NCBI GenBank assembly: GCA_038087875.1
Contig: CM075989.1
Location: forward strand, 3,286,001-3,350,000
From: Malacoraja senta
Taxonomy: Eukaryota
DNA: 64,000 nucleotides
Reading direction: 5' to 3'
The notes beneath the pieces are model-generated. The model did no database searches. It saw nothing but the letters and a program-made list of their open reading frames with translations, and was not told where the DNA came from. This document shows, in pieces, positions 1 through 64,000 of this stretch. Made by a program: the position numbers and the translations under genes. The stretch's first letter is position 1, and every line of letters begins with the position of its first letter.

Positions 1-547
1 TTTTTAAACTGTGGCCCCTGGTTCTGGACTCCCCGAACATCGGGAACATGTTTCCTGCCTCTAGCGTGTCCAAACCCTTAATAACCTTATTTGATTCAAT
101 AAGATACCCTCTCATCCTTCTAAATTCCAGAGTATACAAGCCCAGCCGCTCCATTCTCTCAGCATATGACAGTCCCGCCATCCCGGGAATTAACCTTGTG
201 AACCTATACTGCACTCCCTCAATAGCAAGAATGTCCTTCCTCAAATTTGGAGATCAAAACTGCACACAATACTCCAGGTGTGGACTCACTAGGACCCTAT
301 TCAACTGCAGATGGACCTCTTTGCCCTTATACTCAACTCCTCTTGTTATGAAGGCCAACATGCCTTTTGCTTTCCTCACTGCCTGCTGTACCTGCATGCT
401 TACTTTAATTGACTGATGAACAAGGACCCCCAGATCCTCTTGTCCTTCCCCTTTTCCCAACTTGATACCATTTAGATAATAATCTGCCTTCATATTGTTG
501 CTACCAAAGTGGATAACCTCACATTTATCCACATTAAACTTCATCTG
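1..547 (-). mobile_element. CR1-clade LINE (HER1-like) fragment, ORF2 RT C-terminal region
   Basis: ORF 254..544(-) MKFNVDKCEVIHFG...DLGVLVH...LVSPHLEYCVQF is typical CR1 ORF2 C-terminal sequence. Confidence 0.9.
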
Positions 548-565
548 TCATGCATCTTCCCACTC

Positions 566-1015
566 ATGCACACACACACATACACTCAAAATGTACACAT
601 ACTCATGTTTGTACACACACACACAAACAGTGTATGCACACTTGTGAACACACACACACACTTGTGTATGCACACACATACATACACACACGTGTGCATA
701 CACACACATGTACACACATACATACACATGTGTGTGCACACACATGTACACACACACACATGTACACACATACATACACACACACACTTCTGTGCACACA
801 CACAGACACATACACACATTCATACACACACTTGTGTGCACACACATGTACATACACACACGTGTACGCAGACACACACTCATACACATGTACATACACA
901 CACTTGTGCATACACACACACAGGTTGCCACATACATACACACACTTGTGAGCACACACACTTGTACATACACACACTTGTGCTCACACACACACATGTA
1001 CACACATACAAATGC
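566..1015. repeat. Degenerate (CA)n/(CATA)n low-complexity tract
   Basis: Visible CA-rich array; explains the spurious HT/CV-rich ORFs. Confidence 0.95.
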
Positions 1016-1345
1016 ATAAGCACATGACTTTCTCCTGTTCTATTTTCACCTCTGCCCACATTTACCATCCTCACTACAAAGACAGAAAACCCAGAATGAG
1101 AACCTCCCTCACTGACACAAACATGGACCATGCTCTCCACACGACGCATTTCACAATCGTTCTGTTTAATCCTGTTTGAGCTGATGAATATTCAACCTCT
1201 GAGACCGTGATGTTCACGTCCCCACAGTTTAATATTCCTTCCACAGTTTGATTTATGCCAGTTTATTCTCAATCCTTCATCTTTACTCCAAACATATGTT
1301 TTCTTAGGTAGTCGGACTAAACAGGCTGTGTTGTATGTTTTTTAG

Positions 1346-1640
1346 TTTTTAGTTTTAGAGACACAGCACAGACCGGTCCTTCGGCCCACCGAGTCCAGGC
1401 CAACCTGCGATCCCCGCACATCAACACCACCCCACGCACACTAGGGACAGTTTACATTTATACCAAGCCAAACCTGCACGACTTTGGAGTGTGGGAGGAA
1501 ACTGGGGATCTTACAGAAAACCAACCCGGTCATGGGGATGAACGTACAAACTCCATACAGACAGCACCCATAGTCAGGTTCGAACCCGGGTCTCTGGCGC
1601 TGTAAGGCAGCAACTTTACCGCTGCGCCACCGTGCCGCCC
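1346..1640 (-). mobile_element. HE1-like tRNA-derived SINE
   Basis: Reverse complement of GGGCGGCACGGTGGCGCAGCGG head, B-box GGTTCGAACC, conserved core and AAACT-type tail. Confidence 0.9.
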
Positions 1641-1874
1641 TCAGGTCAGATTAAGACTTTGTAATTTGCTTCTGACGTTCATGCCATTAATTCCAACAGA
1701 ATTTCAGGAGTACAGTCCATAACGTTGATGGAACTGGATTCAGTGCTCAGTGGCGCCAGCTAGGACTCTGTAAGGGTTTTATTTAGTTCCTTATTTTCAC
1801 CACCTTTACTATTTGTTTGCGCACGTGGGGTTGATTGCATAGGTCGAAACAGGGTGGACCGTGTGAAGGTTGCA

Positions 1875-2212
1875 ACCTCCCACTGAGTGGTGCAGAGCCT
1901 GGAAAGATGCCAACACCAGCAATGGAGAGGTCATCGCAGACCCCACAGTGAAACCGCTGGGTTTTGACCTCCATCGCAAGCAATGGCTAACCCTGTACAG
2001 AATCCGCACCCTCCATGCAAGAACAGCCCATCCCCTACATCAGTGGGGGATGACAGACAGCCCCCTGCTTGTGACTGCGGACATCCAGACCAAACCATCC
2101 CACACATCGTGAATGACTGCTCACTGAGGCTTTTCCTGGTGGCATCAAAGCCATCCACCCAGTAACTGATGCTGTCCTGGCCTGGATGTCTCCCCTTGAC
2201 CTACAACTTTAG
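1875..2212 (+). mobile_element. 3' remnant of an I-group (Vingi/Ingi-like) non-LTR retrotransposon
   Basis: Frameshifted GFDLHRKQWLTLYRIRT..HQWGMTDSP / ACDCGHPDQTIPHIVNDC, a C-terminal CCHC-type motif; clade assignment tentative. Confidence 0.6.
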
Positions 2213-2362
2213 ACAGTGCAAGACGAAGACCACCGTTACTCCTAAAGTGACTGACAGACTAACCAAAGCCCTGACCATCACTAGACACTAGACCCTTCCC
2301 TAACACTTGGAATATTGCATGCAGTTCTGGTTGCCCCATTACAGAAAGGACCTGCAGGCTAA

Positions 2363-2645
2363 AGGGCCTGTCCCACTGTACGAGCTAATTCAAGAGTTCT
2401 CCCGAGTTTTCCCCTGATTCGAACTTGCAGAATTACGGTAATAGCCGCTCGTAGGTACTCAGGGCTCTCGTGGACAAATCTTCAGAAGCCTTCACGAGCT
2501 TACTGCGTTTCCCGAGTACGTGTCGTTAGCGTTACGAGCCGCTAAGAGACGTCCCGAGCTCCGACGTGCCCTCTACGTACATTCTACGTGCTTACCACGA
2601 GTTTGATTTTTTTTTTAACTCGGGAGAGCTCTTGAATTACCTCGT
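2363..2645. mobile_element. PIF/Harbinger MITE, right end truncated by an HE1 SINE
   Basis: TAA then TIR AGGGCCTGTCCCAC; subterminal inverted match ctcgggagagctcttgaattacctcgt; homologous to 5291-5620. Confidence 0.8.
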
Positions 2646-3010
2646 GGTAGTGTTGCTGCCTTACAGCGCCACAGACTCCGGTTCGATCCTGACCACGGGT
2701 GCTGCCTGTACGGAGTTTGTACGATCTCCCCGTGACAGCATGGGTTTTCCTTGGGTCCTCCGGTTTCATCCCACACTTCAAAGACGTACAGGTTTGTAGG
2801 TTAATTGGTTTGGTATAAATGTAAGATTGTCCCTAGTGCTGCAACCTTCACGTGGTCCACCCTGTTTCGACGTAGGCAATCAACCCGGCATGGCGTGCGT
2901 GCGTCCTTAGTGTGTGTAGGGTAGTGTAGATGTGCAGGAGTCACTGGTCGGTGCGGGCTCGATGGGCCGAAGGGCCTGTTTCCGCACTGTATCTCTAAAC
3001 TAAACTAAAG
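2646..3010 (+). mobile_element. HE1-like SINE (5'-truncated, interrupted at 2839-2903)
   Basis: B-box GGTTCGATCC, core and CTAAA tail. Confidence 0.85.
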
Positions 3011-3277
3011 ACGCAGTATGTCGAGCATCACCAGATACCAGGCAACAGGAATTGGGAGAGAATAATCTGTGTGGGTTTTCTCCGGGTGCTCCGGTTTCCT
3101 CCCACACTCCAAGGACATACAGGTTTGTGGGTTAATAGGCTTTGGTGAAAATTGTAAATTGGGTCAGAGCAGAGTTGGTGGGCCGAATGGCCTGTTTCGA
3201 TGCTGTATATCTAAACTTTTACTGATGCCTGGTTTAGAGGGCATCAGCCCCAGTGAGAGGTTGGATAGAATTGGTGA

Positions 3278-3830
3278 AGGAAAGAACTGCAGATGCTGGT
3301 TTAAATCGAAGGCAGACACAAAATGCTGGAGTAACTCAGCCGGACAGGCAGCATCTCTGGAGAGAAGGAAAGGGTGACGTTTCGGGTCGAGAGCTTTCTT
3401 CAGACTGATGTCAGGGGAGTGGGCGGGACAGAGATAGAATGTAGTCGGAGACAGTAAGACTGGTCGGAGAACTGGGAAGGGGGAGGGGATGGAGAGAGAG
3501 GGAAAGCAAGGGCTATTTGAAGTTGGGGAAGTCAATGTTCATACCGCTGGATGTAAGCTACCCAGGAGAAATATGAGGTGCTGTTCTTCCAATTTGCACT
3601 GGGCAATGGAGGAGGCCCAGGACAGAATGGTCAGATTGGGAATGGGAGGCAGAGTTGAAGTGTTTAGCAACTGGGAGATCAGATAGGCTTAGACGGACTG
3701 AGCGGAGGTGTTCAGCGAAACGATCGCAAAGCCTGCGCTTGGTCTCACCAATATACAGGGGTCCACACCTGGAACAGCGGATACAGTAAATGAGGTTGGA
3801 CGAGGTGCAAGTGAACCTCTGCCTCACCTT
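3278..3830 (-). mobile_element. Penelope-like element remnant: GIY-YIG endonuclease end plus terminal repeat
   Basis: ORF 3558..4016(-) contains RQRFTCTSSNLIYCIRCSRCGPLYIGETKRRLCDRFAEH, contiguous with the abundant gaaggaactgcagatgctgg repeat. Confidence 0.85.
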
Positions 3831-4219
3831 GGATAGAATGGGATTGTTTTCTCTGGAATGCCGGAGGCTGTGGGAGACCAGATGGAAGTATTGAAGAGTA
3901 TGAGAGTCACAGATAAGGTAGACAGCCAGAACCTTTATCCAAGGTGGAAATATGAAATACAGCAGCATAGCTTTTAGGTGAGATGGGCAAAGTTTAAAGA
4001 AAATGTGCAGGGACATGACTATTACAGAGGGTGGTGGGTGCCTGGAACGTGTTAGCTGGGTCGGTTACTATAGTAGCATTTAAGAGACTTTTGCGTAGGC
4101 ACATGGATATGCATGGAATGGAGGGATATGGATTACATGCACACATTCACATACTTGATCTTGGCACCTTGTTTGACATAGACAGTGTGGGCTGACATAG
4201 ACATTATGTTCTAAATATC

Positions 4220-4705
4220 TATACTCCCCTTCCCATTCCCACACTGACCTTTCTGTTCTGGGCAGACTGAGGCCAAACACATATTGGAGGAACAGCACTT
4301 CATATTTCACTTGGGCAGCTTACATCCCAGCGGTCTGAATATTGGTTTCTCTAATTTCAAGTAATCTTTGCCTTCCCTCTCTCTCCTTCCATGCCCCACC
4401 TGAGCTGAGTGATACTGTTTGTATCACTCGCTATCACCTTTTCCACAGCCAACAATGGACCATTGTGGGCTCCACCATCAGTGCTGGTTTTGATTAGTTC
4501 TTTTCACACCTTTCATTCGTTTGTTCTTTGTACCTCTTCATACCCCCAGTTTCCCTCTCCCCTGACTCTCAGTCTGATGAAGGGTCTCGACCCGAAACGT
4601 CACCTAATCCTTTTCTCCTGAGATGCTGCCTGACCCGCTGAGTTACTCCAACATTTTGTGCCAATCTTCGGTGTATACCAGCATCTGCAGTTTCTTCCTA
4701 CACAT
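4220..4705 (+). mobile_element. Penelope-like 3' remnant with hammerhead-like core
   Basis: LEEQHFIFHLGSLHPSGLNI-like end of the GIY-YIG ORF, followed by CTGATGA-agggtctcgaccc-GAAA at 4574-4597. Confidence 0.75.
4570..4605 (+). ncRNA. Putative minimal type I hammerhead ribozyme motif (Penelope-associated; many copies in window)
   Basis: CTGATGA core, stem II GGGTC/GACCC, GAAA, then CG-TC as the cleavage-site end; stem I is weak (2-3 bp). Confidence 0.55.
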
Positions 4706-4981
4706 TTATCAAAACAGAAACTCACCAATTAGATAAAATGTGTAGGAAGGAACTGCAGATGCTGGTTTAAAGCGAAGATAGATACAAAAAACTCAGCGGC
4801 ACAGGCAGCATCTCTGGAGAGAAGGAATGGGTGACGTTTCGGGTCGAGACCCTTCTTCGGACTGAAAGTCCCACAGAGTTGCTCCAGTTTTTTGTGTCTA
4901 TCACCAATTAGATGGATAGATCGGAAAGGTTTCTGGGGTTTATGAGCCAAACATGGGTAAATAGGGCTATCTAGACAGGAC

Positions 4982-5150
4982 AGACAAAAATGCTGGAGAA
5001 ACTCAGCGGGTGAGGCAGCATCTATGGAGCGAAGGAAATAGGCAACGTTTCGGGCCCATTTCCTTCACTCCATAGATGCTGCCTCACCCGCTGACTTTCT
5101 CCAGCACTTTTGTCTATCTTTGATTTTCCAGCATCTGCAGTTCCTTCTTA
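4982..5150. repeat. Penelope-derived foldback (hairpin) repeat
   Basis: agacaaaaatgctggagaaactcagcgggtgaggcagcatctatggag is mirrored by ctccatagatgctgcctcacccgctgactttctccagcacttttgtct. Confidence 0.8.
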
Positions 5151-5290
5151 AACAAATATCTCGACAGGACATCTTGATTTGCACAGAGGAAATGGGCTGA
5201 AGGAGCTTTTTCCTTGTTGTATGACTAATTCCACTTGAAGCCTGGGTTGTGGAGGAGGTTGGTTGGTAAAGATAAAATGGGGAACATTTA

Positions 5291-5620
5291 AAACCCTGTC
5301 CCACGGTACGAGTTCATTCCAAGAGCTCTCCCGAGTTTGCCCTGATTCGAACTGAGAGATTTACGGTAATGGCCACTCGTCGGTACTCGGGGCTCTCGTG
5401 GAGATTTTTCAACATGTTGAAATATCTTCACGAGTCTTCCCGAGCTTACCTGCCGTTAGCGAGTCTTCCCGAGTACCTGCCGTTGGCGTTACGAGCCGCT
5501 AAGAGACGTCCCCGAGCTCCGACGTACCCGCTACGTTCATTCTCCGTGCTTACCACGAGTTTGATTTTTTTTTAACTCGGGAGAGCTCTTGGAATGAACT
5601 CGTACTGTGGGACAGGGCTT
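5291..5620. mobile_element. Complete PIF/Harbinger MITE (330 bp)
   Basis: TTA TSD at 5288-5290 and 5621-5623; ~45-bp imperfect TIRs aaaccctgtcccacggtacgagttcattccaagagctctcccgag / ctcgggagagctcttggaatgaactcgtactgtgggacagggctt. Confidence 0.9.
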
Positions 5621-6842
5621 TTACAGAAACAAATACTTGAAGTGAGGCCAGAACGGCTCTGGGAAAACTAATCTCTCTGAAGCAGAATGCAACAAAAAGC
5701 TTTGCAATGTCAATCCAAGAAGACCCAGACAGATCTCCACAGATCAAAGTATTCCAGCAGGTCTCTGCAAACCACAATAAACACCCAAAACTCTTTGTAA
5801 TTCCTACAAATCTCAACAGTCCCCACCAGCTCCAACACCGTGAAGCCAATCATAAAACCATCACGAGCTCCAACCAAACTGGCCAAAAGGCCTTGTGCCT
5901 TCTCAAACCTTTCTTTTTCTGTAGGAAGGAACTGCAAATGCTGCTTTACACCAAAGATAGACACAAAATGCTGGGGCAACTCAGCGGGACAGGCAGCTTC
6001 TCTGGGGAGAACGAATGGGTGACGTTTCGGGTCGAGACCCTTCTTCAGCCTGAAAGTCAGGGGAAGAGGGAAACGAGATGTGGAAGGGTGCATAGAACAT
6101 GTATGGTGTGAAAAGAACAGATCAAAGCAGGTGACGATCAAGGACATGTACAATGTTTTTTAGTTGGTGGGTATGTTTGAGTTTGAGTTTAGTTTATTGT
6201 CGCGTGTACCGAGGTACAGTGAAAAGCTTTTGTTGCGTGCTAACCAGCCAGCGGAGAAACAATACATGATTACAATCAAGCCAGGGTGGATCTACGCACG
6301 GTGCAGATACAGGATAAAGGGAATAACATCAATAGCAAAATTAAAGCATAATTAAGGTAAGAAATGTTACTGTTGCAGAAGAGATTTAAAAGAGTGGAGC
6401 GATTGTAAAGCGTGATTGCAGACCCATTGCTGTGACCAGCGCACAAAGTGTCGCTTGGCTTGGACGCCATCTTGGATCTTAGTATGTGGAACAAGCTGCC
6501 AGAGGAAGTGGATGAGAGAGGTCCAATAACAACATTTAAATACATTTAGACTGGTACATGGAAAGAGAAAGATTGGAAGGATATGGGCAAGCAAATGGGA
6601 CAAGCTTATATGGGGCATTTTGGTCGGCATGGCTGAGTTGGGCCAAAGGGCCTCTTTCCTTAGCTAAACACAGACACAAAATGCTGGATTAACCCAAACG
6701 GGACAGGCAGCATCTCTGGATAGAAGGAATGGGTGGCGTTTCAGGTCGAGACCCTTCTGAAGAAGGATCTCGACCCAAAACGCACCTATTTTTGGTGTAA
6801 ACCAGCATGTGCAGTTCCTTCCTAACTCTTTCCTTAACACAT

Positions 6843-7072
6843 TTGTGGAATTCCCTGCCACAGAGGGCAATGGAGGCCAAATCACTGGATGGATTTAAGG
6901 GAGAGTTAGATAGAGCTCTAGGGGCTAGTGGAAGCAAGGGATATGGGGAGAAGGCAGGCACGGGTTATTGATTGGGGACGATCAGCCATGATCCCAATGA
7001 ATGGTGGTGCGGGCTCAAAGGGCAGAATGTCCTCCTCCTGCACCTATTTTCTATGTTTCTATGTTTCTATGT
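6843..7072 (+). mobile_element. CR1/HER1 3' end
   Basis: LWNSLPQRAMEA..FKGELDRAL terminus, 3' UTR and (tttctatg)n tail. Confidence 0.85.
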
Positions 7073-7530
7073 TACCCGACTCTCCCGCTCCTCATCCTTG
7101 TGAATGCAGAAGGCAGCAGCAAGTGAATTTTTTATGAAGCTAATTTTTCAGTTCAGTGGAAAACAATCATACTAAATACGTCTCTGCATATGATATTTTA
7201 GGTTGAGATTGTGATTCAATGCCATTATAATTACAGTTTTACAAGGCAGTGTAAATCAGACCTTAGAACCAGTGGCCTCTGCCCCACCTCTATCCCGAGG
7301 CAGTGTGTAATTGCAAAGGCACAATACAAATGTCACTGGTCACATCAATGAATCACTAACCTGCATTTAAAGAGCCTCTTTGCCCCAGTTATATACCGTG
7401 TCCTTCTTTTATTGAACGCAACTAATGGATAAAGATTCAAAGAAGCTTTGCTCCACGGTTGCGGAGACAGAGGAAGAGAAGCAGGAGCAGGGCTTACAGC
7501 ACTTGGGCTGCCCTACTGTTTAATACAACG

Positions 7531-7760
7531 GGGCAGCGTGGTGGCACAGCTGGTAGTGCCGCTGCCTCACAGCGCCAGAGACCCGGGTTCGATCCCGAAT
7601 TCGGGGGCTGCCTGCGTGGAGTTTGCACGCTCTCCCTGTGACCGTGTGGGTGCTCCGGTTTCCTCCCACATCCCAAAGACGTCCCTAATTAGACGACATG
7701 GGTGATGACTGGGTCGGTACAGACTGGATGGGTTGAAGGGCCGGTTTCTGTGCTGTATCT
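7531..7760 (+). mobile_element. HE1-like SINE
   Basis: tRNA-like head with A-box and GGTTCGATCC B-box, conserved core. Confidence 0.8.
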
Positions 7761-8575
7761 CTCTCTGTCTCTGTTATGTCGTCCTTGCCTAGGGGGAAGA
7801 CTCTGGGGGGAATTGATAACATTATGGAGAAAATAAAGTTGGATTGGATCAGTGAAGGATAAGTGTAAATGGGTGGTTGGTGTGGACTTGTCGGGCCTGT
7901 TTCCATGCTCTATCCGTCCCCCACAGAGATGCTAACTCAATACCATATTCCTTGATGTCTTTTGTGTCTCCTTCTTAAATGTTATCATTCATCCATAGTC
8001 AGTTAGTGGGACATCATCTAACTGAAGTTGGCATTGCAGCCTCACAGCACCAGGCCTGGGTTCAACCCTATACACGTGTAGCTCATCAGAGCATGACACA
8101 AAATGGTGGTGTAACTCAGCAAGTCTGGCCTATCCATGTTGTCCACTGATGCTGCCTGACCTGCTGAGTTACTCCAGCCCTTTGTGTCTTTTTTTGTAAA
8201 CCAACATCTGCAGTTCCTACTGCCCAGCACGTCAGAGGACCCTGTGTGTAGTTCACTTTAAGTGTAGTTTAGAGATATGCCACAGAATCAAGCCCTTCGG
8301 CCACCGAGTCCATGCTGGCAATCAGTCACCCATTCACCCCTTCACATTAGTTCCACGTTAGACCACTGTATCACTCCGTACACACTAGGAGCAATTTACA
8401 GAGGACAATTAAAACCCCTGTCTCACGGTGCGAGCTGACCCACGAGGTACCCCGAGCTTAAAACAAATTTAAGTCGTGGTAATCACGTACGATTAACATA
8501 GCGGGAACGTCGGAACTCGTGGACGCAACTTAGCGACTCTTGGCGCTAACGGCAGGTACCCGTGACACTTGTTAA

Positions 8576-10417
8576 CTGTCTCACTGTGCGAGTTGACCCA
8601 CGAGTGACCCCGAGTGAAAGACTCGTGGTTGCGTACGAGACTACAAGTTTATGATCCAGAGTTTAACCGAGTTCCCACGGGTATGTCTACGTTTCCCGTT
8701 TACTTCTCATTTCTGCGATGTTCCAAGTTCGTCTCCCGAGTTACCAAGTTCCTCTCCCGTTAATCTTGAGGCAACAATGTATATCGAAGTATTGAAAAAT
8801 CATCACATGTTCAAAAAATGATGTCATGCCAGCCAAAGAACGTAGAGACTATTGTGTTTGCTGCATGTGTTCTGCACAACCTGATCCGTATCAGAGGTGC
8901 AGCTTCAGGATCAGCAACAGCCATGCAGGACGGTGACTTAGTGGACAGTCAAACAGGGAGAATAACACTAGGTGCGTGGAGGAGTGGTACAAACGACGGG
9001 ACTTTGGTGCCACTGCAGTGTTTTCGAGGTAACATGGGGACCAACAGTGCAAAAGAGCAGAGAGACCATCTCTGCTCCTACTATAATTCAGAATTGGGCA
9101 GTGTGCCATGGCAGGACAGCTTATTTTGAGCTGCTGCCGACCACAGGTACATCACTGCATGAGGAGAGCCCACATACAGAAAAATCCAGTTAATTTCATG
9201 TTTAGTTTAAATCCTGCTGACTTTTCATTGTTTAACTTTAAGTGTGGATTTTATTTTTTATTGTGGTGTAAAAGTAATTTCATTGCATCTGTCTTTCCTT
9301 TAAAACGTGGTTATCATGCATCTGCTTATCTGATTGTAGATCTCAAAACTTGTCATTTAGCGCATTGCATTGTATCTTTTATTGCCTGAATTTAGACTTG
9401 TGCATTTCTCAGCTGAATTAGTATATAGTGGAAATACTTTTATATGTGCTTCATTTGTTGATTTTCATGTATGAGAAGCCCTTTTTCAGACCACTGTGTT
9501 GTTTGCTGTGGTGCTTCACCGTGATATGGGTTTGCAGGAAATTACGCATATTTCTCAATATGCGCAAAAAAGCGTTTTTTATATTGAACAAGAATAAAGA
9601 CTTTGTTTCACATTCAAGATATTTGTTTCACATAAGACTTTGTCTTATGTTCTGATCTACTGAGAGGTGACAATTTTAAACATTTAAAAAGCACAGCATA
9701 TGAGGCAGCTGTCCTTAAATCTCACAAATGATTGTGAGAATCAAGATGTGAATATATTTTGCCTTCCTCTATTTTGTGTTTTATGATGAAAGGAATATTA
9801 CATTCAAGTCATGAGACTTTGTAGTGATATTAAAATGAAGACTTCCAGGCATCAATTTGATCTTGATAGCAAATAACTCTCTTTTATTGTGCAATGAAGT
9901 AAACAAACAGTGAGAATCAAACGGATCAGCAAAAAGCTTTTCAACACAACACAACACAACACAAATTTATATATAAACTTCAAGCAATTTTTTTCTTTTC
10001 AACCCACTCTGTCACCTTATCAATAACTTGCTTAACTTTGTTAAGCAGAATTTGTCTTTAAAAAGTCTAAGTAACTGATATTTCTGTCCCTGATTATTGT
10101 TTCTAAAAAGAGTTCCCACGGTAGACTCACGAGTCACAAAGTTAAACGCACGGGCCACTACGTTCTTACAACGAGTTTAAAATGTTTCAATTTTAACCTC
10201 AAGGGTACATTTTACTCGTGGAAAAGTACAAACATGTTTGAACTTTTGCAAGAGTTAACAAGTTTCACGTGTACCTGCCGTTAGCGCCAAGAGTCGCTAA
10301 GTTGCGTCCACGAGTTCCGACGTTCCCGCTACGTTAATTGTACATGATTACCACGAGTTAAATTTGTTTTAAACTCGGGGTCAATCGTGGGTCAACTCGC
10401 ACAGTGAGACAGCCCTT
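8576..10417 (+). mobile_element. Internally deleted PIF/Harbinger transposon (inner, nested)
   Basis: TAA at 8573-8575 and 10418-10420; ends ctgtctcactgtgcgagttgacccacga / tcgtgggtcaactcgcacagtgagacagccctt; contains a transposase C-terminus. Confidence 0.85.
8818..9129 (+). pseudogene. Harbinger DDE transposase C-terminal fragment (HARBI1-family-like)
   Basis: QPKNVETIVFAACVLHNLIR...AKEQRDHLCSYYNSELGSVPWQ; ACVLHN and GSVPWQ are typical of Harbinger transposase C-termini; catalytic core missing. Confidence 0.85.
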
Positions 10418-11165
10418 TAACTCTTGGAAAAATTCAAACATGTTTAAACATTTCCACGAGTAAAATGTACTCTTGAGGTTACAATTTGAAACATTTACAC
10501 ACGTTGTAAGAACGCAGTGGCCCGTGCGTTTACCTTAGTGACTCGTGAGTCTACCGTGGGAACTCTTTAACTCAGCGGGCAGGCAGCATCTCTGGAGAGA
10601 AGGAATGGGTGATGGGATGACATTTCCAAATTGGGAGGGGGGGTGAGAGGAGGGAGGGGGGGTGGAGGAGAGAGGGTTGAGAGTGGAGGGAGAGGAGGGG
10701 GAGACAGATGAGGGTGTCTTCATTCACTAGTGGCGGGTGCCGGTCACTGAAACAGGCAGGTGAGATTTCACATCCACATTCTGTGTGTGTGTGTCTCTCT
10801 CCCTCCCTGCCTCTCACACAGGCTGAGAGACTCTGCCTCTGTGAGTGTACTTCTCTTTCTCCCCCTCCCACACACAGTAAGACCGAGATAAGTCCATCTG
10901 TGTAAGTCCATCTGTGTCTCCCACATACACATTAAACTCTGCTTTGTGTGTATATACACGTCTCCCCCCATTTCTCTTTCTCCCCCCCCACCTCTCTCTT
11001 TCCCCCCCCCCCCCACCTCTCTCTTTCTTCCCCCACACACAATAAGACCGATGTATTCTGCTTAGTCTCTCTTCCCTCCCACACACACAGATAGACCGAG
11101 GTCCTGTGCGCTCTTTCTCTCTCCCCCACAGTCACGCCGAAGTACACCACACTGCCTTTGTGTGT

Positions 11166-11206
<41 letters not shown>

Positions 11207-11433
11207 TCATACAGTCAGAGATCCACACTGTCTCTGTGTCTCTCTCTCCCCTACACACACACACACACAGACTGAGGTACACACTGCCCGTTGTGTGTAT
11301 GTGTCTGCCTCTGTCTCTCTCTCCCACACACACAGTTAAAGGTACTCCACGCTGTCTGTGTGTGTGTGTCTCTCTCTCTCTCTCTGTCCCACCCCCACAC
11401 CCACACACAGTCAGTCAGTCAGAGGAACTCCAC

Positions 11434-11436
<3 letters not shown>

Positions 11437-11517
<81 letters not shown>
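11437..11517. repeat. (TG)n microsatellite, about 40 units
   Basis: Perfect dinucleotide run. Confidence 0.95.
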
Positions 11518-11518
<1 letters not shown>

Positions 11519-12661
11519 CTCTGTCTCTCCCTATCACAGTCAGAGTGAGGTACTCCCCCCGCAGTCTCTCTGCGGGCTCTCCCCAGGCAGGGCGCATCTG
11601 CCTCAGGCTGCCCAGGCAGTCAGACACGACTCCGGTGGCGGGCTCCATGCACAGCTCCTGCCGGCCGGCTGGGAGCGGCGACGGAGGACGGGGGAAGTTG
11701 GCCACCAGCGGGGCAGTCTCGGCTCTCAACGCAGTCCGAGTCTCGCTGGATCCTTGTAATCCTCTGCCTCTGTCAAATGGGTGAGTTTAACCTGACCCCC
11801 CCCCCACAACCTCCCTCCACCTCAACTCATGCCTGGGCACCAAAGCAGCTCAGGAGGCGAACCCTGAGCTCCGTCTCCCAACAATCTGATGTGTGCATCC
11901 ATGCACATTCAAAGATTTAATCTCCAGTCTCCCCGCAGTGTGTAGACCTGGCAGTAAATTCAATTAAAATATAGCAAACCTCCGCCTGCTGGTCTTCTAA
12001 CTACGTGATGTGTGTTTCAAACAAATCATCAGTATAACTGCTCTGGCACTGGACGGTGCGCATTTTCCCTTTGTAGGTCACATCAATAGATGCGGCCGCG
12101 CTGAATTCTATCTTTAACTCAAAGCCGCAGGATGGAGATGTTGCTTATTAAAACAGACCTTCATTGAAGGGTGGTTCAAGAGTAACTCGGGAAAGGAACT
12201 TGTTAACTCGGGAGACCAACTTGGAACATCGCAGAAATGACAGTTAACGGCAAACTGGAGTCATACCCGTGGGAACTCGGTTAAACTCTTGATCATACAC
12301 TTGGAATCTCGTGCACAACCACGAGTCTTTCGCTCGGGATACCTCGCGGGGTCAACTCGCACCGTGAGACAGGGCTTTAACCTGGAAACCCACACGTCTT
12401 TAGGATATTGGAGGAAACCGGAGCACCCAGAGGAAACCCACATGGTCACATGGAGAACATGCAAACTCCCCATGGTCATGCGGAACCCGAGGTCGGGATT
12501 GAACCCGGGTCTCTGGCACTGTGAGCCCTCTGTGCCACCTGTGGGGTGATAGTATTTCTGTGGCCTATGACCAGAATTACGGGCGCTGTGGACAAAGGCA
12601 AACAGCTTGCTCGCCCGCAATTAATTTCATTATTTCTTCTCATTTTAACGTTTTAATTAAC

Positions 12662-12975
12662 ATTAACAAAGTTTGCAGATGACACCAAGATTACTGCGGT
12701 TGGAGAGTGTGAGGAAAGCTGTCAAAGAATACACGGGATATGGATCAGCTACAGAAATGGACGGAGAAATGGCAGATGGTGTTTAATCCAAGCTAGCACG
12801 GGCTTACTCAAGCCCCTTGAGTTAGTAAGGGCTCTCCCTTACTCAATGTAAGTGAGGCTCCTTATATTTGACCTCCTAATGGTCACCTCCCAATTTAATC
12901 ATTGGGAGGTCAAATGTAAGTGGAAAATATGCAATTAACGACATGATCCTTAACACCGTTGATTCAGAGAGTGAT
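12662..12975 (+). mobile_element. CR1 RT fragment
   Basis: INKVCR/KFADDTK region followed by W..KWQMVFN. Confidence 0.75.
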
Positions 12976-12989
12976 TAACCCAGCTTTGA

Positions 12990-13260
12990 CTGCCTCCCTA
13001 ACAGCGCCAGAGACCCAGGTTCGATCCTAACTACGGGTGCTGTCTGTACAGAGTTTGTACGTTCTCCCTGTGACCACATGGGTTTTCTCCGGATGTTCCG
13101 GTTTCCTCCCACACTCCAAAGATCTGCAGGTTTGCAGATGATGTCAGTAAAATGGTAAATTGTCCCTGGCGTGCAGGATAGTGCAACTGTACGGGGTGAT
13201 CGCTGGTCGGCGCGGACATGGTGGGCCGAAGGGCCTGTTACGCTAAAGTCTAAAGTCTAA
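12990..13260 (+). mobile_element. HE1-like SINE
   Basis: B-box, core and (ctaaagt)n tail. Confidence 0.85.
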
Positions 13261-13499
13261 AGGGACAAGTTTAGAGGAGATGTGAAGGGCAACACCTTTT
13301 ACACAGAGGATGGTGAGTGCAGATACATTCATGGCAGATACATTCGTGGCATTCCAGAGACTTTCAGACAGGAACATGGATATGCAGGGAATGGAAGGAT
13401 ATGGGTTCTATGCAGGTGGGTAAGTGATAGTTTCATGTTTGACACAGACATTGTGGGCCAACGGGCATAATATGATGTAAAATGTCATACGTGACCCAT

Positions 13500-13830
13500 A
13501 CGACCATAAGACAGAGGTCCTGAATAAGGCCATGGCTCATTGAGTCTTTTCCGCCATTTGATCATGGCTGATCTATGGTTCCCTCTCAACCCCCATTCTC
13601 CTGCCTTCTCCCCATAACCCCTGACACCCACATTAACCAAGAAACTATCAGCCTCCGCTTTAAAAATCCCCAATGTCTTGGACTCCATAGCTGTCAGTGG
13701 CAATGAATTCCACAGATTCACCATCCTCATCCCCATTCTAAAGGTACGTCCTTTTATTCCGAGGCTGCGCCCTCTAGCTCTGGACGCTCCCACTACTGGA
13801 AACATCCTCTCCACGTCCACTATATCCAGG
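13500..13830 (-). mobile_element. CR1/HER1 3' end
   Basis: ORF 13485..13820(-) DVERMFPVVGASRARG..VNLWNSLP. Confidence 0.85.
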
Positions 13831-13857
13831 TTAATCCCTCCTGAAATAGATACAAGG

Positions 13858-14200
13858 TGGCAGCACGGTGGCGCAGCAGTAGAGTTGTTGCCTTGCAGCG
13901 CTTACAGCGCCAGAGACCCAGGTTCGATCCTGACTACGGGTGCTGTATGTACGGAGCATATACGTTCTCCCCGTGACCTGCGTGGGTTTTCTCCGAGATC
14001 TTCGGTTCTCCCCCACGCTCCAAAGACGTACTGTTAGTAGATTAATTGGCTTGGTATAAACGGAAATTGGCCCTAGTGTGTGTAGGATAGTGTTAGTGTG
14101 CGGGGATCGCTGGTCGGTGCGGACTCAGTGGGCCGAAGGGCCTTCTTCCATGCTGTATCTCAAAACTGAATTAAACTAAACTAAACTAAACTAAACTAAA
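13858..14200 (+). mobile_element. Full-length HE1-like SINE with (AAACT)n tail
   Basis: A-box TGGCGCAGCAG, B-box GGTTCGATCC, core, tail. Confidence 0.9.
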
Positions 14201-14234
14201 CCAGCTAATGATGCTGATGATCAGGGGTTCCGGT

Positions 14235-14530
14235 TCCAGCATGGTGCATACGGCAGCCAGCCAACAGACCATCAGCTTTTCCTATTAATTCCTCTTCATT
14301 TCATCTTTTTTTTGGTTAGTTAGTTCGTTTCTCGCACCATGTTTTGATGGCGGAACTTTTTATCCCATTTCTTGTTGCATCCCTAATCCTGGATTTTCCA
14401 CTCGTCACTTTAATTTCATGTTTCATGGATCTTCTTGTGTTTTTATGACTGTTGGCAGACCAATTTTGACTCCTGGGACGAATATAGTTCTTTCATATCG
14501 TATCGTATCATATAGTATCGTATCGTATCG
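14235..14530 (+). mobile_element. Short non-autonomous element with Rex1/Babar-type 3' end and (TATCG)n tail
   Basis: 3' end gactgttggcagaccaattt..cctggga..aa.a.agttct matches the 3' UTR of the Rex1-like copy at 63630-64000(-). Confidence 0.65.
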
Positions 14531-14547
14531 TGTCCGGCGATGCGTCA

Positions 14548-14703
14548 GCAGCGGTGGGAGCCTCAGCAGCAGTGGAAGCCTCAGTGACGGTGGGAGCCTC
14601 GGCAGCAGTGGGAGCCTCGGCAGCAGTGGGAGCCTCGGCAGCAGTGGGAGCCTCGGCAGCAGTGGGAGCCTCAGCGTCGGTGGGAGCCTCGGCGACGGTG
14701 GGG
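14548..14703. repeat. 18-bp minisatellite (GCAGCAGTGGGAGCCTCG), about 8.5 units
   Basis: Direct tandem units visible. Confidence 0.9.
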
Positions 14704-14929
14704 TCCCGCGATCAATCCGCGATCAGCGGTCGATGAGCACGAGGTGGGGAGGGGACAACAATGGGAACCCGGTGTTGGGGTACTGCTGTGAAGAACAATG
14801 GGGACCACCATGAGGGACGGAGGGAGAGCAAAGGGGGACCCAGTGGGGGTTCGGGGGGGAGGGCACTCTAGTTTAAGAATCCTCTGCCCAGGAGATAAGT
14901 CTGTGTTTGTTTGTTTGTTCGTTCGTTCT

Positions 14930-15175
14930 GGTGAAGGCGCTGTGCACACGGCAGCCAGACAACAGTCGCTTGTCTTTTTCATTTTTTCACTTTTAATTTA
15001 ATTTTAATTTCAAGTTTTCGTGTACCTTGTTGTGTGTTGTGACTGTTTGTTGGCAGACCAATCCCTCCGGGGATGAATAAAGTTCTGTTGTATCGTATCA
15101 TGCCATATCATATCGTATCGCACCGTGTCGTATAGTATCGCGCCGTATCGTATCGCATCGCATTATATCGTATGC
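14930..15175 (+). mobile_element. Second short Rex1-tailed non-autonomous element
   Basis: Shares head acggcagccag.caacag and tail gttggcagaccaat...aataaagttct(gtatc)n with 14235-14530. Confidence 0.65.
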
Positions 15176-16557
15176 ACGGGATATTTTAGCGTAATGTGCT
15201 GTGGTGCCCAGAATCACGTCCCACACTGACATGCTATTCATGTGATTCATTGCGATGTCCACATTGTTCCATGTACATCATGTTATGCCAGACGGGGTAA
15301 CTCTGCAGCAAAGGACATCAGATATAAACCCATGATTAATGTTTCCCTATGCAGAACAAGTCAGTGTAGAAATTTCTCATTCAAACCACCGTGCCTTTTG
15401 CTTATGGCTGTCCCACTCTTCTTTCATAGCTGAATAAATAATTTCTTCTTAATCAATTAATTGCTTGCGACACTTCAGTAGCTTTTTTTTGCCATTTTTC
15501 TCTGCAACCCGGCAAGATTTATGTATTCAAGTTTTGTATTTTGTCCTTAATTGCTCTGCTGTAGTTTGCCTATGCCTGTCATGTATATACATTAGCAGGT
15601 TCTTTAGGTACTGTTTGACCTCTCCACGACTCTGGAGATATCTTCAGCCAAGAATTCTCCTAAGACGTTCCTCAGCTGTCATGTGTTGCAGGCAGTAAGT
15701 GTGCCACGTGAAATTCATCAATCAGTAGGATTATCGATAGGCACTCTTGTTTGTACTCATGGCGAACTGAATTGAACCTTTCCACAGATTGTTATTGGCG
15801 AGTGTACTCAAATACAGTGAATAACGTTGTTTTATGTATTTTCCAGGCAAATCACATCATGCATTAGGACATCCAGTGGTACAAAAGAGAAAATGAACAG
15901 AGTGCAGCCCCACGGAGAAAGTGCAGTTTAGAAAAGTGCAACAGCAAGATTGCAACAAAGTAGATTGGAAGATCATGAATTCATCCCCACCGTATGAAAG
16001 GACCGTACAATAGACTGATGACAGAGGGGAAGAAGCTGTTCTTCAATTTGGTGGTTTGTGCTTTCAAGATTTTATATATTTTGCCCGACAGGAGAGAGGA
16101 GAAGAGGGAATGACCTGAAAGAAGGAGGTGCCTGATTATCTTGGCTGCTTTCCTGAGGCAGAATAAAGAACAGTAAGAGTGCCAAAAGTTACGGGGAGAA
16201 GACAGGAGAATGAGTTGAGAAATGAGGGAATAATAGACCAGCCATGATCGAATGGGGAGCAGATTTGATGGGCCGAATGGCCTAATTCTGCTTCTATGTC
16301 TAATGATCTTATAATAGATGGAGTTCATGAGGTGTGATGTGAAGTGGGTGGGGGGGTATTTACGTAATCAACTGGGCTGTGATCATAACTCTCGGCCATT
16401 TTTTGCCGAAGAGTTGTTGCCATGACTCAAATTATTATTTAAATAATATTTGCATTCCCAAAGTGTTGATGGGCGTCCATCAGACGAAATTCAGCATAAA
16501 ACATGCTTGTATGACTGGGAATCTCTGCAGATTCCGATTAATGTGCCGTATTTGCCT

Positions 16558-16900
16558 GGGGCGCAACGGTGGCGCAGTGGGAGAGTTGCTGCCTTACAGT
16601 GCTTATAGCACAAGAGACCCAGGTTCAATCCTGACTATGGGTGCTGCCTGTACAGAGTCTGTACGTTCTCCCCGTGACCTGCGTGGGTTTTCTCCGAGAT
16701 CTTCGGTTTCCTCCCACACTCCAAAGATGTACAGGTTTGTAGGTTCATTGGCTTGCTAAATGTAAATTGTTCCTAGTGTGTGTAGGATAGTGTTAATGTG
16801 CGGGGATCGCTGGTCGGCGTGGAGCCCGGTGGGTCGAAAGGCCTGTTTCCCCGCCATATCTCCAAACCTCCGAAGGGCCAGTTTCTGTGTAAACTAAACT
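16558..16900 (+). mobile_element. HE1-like SINE
   Basis: tRNA-like head, core, tail. Confidence 0.85.
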
Positions 16901-17674
16901 TAGATGCATGAGACAGCAAGGCAACAGGACAGCTTTGGTAAATTGGCAATAAGATTACATTTCTGCTTACATTGCAGAAATAAGAGATTAGACTCCACAG
17001 ATTTACATGTACTATACTAACATTGTCTCTGCTAATTATCCAACCCAGCATTAACATTGGTATGTAATTAGATTCCTTTAATTTTCTTTGGCTTGAAGAG
17101 CATTGGTGGAAAATCCCCAGGACCTGATGGGATTTATCCCAGGTTATTAGTTTAGTTTAGAGATACAGCGCAGAAACAGACACTTCGGTGATCACCCCAC
17201 ACACCAGAACTATCCCACACACACGAGGGACAATTTACAATCTTTACTGAAGTCAATTAACCTACAAACCTGTACGTCTTTGGAGTGTGGGAGGAAACCA
17301 GAGCACCTGGAGAAAACCCTTGCAGGTCACGTTCAAACTCTGTACCATAGTCAGGATCGAACCCGGGTCTGGCGCTGTGAGGCAGCAACTCTACTGCTGA
17401 GCCACATGAGTGAGGCTAGAGAGGAGATTGCAGGAGCCTTGATGAAGATCTTTGCATCTTCTCTAGTCACAGGCAAGGTCCCAGAGGACTGGAGAGTAGC
17501 TAATGTTCTTCATTTATTTAAAAAGGGAAGTGGAGAGAATGCAGGGAATCCAGGTCAGTGAGCATATCACTGGTCAGGAATTTATTGGAGAGAATTGTTC
17601 GAAATAGGATTTATTCTCATTAGACGGGAATGGATTAACTAGGGACAAGGTGTTCAAGATGTGGAATTTTGGGC

Positions 17675-18230
17675 AAGACCAAACATAGACTGGTCGATGG
17701 TTTCACTGAACACCTTCGCTCAGTCCGCGTGGACCTACATGATCTCCCGGTTGCCAAACACTTTAACTCCCCCCTCCCATTCCCACACTGACCTTTTTGT
17801 CCGAGGTCTCCCCCATTATCAGAGTGAGGCTAAGTGCAAATTGGAGGAACAGCATCTCATATTTTGTTTGGGCAGCTTACAACCCACTGTGATTATTGAT
17901 TTCTCTAATTTTAAGTAACCCTTGCACGCCCTCTCTCTCTGTCCCTCCCCCGCCCAAGTCAAACCAGCTTCAAAGTCGTCTTGTTGAGTCTCATTGCTTG
18001 CACTCATTCTCACCAACTAACAAAGGCCTGTTTCATTTAGCATTGTTACTTTTTTGCACATCTTTAATTCATTTGTTCTGTATCTCTCCACATCCCCGCC
18101 TATATCTCTCGTTACCCTTTCCCCTGGCTCTGTCTGAAGAAAGGTCTTGACCCAAAACGTCACCTATTCCTTTTCTCCAAAGATGCTGCCTGCCCCGCTG
18201 AGTTACTCCAGCCTTTGGTGTCTGTCTATC
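17675..18230 (+). mobile_element. Penelope-like GIY-YIG 3' remnant
   Basis: SHSHTDLFVRGLPHYQSEAKCKLEEQHLIFCLGSLQP..IDFSNFK followed by the terminal repeat. Confidence 0.75.
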
Positions 18231-18781
18231 TTTGGCTTTCTACATGGCAGGTCACATCGTACTAACTTGATCGGGTTTGTTGAGGAGGTGATGAAGGTGA
18301 TCGATGAGGGTATGGCAGTGGATACTGTCTGCGTGGACTTTAGTGTGGTTTTTGATAACTTCAGAGATGCATAGACTCCTGGAGTCATACATTGTGGAAA
18401 CAGGCCCTTTGGCCCAACTTGCCCACACCAACCAACATGTACCATCTACACTAGTCCCACCTGCCTTTGTTTGGCCCATATCTCTCTAAACCTGTCCTAT
18501 CCATGTACCTGTCTGTTTAAGGCAGAAGTTCTACCAGCTGCGCTAGTGTGCCACCCTGCATGAGCATTGATTTCACTAATTTCAAGTGGCCCCTGCATTC
18601 CATCACCTCCCCACTCTCCCCCTCTCACTCACTACCCACCCTAATCATCCTACCAGTTCCACTGTTCACATCCTTGTACCTCTCTTGTTGTCCCACCTTC
18701 CCCAGCCAACAATGGGCCATTGTGGGCTCCAACCTTCTTGAGGTCACCTATTGTTATCCCTTTTCTCGCCACTAGACCGCA

Positions 18782-19083
18782 GGGCGGAGCCGGTGGCACA
18801 GCGGTAGAGTTGCTGCCTTGCAGCGAAAGCAGCACCGGAGACCCGGGTTCGATCCCGACTACGGGTGCTGTCTGTACGGGGTGGGTTTTCTCCGAGATCT
18901 TCGGTATCCTCCCACACTCCAAAGACGTACAGGTTTGTAGGTTAATTGTCTTGGTAAATGTAAAAATTGTCCCTAGTGTGTGTAGGATAGTGTTAATGTG
19001 TGGGGATCGCTGGTCGGCGCGGACCCAGTGGGCCGAATGGCCTGTTTCCGCGCTGTATCTCTAAACTTAACTGAACTAAACTA
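18782..19083 (+). mobile_element. HE1-like SINE
   Basis: tRNA-like head, core, tail. Confidence 0.85.
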
Positions 19084-19429
19084 GTTCATTTTGCCCTCCC
19101 CCCCACCTCTCAGTCTGAAAATGGATTCCAACCCAAAACATCACCTATTCTTTTTCTCCAGAGATGCTGCCTGACCCGTTGAGTTATTCCAGCATTTTGT
19201 GTCTATCTTCGGTATAAACCGGCATCTGCAGTTCCTTCCTACACACTGAATGAAACAAAGACAGTTTAGATATCATATTTTGCCATTCCTCGGCAGACCT
19301 GCGGCATCTTGCTGTTCGAGTGTGTGAATGTACCTGCATTAGTCGCAATGTGATTCTCCATCCAAACTGGTGATGTGAAGCAATGTTGATGTTCATGATG
19401 TCCCTTGTGTTGAGACCAACCATCAGTGC

Positions 19430-20235
19430 AAAGGACAAAGGACAAAGGACATTTATTGTGACATACACCAATTGGTGCAGTGAAATTTGAGTTGCCATTT
19501 GCAGCACACCAATAAAAATAAAACATAACATTAAAGAATTTGACATTGAACATAAAAACATCCCCCCACGATGGTTCCCACTGTGAGGGAAGGCAGCAAA
19601 GTCCAGTCCTCTTCCTCTTGTTCACCCATGGTCGGGGCCTATTTGTGGCCTCCGCAGTCGCCACGACAGCGGCCCGATGTTTCAGGCCCTCTCGCCGGAT
19701 GATGGAGCTCCGCCGTCGGGAGAACACTCTTCAGCGGCTTGGAGTGTCTGGAACGGCCGCTTCCTCCCCGGAGACCGCGGCTCCCGAAGTCCACAGGCCG
19801 CGCTGGTCGGAGCTCCGACACTGGCGATCTCGGCGAAAGATCCCAGGCTCCGCGGTGTTTAAACTCAGCGCCGCCCGCAGCTGGACGCTCCGCAGACCCC
19901 ACAGCTCCGCGACGTTGGAGTCGGCGGTCTCAGCACTCCGGCGGCCCTCGGTAAGGCATCGCCCGCTCCGCGATGGCGCTCCAGCGCTGCGTCGCCGCCG
20001 AAGCTGAAGATTCTGGTCGGTCCCGGCAGGAAACGCCGCTCCAGTCCAGGTGGTAGGCCGCGAGGAGAGGGCGAAGATGCGGCTCGGAGGAAAGACGCAT
20101 CTCCGACCAGGTAGGGACTGAGAAAAAACAGTTTCCTCCTCCCCCCCACCCCCCCCCCCACCCCCCACATAAAAAGACTAGACCTCCAAAACAAAACTTT
20201 TTAACATACTAAAAAATTAAAAAAAGGTGAAAGGA
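19430..20235 (-). mobile_element. GC/CpG-rich non-autonomous retroposon with AATAAA and (TTTGTCC)n tail
   Basis: Minus strand: T-rich head, GC-rich body, caataaa followed by a short tandem tail; same architecture as 57245-58070. Confidence 0.55.
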
Positions 20236-20272
20236 CAATTTGGTGATTAAGTACAAAATAAGCTTGTCTTTT

Positions 20273-20455
20273 AGATAGACACAAAATACTGGAGTAACTC
20301 AGCGGGACAGGCAGCATCTCTGGAGAGAAGGAATGGGTGACGTTTTGGGTCAAGACCCATTCCTTCTCTCCAGAGATGCTGCCTGACCCGCTGAGGTACT
20401 CCAGCATTTTGTGTCTATCTTCGATTTAAACCACCTCCTGCAGTTCCTTCCTTCA
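20273..20455. repeat. Penelope-derived foldback repeat
   Basis: ~65-bp arms agatagacacaaaatactggagtaactcagcggg...gaatgggt / acccattccttctctccagagatgctgcc...tgtgtctatct. Confidence 0.85.
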
Positions 20456-20789
20456 CATTAACCTTGTCTCTTCCTTGTCTGCCATGCTGGGTGTGTGATG
20501 GCGGAGTGAGACCACTTGCAAACTCGAGGGATGAGAGGGACGTCCATGGAATGCTGCATTACCAAATCAATAACTATACTGAAGTGAAATGTACACCACT
20601 GCCGCACTCTTTTTATACTAGAAGTGACCCCATTATGATTAACACTACATGCAAAGATAGGAGTGAAAGCTTTTAATGACAATCAAAAGTGCTGGAGTAA
20701 CTCAGGGGTCAGCAAGCATCTGTGGAGAACATGCGTAGGCTTGTAAACCAGCGTCTGCACAGTTCTTGTTTCTACTTTAGTGATGATAG

Positions 20790-21390
20790 AGACATAGAGT
20801 CATACACCATGGCAACAAGCCCTGAGACCAACTTGCCCACACCGACCATCATGTGCCATCTACACTCGTCCCACCTGCCTGCATTTGGCCCATATCCTTC
20901 TGAACATGTCCTATCCATGGACCTGTCTAATTGTTACATAAACATTGCAATAGTCCCAGCCTCAACTACCTCCTCTGGCAGCTCATTCCATACACCCACA
21001 ACCCTTTGTGTGAAAAGGTTACCCCTCAGATTCCTATTAAATCTTTTCCCCTTCACCTTAAACCTATATCCTCTGGTTCACGATTCCCCAACTCTGGGCA
21101 GGAGACTCTGTGCGTCTACGCGATCTATTCCTCTCATGATTTTATACACCTCTATAAGGTCACCCTTCATCCTCCTGCGCTTCAAGGAATTCACAGCCTG
21201 CTCGACATCTCCCTATAGCTCAGACCCTCGGGTCCTGGCAACATCCTCATATATCACCTCTGCACCCTTTCCAACTTGACAATATCTTTCCCCATAACAC
21301 AGTGCGCAGAACTGAACACAATCCTCTAAATTCAGCGTCACCTACGTCTTACACAACTACCACATGACCTCCCAACTTCTATATTCAGAT
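20790..21390 (-). mobile_element. CR1/HER1 3' fragment
   Basis: Reverse complement of the ...NLRGNLFTQRVVGVWNELPEEVVEAG terminus. Confidence 0.8.
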
Positions 21391-21489
21391 GTCAGGTAGA
21401 TTCATAGAGTCACAGAGTCATACACTGAGGTAACAGGCCCTTCGGCCCAACTTTCCCAACTACGATGCCCCACCTATGCTTAGTTTGGT

Positions 21490-21880
21490 TTAGTTTAGTT
21501 TAGTTTATTGTCACGTGTACCGATGTACAGTGAAAAGCTTTTGTTGCGTGCTAACCAGTCAGCAGAAAGGCAATACATGATTACAATCGACCCATTTACA
21601 GTGGATAGATACATGACAAGGGAATAACGTTTAGTGCAAGGTAAAGCCAGAAAAGTCTGATCAAGGATAGTCCGAGGGTCACCAATGAGGTAGATAGAAG
21701 TTCAGCACTGCTCTCTGGTTGTGGTGGGATGATTCAGCTGCCTGATAACTGTCCCTGAATCTGGAGGTGTGCGTTTTCACACTTCTATACCTTTTGCCTG
21801 ATGGGAGAGGGGAGAAGAGGGAGTGGCCAGGGTGCGTCCTTGATTATGCGGCTGGACTTGCCAAGGCAGCGTGAGGCTAG
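21490..21880 (-). mobile_element. Rex1/Babar-like 3' fragment
   Basis: Reverse complement encodes HPGHSLFSPLPSGKRYRSVKTHTSRFRDS; AAACT tail. Confidence 0.7.
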
Positions 21881-22757
21881 CCCCAGCTGCCCACGTTTGG
21901 CCTTAATCCCTCTAAATCTTTCCTATCCCACTGACGGAGAAGGACTGCAGAGGCCTACTGAACGTGTCAAAGGCTGACCCTGTGAATGGTAGCAACAGCC
22001 TTCACAATGCCGACAACATTTACACACAGCTGTTTTTATTATTCTGAACAGTACTCTATTATTTTTCAAAGAGCAAATGTCTGGTTGGTGTAACAACACG
22101 CTTTCTGAAAATTGGTTTGTTCATTTTTGAGAGCATTACCTGATATGTGCTGAACTATAATCTTACACATGAGTGTGACAGGAACAGTTACAAGTCTCAA
22201 ACCATGCCTGTTATTGTAATCTATAGCTACTCCAGTCTGAGGTATACCCACGGTAATCTATCAGTCCTCTCGTTTCTTCCCTTGCTCCAGCTGATGTGAT
22301 GAGGATAGAAGTTACTAGCTCAGGATATGCTTAGTTTAGGGATACAGCGTGGAAACAAGCCCTTTGGCCCATCGGGTCCATGCCAATCAGCAATCACCCA
22401 TACACTAGTTCCATGTCCTACACACCAGGGACAATTTACAGAAGCCAATTAACCTACAAACCTAAACATCGTTGGAATGTGGGAGGAGACCAGAACACCT
22501 GAAGAAAACCCACGTGGTCACAAGGAGAACGTACAAACTCGCAGGTCGTTGCGGATTCGGTCGGTCGAAGGGTCTGTGTCCCGCTGCATCTCAAAACTAA
22601 ACTGAACTGAACTAAGTGGAGGCACAAGAAACTCCAGATACCGGTTTACATGAAAAGGCACAGTGCTGGAGTAACTCAGCGAATCAGGCAGCATCTCTGG
22701 AGAATATCCATGCTTTCCAAAGGTGCTGCCTGACCTGTTGAGTTACTCCAACACTTT

Positions 22758-23764
22758 GGCCCGCATTCTACTAATTTTCTTAAACCCAACACCAGGTTTA
22801 ACTGCAATTTAGACTCGATGGCAGGTTTAAATCCCTGATATTTAGACTAAAGTCTAAGTTGCCTTTCTACTAATCGCCAAAGCTTAGACTGACCTTAGAC
22901 TAGAGTCTAACTTGCCGCGAAATTTAGACTCAGCAGGGGGCAGGTTTAAGGAAGGTTTAAGCTCACTACAGAGAGGAAAAAATGGCCGACGAGCTGGAAG
23001 CACTGCGGAGAGCAGAACGATTTGATGAGATCGAAAGGATTGCCCTACAAGCTGGGAGACTGGAGAATCATGTCGCTGACTACGCTCATCCTTTTTTTTA
23101 AGTGTCCGCATCATCATCGAATGGATTTCTGATCTGTAAGAAATCGTGGGGGTTCAGATCCCCGATAAGCATACACATGGGTGATGGGTTGGGAGACGGT
23201 GGGCCTCCACCCGTTTGCCTCACGCTCTTCTTGTGAGAAGACCACTCTACCTTCGCTTGCAACGTCATTCTCTTCCATTGCTCACAAAGGTCACGAAGAT
23301 CTCTGCGGCTGCCAAACCGCGACTGGAACTACGAATAAATCGCATTCCATGCCTTGTTCTTTTCAACTGTTGCCTGGAAATTGCACCTTTTTTCTCGAGA
23401 ATTGTAATTTTATCGGCTAGTAACGTCAGGAGAAATTCTTTCTCGCTGGTGTCCCAGTATCCTTTCCGCTGTTTCTTTTTGTCAACCATGTTGAAGTTGT
23501 CGCCTGCTCGTGCTTCTGCTATTGCATTGCACATGTGCAGTACAAGCAGACATCGTCACCATGGCAACTAAAACGCGGTCTAACTTTAGACTCAGCTAAA
23601 ACCAAAGTCTAAAGTTAGACTCGCCTTAGACTTTAGTCTAACTAAACCTCGCTACCAGAATACCACATTTTTCTTAAACCGAACGTCGGGTTTAGTTAGA
23701 CCGAGCGGCAGGTTTAAGATGAGTTTAAGGAAAGTCTAACTTTGCAATTAGTAGAATATGGGCC
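22758..23764 (-). mobile_element. Non-autonomous PIF/Harbinger element carrying only the Myb/SANT gene
   Basis: TIRs ggcccgcattctactaatt / aattagtagaatatgggcc; 3-bp TTT duplication (22755-57, 23765-67) inside a Penelope-derived repeat; ttagact subterminal repeats. Confidence 0.8.
23098..23489 (-). pseudogene. Myb/SANT-like DNA-binding protein (Harbinger second gene; MSANTD/NAIF1-type)
   Basis: MVDKKKQRKGYWDTSEKEFLLTLLADKITILEKK, frameshift, then CNFQATVEKNKAWNAIYS*FQSRFGSRRDLRDLCEQWKRMTLQAK...RQTGGGPP...NPFDDDADT*. Confidence 0.8.
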
Positions 23765-24254
23765 TTTGTGTCTAATTCTACACTCAAGTCCCTGACTGAT
23801 GAAGGCCAGGGTGGCAGAGGCTTTCTTCACCACTGTATCTACCTGTGATGGCGCTTGCGGGGATCTATGTACTTGTCTCTGCTCCACAGAACTATTTTCC
23901 TTTTTTAGGTTTACTCTAAGGTTGCAAACATCTTCCATATCCCAGATGTCGACTCGTCTCCAGGTGGCTCCTGTATTGCAATTATTTGAAGTCCTCAGTT
24001 CAGAGAAGTTCTTTTGTGGGAAGGAACTGCAGATGCTGGTTTAAACCGAAGATGGACACAAAATGCAGGAGTAACTCGGCAGGAGAGGCAGCATCTCTGG
24101 AGAGAAGGAATAGGTGATGTTTCATTTTTTGAAGAAGGGCCTCGACCCGAAACATCACCAATTCCTTCTCTCCAGAGATGCTGCCTCTCCCGCTGAGTTA
24201 CTCCAGCTTTTTGGTTCTATCTCCAGAGAGGTTCTTGTCAGTTTTTGTTTCGTT

Positions 24255-24540
24255 TTTAGTTTTAGAGTGCAGAAACAGGCCCTTCGGCCCACTGAGTCCA
24301 CACCGACAAGCGATCCCTGCACATTAACACTATCCTACATTAGGGACAATTTTTACATTTATACCAAGCCAATTAACCTACAAACCTGTAGGTTTTTGGA
24401 GTGTGGGAGGAAACCGATGTTTTCGGAGAAAACTCACACAGGTCACGGGGAGAACGTACAAACTCCATACAGACGGCATCGGTAGCCAGGATCGAGCCTG
24501 GGTCTCAGGCGCTGTAAGCGCTGTAAGGCAACAACTTTAC
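24255..24540 (-). mobile_element. HE1-like SINE
   Basis: Reverse complement of head, core and tail. Confidence 0.85.
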
Positions 24541-25504
24541 CACTTGTCAGTAGGTGGCCTTGTTTGGCTCTGATGAGTTCATTTGTTGGTGTCTGCTGCC
24601 TGCCACTGATAAGCCACATCAGTTTACGGATGGGTTCCTGCACGCTGTACATTCTCAACCAGGTTATCAACATGGTGTCATTTCTTTCCTCTTACAAGGC
24701 ATTTGACCTGCCAATGAGTCTTGCTGAACTGCACAAGATTCTTTTTTAATCTCTGGGATTTTGTGCCCAGAATCTTATTCTTCAGGCTATTCTGGTTTCC
24801 ATGACGTTCTGAGCATTGAGTTTAATCCTCCCTTTAGTCAGAGGCTGGTGAATCTGTGGAATTCATTGCCACAGAAGGCTGTCGAGGCCAGGTCAATGGA
24901 TATTTTTAAGGCAGTGATAGATAGTTTCTTGATTAGTAGGGGTGAAGGGGGTTATGGGGAGAAGGCAGGAGAATGGGGTTAAGAGGGAAAGATTGATCAG
25001 TCATGATTGAATGGTGGAGTAGACTTGATGGCCTAATTTTGCTCCTATCACTAATGAACATGGATTTATAATCCCCATCCATCCTTTTTTTCTTTAGCCT
25101 AAACAGGTGCCATTAACCTGTGCTGTTTGGCCTGAACCGTTTATGTGTAGGAAGGAACTGCAGATGCTGGTTTACACCGAAGATAGACACAAAGTGCTAG
25201 AGTAACTCAATGGGTCAGGCAGCATCTCTGGGTGAAAGATATAGGTGACATTTCGGGTTGAGACCCCTCTTTGACCCATTGAGTTACTTCAACATTTAGT
25301 GTCTATCTGAAGCATTAACGATGATTTCAGCTCCTCGCACCTGCTGAGTTTTTCCAGATCTTTCTCTTTTAATTTCAGGTCCCCACCAATTGCTTGATTT
25401 TCTTATACTTCTCCACGCCTGCAGTCCCTTCCTCTTCATTGGCCTTGGTGCATCATTGTCACCCTGTACCAAGATAGAACAGAAATATTCCAAACCTTCA
25501 TTAA

Positions 25505-25780
25505 GGGTGGCACGGTGGCTGCCTTACAGCACCAGAGACCCGGGTTCGATCCTGACTACGGGTGCTGTCTGTACGGAGTTTGTACATTCTCCCCGTGATT
25601 GCATGGGATTTCTCCGGATGCTCCGGTTTCCTCGCACAGAGCAAGGACTTACAGGTTTGTAGGTTAATTGACTTCGGTAAAAAATTGTAAATTGTCCCTA
25701 GTGTGTGTAGGATAGTGTAGGATCGCTGATCGGCGTAGACTCGTTGGGCCAAAGAGCCTGTTTCCGCGCTGTATTGCTAA
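25505..25780 (+). mobile_element. HE1-like SINE (tail interrupted by a MITE)
   Basis: B-box and core; tail resumes after 26031. Confidence 0.85.
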
Positions 25781-26030
25781 AGGATCTGTCCCACTTTCAC
25801 GACCTAATTCACGACCTCTGCCGAGTTTGCCCTTGACTCATACTCGCAGCATGGTCGTCACGAGGTTGGAGGAGGTCGGAGGTAGGTCGTGGGTAGGTCG
25901 TGGGTAGGTCGTGATGCTAGTCGTAGGTACTCGTGGCATCAATTGGGTCGGGGCGTTTTTTCTAGCCTGATGAAAAATGTCCATGAGTAAAAAAGGTCGT
26001 GAATTAGGTCGTGAAAGTGGGACAGGCCCA
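25781..26030. mobile_element. PIF/Harbinger MITE (250 bp)
   Basis: TIRs aggatctgtcccactttcacgacctaattcacgacc / ggtcgtgaattaggtcgtgaaagtgggacaggccca; TAA and TTA flanks. Confidence 0.85.
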
Positions 26031-26397
26031 TTAAACTAAACTAAATTAAGGTTTGAAAGTGCATTAAACCTGTTATTTAACAATGAACTGAAAGCATTCT
26101 TATTTAGCAACTTGTCAAAGTTATAACATACGTGTCACTTGGTTGTCCCTTATGTTGATGAATACTCTGTTGAATGTCTGCAGTTGTACAGTAGAGAGCA
26201 TATTGATTAGTTGCATCATGGCCTGCTACAGTAACTCGGACCGACTGGAACAAAGGACGCCGCAGAGAGTGGTGGACACTGCCCAGTCCAGTTCATCAAC
26301 TGACCTCCACACAAAGAACGGGATTTACAGGAAGGACTGCCTCAAGAAGACAGCTACTATCATCAAAGCCACACACCACTAAACCTACAACACCACA

Positions 26398-26825
26398 GGG
26401 CGGCACGGTGGCACAGCGGTAGAGTTGCTGCCTTACAGCGCTTGAAGCGCCAGAGCCCTGGGTTCAATCCCGATTATGGGTGCTGTCTGTACGGAGTTTG
26501 TACGTTCTCCCCATGACTGCGTGGGTTTTCGCCGAGATCTCCGGTTTCCTCCCACACTCCAAAGACATACAGGTTTGCAGGTCTGAAGAAGGGTCTCGAA
26601 CCGAAACCTCACCCATTCCTTCTCTCCAGAGATGCTGCCTGTCCCGCTGAGTTACTCCAGCTTTTTGTGCTTATCTCGGGTTTGCAGGTTATTTGGCTTG
26701 GTGTCTGTGTAAATTGTCCCTAGTGTGTGTAGGGTAGTGTTAATGTGTGGGGATCGCTGGTCGGCACAGACCCGGTGGGCCGAAGGGCCTGTTTCCATGC
26801 TGTATCTCTAAACTGAACTAAACCA
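26398..26825 (+). mobile_element. HE1-like SINE interrupted by a Penelope-derived unit
   Basis: Full tRNA-like head; insertion 26583-26678 flanked by GGTTTGCAGGT duplication. Confidence 0.85.
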
Positions 26826-28900
26826 CCCTGACCATGTGCAAGTGCCTGAGAATCATGACCTCTATGTTCAAGAACTGCTTCTTCCAAGCAACCTTCAAGT
26901 ACTTGGGCCAGAGTGCACATCCCTCACCACAACCTCACCAACCATCAACCAGCAATTCTGTTATGGTTGCATTATATATTTTGGTTTGCACAATTATAAT
27001 CTGGTTGCCTAGTATTACTGACATTTATTGTATTATTGATTAATGTATATTTATTTAGTGTAGTTTCGAGATACAGCGCAAAACGGGCCCTTCAGCCCAC
27101 CGAATCTGTGCCGACCGGTGGTCCCCAGGCAAATATGGCAAATGAATCTGAATCTGCAGAGTTTTTCAGTCATACCTAGCCAGGTTCGAGCCTGGGTCTC
27201 CGGCGCTGTGAGGCAGCAACTCTAACGCTGCGCCACCGTGCCGCCCCACGATGTTGTGTTGTGGTGTTAATGGGCTTGTAAAGCTGTAGTAAGTAAGTGT
27301 TTCATTGAACATAGACGCCAAATGCTGGAGTTACTCCAGCGTTTTGTGTCTACCTTCAATTTAAACCAGCATCTGCAGTTCCTTCCTACACAAGTGTTTC
27401 ATTGATCCATTGCTGGTGCCATTGTTAATTACACATCCTCTGACAAAGCTATGCCCTCTAGTCTTTGACGTTTTCATGCCGGGCAAAAGGTTCTGACGGT
27501 CTACCTGTGTAGGAAAGACCTCCAGATGCTGATTTAAATTGGTAGACACACAAAGCTGGAGTAACTCAGCGGGACAGGCAGCAGCTCTGGAGAGAAGGAA
27601 TGGATGACGTTTCGGGTCGAGACCCTTCTTCAGACTGATCTGTTTCGGGTCGAGACCCTCCTTCAGTCTGAAGAAGGGTCTCAACCTGAAACGTCACCCA
27701 TTCCTTCTCTCCAGAGATGCTACCTGTCCCACTGAGTTACTCCAGCATTTTGTGTCTACCCTGACCTGTGCCTCTCATAATTTTATAGACTTCCATATTC
27801 TCCCCCCTGTCTCTGATGTTCCAGAGAAAACAATCTAGGTTTGTCCATTATCCGTAATTTAGTTTAGTTTAGTGATACAGCATGGAAACCGGCCCTTCGG
27901 CACACAGTCCTTGCCGACCAGCGATCACCCCGCACTATCCTACAGACTAGGGACAATTTTCAATTCTTACCAAAGCCAGTTAACCTACAAACCTTGGATA
28001 GACACAAAAAGCCAGAGTAATTCAACGGGTCAGGCAGCATCTCTGGAGACTTTTCAGGCCAAGAACCCGAAACTCAACTCAATTCAGACCAGTCTCGTCC
28101 CGAAACATCACCTATTCCTTCTCTCCAGAGATGCTGTCTGGCTCGCTGTGTTATTCCAGCATTTTGTGTGTTTATCTTCAGCATCTGCAGTTTCTTCCTA
28201 CCCAATCTACAAACCTGTGCGTCTTTGGAGTGTGGGAGGAATGGTCTCGACCAGAAACGTCACCTATTCCTTCTCTCCAGAGATGCTGCCTGTCCCACTG
28301 AGTTACTCCAGCTTTTTGTGTCTATCTTCGGTTTAAACCAGCATCTGCAGTTCCTCCCGACACAGGAACTTTGTGAGAATCCCAGGCCATGAAAAGCACT
28401 ACATTAATGCAAGCTTTTTACTGTGGTAAAGAAACATTTCCCGATAAAAGAACAAGGGGCAGTGTCAGATGATTCAGCAATCATGTCCGCGCGCTGTGTA
28501 AATTGCAAGTCCCTGGTGCTGTGAAGATCAATAGAAGCCGTGAGCAGTTTTCCCAATAATGTCAGCACCACTTACTGTGTGAAAGACACTGCTTTAAATA
28601 TCACCTTAGAATAGCCAGGGAGACGTGAGGTTAATCTAAATGTTGTGTTTTTTTTGGCTGGGATCCTGAACGGTTGTCACCATCTCTAAATAATTAATTT
28701 CCATCCTATGGATCTGCGTTTAGTCACCTATTACTGTATTGCTGTCACAAGAAGCTTGAAATTTCACATCATTAATATCATAACTTGTGCACCACAGCAA
28801 CTTTCATTTCCATGAGGTAGGATTAAGTTTAGGTTTATTATTGTCACATGTAGCAAGGTACAGTGAAAAGCTTTTCCTTGCATGGTATCAAATCAAATCA

Positions 28901-29200
28901 GGGCAGCACGGTGGCGCAGTGGTAGAGTTGCTGCCTTACAGCACCAGAGACCCGGGTTCGTTCCTGACTACGGGTGCTGTCTGTATGGAGTTTGTACGTT
29001 CTCCCCGGGACCTGATTGGGTTTTCTCCTGGACCTCTGGTTTCCTCCCACACTTTTGTAGACTATTTGGCTTGGTATCATTGAAAATTTTCCCTAGTGTG
29101 TGTAGTTTAGCGTTAGCGTGCGGGGATTGCTGGTCAGCGCGGACTCGGTGGGCTGAAGGGCCTGGTTCCACGCTGTATCTATGAATTAAACTAAATTGAA
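28901..29200 (+). mobile_element. HE1-like SINE
   Basis: Head, core, tail. Confidence 0.85.
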
Positions 29201-29402
29201 CAAATCATAATACCGTATAATAATTATACAATCATAAATCCTATTTAATTTTATAGACTTCTGTATTCTCCCCCCAGTCTCTGTAATAATAATAATAATT
29301 ATATATTTTATTTATGGGCGCCTTATACCAAAGTCTCAAGGACACCTTACAGAGTTTAACAAGCAAGAAACATATAATCGGAGTAAAATAAATTATAAAG
29401 AC

Positions 29403-31758
29403 ATCACCAGTACACAAATTAAAGACAGAATTCGATCCAAAGACACAACAACAACAAAATCAGAAACACAATGTGAAGAGAGAGCAGCGGCAGCTAAACC
29501 GCGCCAGCGTCCACTCTCCCTTCCGACCGCCATCTTGGACACAGACTAAAATAGACTCTACATACAAAAATCATCCCCCCACAATGGTTACCACTCTGGG
29601 GGAAGGCACAATGTAGTTCCAGAAAAAACAATCCAGGTTTGTCTATTATCTATCTCAGGTCCCTTGACTATTATTCATTCCTCAATCACTAAAATGGACT
29701 ACACAATCAATCCAAGTGTGGGTAAAGAGAAAATACCAGAGTGCAGAATATAGTTTCTCAGCATTGTAGCTAAACATTATAGTTCCAGAGAAAAAGTTAA
29801 TTGGCCACAATGTCGAATGTCAAGTGAGTTATGTCACTAAACAGAGGACATTGCAGGTTGGGTCCCCTCTTCAGACAGATCGAGCATCCCGACCCAAAAC
29901 ATTATCTGTCCTCGTCCCAGTACAGATGCTGCTTGACCCACTGAGTTCCTCCAGCACTTTGTTTTTTACTCAGGATTCCAGCATCGGCAGAATCAAAGAA
30001 TTGCACATGCTGGTTGATACCAAAGGTAGACACAAAGTGATGGAGTAAGTAAGCGGGTCAAGCGATATCTCTGGATAAAACCCAGTATCTCTGGATTATG
30101 GGTCAGGACCCTTCGTCAGTCTGATGAATGGTCCCAACCTGAAACATCACCCATCCTTTTTCTCCAGAGATGCTACCGGACATGTTGAGTTACTCCAGCA
30201 TCTGCAGTCTCTTGTTTCTTGTGTATGAAGGAACTGCAGATACTGGTTTAAACCAAAGATCGACACAAAAAGCTGGAGTAACTCAGCAGGACAGGCAGCA
30301 TCTCTGGAGAGAAGGAATTCCGTCTGTCCCGCTGAGTTTTGTGTCTGTCTCTTGTCTCTGTCCAATGTCACTTCATGGGTACATACCAAATAAATTTGAC
30401 ACCAGGCCATGAAAGGAGTTATCTGGAGAAGTGCCAGATGGAGGAGTAATTAAGGAGAGCTCCAAAGCACCTTGAGAGGCAGGGGAGCGCAGGTGGGAAG
30501 AAGAGCGGAACTCGCTATCAAAACATGGAGGGGACGGGGGACACAATTTTTTGGCGGCTGCGCGCGCATGCGCACACTCACACACAAGCGCGCGAGGTTT
30601 CGGAGGCTTAATTCAGCGCTAAATGCAGCTCAACGCTGCCTGTCTCACCGGGTTAACCTACAGCCCTGGCTGGACTGATGGGTCACCAGCGCTGCTTCTC
30701 CGCGCTGGCCATATTTCCCGCAAGTCCAGGCAGGACAGGCAGAGTTGAGCTGGGTTTAGCGCTGTTTCTCTGCGCTGGCTGTGGGCCTGGGGGCACAGCT
30801 CCCGTCTGACTCCCGACCTCTCTGGCCACCCGTCGGGGGTGGGGGGGGCACTCGGGTGGGGACAGGACGGCGCTGGAGACCTGACCGGGATCGATCCTGC
30901 CTGCGGATGAGGCGCAAGTCTGTGCCACGTCTCCCTCCTCCAATCGCCGCGCTCTATCCTCAGTCTCACCCCCCCCCCCCTCCACTCCTCCCTCCTCCAA
31001 TCACCGCGCCCTCGATCAGCAGTCCCAACCCCACTGTCTCGCGGAAAGCGGAGATTTTAAAATACGGATCACAAAAACTTGGGGGGATGTCCCCCACCAC
31101 TCAAAACATGGGGGGGACGTGTAGCCTCTGGCTCCCCCCCATCCCCCCCCGGGTTTTCCGCCCCTGGGTGGGAAACATGAGACCTGAGCAGCTGAAGCCT
31201 CAATGACTGTTCACAAGGGAGGTCAGGATAGCGGAGACAGGACGCGGTGCCAGAGACGGCTGTAGAGTGCAACTAAAGCACCGTGACCGCATTTCAAAAC
31301 AAAGGACAGGAACGTTAACATTCGAACCAGAAGCAAACACAAGAATTTGTGTAGGAAGGAACTGCAGATGCTGGTTTAAATCGAAGATAGACACAAAATG
31401 CTGGAGTAACTCAGCGGGACAGGCAGCAGCATCTCTGGAGAGAAGGAATGGGTGAAGATTCAGGTCGAGACGCTTCTTCAGACCAGAAGCAAGCACGAGA
31501 ATGTTGGATAAGAAGAATTGTGCAAATTAGGCTCATGTTTGCGAAGTTTATGAAGGCTGCAGGGGATGGTGGCTGAGAGAGTGTTGGTGTAGTGGAGGAT
31601 AACAGCAACAAGGGTACATGGGTCAGTGTCCAACCTCACCCAGATTCAGTATTAACTCAACATCAAGTCTGACGCAGGGTCTCGACCCGAAACGTCGCCC
31701 ATTCCTTCTCTCCAGAGATGCTGCCTGTCCCGCTGAGTTACTCTAGCATTTTGTGTCT
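29403..31758 (+). repeat. Direct duplication of host DNA, copy 1 (2356 bp)
   Basis: Colinear with and highly similar to 36097-38441 from atcacca.tacacaaattaaagac to gcattttgtgtct. Confidence 0.95.
30500..31166. mobile_element. Non-autonomous hAT element, copy 1
   Basis: 8-bp TSD GGTGGGAA (30492-99, 31167-74); right TIR ttttccgcccctg, left TIR degenerate gaagagcggaa. Confidence 0.75.
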
Positions 31759-31814
31759 TTGATGCCGATATCAGCGAACGCTGGGCCACGTTTGAAATTG
31801 ATTACCAGCACTAC

Positions 31815-32870
31815 ATGAACATTGTACACCGAAATGAACCAGATGCTATTAAGGCCTCTCTCTTGCTCAACCTTGCGGGACCTGGTGCCCTTCGTCGATC
31901 CAGAACATTCCGTTATGCTCCGGCTATCCGTGATGCCCATGACCAGGTAATTACACCGGTGGAGTCTCCCACTGACCCTAATGTTTTGCTGCGTAAACTG
32001 GCTCAGATCTGTGACCTGCCCTCAAATCACATTTTGAACAGGGCAAGGTATTTCTCTCGTCGTCAACTTCCCGGGGAACGAGTGGACTCATATATTTCTT
32101 CTTTAATGTATCTAGCCCAACGTTGTCGATTTCAGGAAATGCCAGCGGATCAGTTGACTGATCAGTTAACGAGGGATATTTTAGTGAATGGTATCACCGA
32201 TGAAAAGCTCAGATCAGAGCTCTTGAAACGGCCAGAGTTATCGCTAGATGACGCGGCGCATGCATGCAGAACGGCTGAACTTGTTGATCCTATAGACATT
32301 CCACATGAAAGCAATACCATCAATCTGACGGGCCTCACTAGGCAGCGGACATACACAGATAACAGCCGATCTAAGATCCAAGCTAGCCAGGCAGCTCTCA
32401 GCGTTCCTTCACAGAAATGTCCTAACTGCGGCTATATACACAGCAGGCAATCCACCTGCCCCGCCCTCGGGAAGGTTTGTAATTACTGCAAAAAGCTAAA
32501 TCACTTTGCCTCAGCCTGTCGGGCTGCTATCAGGGCCCGAGGAAAGAATGCGCCCAGTCCCAAGTCTAATCTCAATTTTTTGCAACGAGACAGCAACATA
32601 CTGACTCCCCATTTCCAGCTCGAAGCCGCCCCCGAATGTATTTCATTTGACTCGCAAGTCGATCCTACTGTTTACATGTTACAGCATGCTGCTGCCAAGA
32701 ACTCTGATCCTACAGTGACGATATCTGTAAACAATGTTGCTTTTGCGCGAAACTGGATACGGGGGCGAGAGTCAATACAATGTCAATCAACCTTTTTAAC
32801 AGGATCAGGGCTAACGAGCCACTTGTCAAGGACGCGTCCACTTTACATGCTTTTGGTGGGGAGGTGCTAG
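31815..32870 (+). CDS. gag: Gypsy Gag (frame opens upstream at the junction, VFDADISERW..; gag-like homology ends ~32743)
   Basis: RQLPGERVDSYISSL..RDILVNGITDEKLRSELL capsid-like region; CPNCGYIH..C and CNYCKKLNHFASAC zinc knuckles. Confidence 0.88.
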   Translation: MNIVHRNEPDAIKASLLLNLAGPGALRRSRTFRYAPAIRDAHDQVITPVESPTDPNVLLRKLAQICDLPSNHILNRARYFSRRQLPGERVDSYISSLMYLAQRCRFQEMPADQLTDQLTRDILVNGITDEKLRSELLKRPELSLDDAAHACRTAELVDPIDIPHESNTINLTGLTRQRTYTDNSRSKIQASQAALSVPSQKCPNCGYIHSRQSTCPALGKVCNYCKKLNHFASACRAAIRARGKNAPSPKSNLNFLQRDSNILTPHFQLEAAPECISFDSQVDPTVYMLQHAAAKNSDPTVTISVNNVAFARNWIRGRESIQCQSTFLTGSGLTSHLSRTRPLYMLLVGRC

Positions 32871-35863
32871 TTCCTCTGGGCAAAGCCAACTTGAAATGTG
32901 TACTGAAGAAAACAACTAGGGAATTGACTTTCCATGTGCTGGACTTTAATTCGGTTACCCTGCTTGGCAATCGTGCCTGTCAGGAACTAGGGCTGATTTC
33001 CTTTGATAAAACTGTCCACAAACTGCAAGTTTCCTTTGATCCACTGAATGACTTCCCTGGTCTTTTCGACAACAACCTAGGCAAGTTGCCTGTGTCCTAC
33101 AAGATTACTATCGACCCCGATGTGACACCCGTTGTCCGAAACCCACACAGATTGTCATTTGCCATGACTGACAGGGTTCACTCTATGCTGAAGGACATGG
33201 TCTCCAAAGGCGTAATTGAAGCAGTCAGTGACCCCACCGACTGGGTCTCAACCATGATTGCCACAGTCAAGAAGGGAAAGGATGAAATCCGCCTGTGCAT
33301 TAATCCAAAAGACCTGAACACTGCCATTAAGCGCCCGCACCATCCCATGAAGACAGTAGAGGATGTTGCAGCAAAGATCGGAACGGCCACCCTATTTTCC
33401 GTCCTAGATGCAAAGAACTCATTCTGGCAGATACCGCTGGAAAAGAGGTCATCAAACCTCACCACATTTGCCACCCCATTTGGGAGATATAAGTTTCTGA
33501 GAATGCCATTCGGGATCAACTCTGCCAGCGAAGTCTTCCAAAGAACTATGGAACAATTATTCGAGGGTCTGCCTTGTGCCATTATTGTCGATGATATTCT
33601 TGTCTATGGCAAGGACGCGGTGGAACATGACCACAATCTCAGGCTCATCTTGGAGCGTGCTGTCAAGATCAACCTCAAGCTCAATCCTGACAAGTGCAAG
33701 TTCAGGGTTCCAGTGGTCTCCTATGTCGGCCACATCTTCACCCCTGACGGCCTCAAACCGGATCCGAAGAAGACTTCTGCCATCACAGAAATGCCTGCAC
33801 CCACTAACGTGAAAGGCCTGCAACGTTTCCTGGGCATGGTAAACTATCTCGGAAAGTTCATACCCAACCTCAGCGAATTAAGCTCCACATTGCGGCAGCT
33901 GACAAAAAAGGACACTGCGTGGTCATGGTTCCAGCAACATCAGGATGCCTTCGATGTTCTGAAATCAAAACTGACCAGTGCACCGACCCTGACTTTTTTC
34001 GACCTGAAACGTCCGGTGGTGATCACCTGCGATGCCTCGAAATTCGGGCTCGGCGCAGCCTGCCTGCAACCGTCTGATGATGGTACCCTACTACCCGTCG
34101 CGTATGCCTCTCGCACCATGACCGACACGGAGCAGCACTACGCGCAAATCGAAAAGGAACTGCTGGCGGTCGTCTTTGCCTGCTCCAAATTCCACGACTT
34201 CGTCTTTGGCAACACGTTCATGGTTGAGACGGACCACCAGCCACTGGTGACAATCTTGAACAAGCCTATCCATGCCGCCCCAGCTCGTTTGCAGCGCATG
34301 ATGATGCAGCTGCAGCGGTACGACTTCTCTATTACCTACACAAAGGGCAAGGACATGCATGTTGCTGACACACTCTCTCGTGCCCCTCGAACATCTTGCG
34401 AACAACACCCACACGAACAGGAGAATTTCACTGTTCTCGGTGTCGGTCTAATCTCCAGCAAGCAGCTGCGCACCCTGGCCGCGCACACTGCCAAGGATGA
34501 TACGCTTCAAGCCCTCTCGTCCATCATCAAAACAGGCTGGCCAGGCAAACATTCCAACACGCCCACAGAGGTGCAGCCGTACTTCTTGGTCCGCGATGAA
34601 CTGGTGGTTCAGGATGGTGTGGTCGTCAAGGGCCACAAGGTAGTTGTACCTGCATCGCTACAAGACGAATACTTCAAAGAGGTACACAGCGGTCACCCAG
34701 GAGCCGACTCCACACTGGCACGCGCCCGGGATCTGTTCTACTGGCCCGGAATGGCCACGTACATCCGGGACCGCGTAGCCTCCTGCCCCACTTGCAACAA
34801 TCTTGCACCTCATCAGCAGCGGCAACCCCTTCTGCAACAACCTCCACCAGCACTGTCATGGTTGTCGCTGGCTGTGGACATTTTCGAATGGTGCGGTAAG
34901 CACTACCTCGTTCTGGTCGACTCGTACTCCAACTGGTTTGAACTTGACCAACTTACCTCCCTCACGTCGGTGATGGTCATCAGGAAGCTGAAAAGACATT
35001 TCTCAGACCATGGGATTCCTGTTATTCTGAGAACCGACAATGGTCCACAGTTCACCAGCCACTCGTTCAAGCTTTTCGCCGACCGATGGAACTTCCAGCA
35101 CGTCACAAGCAGTCCCGAGTATCCACAGAGTAATGGACTCGCTGAACGCGCTGTCAGGAGCGCCAAGCACTTGCTGGAGGGAGCGCGCATTTCAAAGTCT
35201 GACGTCTATCTCGATCTACTGAATCTCAGAAACATTGCAAGAGACGGAATCTTGGGGTCACCAGCACAGCGGCTGCTGTCGAGGGTGACGAGGTCTCCGG
35301 TCCCCATCGCACAACAGCAGCTGGTTCCTCGGGTGTTGAAGCCCGCCACTATCCAAGAGAAGCACGACACCCAGAAACGGTCATACGACAGCTCCAGCAG
35401 ACCACTCCAGCCTCTACTGCCGGGCCAGGTCGTCCGTCTACGAACTCCAACTGGTCATTCTCGTCTGGGCGTTGTTGTGCGCCCGACTGATGAGCCGCGA
35501 TCGTACCTTGTGGACTGTGAGGGAGCGGTTTACCGGAGAAGTCGTCAACACCTGCTTGCTGTGAAGGAGCCCCGACCGCCGCCTGCCGATCCCTATGCTC
35601 CGCCGCTCCAGTTCCAGCCGCCTTCCGCAATGTCTCCCGCCCGTCCCCGCATGCCTGGCACTCCCCCACGTCCATCTGTCTCCACTAACCACGGGGTTTC
35701 ACCCACCGCATGTTTCCCCCCTCGGTCACCACAATCCTCTCCCGTGCGGTTTTCACCTTCAGCCTCTCCGCCTCACCCTTCAGTTGAGGGAGGGGATGGT
35801 TGGGTCCGCATGCGTTCGGGCCGTGTTAGTGGACCACCAGACAGGCATGGCGAGTATGTTTAA
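32780..35863 (+). CDS. pol: Gypsy Pol: protease, reverse transcriptase, RNase H, integrase
   Basis: KLDTGA protease motif just upstream in the same frame (32750-32767); RMPFG and IVDDILV RT; DASKFGLGA and ETDHQPL RNase H; H..H..C..C, TDNGPQF and NGLAER integrase; 1027 aa uninterrupted. Confidence 0.95.
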   Translation: MSINLFNRIRANEPLVKDASTLHAFGGEVLVPLGKANLKCVLKKTTRELTFHVLDFNSVTLLGNRACQELGLISFDKTVHKLQVSFDPLNDFPGLFDNNLGKLPVSYKITIDPDVTPVVRNPHRLSFAMTDRVHSMLKDMVSKGVIEAVSDPTDWVSTMIATVKKGKDEIRLCINPKDLNTAIKRPHHPMKTVEDVAAKIGTATLFSVLDAKNSFWQIPLEKRSSNLTTFATPFGRYKFLRMPFGINSASEVFQRTMEQLFEGLPCAIIVDDILVYGKDAVEHDHNLRLILERAVKINLKLNPDKCKFRVPVVSYVGHIFTPDGLKPDPKKTSAITEMPAPTNVKGLQRFLGMVNYLGKFIPNLSELSSTLRQLTKKDTAWSWFQQHQDAFDVLKSKLTSAPTLTFFDLKRPVVITCDASKFGLGAACLQPSDDGTLLPVAYASRTMTDTEQHYAQIEKELLAVVFACSKFHDFVFGNTFMVETDHQPLVTILNKPIHAAPARLQRMMMQLQRYDFSITYTKGKDMHVADTLSRAPRTSCEQHPHEQENFTVLGVGLISSKQLRTLAAHTAKDDTLQALSSIIKTGWPGKHSNTPTEVQPYFLVRDELVVQDGVVVKGHKVVVPASLQDEYFKEVHSGHPGADSTLARARDLFYWPGMATYIRDRVASCPTCNNLAPHQQRQPLLQQPPPALSWLSLAVDIFEWCGKHYLVLVDSYSNWFELDQLTSLTSVMVIRKLKRHFSDHGIPVILRTDNGPQFTSHSFKLFADRWNFQHVTSSPEYPQSNGLAERAVRSAKHLLEGARISKSDVYLDLLNLRNIARDGILGSPAQRLLSRVTRSPVPIAQQQLVPRVLKPATIQEKHDTQKRSYDSSSRPLQPLLPGQVVRLRTPTGHSRLGVVVRPTDEPRSYLVDCEGAVYRRSRQHLLAVKEPRPPPADPYAPPLQFQPPSAMSPARPRMPGTPPRPSVSTNHGVSPTACFPPRSPQSSPVRFSPSASPPHPSVEGGDGWVRMRSGRVSGPPDRHGEYV

Positions 35864-35879
35864 TATTCTTTTAATCTTT

Positions 35880-35890
35880 AGGGGGAAGGA
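35880..35890 (+). promoter_or_regulatory. Polypurine tract (plus-strand primer)
   Basis: AGGGGGAAGGA immediately before the TG start of the LTR. Confidence 0.85.
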
Positions 35891-36096
35891 TGTAGATTGA
35901 TGATGCATGTGAATCAATCACACTTAGCCAGCATCACTAACTCCGCCCCATTATAACATTTATACTAACGCCCATTCCCAGCACCGTTAGTTGAAGCAGC
36001 CAGGATGAACTGACAACACCTCGCTCTGTAATGCTGCCAAGTTAAAGTGCTGATTAAAGATGTGTGTAAATCTTATATGCTTTGAAGTGATATACA
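35891..36096 (+). repeat. 3' LTR (206 bp)
   Basis: Starts TGTA and ends TACA; follows the PPT; contains TTATAA and ATTAAA; ends exactly where duplicated host DNA resumes. Confidence 0.85.
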
Positions 36097-38441
36097 ATCA
36101 CCAATACACAAATTAAAGACAGAATTCGATCCAAAGACACAACAACAAAATCAGAAACACGATGTGAAGAGAGAGCAGCGGCAGCTAAACCGCGCCAGCG
36201 TCCACTCTCCCTTCCGACCACCATCTTGGACACAGACTAAAATAGACTCTACATACAAAAATCATCCCCCCACAATGGTTACCACTCTGGGGGAAGGCAC
36301 AATGTAGTTCCAGAAAAAACAATCCAGGTTTGTCTATTATCTATCTCAGGTCCCTTGACTATTATTCATTCCTCAATCACTAAAATGGACTACACAATCA
36401 ATCCAAGTGTGGGTAAAGAGAAAATACCAGAGTGCAGAATATAGTTTCTCAGCATTGTAGCTAAACATTATAGTTCCAGAGAAAAAGTTAATTGGCCACA
36501 ATGTCGAATGTCATGTGAGTTATGTCACTAAACAGAGGATATTGCAGGTTGGGTCCCCTCTTCAGACAGATCGAGCATCCCGACCCACAACATTATCTGT
36601 CCTCGTCCCAGTACAGATGCTGCTTGACCCACTGAGTTCCTCCAGCACTTTGTTTTTTACTCAGGATTCCAGCATCGGCAGAATCAAAGAACTGCACATG
36701 CTGGTTGATACCAAAGGTAGACACAAAGTGATGGAGTAACTAAGCGGGTCAAGCGATATCTCTGGATAAAACCCAGTATCTCTGGATTATGGGTCAGGAC
36801 CCTTCGTCAGTCTGATGAATGGTCCCGACCTGAAACATCACCCATCCTTTTTCTCCAGAGATGCTACCGGACATGTTGAGTTACTCCAGCATCTGCAGTC
36901 TCTTGTTTCCTGTGTATGAAGGAACTGCAGATGCTGGTTTAAACCAAAGATCGACACAAAAAGCTGGAGTAACTCAGCAGGACAGGCAGCATCTCTGGAG
37001 AGAAGGAATTCCGTCTGTCCCGCTGAGTTTCGTGTCTGTCTCTTGTCTCTGTCCAATGTCACTTCATGGGTACATACCAAATAAATTTGACACCAGGCCA
37101 TGAAAGGAGTTATCTGGAGAAGTGCCAGATGGAGGAGTAATTAAGGAGAGCTCCAAAGCACCTTGAGAGGCAGGGGAGCGCAGGTGGGAACAAGAGCGGA
37201 ACTCGCTATCAAAACATGGAGGGGACGGGGGACACAATTTTTTGCCGGCTGCGCGCATATGCGCACACTCACACACAAGCGCGCGAGGTTTCGGAGGCTT
37301 AATCCAGCGCTAAATGCAGCTCAACGCTGCCTGTCTCATCGGGTTAACCTACAGCCCTGGCTGGACTGATGGGTCACCAGCGCTGCTTCTCCGCGCTGGC
37401 CATATTTCCCACAAGCCTAGGCAGGACAGGCAGAGTTGAGCTGGGTTTAGCGCTGTTTCTCTGCGCTGGCTGTGGGCCTGGGGGCACGGCTCCCGTCTGA
37501 CTCCCGACCTCTCTGGCCACCCGTGGGGGGGGGGCACTCGGGTGGGGACAGGACAGCGCCGGAGACCTGACCGGGATCAATCCTGCCTGCGGATGAGGCG
37601 CAAGTCTGTGCCACGTCTCCCTCCTCCAATCGCCGCGCTCTATCCTCAGTCGCACCCCACCCCCCCACTCCTCCCTCCTCCAATCATCGCGCCCTCGATC
37701 ATCAGTCCCACCCCCACTGTCTCGCGGGAAGCGGAGATTTTAAAATACGGATCACAAAAACTTGGGGGGGATGTCCCCCACCACTCAAAACATGGGGGGG
37801 ACATGTCCCCTCTGGCTCCCCCCCCCCCCCCCCGGGTTTTCCGCCCCAGGGTGGGAAACATGAGACCTGAGCAGCTGAAGCCTCAATGACTGTTCACAAG
37901 GGAGGTCAGGATAGCGGAGACAGGACGCGGTGCCAGAGACGGCTGTAGAGTGCAACTAAAGCACCGTGACCGCATTTCAAAACAAAGGACAGGAACGTGA
38001 ACATTCGAACCAGAAGCAAACACAAGAATTTGTGTAGGAAGGAACTGCAGATGCTGGTTTAAATCGAAGATAGACACAAAATGCTGCAGTAACTCAGCGG
38101 GACAGGCAGCAGCATCTCTGGAGAGAAGGAATGGGTGAAGATTTAGGTTGAGATGCTTCTTCAGACCAGAAGCAAGCACGAGAATGTTGGATAAGAAGAA
38201 TTGTGCAAATTAGGCTCATGTTTGCGATGTTTATAAAGGCTGCAGGGGATGGTGACTGAGAGAGTGCTGGTGTAGTGGAGGATAACAGCAACAAGGGTAC
38301 ATGGGTCAGTGTCCAACCTCACCCTGACTCAGCAATAACTCAACATCAAGTCTGACGCAGGGTCTCGACCCGAAACGTCGCCCATTCCTGCTCTGCACAG
38401 ATGCTGCCTGTCCCGCTGAGTTACTCGAGCATTTTGTGTCT
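36097..38441 (+). repeat. Direct duplication of host DNA, copy 2 (2345 bp)
   Basis: Matches 29403-31758 with scattered substitutions and small indels. Confidence 0.95.
37191..37849. mobile_element. Non-autonomous hAT element, copy 2 (duplicated passively)
   Basis: Same GGTGGGAA TSD (37183-90, 37850-57). Confidence 0.75.
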
Positions 38442-38939
38442 ATCTTCAGCATTAACAACACCTTACACGGACAATGGATCAAAGCATGAAGCGCAGGAGG
38501 AATTCAGCCGGTCAGGTAGCATCTGTGGAGGCAATGGATTGATTGATTGAAAGATACAGCCTGGAAACAGGGCCATCGGCCCAACATATCCACGGCAACC
38601 CATCAATGACCCATTTACAGGCTCTCGGAAGCCGAACGACCCGGCGGGGGGGGTGGGTGGTGCGGCAAAAACATAGAGGGACCCTGCAGGGGGTGCGGGG
38701 TGGGGGGAGGGAGCGCCTATTCCATGTGTAGAGGAAGGTCTGGTTCTCCATTGCGAGAAGATAAGACTGTACTAAGAACTTTTGAAGCATTGTTGGCGCC
38801 CGGAACATGGCGAATCCTTGTGTACTGCCTCGGTGAGGTCTGCTGTATAGTTTTACCAGGTTGCATGCAAAAACTGAGAATTTCACTGTACCTAAGTACA
38901 TGTGACAATAAAGTGTCATTGAATCATTGAATCACGTTG

Positions 38940-39180
38940 GTTCTATTTATCCCACTCTCTCAACCACTCCCTGCACACTAGGGGCAATTTACAGAGGGGC
39001 AATTAACCTGCAAACCCGCACATCTTTGGGATGTGGGAGGAAACCGGAGCACCCGGAGGAAACCCACGTGGTCAGAGGGGGAAGATGCAAACTCCACACG
39101 GACAGCACCCGAGGTCAGGATCGAACCCGGTACTCTGGCGCAGTGAGGCAGTAACTCTACCAGCTGCCCTGCTGTGCCAC
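38940..39180 (-). mobile_element. HE1-like SINE
   Basis: Reverse complement of head and core. Confidence 0.8.
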
Positions 39181-40202
39181 CCAGTGGATTATTCCACCAC
39201 ATTGATTGAAAGACTCAAGGGACAGACAACGATTTGGATCAGTCTGAATAAGGTTCCCAGCTCAAAGTTTTTTCTGTCCATTCTCTCCATAGACACTGCC
39301 TGACCCACAGGGTTCCTCCAGCACTTTGTGTTTTGTTCAAGATTCCAGCACCTGCAGTTCCTTGTGTCTTAATTATCCCTCAATCACTACTCTTTTTCAC
39401 CCCTTTAATCACCCCCTTGTCCTTCCCACTTTTACTGCTATCTGCACGAACCTGTTTACCCCATTCCTCAGTCTGATGAAGTGTCTCAGGCCCAAAGCGT
39501 TAACTGTCTCTCTTTCCGCAGATGCTGCCTGACCTGCTGAGCTTTTCCAGCATTGGCTGTGTTTATTGCAGGTTTTCAGTGCCTGCAGTACTTTTTTTAA
39601 CTTTCAAGGGCAGGCACAGAAGGCTGTGGAGGCCAAGTCAATGGATATTTTTAAGGCAGAGATCGATAGATTCTTGATTAGTGCGGGTGTCAGAGGTTAT
39701 GGGGAGAAGGTAGGAGAATGGGGTTAGGAGAGAGAGATAGATCAGCCATGATCGAATGGTGGAGTAGACTTGATGGACCAAATGGCCTAATTCTGCTCCT
39801 ATCTCATGACCTTATGAAAGCTCCATCAACAGAGGAGATGAGACTAGGGCGGAGATGGGTGAGATGAATGGTACGATTCACTGTCTTAACATCGTTGGCC
39901 AGTGTGACAACCTTCTGCGGTTTAGAATCAGAATTAAGTCTCATCACCAGGAGGTGTCCAAGATAGCAAATGCATGGTTGTGTGTGTCAGTATAGAAAAT
40001 AGGTGCAGGAGTTGGCAGTTCGGCCCTTTGAGCCAGCACCATCATTCAATATGATCATGACTGATCATCTAAACTCAGTTCCCTGTTCCTCCTTTTTCCC
40101 CGTATCCCTTGATTCCATTAGCCCCAAGACATAAATCTAACTCTCTCTTGAAAACTGAGGAGTGGAGACAGGGACAAGGACAGGTGTGATGATCAAGATT
40201 GG

Positions 40203-40515
40203 TTTAGTTTAATTTAGTTTAGAGATACCGCACGGACACAGGCCCTTCGGCCCACCGAGCCCGCACCGACCAGTGATCCCAACACATTAACACTATCCTG
40301 CACACACTAGGTACAATTTACAATCATACCAAGCCAATTAGCTTACAAACCTGTACGTCATTGGAGTGTGGGAGGAAACCATTGATCCTGGAGAAAGCCC
40401 ACACAGGTCATGGGGAGAATGTACCAACTCCTTACAGACAGCACCCGTAGTCAGGATCGAACCAGGGTCTCTGGTGCTGTGAGACAGAAACTCTACCATT
40501 GCGCCACCGTGCCAC
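40203..40515 (-). mobile_element. HE1-like SINE
   Basis: Full head, core, tail. Confidence 0.85.
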
Positions 40516-40804
40516 CCACCTTCCTCTAGTGAGAAAGAAAGACTTGCACTTATATCACATCTTGACGGCCTCAGGTCATCCCAAACTAATTCAGTCAGTG
40601 CAGTATTTCTTGAAGCACATTTGCTGTGACACTCATGGAACTGTAGTGGCCAATCATCCATAAACAACAGGGTGTTAATGAGGAGGTAACCAGTTTTTAC
40701 CAATGACTGAATAAGAGATAAGTCTTGGACTTCTCCAAGGATAAATCTTCTTGACGTCGGCAGAATACTAACATGCAGGGGCAGTTTGAGATACGAAGGA
40801 GGAG

Positions 40805-41690
40805 GTGTTGGTGCCATTTAGGGGCATTAAGGTGGATAAATCCCCTAGTGGGATCCATGCTGTTATTGAGAGAGGCAAGAGAGGAGCCTTGTCAAAGGTC
40901 TTTGCATCTTGTCTGGCTACAAATGAGGTCCCGAAGGACTGGAGAATAGCTAATGTTGTTCCCTTCTTTAAGGGAAGTGGAGAGAATCCAGGGAATGATG
41001 TCAGTGGTATGGAACCTAATGGAAAGGATTCTTCAGGATAGAATTTGCTCCCATTTGGGAGAGAATGGGTTGATTAGCGACAGTCAACATGGCTTTGTAT
41101 GCAGCAGGTTGTGTCTTGAGTGTTGAGTGTTCTTGAGGAGATGACAGAGGACATTGATGAAGGTAGGGTGGTGGATGCTGTCCACATGGATTTTAGGAAG
41201 GCATTTGATAAAGTTCCCCATGGGAGGCTGATCCAAAGGTTTAAGCTGTTGGGAATGAACAGTGACTTGGCCGTATGCATTTCAAACTGGTTTACTGGTA
41301 GAAGACAGAGGGTTGTGGTGAAACAGTATAGTTCAGGCTGGAGGTCTGTGACCAGTGGCGTCACGCGGGGGTCTCTGTGAAACCTCCATTGTTTGTCATA
41401 TAATTGTGATTTAGACATAAATGTAAATGGGTTGGTTATAAAGATGGCAGATGACACCAAGATTGCTGGAGTTACAGACCGTGAGGTAGTATACAATGGA
41501 ATATAAATCAGCGATAGAAATGGCCAGAGAAATGGTAGGTGGAGTTTAATCAGAACAAGTGTGAGGTATTGCACTTCAGGAGGTCGAAAATGAGGGAAAA
41601 TATGCAATTAATGGCAAGACCCTTAACAACGTTGATATCCAGAGGGATGTTGGGGTCCAAATCAATGTCTCTGATAGTGGCAACACGTAG
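40805..41690 (+). mobile_element. CR1 ORF2 RT fragment
   Basis: VPKDWRIANVVPFFK; VDAVHMDFRKAFDKVPHGRL; SVTSGV; KMADDTK. Confidence 0.9.
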
Positions 41691-42039
41691 CGGAGTGGTA
41701 AAGTGACGTCCAAAAACAAATAGCAATTGTCAGAAATATTTACCGGTAAATCACCCGAATTCAACATTGCCTCTCCCACCCTGGTACTCCACCTTCTTAT
41801 GCCGCCACCCCTATTGTAAATGGGTGTTTGACATCTAGTTTGCGTTTGGGAACAATTCACTCAAAACCGAGTGCAGCCTCATCTTCCCCAAAACAGAGAG
41901 ACAGGCCTCAAATTAGATTTCACCCTGCCCCTCGATCTGAAATACCGATCCTCACACCAAACTGTGTCCCAAAAAGATCATTAACTTGGTGTGCAACAGA
42001 GTTAACACAGGTTCCACCTCAAGACATGTATTGATTCAT

Positions 42040-42625
42040 GATCAATGTATATAAATGACTTGGACGTAAACATAGACGGGTTGGTTTGTGAGTTTGCAAT
42101 GCGACTTCGCGATTGCTGGGGTCGTGGGCTGTGAGGAAGGCTGGCAAAGTACACGGTGGGATGTAGATCCGCCACTGATGAGGGCGGGGAAATGACAGAT
42201 GCAGTTTAATCCGAGCTAGTGTGAGGTGTTGCACTTTGGGAGGTCAAATGTAGGGGGGGAAATATTGAATTAATGCAATGACCATTTACAGCATTGATGT
42301 ACAGGGGGATCTTGGGGTCCAAGCCCATAGCTCCCTGAGAATACCAACCCAAGTAGATAGAGTGGTAACAAAGGCATGTGGTATGCTGGCTTTCATAAGT
42401 TGGGGCATTGAGTATGTCAGGAATTCATGGTGCAGCATTTGAGGCCACATATGGAGTATTTGTGCAGTTCTGATTGCCCCATTACAGGAAGGATGTGGAG
42501 GCTTTGGAAAAGGTGCATAGGAACTTTACCAGAATGTTACCTGGATGAGGGTGAATTAGCTATAGGAAGAGGTTGGACAGACTTGGATTGTTTTCTCCGG
42601 ATCGCCAGAGGTTGCGGGGAGACCT
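42040..42625 (+). mobile_element. CR1 ORF2 fragment
   Basis: YINDLD...; LRPHMEY; degenerate. Confidence 0.75.
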
Positions 42626-43354
42626 CGAAACTGAACTAAACTAAGCTGGATCATTGAAGGGATTTAAGGAGGAAGCGGCAATATTTTTCAAAATTTGAAG
42701 AAATAGAAGGAAATTTGCAGCATTTGGAGAACATTTGGAGGGTTATAGAGTGGTAGAGAGATAGAGCAGGGAAACTGGCTCCTCAGTCACTGAGTGCTCA
42801 GATCCACCAAGCAGCCATCTTTAATTGAGGGTGATGAAGAACTAGCACAGAAGTGGAAACCAAATGTGTCGGAAGGAACTGCAGATGCTGATTTACACAG
42901 AAGATAGACCAAAAATGCTGGAGTAACTCTGCGGGTCAGACAGCATCTCTGGAGAAAGAAGGGTCTGGACCCAGAAAATCACCTATTCCTTTTTTCCAGA
43001 GATACTGCCTGACCCGCTGAATTTTGAGTCTATCTGCCACAGAGGAGGAGTTGAGGTACGACAGGCTGGCGGGGCCAAATGGCCAGTCCCTGTTTTCTTG
43101 TATTTATCTTTCTTGGGTCAAAAAACTGTACTGCAAGTTCACGGTCTTGAACACCACCTGCCCATTCCCTCCACAGATGCTGCCTGACCCGCTAACTTCA
43201 TCCAGCACTGTGTACGATGCTACCGTTGTCTGTCATGGGGACTGTGCCATCAAAGGCTGATGAATCTTTGTTTAGTTGAGTTTAGTTCATTGTCACGTGT
43301 ACCGAGGTACAGTGAAAGGCTTTTGTTGCGTGCTAACCAGTCAGCGGAAAGACA

Positions 43355-43842
43355 ATGGCGGGACTGTCATATGCTGAGAGAATGGAGTGGCTGGGCTTGT
43401 ACACTCTGGAGTTTAGAAGGATGAGAGGGGATCTTACTGAAACATGTAAGATTGTTAAGGGCTTGGACACGCTAGAGGCAGGAAACATGTTCCCGATGTT
43501 GAGGGAGTCCAGAACCAGGGGACACAGTTTAAGAATAAGGAGTAAGCCATTTAGAACGGTGACGAGGAAACACTTGTTCTCACAGAGAGTTGTGAGTCTG
43601 TGGAATTCTCTGCCTCAGAGGGCGGTGGAGGCAGGTTCTCTGGATACTTTCAAGAGAGAGCTAGATAGGGCTCTTAAAGATAGCAGAGTCAGGGGATATG
43701 GGGAGAAGGCAGGAACGAGGTACTGATTGTGGATGATCAGCCATGATCACATTGAATGGCGGTGCTGGCTCGAAGGGCCGAATGGCCTACTCCTGCACCT
43801 ATTGTCTATTATCTATTGTCTATTGTCTATTGTCTATTGTCT
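43355..43842 (+). mobile_element. CR1/HER1 3' end inserted in a Rex1-type tail
   Basis: ORF 43355..43726 GLYTLEFRRMRGDL..VVSLWNSLP; (tattgtc)n tail. Confidence 0.9.
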
Positions 43843-43844
43843 AA

Positions 43845-44400
43845 TACATGATTACAATCGAGGCGTCCACAGTGTATATATACATGATAAAGGGAATAAC
43901 ACGAGTAATGTTTAGTGCAAAATAAAGCCAGTAAAATCTGAACAAATATAGTGCGAGGGTCACCAATAAGGTAAATAGTAGCTCAGGACTGTTCTATAGT
44001 TGTTGGCAGAATGATTCAGTTGCTTAATAACAGCTGGGACGAAACTGTCCCTGAATCTGGAGGTGTGCGTTTTCACACTTCTGTACCTGTTGCCTGATGG
44101 GAGAGGGGAGAAGAGAGGGTGACCGGGTGAGACTCGTCCTTGAATATTCTGCTGGCCTTACCAAGGCAGCGTGAGGTGTAGATGGAGTCAATAGAAGGGA
44201 GGTTGCTTTGTGTGATGGTCTGGGCTGCGTCCACAATTCTATGCACTTGCTTGCGGTCTTGGATGGAGCTGTTCCCAAACCAAGCTGTGGTGCATCCCGA
44301 CAAAATGCTTTCCACGGCACATCTGTAGAAGTTGGTGAGAGTTGTTGGGGGCGTGACGAACTTCCTCCGGTTTCTAAGGAAGTAGAGGCGTTGTTGAGTG
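43845..44400 (-). mobile_element. Rex1/Babar-like LINE 3' fragment
   Basis: QQRLYFLR..LTNFYRCAVESILSGCTTAWFGNSSIQDRK. Confidence 0.85.
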
Positions 44401-46107
44401 CTGTGTGGCAAAATAGTGGAAGATGTATCACAGTCCTGCTCTTGATGGTACCCAATGAAAATGTAGGACAGATCAGTGGAAATTCTGTACCAGGGTTTTA
44501 CAAGAGCTGAAAACTGGGTGGCACTGAGGCACAGCAGATAGAGCCTGACAGCACCAGAGACCCGGTTCGATCCTGACCTCAGGTGCTCTCTGTGTGGAGT
44601 TTGCACGTTCTCTCTGTGACTGCATAGGTTTCCTCCAGGTGCTCCAGTTTCCTCCCACATCCCCCAGACGTGCAGGTTTGTGGGATAATCAGCCTCTGTA
44701 AATTGCCTCTGGCGTGCAGGGAGTGGATGAGAAAGTAGAATAACATGGGACTAGTGCGAATGGGTGATCGATGGCCGGCAGTGACTCTGTGGGCTGAAGG
44801 GCCTACCACCATGCTGTAGCTTATCATCAATCAATCAGAATAAAAACCCTTTGACAGTTCTTGAGCTAATTACACCAGCTCTTTGATCTAAACGGTGCTC
44901 GGCATAAGTGGAGCCTGTGAATGTTTTATCCATTATGCAAGAGCGCTGCAGGCACTGAACAAACACATCGTGACAGAGAAAGTTTGATAAGTATTTAAGA
45001 GAACAGCTTAATATCAAGTGTGGAAGCTATCAGCCTTTGAGTGTAAAGGGCTGTGTTTCGAGGGGTTCTCAGGTTTACATATTGCAGGCAGTTCAAAGCT
45101 GCACAGCCTGGGCCTAACCCTAATCCTACATGGACATCGTGTGCTTGGCCACCCCTCCTGGAGATCTGGTGGGGCACAGTGGTCCCCACATCAACTACAA
45201 TCCACCGTCTGACAATGAAATATGAATCAAGATGTCAAGATGTCACATGTTCACGAGCCAGAGGCAATTTAAATTTAATTTGAAAAGGAATTAACATCCA
45301 AACTGTTTTTACCTCAGAACCACTTTAGCTGAACCTTGTGCATCAAAGCACCTGCTCTCTTTACATCGACAAAGGCAAAGTAAACAGTGCTGCTGTATTT
45401 CTAGCCATTACACCTTGTTTAGGATTCACTGCTTTAGTGAGAAACACCCTTGCTTCCTGAACGGTCATCATTTATCTATCACCAATGGTGGAGACAGCTT
45501 TAGTCATAGCCAGCTAATCATGAGAGGAATAGATCGGGTAGATGCACAGAGTCTCTTGCCCAGAGTACGTGAATCGAGGACCAGAGGATATAGGTTTAAG
45601 GTGAAGGGGAAAGGATTTAATAGGAATCTGAGGGGTAACTTTTGCACGCAAATGATGGTGGGTGTATGGAACAAGCTGCCAGAGGAGGTAGTTGAGGCTG
45701 GGACTATCCCATCGTTTAAGAAACAATTAGCAGGTACATGGATAGGTTTGGAGGGATATGGACCAAATGCACGTAGGTGGGACTAGTGTAGCTGGGACAT
45801 GTTGGGCCGAAGGGCCTGTTTCTACACTGCATCACTCTAACCATCTCAACATCTGGTCCATTTAGCATGAAGGGTGTTGAATTGATTGAAGTGAGTTGAA
45901 ATGAAAGTTACAGCATGGAAACGAGTCTTCAGCCCACTGACTCCACGCCGATCAGCGCTCACTGTTCACACTAGTTCTATCTTATCGCACTTTCACAAAC
46001 TCAATGCTAGCATTTATTTCAAGAGGGCTTGTACACAAAAACAGGGATGTAACGCTGAGTCTCTATAAGGCACTGGTCAGGCCGCATTTGGAATATGGTG
46101 AGCAATT

Positions 46108-47912
46108 TTGTCCAAAAACGCACAAAATTCCAAGGTCCTTTTTAACACCATCACCTCCATCATCTGTCCTGCCCCCAGCACCAGCCTAACTGGGTCCCCT
46201 GCTAAGTGCGAGGAATTTACCACATTTTTCACCAGCAAGGTAAAGAACATAAGAACGAATATTTCCCCTCCCACCCGTGACCTGGCTGTCTCATTGGTCT
46301 GCTCTTCAAAATTAGACAATTTCCAACCCGTTACTCTACCCTCCCTTGTAAAACTGATCACCACCATGAAACCTACTACCTGCCCCCTCGACACTGTCCC
46401 CTCTGCCCTCCTAAAGGACGTCATTACAACAGCTGGTCCCAGCATCCTCGCCATCTTCAACAGCTCTCTGGCCACTGGCACTGTATCTACCTGCTTCAAG
46501 CATGCGGTGGTCCAACCACTCCTGAAAACACCTAACCTCGACCCCACCTTGCCAAGCAACTACAGACCCATTTCTAAACTGCCTTTCCTCTCAAAAGCCC
46601 TTGAAAAGGTAATTTTAAGTCAACTTATACCTTACCTTACCTTCAACTTATACCTTACCTTACCTTACCTTCACCTATCTTGGAAACTTTCCAATCAGGT
46701 TTCAGGGCTCACCATAGCACAGAGTCTGCCTTGTTGAAGGTACACAATGACCTACTGCTCACCGTTGACTCCGGCGACTGTGCAATTCTGCTCCTTCTTG
46801 ACCTCAGTGCAGCATTTGATACTGTTGACCACACCATCCTAATTGACCGTCTCCGGTACGGGGTTGGTATTGATGGCACTGCCCTGAGCTGGTTCATCTC
46901 CTACCTCAAAGGTAGGAGTTTCTCGACTAACATAGGCAACTCTTTCTCCTCCCCAGCTAATCTGTGCTGTGGGGTTCCACAAGGTTCCATCCTTGGCCCC
47001 ATTCTCTTCTCCCTGTATATGCTCCCCTTGGGCCAAGTCATTGAAAGGCACGGCATTTCCTTCCATTGCTACGCAGACGATACACAACTCTATCTCTCTC
47101 TGAAGCCCAAAAACCAATCAAATCTGTTTAACCTTACCCACTGCCTCGAGGATATAAAGTGTTGGATGGCCCAGAACTTCCTCCAACTAAACGAGAGTAA
47201 GTCTGAGGTCATCCTTCTCGGCCCCTCGGACTCAATCAAAATGATAGCAGGCAGCCTTGGAAGCCTTACCCCACTACTCAAACCTTACGTCAAAAACCTT
47301 GGCGTGATATTTGACTCAGCACTGAAATTTGACAAACAAGTCAATGCCGTGGTAAAAGCTAGCTTCTTTCAGCTTCGGACGATAGCTAAAATAAAACAAT
47401 TTCTCCAGTTTGATGACCTCGAAAAGATCATCCACACATTCATCTCCTCCCGCCTAGATTACTGCAACTCCCTTTACACTGGCATCAGCCAATCTTCCCT
47501 GTCCCGCCTGCAACTGGTCCAAAACGCCGCAGCGAGACTCGAAAATGGGACCCGAAAAAGGGACAACATCACCCCGATCCTGGCCTCTCTCCACTGGCTC
47601 CCTGTGCGGTTCCATATAAACTTCAAGATCCTCCTCCATGTCTACAAAGCCCTCAATGGGCTTGCCCCCACCTACATAAAAAGTCTTCTCACCCACCACT
47701 CCACCTCCAGGCCCCTCAGATCGGCCGACTTGGGGTTGTTGAATATCCCACGGTCTAGGCATAAGCTCAGGGGCGACCGCGCCTTTGCGGTTGCAGCCCC
47801 TAGACTGTGGAACAGCATCCCCTTTCCCATCAGAACTGCCCCCTCCATCGACTCTTTTAAGTCAAGACTAAAGACTTATCTATACTCCCAAGCCTTTCCT
47901 GACGTCCTCTGA
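46108..47912 (+). pseudogene. L2 ORF2 reverse transcriptase (one frameshift near 46630-46680)
   Basis: NYRPISKLPFLSKALEK; QSGFRAHHSTESAL; LDLSAAFDTVDH; GVPQGSILGP; YADDTQLY; DYCNSL; LHWLPV. Confidence 0.9.
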
Positions 47913-48051
47913 GTGAGGGCTACATGTATATATGTATGTAGTTTGTTTTGTTTGTGCTATTCTTATAACAAATGTAAAGCACTTTGGCCAACGAGAGTTG
48001 TTTTTTAAATGTGCTATATAAATAAATGTGACTTGACTTGACTTGACTTGA
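46111..48051 (+). mobile_element. L2-clade LINE, 5'-truncated, inserted in a CR1 fragment
   Basis: Near-intact ORF2 RT; (GACTT)n tail; imperfect TSD CAATTTTG/CAGTTTTG; CR1 flanks rejoin as RPHLEYGEQFW. Confidence 0.9.
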
Positions 48052-48565
48052 CAGTTTTGGGCACCAAATCTGAGGAAGGATGTGCTGCCTCTGGAGAGGG
48101 TCCAGAGGATGTTTACAAGAATGATCCAAGGAATGAGTAGGTTAACCTATGATGAGCGTTTGTCAGCACTGGGCCTGTACTCGCTGGAGATTAGAGGAAT
48201 GAAGGGAGGCTCATTGAAACATATAGAATAGTGAAAGGCTTGGATAGAGTGGATGTGGAGAGGATGTTTCCACTAGTGGGAAAGTCCTTAGCATTAAAGG
48301 ACGTTCTTTTAGGAAGGAGATGAGGAGAAATGTCTTTAGTCACAGGGTGGTGAATCTGTGGAATTCTTTGCCACAGAAGGCTGTTGAGGCCTAGTCAGTG
48401 GATATTTTTAAGGCAGAGATAGATAGATTCTTGGTTGCTACAGGTGTCAGAAGGCAGGAGAATGGGGCTAGGAGGCAGAGATAGATCAGCCATGATTGAA
48501 TGGTGGAGTAGACTTGATTGGCCGAATGGCCTAATTCTACTCCTATCACTTATGACCTTATGACC
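48052..48565 (+). mobile_element. CR1/HER1 3' portion (host of the L2 insertion)
   Basis: Continuation of 46003-46110; VVNLWNSLPQKAVEA. Confidence 0.8.
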
Positions 48566-48974
48566 TTCTCCACTCCCTACACACTAGAGGCAATTTACAG
48601 AGGGCCAATTAACCGACAAACCTGCACGTCTTTGTGAAGTGGGAGAAAGCCTGAGCACCCGGAGGAAACCCACTCGCCCACAGGGAAAACATGCAAACTC
48701 CACACAAACAGCACGCAAGGTAAGGATCAAAGCAATGTCTCTGGCGTGTGAGGCAGCTGCTCTACCCGCTGCACCACTGTGACGCCCTGGCTTGAGCTGT
48801 GATCGTGGGCAGAAGAATAGCGTTTAACTTGACATCATGATCAGCATGGACATTGTGGGCTGAAGGGCCTGTTCCTGTGCTGTACTGTTTTACTGTCCTA
48901 CCATTGAGCTTGTCCTTCCATAACCAGACTTATGTCTCTTGGATCCTAATCCATTAGCTGGCTTGCATTCTGTA

Positions 48975-49650
48975 GTTTAGTTTATTGTCACGTGTACCAA
49001 GGTACAGTGAAAGGCTTTTTAGTTGCTTGCTAGCCAGTCAGCAGAAAGACAATACATGATTACAATTGAGCTGTCCACAGTGTACAATACATAATAAAGA
49101 GATAGTGTATAGTGCAAGATAAAGTCCAGTAAAGCCCAATTATAGATAGTCCGAGGGTCTTCAATAAGGTAGGAAGTAGTTCTGGACCGCTCTCTAGTTG
49201 TTGATGGTTCAGTTGCCTGATAACAGCTGGGATGAAACAGTCCCTGAATCTGGAGGTGTGCGCTTTCACACTTCTGTACCTGTTGCCTGATGGGCGAGGG
49301 GAAAAGTGGGAGTGGCCGGGGTGAGTGATCCTTCATTATGCTGCTGGCCTTGCCGAGATAGCGTGAGGTATAAATGGAGTCAATGGAAGGAAGGTTGGTT
49401 TGTGTGATGGTCTGGGCTGCGTCCACAATTCTCTGCAATTTCCTGTGGTCTTAGATGGAGCTGTTCCAAATCCATGCTTTGATGCACCCCAATAAAATGC
49501 TTTCTACGGCGCATTTGTCCAAGTTGGTGAGAGTTGTTGGGGGCATGCTGAACTTCCTAAGCCTTCTAAGGAAGTAGAGGTGTTGGTGTGTTTTCTCGGT
49601 CATGGCTGGTCCAGGAAGTTGCTGGTGGTATTTACTGCATGAAGCTTTCA
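48975..49650 (-). mobile_element. Rex1/Babar-like LINE 3' fragment
   Basis: HQHLYFLRRLRKF..CAVESIL; QRIVDAAQTITQTNLPSIDSIY. Confidence 0.85.
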
Positions 49651-50044
49651 ACCTTCTCTACTTCAGTGGTGTCAATGTACACAGGGGTATGTCCATCGCT
49701 AAGCTTCCTGACTCTGCACAGGGAAAGACTCAGATCGGGTGATCGCATTGAGAAGCACCGTGGTCAGTTTAGTTTAGTTTAGTTTGGTTTGGAAATACAG
49801 CGCGGAAACAGGTCTTTCGACCCACCGAGTCCTCACCGACCAACAATCCCCACACATTAACACACAAGAGGGACAATTTACACTTTTACCAATTTACACT
49901 TATACCCAAGTAAATACCAATTTACACTTATACCAACACTTATACTCTACAAACCTGTACGTCTTTGGAGTGTGAGAGGAAACCAAAGATCTCGGAGAAA
50001 ACCCACGCAGGTCACGGGGAGAACGTACAAACTCCGTAAAGGCG

Positions 50045-50755
50045 AGGCGAGACCTGGGTGTCCTTGTACATCAGTCACTGAAAGAAAACATGCAGGTACA
50101 GCAGGCAGTGAAGAAAGCTAATGAAGAAAAGCTTCATTGCGAGAGGATTTGAGTTTAGGAGCAAGGAGGTCCTACAGCAGATGTACAGGGCCCTGGTGAG
50201 ACCACACCTGGAGTATTGTGTGCAATTATGGTCTCCTAATTTGAGGAAGGACATTCTTGCTATTGAAGGAGTGCAGTGTAGGTTCATCAGGTTAATTCCC
50301 GGGATGGCTGGACTGACATATGATGAAAGAATGGATCGACTGGGCTTGTGTTCACTGGAATTTAGGATGAGAGGGGATCTTATAGAAACATATAAAATTC
50401 TTAAGGGACTGGACTGGCTAGATGCAGGAAAAATGTTCCTGATGTTGGGGGAGTCCAGAACCAGGGGTCACAGTTTAAGAATAAGGGGTAGGCCATTTGG
50501 ACTGAGATGAGGAAAAACTTTTTCACCCAGAGAGTTGTGAATCTGTGGAATTCTCTGCCACTGAGGGCAGTGGAAGCCCATTTACTGGATGTTTTCAAGA
50601 GAGAGTTAGAGTTATCTCTTCGAGCTAATGGAATCAAGGGATATGGGGAGAAAGCAGGAACGGGGTACTGATTTTGGATGATCAGCCATGATCATATTGA
50701 ATGGCGGTGCTGGCTCGAAGGGCCGAATGGCCTACTCCTGCATCTGATTTCTATG
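50045..50755 (+). mobile_element. CR1/HER1 3' fragment
   Basis: ORF 50121..50510 YRALVRPHLEYCVQLWSP..RMRGDLIETYKIL. Confidence 0.9.
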
Positions 50756-52159
50756 TCTACCTCTATCGCTGCACCACCGTGCCGCCCGGCAGTCTGCAGA
50801 GCGGACCCAAACGTTGCGGCTGCCATCATTGTATTTCCCTGTCCCCACTCTGCTCTCTCTGGGACTGGCTTCCTGCACGCTCTCAAGGAGGGCCAGGAAC
50901 ACCTGATCTTCTGCCGGGGCACACTGCAGCCCTCTGGACTCAGCACCAAATTCTCCAACTCCCAGTGAGTTATTCCGCGGCCTAATATCAGAAATGGTCG
51001 TGTCTGCCCTACTTCAGCCATCTGCGATCCGGCTCGGTTTTGCTCTCTCCATCAGTACAGTCCGACCTGCCAGGCATGGCCCACAGCCATTAGCTTCAAG
51101 GTTAATTAGGTTTATTAGGTTCAAGTTTATTCTTTTGTTTTGCATACAATCCTATCAGATCAGATACACAATACATAAATGCAACCAAGTACAATAAATA
51201 GAGGAAAAGGGACGATAGTGCAGAAATACAATTCCCAGCTTTGTAGCGCATCAGTTCCATGGACAAAGTCCATGGGCAATGGGGTAGAGATGAATCGGAC
51301 AACCCTTTGTCTTATCTGAAGAAGGGTCTCGATCCAAAACGTCACCCATTCCTTCTCTCCAGAGACGCTGCCTGTCCCGCTGAGTTACTCTGGCATTTTG
51401 TGTCTATCTTTGTACTATCACCTTGTTGCTACCCACATTAATGCTTACAATTCTGAAATTAATCCCAGGGAACCCTGTCCTCCCCATCACTGAGTATAGA
51501 ACACACACTGCAGCACAGGAGCAGGCCCTTCAGCCCACAATGTCCATGCGGAACATGATGGCAAGTTAAACTAATCTCATCTGCCTGCCCATGTATCTAT
51601 CTGAAAGCTTTTAAATGCACCTATCGTATCTGCCTCCACCACCACCCCCTGGCAGTGGATTCCAGACACCCGCCACTCGATCCTGACTACGGGTGCAGTC
51701 TGTACGGAAAACCACGAGGGGAAAACCCACGCAGGTCACTGGGAGAACGTACAAACTCCGTACGGACAGCACCCGTAGTCAGGATCAAACCCTGGTCTCT
51801 GGTCCTGTGGGGCAGCAACTCTACTGCTATGCCACCGTGCCACCCTTAAATCTGTTGCCAGGTAATTGAACCGTCATCTCACCAGCTAGAGTGCGGTCCT
51901 GACCTCCCATCTACCTCATTGGAAAGCTTTGAACTATCTTTAATTGGACTGTGCAGATACAGGATAAAGGGTATATCATTTAGTGAGAGATAAAGACTTT
52001 ATCTTGCACAAATTATATACCCTTTATCCTGTACACTGTAGACAACTTGATTGTAATCTTGTGCAGTCTTTTCATTGACTGGATAGCATGCAACAAAAAT
52101 GTTGTGGGATGACACCTGTATGGTCGTGGGTAGTGGCTCAAAGAGTAGTACCTTTTTCT

Positions 52160-53587
52160 TTTCTTTTTTTCTTTTTTTTTTTTGATTAATATTTTTATTA
52201 GAAGCAAACATATTATAAAGTACAGTAACATATTATAATAGAAAAAACAAATTTTCATATACATCAATCATACATTATTAAAATTGTCAATTGTCGATTA
52301 ATTCTGTTTCTAGTGTTTTTTAAAAATATAGATAGAAAAAGAGAGGTAGAAAGAAAAAAAGCATTACAAATATCGGGGGGAAAAAAGAGGTGGAATAAGT
52401 TACTTATAATACGTCATTGGAGATAAGTTCGTAGGTTATGAAATATAATTTTACATCTAATCCTGAGTTCAAGCTTCAGTTGGGTTTTCGTGCTGGGCCC
52501 ATCTATCCCTTCAAATAGTTAATGAATGGAGCCCATATTTTAACAAAAGTTCTTGTTTGTCCATTAAGACAAGTCTAATTCTTTCCACAATCCACATTTT
52601 AATTGTGGGGGTTATAGGACCTTTCCAAAATTTTAATATTCATTTTTTCCCAGTTATTATACTGTAGTCAAGGAAGTTTCGTTGGCTTGTTGTGAGTGTT
52701 AAACTTTGTTCTGATATCCCAAGTATTATTAATTTTGAGTCTGGATCCAATTTAGTATAAACAACTTCAGAAATTATTTCAAAAATATCAATCCAGAAAT
52801 TTTTGATTTTTATACAATTTGCAAAGGTATGTGTTAAATTGGCCTCTAGATGTAGGCATTTATCACAGATAGGAGAAATATGTGGGAAGATTCTATTTAG
52901 TTTTATTTTGGAGTAATGTAATCTGTGTAAGACTTTAAATTGTATTAAAGCATGTCTGGCATTTAACGAGCATTGATGTATATGTTGTAAACTTTCGTCC
53001 CAAATGTCTTTCGTTATAGAGTGACCTAACTCATGTTCCCATGTGTGTCTATATAGTTCCATCGGTGGTACCTCATTGTTTAAGAGGGTGTTATAAATAT
53101 AAGCTATTAATTTTTCAGTGTTAGGATGCTTATTCAAACATTCATAAAGAATTTCTGCTTCCCTAGTCCTATATACTTGTGTATTAGATTTAACATAATC
53201 TCTTAATTTGTAGATATCTGAAAAAATTATTTGAGTGTAGTCCATAATTCTGTTGTAACTCTTGAAATGACAGAAAGATGCCTTCCCTATAAAGATGTCC
53301 AATCTTTTTAATTCCATAATTTTTCCATTGTATAAAACCTCTATCCAATATGGATGGCTTGAATAAAGGATTATTTACAATGGGAAGACATAGTGGTATA
53401 TTATTCAGTTTTAAAGCTTTTTTAAATTGTTTCCAAATTCGTATTCCACTATGTATTATAGGGTTTTCCTTATAGGTTTTTTTATGCAATTTTGTGGGAG
53501 CAAATATAATCGAACCAATTTCAAAAGGTAAACAGTCTTCCTTTTCCATCCTTAACCATTCTGGATATTGATCCATTTCTTCCAGCC
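52160..53587 (-). mobile_element. L1-clade LINE, 5'-truncated, poly(A)-tailed, 18-bp TSD
   Basis: ORFs 53190..53576 and 52640..53317(-) with LIQFKVLHRLHYS..CDKC..NLTHTFANC zinc motif; T-run at 52160-52183; TSD AGAGT(A/C)GTACCTTTTTCT at 52142-59 and 53588-605. Confidence 0.9.
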
Positions 53588-53834
53588 AGAGTCGTACCTT
53601 TTTCTGGTTGTCGCTGGATTTTCAACGTTTTGAAAATTTTCGGCGACCTGCTGCGGCTATGACGGGTGCCGGCAAGTCGCCGAGAAAATCGCGTAACACG
53701 ACAAGCTGCCAGAGGAAGTGTGAGAGGCAAGTACAAGTCAGTTGGACAGGTTCATGATCAGGAAAGGTTCAGAGGGACATGGGCAAAATGCAGGCAAATG
53801 AGACCTGCTCATGAATACACCTTGGTCGCGATGG

Positions 53835-54110
53835 GGTTTAGTTTAGAGATACAGCGCAGAAACAGGCCCTTCAGCCCACCGAATCCACGCCGACCAGCGA
53901 TCTCCATACACTAGCACTATCCTGCACACCCTAGGGCCAATTTACAATCTTTACCAAAGCCAAATTAACCTATAAACCTGGACTTCTTTGGATTGTGGGA
54001 GGAAACCGGAGCACCTGAGGAAAACCCACGCTGTCACAGGGAGAACATACAAACTCGGTACCGTCAGGATCCAACCCGGGTCTCTGGCGCTGTAAAGCCG
54101 CAACTCTTTT
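53835..54110 (-). mobile_element. HE1-like SINE
   Basis: Reverse complement of core and tail. Confidence 0.8.
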
Positions 54111-54833
54111 AGTTAGTTGGGCCGCAGGGCCAGTTACTTATGGAAAGAAAGTCCTAAACCAAAGGGCAACTGGAAGGTGAAAATCTCAGCCAAAATATGT
54201 TGTGGGAAGCAGTCTTTGGAGACATTAAAATGAAATGCAACTAATGCTTGATAAAAAGTAGAGATCTCCACGGGGAATGAGTTAGAGAGATGAATTAAAC
54301 TAGGTAATTCATGTGGAGACAAGAATAAGCAAGTAATTGATGTTTCTATGATCCCATTTGCTCTCAAATATACTTGGCTGTCAGATTAGACAGGAGCTGT
54401 CTGGCTCAGTGAGTGAGAAAGCCCAGTGCCACAAAGCTCCATTAGAACCAACCAAAGGAAGACACAAAATGCTGGAGTAACTCAGCGGGACAGGCAGCAT
54501 CTCTGGAGAGAAGGAATGGGTAACGATACGGGGCGAGATCCTTCTTCAGGCCCAAATCGTCACCCATTCCTTCTCTTCTATCTTCGATGTAAACCAGCAT
54601 CTGCAGTTCCTCCCTGTGCACTGTGTTTACATTTGTGCCTTACAAGGTCATAAGGCCATAAGTGATAGGAACAGAATTAGGCCATTCGGCCCATCAAGTC
54701 TACTCTGCCATTCAATCATGGCTGATCTATCTCTCCCTCCTAACCGCATTCTCCTACCACCTCTCCATAACCCCTGTCACCTGTACTAATCAGGAATCTA
54801 TCTATCTCTGCCTTAAAAATATCAATTGAGTTA

Positions 54834-55358
54834 AGGGCCTGTCCCACTTGCATGCGATTGCAGACGTTTGGCGCGACCAAACGGAAGCGGAGTTGGCGCT
54901 AAGTCTGCGGTAAGTACGCGCTAAGTTCGCGCGTGACGTAATTCGCGTCATACTCACCAATCAGCTGGGCAAGAGGCGGGCCGACTGAATTTGAGCGTCG
55001 CATGGCGTCGGGCGGGGACATCATCACGCAACGCCACACCGGGCGGTGACGTCATCGTGCAATGCCACCGCTGAGCGTACGCCATCAAGGCGCTGTGTAC
55101 GACGTCAAGACCCTGCGTACACCGTCAAGACGCTGCGTACGCCCTCAATGCGCCTGTGGGCCGACAGGCCGTTGGCGTGCGAACTTTTCGGACAGTGCGG
55201 GATTTTCGGAGCCCCGCGCGATGTCGGGACCAGCCCCGCACAACTCCATACGTCTCCGCGCTTGGAAGTGGGTCCGGCCCCGCGCGGCCCGTACGCCTCA
55301 AGCGACCACGTTTGGTCGCGCCAGACACATGCAATCGCATGCAAGTGGGACAGGCCCT
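54834..55358. mobile_element. CpG-rich PIF/Harbinger MITE (525 bp) inserted in a CR1 3' fragment
   Basis: TTA TSD (54831-33, 55359-61); TIRs agggcctgtcccacttgcatgcgattgca / tgcaatcgcatgcaagtgggacaggccct. Confidence 0.9.
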
Positions 55359-57244
55359 TTAGCCTCCACAGTCTTCTGTGACAAAGAATTCCACAGATTC
55401 ACCACCCTCTGAATAAAGAAATTCCTCCTCACCTCCTTCCTAAAGGTAGTCCTTTAATTCTGTGGCTATCACCTCTATTCCTAGACTCTCCCATGAGTGC
55501 AAACATCCCCAGAAGTAAGACTGATTTGCAATGTGGTAGGGGCAGTGGTACACTGTTCTGTAGTGCAGGCTGCATATACCTTTCCGTATACCTGAGCTGC
55601 GATACATAATGACGTATGCCTTCCACAGACAACATTTCCTAGGATGGAACTGCAGGTGCTGGTTTACACCAAAGATAGACAGAAAATGCTGGAGTAACTC
55701 AGCGGGACAGGCAGCATCTCTGGAGAGAAGGAATAGGTAAAGTTTCAGTCAGTCTGAAGAAGGGACTCGACCCGAATCGTCGCCTATTCCTTCTTTCCAT
55801 AGATGCTGCCTGACCCGGTGAGTTTCTCCAGCATTTTTGTCTACCTTTGATTTTTCCAGCATCAGCAGTTCTTCTTAAACACAACAGGCCGAGACCCTTC
55901 TCCAGTTTAAGATGCTGCCTGACCTATTGAGTTACTCCAGCATTTAGTGTCTATCTTCTATGCATTCTGCAATCTGTATAGCAGCAGAGTGCAACATGGT
56001 ACGCCATCCATACTATTGTTTTACTTCGGAGTCACGTGAGTGAATCCGTGAAGAAGCCCCGCCAGTCCGCATGCGCGTCATTACGTCGTTTGCTCGTGCC
56101 AGCGGTAAGTTTAAACCTGCAGGTAAGTTTTGTATTCTTTACCAGGTTGTGTTTTTCTTGCAGGAATCTCTTTGTATAAGAGGTTTCCTGCTGGATATGT
56201 CGGGGCGATGTCTGGACGGGCTGCGGGAAACCGGTTATGGGCCATGGGGAATCGACACTCCGGTCAGCACCGCGGAAGCGCGGGTAACCGGCGGGCCGTC
56301 GGGTTCGCTGCCGCAGTGACCGCTGTGGTTCCCGTGGAGGGGGTGAATCCAGCAGCGGTATCGCCACCAGAGTCGCTGACAGTGTGGTCAGCAGCTTCCA
56401 GACCGCTGTGGTTCTCGTGGAGGAGATATATCCAGGAGCGGTGTCGCCACCAGAGTCACTGACAGTGTGATCAGCGGGTCCCAGACCGATGGTGCGCCTA
56501 TGAAAGGAGGTGAATCCAACAGTGAGTCGGTCAGGCCTGTGGACTCGGGGAGTCGGGCCAGGATGGTTCCCCTCCTTCAATGGGTAACGTCTTCGGACGT
56601 TTGGCCCACATGGAGCACCTGATGGACAGGTTGCTCCACAATGGTACGCTCCAAAGGAGGGAGGTATCAGCCCAGGTCTCCTTGGCTGTTTCAGGGCTGT
56701 CCAGAGGAGATGTTCCAGCAAGAGAAGCATTATATCCGCGGGTCTCCTCGGGGGCCTGTGGCAGCAGCACCTGTAGAAGGGCTGCATGATGTCTCCCTCT
56801 TGGAGGAGGTGAGCACACGGAGTCAGTTTTGTTCTGACTCCGAGATCGGAGGTATAGCTGATGAGCTCCGAGATCGGAGGTATAGCTGCGGGACCCGGAG
56901 CTGGGGCAGCTGATGAGCAGACCACGAGGCAGGGCCCTGCGACAGCACCTGTTCAGGGCTGTCTACCAATCTCCATCTCAGTGGAGGGGAGTGCGAGTGG
57001 TCAGTGGGTAACTGACTTCAAATTCTAAAGTATGTCCGTGGAACGTACTGGAGCACATGCGTATGGATTCAAGAGAGTCCTCGCAAACGAAGGTGGCAGG
57101 ATACCCGGAAGGGGCCAGAGTTCCCCTCATGCTATAAGTGCCGGGAATGAACAGCGCTATCAGGGGTGACATTAAAGACCAGCCGTCGAATCTTCTCTTC
57201 AGGTAAGACCTATTCAACAGGTAAAACCAGGATGAGGAAGCAAA

Positions 57245-58070
57245 ATCCGGAAGTGGCGGCGCTGTTTAACAGCTGCGGCTCGCCTGCAGTCCGTCTGTCT
57301 TTACTTTTTTTCTGTTGTTTTTTTTGTCTTGTTTTGGTTACGTTTTAGTTTGTTGGGTTGTGTTAGGGGGGTGAAACATGTTCTCTGTCTCTTCCTTCGG
57401 GGGAATGCGACTTTTTCGTGTCGTATCCCCCTTCTCTGCCTCCGTCTGCGCTGAGGCCTAATGGCGGAGCTGGCGGCCTCCAACCTGCGACCGACACCGA
57501 GGCTACGGAGGCAGAGCCAGCCAGGACTTACCAACGAGAGGCTGGCCGTCTTCGGGGCTGAGGCAGCGGTGGCCCGACTTGCTGGTGCGGCGTTCTGGCT
57601 TTCGGCGGCGGCCTGGAGCTGATACAGCGGGGTCTGGAGCGGAGACTGCAGGACCCGGAGCTGGGGCAGCGGCCTGGAGCGGAGACTGCGGGACCCGGAG
57701 CTGGGGCAGCGGCCTGGAGCTGGGGCGGCGGCCCGGAGCTGATGCTGTGGCGGGCCGTCTCGGAGCGGAGACGGCGTTCCGGCTTTCGGCGGCGGCGACA
57801 TCACCACGGAGGTCCGCTGGACTGGAGGGCGGCATCTTCGGCCTGGATCGATCGCCTCAGCGCAGAGGGAGAACAAGGAGGGAAGAGACGGAGACTAAGA
57901 CTTTGCCTCCATCACAGTGAGGATGTGCTTGGTTAACTCACTGTGGTGGATGTTTAATTTGTGTTTATTGTATGTTTTGTTATTATTGGTTCTGTGTATG
58001 ACTGCAGGCAACATAATTTCGTTCAGACCGAAAGGTCTGAATGACAATAAAGGAATCTATCTATCTATCT
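57245..58070 (+). mobile_element. GC-rich non-autonomous retroposon inserted in the DIRS; internal 40-bp tandem repeat; (ATCT)n tail
   Basis: Head ggaagtggcggcgctg; repeats ggagcggagactgc.ggacccggagctggggcagcggcct; caataaa followed by atct tail. Confidence 0.65.
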
Positions 58071-58599
58071 ATAAAAGCTGTCGGACCAATCGAGGTACCA
58101 ACGACGAGCAAAGCTTCATTGTTGCGGTGACAACACACCCCACGTCTCCATTGGCAGTAAGCAGTTACTGAAGATAGTGGCAGCATGAAAGCTGGGCAGA
58201 GGTCTTTAAGCCGAGGCCCAGGTCGGTCTCAGGGGGAAAATATCAGACCATCTACAAGTTGGGTACAAATGATAACATGTGTTTAGTTTATGCGTTGTAT
58301 GAAATAGAATTCTCTTGATAAGGATGGAAGGGGCCCTAGTGGCCTTACAACACTCAAATGGTTGTGGCATCTAACCATGTAAAAAACTGCACAATACTAG
58401 GGTTCCAAGCACGGAATTGGGGCCTGAATTGTGTTTCGTGGCCAGGATTGGTTTTCAAGACAGGCTCGGAAATCGGAGTTGTTGCTAGAGCAGGTACGGA
58501 ATTGGCAGGCATGGCCTGTTCATTGTGAATGATGCAGAATGTCGTTTAACTCGCAGTGCAGTATAAATTTTTCCGAATAGGAAACTTTGCATCTGATTT

Positions 58600-59880
58600 C
58601 CATAGGATGCTCCCATTTACAGAGATCACCGGAGACATTTGAAATTTAACTGGATAAGGCAATGATAAAACATTGCAAAATGGGTTAACTTCAGTTCCCA
58701 GGTTATTTACCAGATTACTAAAACCGATGCTTGGACTGCTCAGAGCTAAAAAACATTTGTTAAGTCTTGACTGGAGGATATTCTAACGCTGTATGTTGCT
58801 AAAATCAACTGTTTCAGCCTCAAACTATGTTTAAGAAAAATTAAGGTGATACCAACTAGACTTGTTGATCATTGGGATTTACCTTTAACTATTAATTAGC
58901 CTGTGACTCCGCCCTGGGGTAAGAGATTGGAATTAATAGGAGCCTGTAACAATCTTGTTGTGATAAAGCAGCCTTCTATTCATCAAGTGTAATTGGCAAT
59001 ATAGTACCTGTGATTCAGCTGTGCAAGTGGGGAAGCTTACATCATGCAAAGTAGTAATCTCTCAAGTGCCATGTAGGTCCTTGTGACAGACCTTATGCTA
59101 TTACCAGCTGAAGCTACCAAAGTCATAATGGTGAACGAACAGTATTCAGCATTGCCCCAGTAGTCTGGTCAGTAAAATTTCAGTTATATTATAAACTGAT
59201 GGGGCTCTAAGGTGGAAAATTATGAATGCCATCTCTAGTTCGGAGACGGAGGAGATTTGCATGAGTTAACAATTATTCAGTTATTGGTATCAACTACCTA
59301 TAGACACTAGGTGCATTCTATAGGTTAAAGGGTTATTGAGCGTATATGCATAATCTGCATGCTCAACGTTGAGTTGATACACTATGGTGGTGGCATATGT
59401 TAGTCACATGGGTGCAATCAAGACAGAATATCCTGTAATAATTTACCTAATCTCATTTTGCGTTAGAGTATCATCACGTATAATCAATGACAACACAAAA
59501 TGGGTATTGGATCATAAAGTATTTAATGAAATTATGGCTCGATGGAACACCGAATATCGATAAGTTTGTTTCCAGGCTCATTTACCTGTTGCAAAAATAT
59601 GTGACATAACAATGGCGAAAGATACATTCTCGCTTCAAGGAGAAGGAAATTATTTTTGTCTCCCTCCATTTTGCCTCATTAGTCGGGTCTTGCAATAAAG
59701 TCAGCAAGATCCCGCTTTAGGTTGTCGTTCTGTCTGACTGGCCTATGCAGCCATGCTTCCCGCTTTTGTCAGGAATAATAATACAACCTTTTACGGTTAT
59801 TCGAAACGTAAAACTTTGCTGGTTCAGCCTGTGGCTCGGGAAACCAGCCTTTGCATGATAAAATCAATTTATTGACTTAT
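58600..59880 (+). pseudogene. DIRS RT/RNase H/methyltransferase-like remnant
   Basis: NGLTSVPRLFTRLLKPMLGLLRA (58679-58747); VDTTMVVAYVSHMGA; PPFCLISRVLQ; many stops and frameshifts. Confidence 0.75.
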
Positions 59881-59889
59881 AGATTCTGA

Positions 59890-60830
59890 GTAGACTACTC
59901 TTGCGGCTCGGATTGTCAGACCAATCCATATTTGTGCTCACTGCAGAGTGCAGGGATAGCACCAATAAAGATAAGCATTACATTTACTCTTCAGGAGATG
60001 GGAAGCGTTTTGTTGAATGCTAATGTTACATCTAATACGGTACAGATAACTGATGTCTTGGAGTTCGTTTCAAATGGGTCTTTGACAATAAATTAAGTTA
60101 TAGGACCATTAACTGTGCCCAACGTGTCTTCCCATCATATTTGCTGCAGCAAACGGGACTCACTCTGTCGGGTTTCACCCTCTGATACAGAGTTTATAAA
60201 GGATATCTTTCACACAAGTTCTCCCAGGACAAGCACAGGGCAGTATGGGATATTGATGTGGTATTAGCACTATTTCACCAGGGGGCTCCAGCTACATCCT
60301 TAGCTTTGGCTCGGCTCTCATAAGGTAGTTATCCTCATGGCGCTGGTCTCAGTGCAACGGGTTCAGTCACTACATATTGTGACTGGACAGGATGGTTACA
60401 TCTGCAAATAATATTATATTTTAATGTTTAGTTAAGCAGAGCGGACGTGAGGTCTCAAACTCATTTCATGGCATACCCCATGGACCTTTGGTTATGTATG
60501 GTCACACAAATACAACAATACGTCAAGGTCACCAAGAGCCTTAGAGGCTTTGAACTAGCAATGTTTGTTAATTACAAAAACTTTATAAAAAGGTATTGGT
60601 TCAGACCATCTCCAGGTGGTTAAAACGGGGTTTCGCTCATGCAAGAGTAGATACTGATATTTTTTCAAATCTTACTCCACCAGGGCTGCTACAACATCAG
60701 CAGCAAAAGTTATGTACGTTCCGCTGGACCACATCCTAGCGACTGCAGGATGGTCGAACGAACAAATGTTCTGAACATTTCATAATAACCTATTGCCAGA
60801 CCAGGGGTAATTGCCAACTCTATTTTAGGT
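59890..60830 (+). pseudogene. DIRS tyrosine recombinase remnant
   Basis: VWDIDVVL; KVVILMALVSVQRVQSLH; QTISRWLK; SYSTRAATTSAA; VPLDHILATAGWS. Confidence 0.8.
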
Positions 60831-60971
60831 TCAGTGGTTAGTTTACTCCGGGATGAGAGGAGTTACTATTGTTATTATTTATTCATTATGAATGTTTCCC
60901 TCATCTGTCAATGAAGCAGTTGTGGTTGTGTAGACTTGTTTCTCACGGCATGAAATTACAGAGCTTTGAAA

Positions 60972-61075
60972 TCTTCACGGAATCACTCACGTGACTCCGA
61001 AGTAAAATTGTAAGATTAAACGAGAACTTACCAGTTTGAAGTTTGATCTTTATTTTATGAGGAGTTACGATGAGC
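60972..61075 (+). other. DIRS internal complementary region (ICR)
   Basis: Left part is the reverse complement of 56019-56054 (1 mismatch); right part is the reverse complement of 61224-61289 (1 mismatch). Confidence 0.9.
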
Positions 61076-61299
61076 TCCCAACCCTCGTATCATAAAGATC
61101 ATCTGGTAGTTCTAGTCTTCTCTAAGTCTTACTATGTTACTTCGACTACTGTTATCTGTGATTTCACACCGCTGCTTTGAAGATTGACGCGCATGCGGAC
61201 TGGCGGGGCTTCTTCACGTAATCGCTCATCGTAACTCGTCATAAAATAAAGATCAAACTTCAAACTGGTAAGTTCTCGTTTAATCTTACTATTCTAGGG

Positions 61300-61590
61300 G
61301 TTTATTTAGAAATACAATTTGGAAACAGGCCCTTCGGCCCACTGAGTCCATGCCGACCACTGGTCACCCTTCGTTCTCACTCTTTTTCATCCACAATGGT
61401 GCAACTCTTACAGAGGCCGATTAACATACAAGCCCGCACGTCTTTGGGATGTGGCAGGAAACCGGAGCAATCAGAGGAAACTCATGTGATCTCAGTGAGA
61501 ACGTGCAAACTCCACACAGACAGAAACCGAGGTCAGGATCGAACCTGGGTCTCTGGAGCTGTGAGGCAGCAGCTCTACCAACTGTGCCAC
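61300..61590 (-). mobile_element. HE1-like SINE
   Basis: Reverse complement of head and core. Confidence 0.8.
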
Positions 61591-62304
61591 TGTGGTACCC
61601 TGTTCTATACTTGGCACTCAGCAAAGGAGATGTCCCTGCGTTGGGGCGGTCTACAATGTTATGGCAGGATTGATAAGCCTGTCTGCTGTCACAGGATGGA
61701 AATATCCATGCTGCATCATATACTGTGGTGCACGCAGCCTGAGTTAAACTGTAACCTGACAGATAAGCATATTCCATGCCTGTCCACACTTCAGGCTAGA
61801 TATGTCCAAGCTACGATGGTATAATGATGTTACGCTGCAGGCTGCATATACCCATGGTGTAGAAGATAGGATAAAAATTGGAAGAAAACTAGCTACCTGT
61901 AGATACTTTCTGCATTAAACCCTCTCAAAAACACATCAACACACTTAGCAAGATCAGAAAGCAATGGAAGGAAAGAGTGCTTTTGACAGCTTCAAATGTG
62001 CAATATTCAGCAAATAATTCTTACATCAGCTTCCAACAAGGTACTGAAGAAATGCTGCATCCCTTGCCTGTGCTCAGACCCTTCCCTGTCTGTGTAGGAA
62101 GGAACTGCAGATGCTGGTTTACACCCAAGATAGACACAAAATGCTGGAGTAACTCTGCAGGACAGGTAGTGTCTCTAGAGAGAAGGAATGGGCGATGTTT
62201 CGGGTCGAGACTCTTCTTCAGACTCCTTCCCTCATATCATGGGAGGGGCAGTGGTGGGATATGGCCTGACCCATGCACGCAGAGAAAGAAGAAACACCTC
62301 AATA

Positions 62305-62597
62305 TTTAGTTAGAGATACAGCGCGGAAACAGGCCCTTCGGCCCACTGAGTCCACACCGACCAGCAATTCCCACACACTAGCACTGTCATCCACACTAGG
62401 AACCATTTACAATTTTTGTTTTTAACCAAAGTCAATTAACCTACAAACCTGTATGTCTTTGGAGTGTGGGAGGAAACCGGAGATCCCGGAGAAAACACTC
62501 GCGGTCACGGGGAGAACGTACAATCTCCCCACAGAAGCACCCGTAGGCAGGATGGAACCCGGGTCTCTGGCGCTGTGAGGCAGCAACTCTACCGCTT
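62305..62597 (-). mobile_element. HE1-like SINE
   Basis: Reverse complement of head, core and tail. Confidence 0.85.
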
Positions 62598-62819
62598 GAG
62601 TGAGTGCCGGTATTGATAATCTTATTAAATGTAAATGGCAAAACTGCCACACTGATGATTAATCTGAGAGATGTACTTCATGTGTTCAGCCACAGGGGGG
62701 AGTCTGACTGAAGACTTCACAAAATGAAGTCCATCCCCTTCCCATTCAGCCAAATCGATGAGAAGTTTTTCACCTGAAAGAAATTCAAGGCTTTTCACTT
62801 GATTTCCCTCTCCCGTAAA

Positions 62820-63420
62820 AATGTTCAGACAGCATTTACAAGGATGTTGCCTGGACTTGAGGGATTGAGCTGTATGCAGAGGTTGGGCAAGCTAGAACTT
62901 CATTCCTTGGAGCGCAGGAGGATGAGGGGTGATTTTAAATAAGTGTATACGATCGTGAGAGGAATAGTGAATAGGTGAATACACAGTCTTTTACACAAGG
63001 TTGGGGAATCAAGAACCCGAGGACATAGGTTTAAGGTGAGAGGGGAAAGATTTAATAGGAACCTGAAGGGCAACTTTTTCACTCAGAGGCTGGTTGGTAA
63101 ATGAGGAAGTATTTGAGGCAGATACTGTGTGTAGGAAGGAACTGCAGATGCTCGTTAAGATAGACATAAAAAGCTGGAGTAACTTAGCGGGACGGGCAGC
63201 ATCTCTGGAGAGAAGGAATGGGTGATGTTTCGGGTCGAGACCCGGCATATATAGGCAGATATTAGAACAGCATTTTAAAGATAATTGGACAGGGACATGG
63301 AGAGGAAAGGTTTGGAGGGATATGGGCCAAACGTGGGCAGGTGAGATGAGCGTAGATGGGCATTTTGGGCGGTGTGGTCATTGGGCTGAAGGGCCGATGC
63401 CCATGCTGTATGACTCTATG
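62820..63420 (+). mobile_element. CR1/HER1 3' fragment interrupted by a Penelope-derived unit
   Basis: FTRMLPGLEGLS..RMRGD..NLKGNFFTQR. Confidence 0.8.
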
Positions 63421-63627
63421 ACAAGAAATCAGATCTATAAGTTTGCATTTGTCAGACACCAAGTTCTCTGGGAATGAACACACTGCCGTAACCTCAGGGT
63501 CAAATGCAAGGACTCTGTCAGGAGGTTGGCGGGATCAGGAACTCAGCGGGACAGGCAGCATCTCTGGAGGGAAGGAATGGGTGACATTTCAGATCGAGAT
63601 CCTTCTTCAGATGGTTGGTGGGTATAT

Positions 63628-64000
63628 GCGATACAATACGATACGATAGAACTTCATTGATCCCAGGAGGGAAATTGATCTGCCAACAGTCACAAAAACA
63701 CAAAATACATGAAACATGAAAACATGAACGAGTGGAAAGGCTTTGTGATGTGCAAAGATTGAAGAGGTGGGGGGGAGAGGGGGGAGAGGGGAGGGAGGGA
63801 GAGGGGGGAGAGAGGGGGAGAAGGGGGGAAGGGAGGAGGGGAGTCAGTCTCAGTCTCAGTCTACCCCACGACAGAAGGGGGAGGAGTTGTACAGTTTGAT
63901 AGCCACAGGGAAGAAGGATCTCCTGTGGCGTTCTGTGGAACCAGTCTGTTGCTGAAGGTGCTCCTCAGGTTGACCAGTGTGTCATGGAGGGGGTGAGCTG
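63628..64000 (-). mobile_element. Rex1/Babar LINE 3' end
   Basis: Reverse complement encodes SHPLHDTLVNLRSTFSNRL..TERHRRSFFPVAIKLYNSS; (TATCG)n tail. Confidence 0.8.

Follow-up and report, generated by a model that had tools for sequence, protein, structure and literature searches.

A PIF/Harbinger transposon in the skate Malacoraja senta probably carries an amplified first exon of a host gene

A non-autonomous PIF/Harbinger transposon in the skate Malacoraja senta probably carries the first exon of a host gene and appears to have been amplified with it to an estimated 100-2,000 copies. The element lies in a stretch of 64,000 nt (GCA_038087875.1, contig CM075989.1, positions 3,286,001 to 3,350,000 of the forward strand), which is referred to as the window and whose own numbering is used throughout. 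The preliminary description placed here a single 4 kb TIR element, 8413..12377, filled with ~1.6 kb of foreign DNA. The anatomy of its ends, target site duplication (TSD) and interrupted SINE was confirmed, but the span consists of two elements: the outer one is 2,120 bp in length, and the remaining 1.84 kb is a relative of 1,842 bp that was inserted separately and later with its own TAA pair (Table 1). Both TIRs of the outer element are present, with agreement at 26 of the first 28 letters and 89% over 47, and are flanked by the TAA duplication as described. The SINE halves rejoin across the element, and this junction is spanned by at least 20 nt per side in 8 of 27 BLAST hits, two of the eight being self-hits. 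The SINE is presumably HE1, a name given to it in the preliminary description rather than by a library match.

Table 1. Features of the nested Harbinger elements and their surroundings in the window
Feature	Position	Strand	Remarks
Interrupted SINE, left part	8334..8412	.	rejoins with 12381 onward; 90/101 aligned letters match the copy at 38965
Outer TSD TAA, left	8410..8412	.	
Outer element end A, TIR 8413-8457	8413..8572	-	142/154 letters equal to A end of nested copy
Nested copy TSD TAA, left	8573..8575	.	
Nested Harbinger deletion derivative, 1,842 bp	8576..10417	+	orientation opposite to outer element; left TIR lacks first five letters
C-terminal remnant of Harbinger (DDE_Tnp_4) transposase, within nested copy	8821..9129	+	60% to P0003 and to P0153
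Nested copy TSD TAA, right	10418..10420	.	
Outer subterminal segment C	10421..10568	-	139/153 columns equal to nested 10107-10258 (compared from 10417)
Scrap of abundant genomic repeat, broken mid-unit at left cargo junction	10568..10628	+	up to 98% to window copies over 45 nt; tail 10613-10628 by eye
G-rich tract, degenerate 60-65 bp CT/CA units, (TC)18, (TG)41	10629..11519	+	presumed upstream DNA and 5′UTR start of donor gene
GC-rich exon block E	11520..11780	+	5′ start further left; X16 contig match; depth high in X1, low in X9
Leader-like coding stretch, 52 nt (17 codons and one base)	11729..11780	+	no start codon in window copy; organism A copies have one
Candidate splice donor GTGAGT, facing B end	11781..11786	+	
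Segment D, older family-associated sequence	11795..12175	-	repeated; adjoins end B (organisms A, C, G)
Outer element end B, TIR 12332-12377	12176..12377	-	172/198 columns equal to B end of nested copy
Outer TSD TAA, right	12378..12380	.	
Interrupted SINE, right part	12381..12525	.	rejoins with left part

PIF/Harbinger elements of the PHIS group produce 3 bp TWA duplications and mostly have TIRs of <60 bp that start with A or G (PMC4482050). The skate element shares the TWA duplication and has TIRs of ~45 bp starting with A; all three two-ended elements are flanked by TWA, namely TAA/TAA at the outer and nested copies and TTA/TTA at a related MITE (5291-5620). A 4 bp TTAA reading of the ends (Kolobok/piggyBac) was rejected because the TIRs become symmetric with a 3 bp TWA and because the TTA at the MITE (5291) is not part of a TTAA. 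The transposase remnant in the nested copy matches P0003 at 60% over 8821-9126 (E 4e-33), and likewise P0153 (Amblyraja radiata LOC116977459) at 60%. The remnant by itself gave no Pfam match; DDE_Tnp_4 was present in all ten of its scanned relatives, which were chosen from 150 listed. The ends of the nested copy are 87-92% identical to those of the outer element, which is non-autonomous and is linked to a DDE transposase through this copy. Unlike autonomous PHIS elements, it has no Myb/SANT gene that we could find: no second ORF with this domain was present in the frames scanned, nor is one expected in deletion derivatives. The 2015 PHIS survey reports such elements as absent from sharks (PMC4482050).

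The nested copy has Harbinger transposase sequence where the outer element holds other DNA, as had been noticed in the preliminary description; the local alignment score between the two interiors was 27, within the range of 20-28 given by 30 shuffles. The reading of the interior as captured DNA was partly supported, but the size of the foreign part would be ~1.2 kb because 11795-12175 (segment D) adjoins the end of the family in organisms A, C and G. This segment had been taken for unique DNA and is instead repeated, whereas the repeat scrap, the G-rich and CT/CA tracts and the GC-rich block were confirmed. The refuting case named at the outset, that the cargo is the normal interior of the family, thus holds for segment D and is possible, though less likely, for the rest. 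A remote likeness between nested 8766-8820 and the start of D was rejected, as 9.9% of 2,000 shuffles scored equally.

The GC-rich block E has 66% GC and a CpG o/e of 0.6-0.7, and no further copy of it was found within the repeat-rich window. The scrap at the left junction (10568-10612) has 38 matches within the window, and the microhomology at this junction is a single letter, which is not informative. The scrap may be Penelope, again a name from the preliminary description rather than from a library match; the sole support for it is that copies of the scrap lie around an ORF whose match to GIY-YIG is weak (E 0.0045) and does not reach the Pfam cut-off. A tblastn of 151 Harbinger-like proteins gave nothing under E 0.1 on the cargo. 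No Pfam family was above the cut-off in six translated cargo frames (eight frames scanned in all), and the six Rfam matches on 8200-12700 were all far under gathering scores. Neither a TSD nor a poly-A tail was seen by eye around the cargo.

Tan et al. (2021) define a Pack-TIR by an interior of 100-5,000 bp between both ends that is not transposon sequence, and by a single parental copy at another locus of that genome, at least 90% identical and with no TIR elements beside it (PMC8277862). Signs of such a parental copy are indirect here, namely the low depth of E in organism C and the single contig of organism G that leaves E at the donor. The ~1.2 kb interior of the outer element is within this size range and sits between the A-C and D-B ends in the order and orientation of the family. 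Segment D is transposon sequence; E matches no nested interior, no Harbinger protein and no Pfam or Rfam family above cut-off.

Four of 24 listed public sequencing runs, X1 (organism A), X9 (organism C), X16 (organism G) and X22 (organism H), were compared with 11520-12780 only. In organism A, the median summed depth was 143,000 on E, 153,000 on D and 372,000 on B, and 0 on the unique flank (12552-12637). The interior is therefore repeated together with the element end in this organism, as predicted in the preliminary description. Contigs of organism A cross the E-D join (record 3, 11731-11822), the D-B join is crossed by 35-40 contigs at 12171 and 12175, and variants of several different frequencies are found in E, D and B. 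In organism C, the summed depth was 159 on E, 8,000 on D and 46,900 on B, with a flank contig at 20.1. The E/B depth ratio is 0.003 in organism C vs 0.38 in organism A, E being ~300x rarer than the end in the former. In X22, raw DNA reads covering ~6% of the run from a distant relative, nine reads were found, all on the SINE and none on the element, and this run carries little weight.

Summed contig depth is not a copy number, and the range of 100-2,000 copies rests on guessed single-copy depths of 55-70; a single-copy depth of 24 would instead yield 230-5,100. The E-D-B repetition in organism A is read from depth and contigs within 11520-12780. The capture could thus be real and the copies in organism A could stem mostly from tandem or segmental amplification, or the run might not be comparable, and then there would be no mobile family. 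The zero depth of X1 on the unique flank also puts its kinship to the species of the window in doubt. We nevertheless regard this reading as very improbable: the window copy has its own TAA pair inside the SINE, the depth in organism A stops before the unique flank of this copy, and the variants along E, D and B differ in frequency.

The GC-rich block had been called exon-like, and both its low copy number in organism C and its behavior as a spliced exon in the organism G run agree with this. The only X16 contig on E, 6,460 nt long at a depth of 52.1, matches 11523-11727 and 11731-11780, and 110 of its letters lie upstream. The match stops at 11780, immediately in front of GTGAGT, and ~6,070 letters continue beyond, as expected of a spliced mRNA. 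The indels that separate this contig from the window are concentrated at 11603-11638, a pattern that would suit a UTR. For comparison, G-GTRAGT occurs 14 times in 128,000 places (both strands) and GTRAG 116 times in 64,000. In organism A, the copies carry a start codon that lies 52 nt before the donor (at 11728 and 11730, in all of the depth and in 22 contigs) and opens a hydrophobic leader; positions 11728-11730 fall between the two stretches matched by the X16 contig. The hydrophobic 8-mer of the leader is reached by 0.06% of 20,000 random stretches. These features suggest that the leader frame is read and that the X16 contig represents the mRNA of the donor gene.

X16 is labelled 'RNA? (probably DNA)', and if it is DNA, the 6,460 nt contig would be a repeat of ~100 copies. 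The cargo could then be the 5′ end of another transposable element, such as a retroelement (a LINE, for example) whose leader is GC-rich, inserted in or copied by the Harbinger, with this contig being that element. The position of E at one end of the contig and the repeat scrap bordering the cargo fit such an origin. It is nonetheless improbable, as the match stops exactly at a consensus donor, the cargo lacks the TSD and poly-A tail of an insertion by eye, and the repeat-rich window holds no second copy of E.

A more serious alternative, though still an unlikely one, is that E and the tracts are native interior of the Harbinger family, for instance a promoter with the first exon of a gene belonging to the element, and that the outer and nested elements are deletion derivatives that kept different parts, one of which was amplified in organism A. 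In organisms A, C and G, segment D belongs to the family, and in organism C a contig (depth 47.1) connects 11766 with 11802, so that E adjoins D there as well. The depth gradient of organism C (B > D > E) is of the kind that a few long copies among many short ones would produce. The nested copy also arose by deletion, and protein searches gave no donor gene. However, the cargo opens with a cut scrap of an unrelated repeat, and its six translated frames yielded no Pfam family above the cut-off. A hydrophobic leader is unsuited to a nuclear transposase or Myb protein. The organism G contig does not cover D at 11907-12035, and two D-bearing contigs of this organism (records 10 and 11) extend leftwards into non-E sequence. 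Moreover, the contig that leaves E runs 6 kb past the donor, which exceeds the mean of ~4.1 kb given for whole autonomous PIF/Harbinger elements (PMC4482050). If the interior were native, the locus would be an ordinary nest of two Harbinger deletion derivatives.

Protein searches with the leader frame (617 candidates; 1 candidate) and with the frame from the ATG at 11647 (54 candidates) gave no match at E 10. This blank is weak because a 17-residue match would, by our estimate, probably miss the E 10 threshold. The best ESM Atlas score, 0.83, is a lead at most and names no family. The TIR motif was absent from metagenome and viral contigs and the exon motif from metagenome and prokaryote genome contigs, collections that are not meant for fish DNA.

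We favor the capture of part of a host gene. In this scenario, ~1.2 kb from the 5′ end of the gene would have replaced the interior of a non-autonomous PIF/Harbinger with ends A-C and D-B, bringing upstream DNA with an old repeat scrap, a GC-rich first exon with a start codon and 17-codon leader, and a splice donor. The segment 10568-11519 probably came together with the exon, and 10629..11519 may represent DNA upstream of the donor gene together with the beginning of its 5′UTR. The capture may have occurred by template switching during repair or replication, or two neighboring elements may have been mobilized as one, routes that are indistinguishable here. The TIRs were kept intact, and we therefore propose that the new element was multiplied by a transposase acting in trans within the lineage leading to organism A and this window. 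In favor of capture, organisms G and C have letters in common at 11578, 11660 and 11688 that are absent from the abundant copies of organism A. The window copy would have landed at a TAA in the SINE, lost its start codon and later taken up the related deletion derivative near its A end.

Gene capture by TIR elements is common in plants and seldom reported at high copy number in vertebrates. Animal Pack-TIRs likewise consist of a single TIR element with host DNA enclosed by its ends, and PIF-Harbinger accounts for 21 rows of Supplementary Data 1 (frogs, alligator); the multicopy ones tend to carry GC-rich DNA, and one has a piece of 5′UTR (PMC8277862). Nearly all published vertebrate Pack-TIRs are single-copy repair products in this survey, which gives four multicopy cases in 100 genomes (three frog, one alligator), with three copies in its example, and a median cargo of 224 bp (PMC8277862). 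The cargo of the skate element would be ~1.2 kb at an estimated 100-2,000 copies. Among sharks, the table of the survey contains just the elephant shark, with 0 Pack-TIRs, and 'skate' is absent from the supplements searched (PMC8277862). Closer in superfamily is Zm-Pack-PIF cluster 18 among the Pack-PIFs of maize and rice, in which a non-Pack group stands beside an amplified one that has gained a gene fragment in its interior (52 and 72 elements) and the newest DNA is the most internal (PMC8903248); that cargo is 163 bp from a named plant gene, whereas the vertebrate element has a longer cargo and a whole 5′ exon with donor. HelibatN3 of vespertilionid bats captured the promoter, first codons and splice donor of NUBPL, was amplified and can splice onto downstream acceptors (PMC4778049). 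It is a rolling-circle Helitron with exon trapping proven by experiment (PMC4778049), whereas the skate element is a cut-and-paste Harbinger with a leader-like exon read from sequence. Candidate HelibatN3-like features here are a donor used by one organism G contig and a start codon in the organism A copies.

If a host first exon has indeed been amplified at least 100-fold by a Harbinger, plant-style transduplication would also run in vertebrates with active TIR elements, and the many natural copies could be used to ask how frequently a promoter, leader and splice donor are put to use once they have been moved. More speculatively, and on balance doubtfully, a cut-and-paste element may have spread a portable promoter, signal-peptide exon and phase-1 splice donor to hundreds of sites, where copies in introns or upstream of genes would be spliced to host exons, which would thereby gain a new start and a signal for secretion. 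Such a cassette would correspond, in a TIR element, to the exon trap of HelibatN3 in bats.

Comparison of the window with itself yielded three long inverted pairs (8418-8577/10253-10412, 8576-8769/12176-12372 and 10107-10258/10417-10568). They can be resolved into two oppositely oriented members of a single family with the arrangement B ... C-A, where A and B are the ends and C is a subterminal segment. Each copy lies between two TAA, and the left TIR of the nested copy lacks five letters. The ends of the outer and nested copies agree in 172 of 198, 139 of 153 and 142 of 154 columns, and their interiors show no likeness above that of shuffled sequences. Excising the outer element rebuilds a SINE, in which 90 of 101 letters equal the copy at 38965. 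The nested pair of Harbinger derivatives is real. The preliminary description of a Pack-type Harbinger had the inverted ends, the TAA pair and the rejoined SINE right, but what it took for one element of 4 kb is an element of 2.1 kb into which another of 1.8 kb inserted later.

Features of the nested pair and its surroundings
Feature	Position	Strand	Description
Outer copy	8413-12377	minus	2,120 bp without the nested copy; B 12377-12176, interior, C 10568-10421, A 8572-8413
Nested copy	8576-10417	plus	B, ~50 unassigned bases, last 100 transposase codons, AT-rich stretch, C, A
Cargo	10568-11794		~1.2 kb of the outer interior, read as captured
Block E	11520-11780		GC-rich
Segment D	~11795-12175		between E and B
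MITE, related Harbinger family	5291-5620		complete, 330 bp; TTA each side; ~76% to A end
MITE, further copy of that family	2380-2624		
ORF	3558-4064	minus	weak GIY-YIG match (E 0.0045, below cut-off)
Two overlapping ORFs	31737-35863		377 and 1,051 aa; presumably gag and pol of a Gypsy-type retrotransposon
Two ORFs	46102-47912		211 and 435 aa; presumably reverse transcriptase region of an L2-type LINE

By eye, the window's long ORFs and its repeats resemble mobile elements and their remains, and a host gene is not evident. The repeats at ~29900-31750 reappear 6.7 kb further along. The ORF with the GIY-YIG match is ringed by copies of another repeat, a scrap of which borders the cargo.

At 8821-9126, the transposase remnant shares 60% identity with P0003 and P0153, and its closest named relative, in the best-match cluster, is the thorny skate protein XP_032883785.1, which suggests that the window probably comes from a skate or ray. 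The remnant itself has no Pfam match; DDE_Tnp_4 was found in 10/10 relatives scanned, which were chosen by rank or length from the 150 listed. A TWA duplication occurs at all three window elements with both ends. Except for the Myb/SANT gene of autonomous copies, which was not found in the frames scanned, the element has the PIF/Harbinger features given in PMC4482050. That paper, from 2015, reported PHIS transposons as missing from sharks; the window remnant (8821-9129), together with the thorny skate protein, attests to Harbingers in a different lineage of cartilaginous fish.

Part of 11520-12200 was present in 20 of the 24 listed public sequencing runs (12 studies), and four of the 24 were compared with 11520-12780 at 85% likeness. 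In organism A (run X1), the median summed depth was 143,000 for E, 153,000 for D, 372,000 for B, 1.7 million for the SINE and 0 for the unique flank. The corresponding values were 159, 8,000, 46,900, 1.0 million and 20.1 in organism C (X9), and 52, 115, 1,340 and 36,000 for E, D, B and the SINE in organism G (X16). The raw reads of organism H contained none on the element. As summed depth is not copy number, we compared ratios: E/B was 0.38 in organism A, 0.04 in G and 0.003 in C. At 11728, organism A has a mean contig depth of 5,544 and a sum of 121,970, giving a rough count of at least ~80-100 and at most ~2,000 copies if the single-copy depth is 55-70, itself a guess. Its contigs span both the E-D and D-B joins. 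The best word share was 0.56, equivalent to ~98% identity. In the flank, organism C has a 220-nt contig over 12488-12706 (12 differences, depth 20.1), apparently the orthologous site, and organism A has zero depth at 12552-12637, a unique flank that organism C has. E-D-B is thus an amplified unit in organism A. A non-mobile amplification seems very improbable, although a second insertion site was not seen in these data. D-B is an older unit common to organisms A, C and G, so D is not the unique foreign DNA for which it had been taken.

In organism G, E is covered by one contig alone, 6,460 nt long and at depth 52.1. Along 11523-11727 it matches the window apart from 15 differing letters and 19 gap letters; after a skip of three, a further 50 letters match up to 11780, where the match stops right before GTGAGT in the window; ~6,070 letters continue past this point, and D is not covered at 11907-12035. 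Because the odds of a chance break at such a donor-like site lie, for each base, between ~1 in 500 and ~1 in 9,000, we read this contig as a putative spliced transcript with E as first exon. The X16 contigs sum to 177 million letters, compared with ~2,000 million for the two other runs with contigs. This total is too small for single-copy DNA to reach a depth of 52 and favors RNA, although the run is labelled 'RNA? (probably DNA)'. Alternatively, the transcript could stem from the splicing of an element copy onto a host gene.

At 11728 and 11730, the entire depth of organism A (22 contigs) departs from the window letters, which places a start codon 52 nt upstream of the donor, at 11729-11731. 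The following 17 codons contain a hydrophobic run matched by 0.06% of 20,000 random window stretches, although several frames were examined, which makes the true chance higher. Leader exons that are short and end in phase 1 are typical of secreted and membrane proteins. A second ATG at 11647 opens a different frame to the donor, in which two of the three listed downstream substitutions of organism G are silent, so either candidate frame may be the coding one. Protein searches with both frames found no protein. That the cargo is the 5′ end of another transposon seems improbable.

With moderate confidence, we consider the outer copy most likely a member of an amplified Pack family bearing a host first exon. 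That E is instead the native interior of this Harbinger family is unlikely, though the drop in depth from end to interior is the pattern of deletion derivatives, and one organism C contig, at depth 47.1, links 11766 with 11802, placing E next to D there too; this contig would be expected from a small number of early Pack copies or from the progenitor locus, but equally from a native interior. Against a native interior, two D-bearing contigs of organism G extend into sequence other than E, and the letters at 11578, 11660 and 11688 within E are common to organisms G and C and differ from the abundant copies of A. Moreover, the interior begins midway through a common repeat with 38 matches in the window, as would be expected for an ordinary piece of chromosome.

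Under the Pack reading, a B-D...C-A element would have acquired ~1.2 kb from the 5′ end of a host gene, through template switching (as modelled in PMC8277862) or joint movement of adjacent elements (as modelled in PMC8903248); the junctions do not decide between them. With both TIRs retained, the element would then have multiplied in trans. The donor locus was not seen as DNA in the four runs compared with 11520-12780. As E faces the B end and so runs against the direction of the transposase, with its donor 0.6 kb from the element end, any transcript from E would exit the element and splice onto flanking DNA. The window copy, having lost the start codon and received the nested insertion, is probably inert.

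The closest working model for the outer element is HelibatN3, which carries the promoter, six codons and splice donor of NUBPL, was spread by a Helitron and has been shown to trap exons (PMC4778049). PMC8277862 counts 370 animal Pack-TIRs, with 21 PIF-Harbinger rows and only four multicopy cases; the elephant shark has no Pack-TIR. Maize Pack-PIF clusters reach 72 Pack copies (PMC8903248). A literature search that covered few subscription journals returned no description of Pack-type Harbingers from skates or rays, and this family may already have an entry as an ordinary non-autonomous Harbinger.

Follow-up and report, generated by a model that had tools for sequence, protein, structure and literature searches.

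A single-LTR Ty3/Gypsy copy between two copies of a 2.35-kb host segment, a candidate product of one-ended integration

Structure of the locus and its junctions

The locus consists of a Ty3/Gypsy retrotransposon copy set between two copies, A and A', of the same host DNA. Between them come gag and pol frames, then 11 nt of purines and an LTR of 206 bp, in that order. Self-BLAST, alignment and domain search bear out the arrangement A-[gag-pol-polypurine tract-LTR]-A' proposed in the initial annotation, and as a feature of the sequence it is real. The features are as follows.

28336..28847, no strand: single-copy left flank, the yardstick for depth and divergence (X23 512-bp contig)
29283..29545, minus strand: SINE-like repeat across the start of A, its head in A and its TAA-repeat tail in the left flank (sequence, depth)
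29403..31758, plus strand: A, the left host-DNA copy (self-BLAST, global alignment)
31667..31758, plus strand: terminal part of a small high-copy repeat, palindromic in part, joining gag (sequence comparison)
31759..32735, plus strand: gag frame, about 11 N-terminal codons absent, with CCHC knuckle and protease start, breaking within protease (ORFs, relatives)
32738..35863, plus strand: pol frame without stops, with the remaining protease, RT, RNase H and integrase (Pfam RVT_1, RT_RNaseH, Integrase_H2C2, rve; best relative 59%)
35880..35890, plus strand: polypurine tract, 11 nt (sequence)
35891..36096, plus strand: the only LTR, 206 bp, TG...CA, its 3' end the integrase-type junction (sequence, permissive search)
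36097..38441, plus strand: A', the right host-DNA copy, running on into the right flank (self-BLAST, global alignment)
38350..38447, plus strand: the A' counterpart of that repeat piece, 6 bp longer, to its natural end (sequence comparison)

The segments 29403-31758 and 36097-38441 are 97.2% identical over 2357 columns in a self-BLAST of the window, the whole 64-kb stretch of DNA that was analysed, and they are its sole pair at 93% or more exceeding 103 bp. Global alignment gives 53 substitutions in 2344 sites (2.26%; 32 transitions and 21 transversions) and 6 indels besides. Both copies were initially described as host DNA and not LTRs, which agrees with their read depth, that of high-copy host repeats; the hAT MITE and Penelope labels given to pieces of them are putative. 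A degenerate LTR was ruled out as the identity of A, since a genuine LTR with its polypurine tract is present and A is built of host repeats. Tandem duplication of an occupied allele followed by LTR-LTR loss was ruled out as well, since it would leave an LTR ahead of A. The window is dense in short repeats. It holds no tRNA genes, and its eight Rfam matches are all sub-threshold, with none at the gathering level and no hammerhead.

At the right junction, the first base of A' (36097) directly follows the terminal CA of the LTR (36096), and the clean integrase-type junction claimed there stands. A permissive search found no trace of a second LTR elsewhere in the window (best other match 12 bp), and neither left junction carries a 4-6 bp target duplication. 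The start of A lies within the repeat at 29283-29545, which we take to be a SINE, and A' retains only the head portion of it. In the read set X23 the depth of this family is about 430,000 at 29325 and about 380,000 in the next bin, against 29 for single copy, and it is of the same order either side of 29403. The comparable depth across 29403, together with the structure of the repeat, suggests that the target is undisturbed on the left side, and that on the right side it was cut at that point and joined to the LTR. The Gypsy element thus reads as having integrated inside the SINE-like repeat at 29403. No paralog in the window spans this point, and the continuity is judged from structure and depth.

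At the left junction (31758/31759), host DNA passes straight into gag. The initial description of A as fused to the first gag codons, with neither 5' LTR nor primer-binding site, is correct. Because all three gag relatives extend 11 residues further N-terminally, the loss at the 5' end would comprise only the 5' LTR, the primer site, the leader and about 33 bp (about 11 codons) of gag. The last host base doubles as the first base of the codon for a conserved Phe, and the host triplet ahead of it encodes Val, a residue found in two of the three gag relatives (Ile in the third) and given by chance host letters with a probability of 1/16. The gag-start motif was found in 58 of 123 proteins, 21 of them having Val and 26 Ser. 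One base of microhomology is certain at this junction, and a stretch of 4-5 bp (TGTCT-type) is plausible, given that the Val of those two relatives is encoded by the host letters.

The same junction falls 6 bp inside the natural end of the small repeat piece. In 11 of 48 other rows of this repeat in the window, the match stops 0-5 bases beyond the same motif, BLAST ends being fuzzy. A random break would come this near the repeat end in about 0.1% of cases, a post hoc figure. This coincidence was absent from the initial annotation. The small repeat is presumably of Penelope type. No match was made between its motif and the Penelope description in the accessible part of PMC4209133.

Coding state, divergence and independent reads

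By descent the copy is a member of Ty3/Gypsy, and it is not an intact insertion. The TG...CA LTR stands behind a polypurine tract, and a CCHC-bearing gag is followed by protease, RT, RNase H and integrase in the order of the class. Of the features of an intact insertion, two LTRs, a primer-binding site and a 4-6 bp target duplication are missing, and Gag-Pol is interrupted by a frame change inside protease. The single-ORF Ty3/Gypsy elements of fishes and marine invertebrates (K02A2.6-like; P0004, 59%) share its domain order and gag start motif. These relatives are complete, whereas this copy lacks the 5' LTR, the primer site and the start of gag, and is frameshifted. The nearest named proteins are from the skate Leucoraja erinacea, at 54% for gag and 69% over 61% of the query for pol (P0070), which makes a skate or ray the likely source of this animal DNA. 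A search for related loci returned 10 distant metagenome loci, which were left aside, the longest matches being 26-28% identical, and no viral loci.

The unbroken pol frame reported initially is real, with 1027 aa from Met and 1051 aa from stop to stop, but its Met lies downstream of the protease DTG motif and the element as a whole is frameshifted. The first protease strands lie in the gag frame, and protease is split across two frames near 32735. Because the 40 relatives of at least 1290 aa all keep Gag-Pol as a single protein, while protease is split here, we read the copy as frameshifted within protease. Programmed frameshifting is unlikely, as the relatives are single-frame and the switch splits protease. 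No indel rows at the frame switch were found among those listed for the family read contigs, for which the counts are incomplete.

The amount of decay is compatible with the age of the duplication. An element with the A/A' age and substitution spectrum should have gathered about 1.05 stops in pol and 0.53 in gag; at 1.13% the probability of seeing none is 0.35 for pol, 0.59 for gag and 0.21 jointly. One frameshift is seen, with 0.9-3.5 expected. The initial annotation took the open pol frame to lean toward two different alleles. The frame gives no such support, because an absence of stops is expected often at this age, if the element is as old as the duplication, and a frameshift is present. 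Of 143 invariant pol columns, 4 carry a change, against a missense expectation of 2.5%, lineage changes not being separated in this count. Four of the ten departures at 95%-conserved pol columns are common to a closer relative, so that such changes are no clean clock. In the Gypsy region, this copy departs from about 80% or more of the family at nine sites at least (among 13 rows from the best 40 of 243), of which four are non-synonymous, four synonymous and one non-coding.

The divergence between A and A' is uneven, being 1.1% up to about 30550 and 3.3% after it (permutation p 0.014). Without CpG sites the p value is 0.006 and the change point is later. Fourteen sites could be polarised by window paralogs; nine are derived in A', four in A and one in both (p 0.30). 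The surplus of A'-derived changes starts about 300 bp before the small repeat piece, in another repeat. The unevenness suggests partial gene conversion or allelic exchange after the event, and the same process could reconcile an insertion predating a species split with the mean of 2.26%.

Public reads provide an independent view of the locus. Twenty-four runs were found, the best with 0.47 and 0.40 of the words, and four (X1, X2, X23 and X24) were compared on 26000-36140, a stretch ending short of the junction between A' and the right flank, as contig sets. Repeats crowded their joint and loose-end tables, and the rows listed neither display a junction of the locus nor speak against one. X23 yields a 512-bp left-flank contig at depth 29 without a difference, and a second with 0/192 differences. 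X1 (24/504) and X2 (23/505) represent related species at about 4.7%. With a heterozygosity or polymorphism of 2.26% at the locus, 0/704 differences in this one run would have P at most 2e-5. The initial annotation had proposed comparing A/A' divergence with local heterozygosity, and the two do not agree in X23. Because none of the 704 flank bases differs, the flank argues against 2.3%-divergent alleles.

The Gypsy family itself is abundant. Its summed depth in organism E, a rough measure, exceeds that of a single copy about 1000-1240 times in gag and about 9000-10000 times in the LTR bin, and its gag depth in the other two organisms is 13-24 times single copy, equally rough. The family appears to number about a thousand gag-bearing copies in this organism. 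The presence of this particular copy was sought at four sites where at least 99.8% of the organism E family depth carries another letter. Residual depth near single copy was found at two of four sites in X23, none of four in X24 (depth about 2), and two of the three covered sites in each of X1 and X2. These values hint that X23 carries this copy. For the related species the hints of a shared insertion are faint, and shared ancestral states could account for part of them. The element decay is compatible with the age of the duplication, but these outgroup hints point to an older insertion, and the probability of no stops drops to 0.04-0.11 if the insertion is shared by species 4.7% away.

Origin of the duplication

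The two leading readings are still those named initially, one-ended integration and the exchange of an occupied allele with an empty one. As the best explanation we propose, at about even confidence, an aberrant one-ended germ-line integration of Ty3/Gypsy cDNA long ago. Integrase would have joined the CA end of the 3' LTR to host DNA inside the SINE, leaving a clean junction and no target duplication. The other end, not joined by integrase, would have been trimmed through the 5' LTR, the primer site and the leader to about gag codon 12, a step whose timing we infer. Following the model for HIV and ASLV, the free 3' end may have annealed over a few bases to host DNA lying 2.35 kb downstream. 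The paired end would then have primed host repair synthesis toward the cut, and resolution into the left arm would leave A twice. Both copies and the element would subsequently decay neutrally, to a mean of about 1.1% per copy and one frameshift, with partial gene conversion or allelic exchange between A and A' perhaps coming later.

This one-ended integration is favoured because the duplication starts exactly at the LTR-junction base, and because no 5' LTR remnant or short target duplication is left. A one-ended integrant has one normal integrase end and a truncated end joined to a duplication that starts at the integrase junction, and both are found here. Trimming of a free end would fit a loss restricted to the extreme 5' end. 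Further support comes from the in-frame host Val and first Phe base at the joint, from published aberrant proviruses and germ-line HERV-K of this kind, and from element decay compatible with the age of the duplication, both copies carrying derived changes. However, at a single locus the product is identical to that of a two-step event, and the coincidence of the left junction with a repeat end is not predicted by the model. Additionally, sharing by a species 4.7% away, if real, makes the insertion older than the A/A' mean.

The two-step event would begin with a full-length insertion, followed by a 5' break repaired from a segregating empty allele, or by unequal exchange with it, through microhomology at gag codon 12. 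A fork switching templates through the original target duplication would leave the identical product. We consider this route rather unlikely. The residual depths of X1 and X2 (two of three sites each) hint at an insertion predating the 4.7% split, against 2.26% between A and A', though ancestral subfamily states could account for some of these depths. The blockwise A/A' divergence (p 0.014) fits a mosaic of alleles. However, two rare events must fall within a limited time, nothing would direct a random exchange point to the first gag codons, and the argument from the open pol frame fails.

An improbable route makes use of the small repeat at the left junction. The loose end may have copied about 60 bp elsewhere and then switched into the copy that ends A, or a repeat inserted in gag may have recombined ectopically with an empty allele. 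The 11 of 48 rows ending near the same motif speak for it, and the text accessible from PMC5041404 allows several appended templates. The last 61 bp of A match a copy at 54460-54520 in 60 positions and A' in only 57, while the first 31 bp of the repeat piece in A share three derived letters with A'. However, four differences in 61 bp are no surprise given the local rate (p 0.13-0.29; with the mean rate, 0.05), the stretch was picked after the data had been seen, and the A'-derived excess begins earlier, in a different repeat piece. No special hairpin was predicted at 31758/31759 (z -0.8).

The structure is probably real in the animal. We hold it quite improbable that an empty haplotype (flank and A) was mis-joined in assembly to an occupied one (gag to LTR and A'), even though the junction 31758/31759 is known from the assembly, the X23 locus-specific depths are between half and full flank depth (0.65, 0.73 and 0.81), and skates can be very heterozygous, so that the 1.6% of little skate (PMC10115646) makes 2.3% between alleles conceivable; against it, the window has no gap (0 N) and the join no long overlap (at most 5 bp in common), a biological joint is suggested by the in-frame Val, the X23 flank is identical (0/512 and 0/192; P about 2e-5 at 2.26% heterozygosity), short single-copy contigs of X1 and X2 also scatter over 0.68-1.17 of flank depth (18 values), the X23 depths lying near the low end of this range, and one would hardly expect an old insertion to remain heterozygous with an empty allele.

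Significance and known parallels

The Gypsy example is a single locus bearing a known scar, not a new phenomenon, although its duplication is longer and its element class different. It extends a retroviral scar to a Ty3/Gypsy retrotransposon, with a duplication exceeding the germ-line cases compared (111-450 bp). With one gene-less locus and an ambiguous mechanism, no view is changed. Copies of this kind escape tools that require two LTRs and a short target duplication. Recombination between A and A' can recreate an apparently empty site and so confound presence/absence markers, as discussed for HERV-K in the accessible text of PMC5488345. With roughly a thousand gag-bearing copies in the family, the frequency of such events would be countable. 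A more far-reaching conjecture, which we regard as quite improbable, is that single-end integration with host repair is routine for high-copy Gypsy in vertebrate germ lines, loose cDNA ends being preferentially captured by abundant small-repeat ends. If this were true, LTR retrotransposons would have been contributing kilobase tandem duplications steadily and unnoticed, the spacing of repeats setting their size.

Among the papers listed by a literature search limited mostly to open-access sources, none showed an equivalent in an LTR retrotransposon. A 1.7-kb HERV-H duplication was dropped as a parallel after it was not found in the part of PMC6298018 available. The retroviral precedent invoked in the initial annotation is real (PMC5041404). 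Aberrant HIV-1 and ASLV proviruses have one normal end, the other being often truncated, with short homology at the aberrant junction, and they most often duplicate hundreds to thousands of host bp. In the model given for them, host synthesis starts from the free 3' end at a nearby short homology, and the joint is then completed by recombination (PMC5041404). The normal integrase end, the truncated and repaired end and the host duplication are as here. However, those cases were experimental and somatic, and arose with mutated ends, under inhibitors or with a weak integrase (PMC5041404), whereas the present one is a natural germ-line Gypsy copy, old and mutated.

Germ-line parallels are found in HERV-K(HML-2). 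The provirus at 6p25.2 has one LTR, deleted ORFs and 111-bp repeats (PMC5488345), and that at 21q21.1 is truncated with a 450-bp duplication attributed to inefficient integration (PMC4422153). As here, one LTR and a truncated interior stand between host copies, and the ambiguity between a single step and a later rearrangement is discussed for HERV-K too (PMC5488345, PMC4422153). The duplication at the present locus is 5-20 times longer than at 6p25.2 and 21q21.1, the HERV-K cases lack the 3' end where this is stated whereas the Gypsy copy lacks the 5' end, and a retrovirus is compared with a Ty3/Gypsy element (PMC5488345, PMC4422153).

Two exogenous retroviruses complete the comparison. The XMRV clone C-3 is alike in combining a damaged left LTR end with a 273-bp duplication, but only 5 bp are missing from the LTR and it arose in cell culture (PMC2857682). 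HTLV-1 proviruses without a 5' LTR are alike in that the interior is joined to host DNA and the 3' LTR is intact; where the 5' LTR had gone before integration, the normal 6-bp repeat is still present (PMC6950816), in place of which the Gypsy copy has a repeat of 2.35 kb.

Repeat abundance across the contig sets

The SINE-like target repeat at 29283-29545 is young and lineage-specific, a reading drawn from the depth of its tail, which reaches about 15,000 times single copy in X23, a public contig set of organism E, versus 155-310 in X1 and X2, the sets of related organisms, at 90% likeness. In organism E the Gypsy family to which the element at 31759-36096 belongs has apparently undergone an expansion relative to two related organisms: its gag stands at about 1000-1240 times single copy, against 13-24 times in the other two. 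The depth of its LTR is about eight to ten times that of gag, which suggests many solo LTRs; all of these family depths are summed over contigs and represent a rough measure of copy number.

The left junction and the small repeat

Near the left junction, A and A', the two copies of host DNA flanking the element, carry 12 non-CpG differences within about 200 bp (31545-31744 against 38228-38427), including two tight clusters. From 31404 on, all polarisable changes between the copies are derived in A', one of them being present in both copies.

A small repeat, often palindromically paired, accounts for 7.6% of the 64-kb window in 57 BLAST pieces. Relative to one motif, most of its copies there stop either 0-6 or about 41 bases beyond it. 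The copy at 54460-54520 (-) matches the last 61 bp of A at 60 of 61 positions and ends at the identical base.

Other reading frames

Further frames in the window are as follows.

46102-47912, + strand: a 211-aa frame that overlaps one of 435 aa
52640-53374, - strand: stop-free frame, 244 aa
56032-56952, - strand: stop-free frame, 306 aa

The overlapping pair probably represents an L2/CR1-type non-LTR reverse transcriptase, and the 244-aa frame is presumably similar to the terminal part of an L1-type ORF2.
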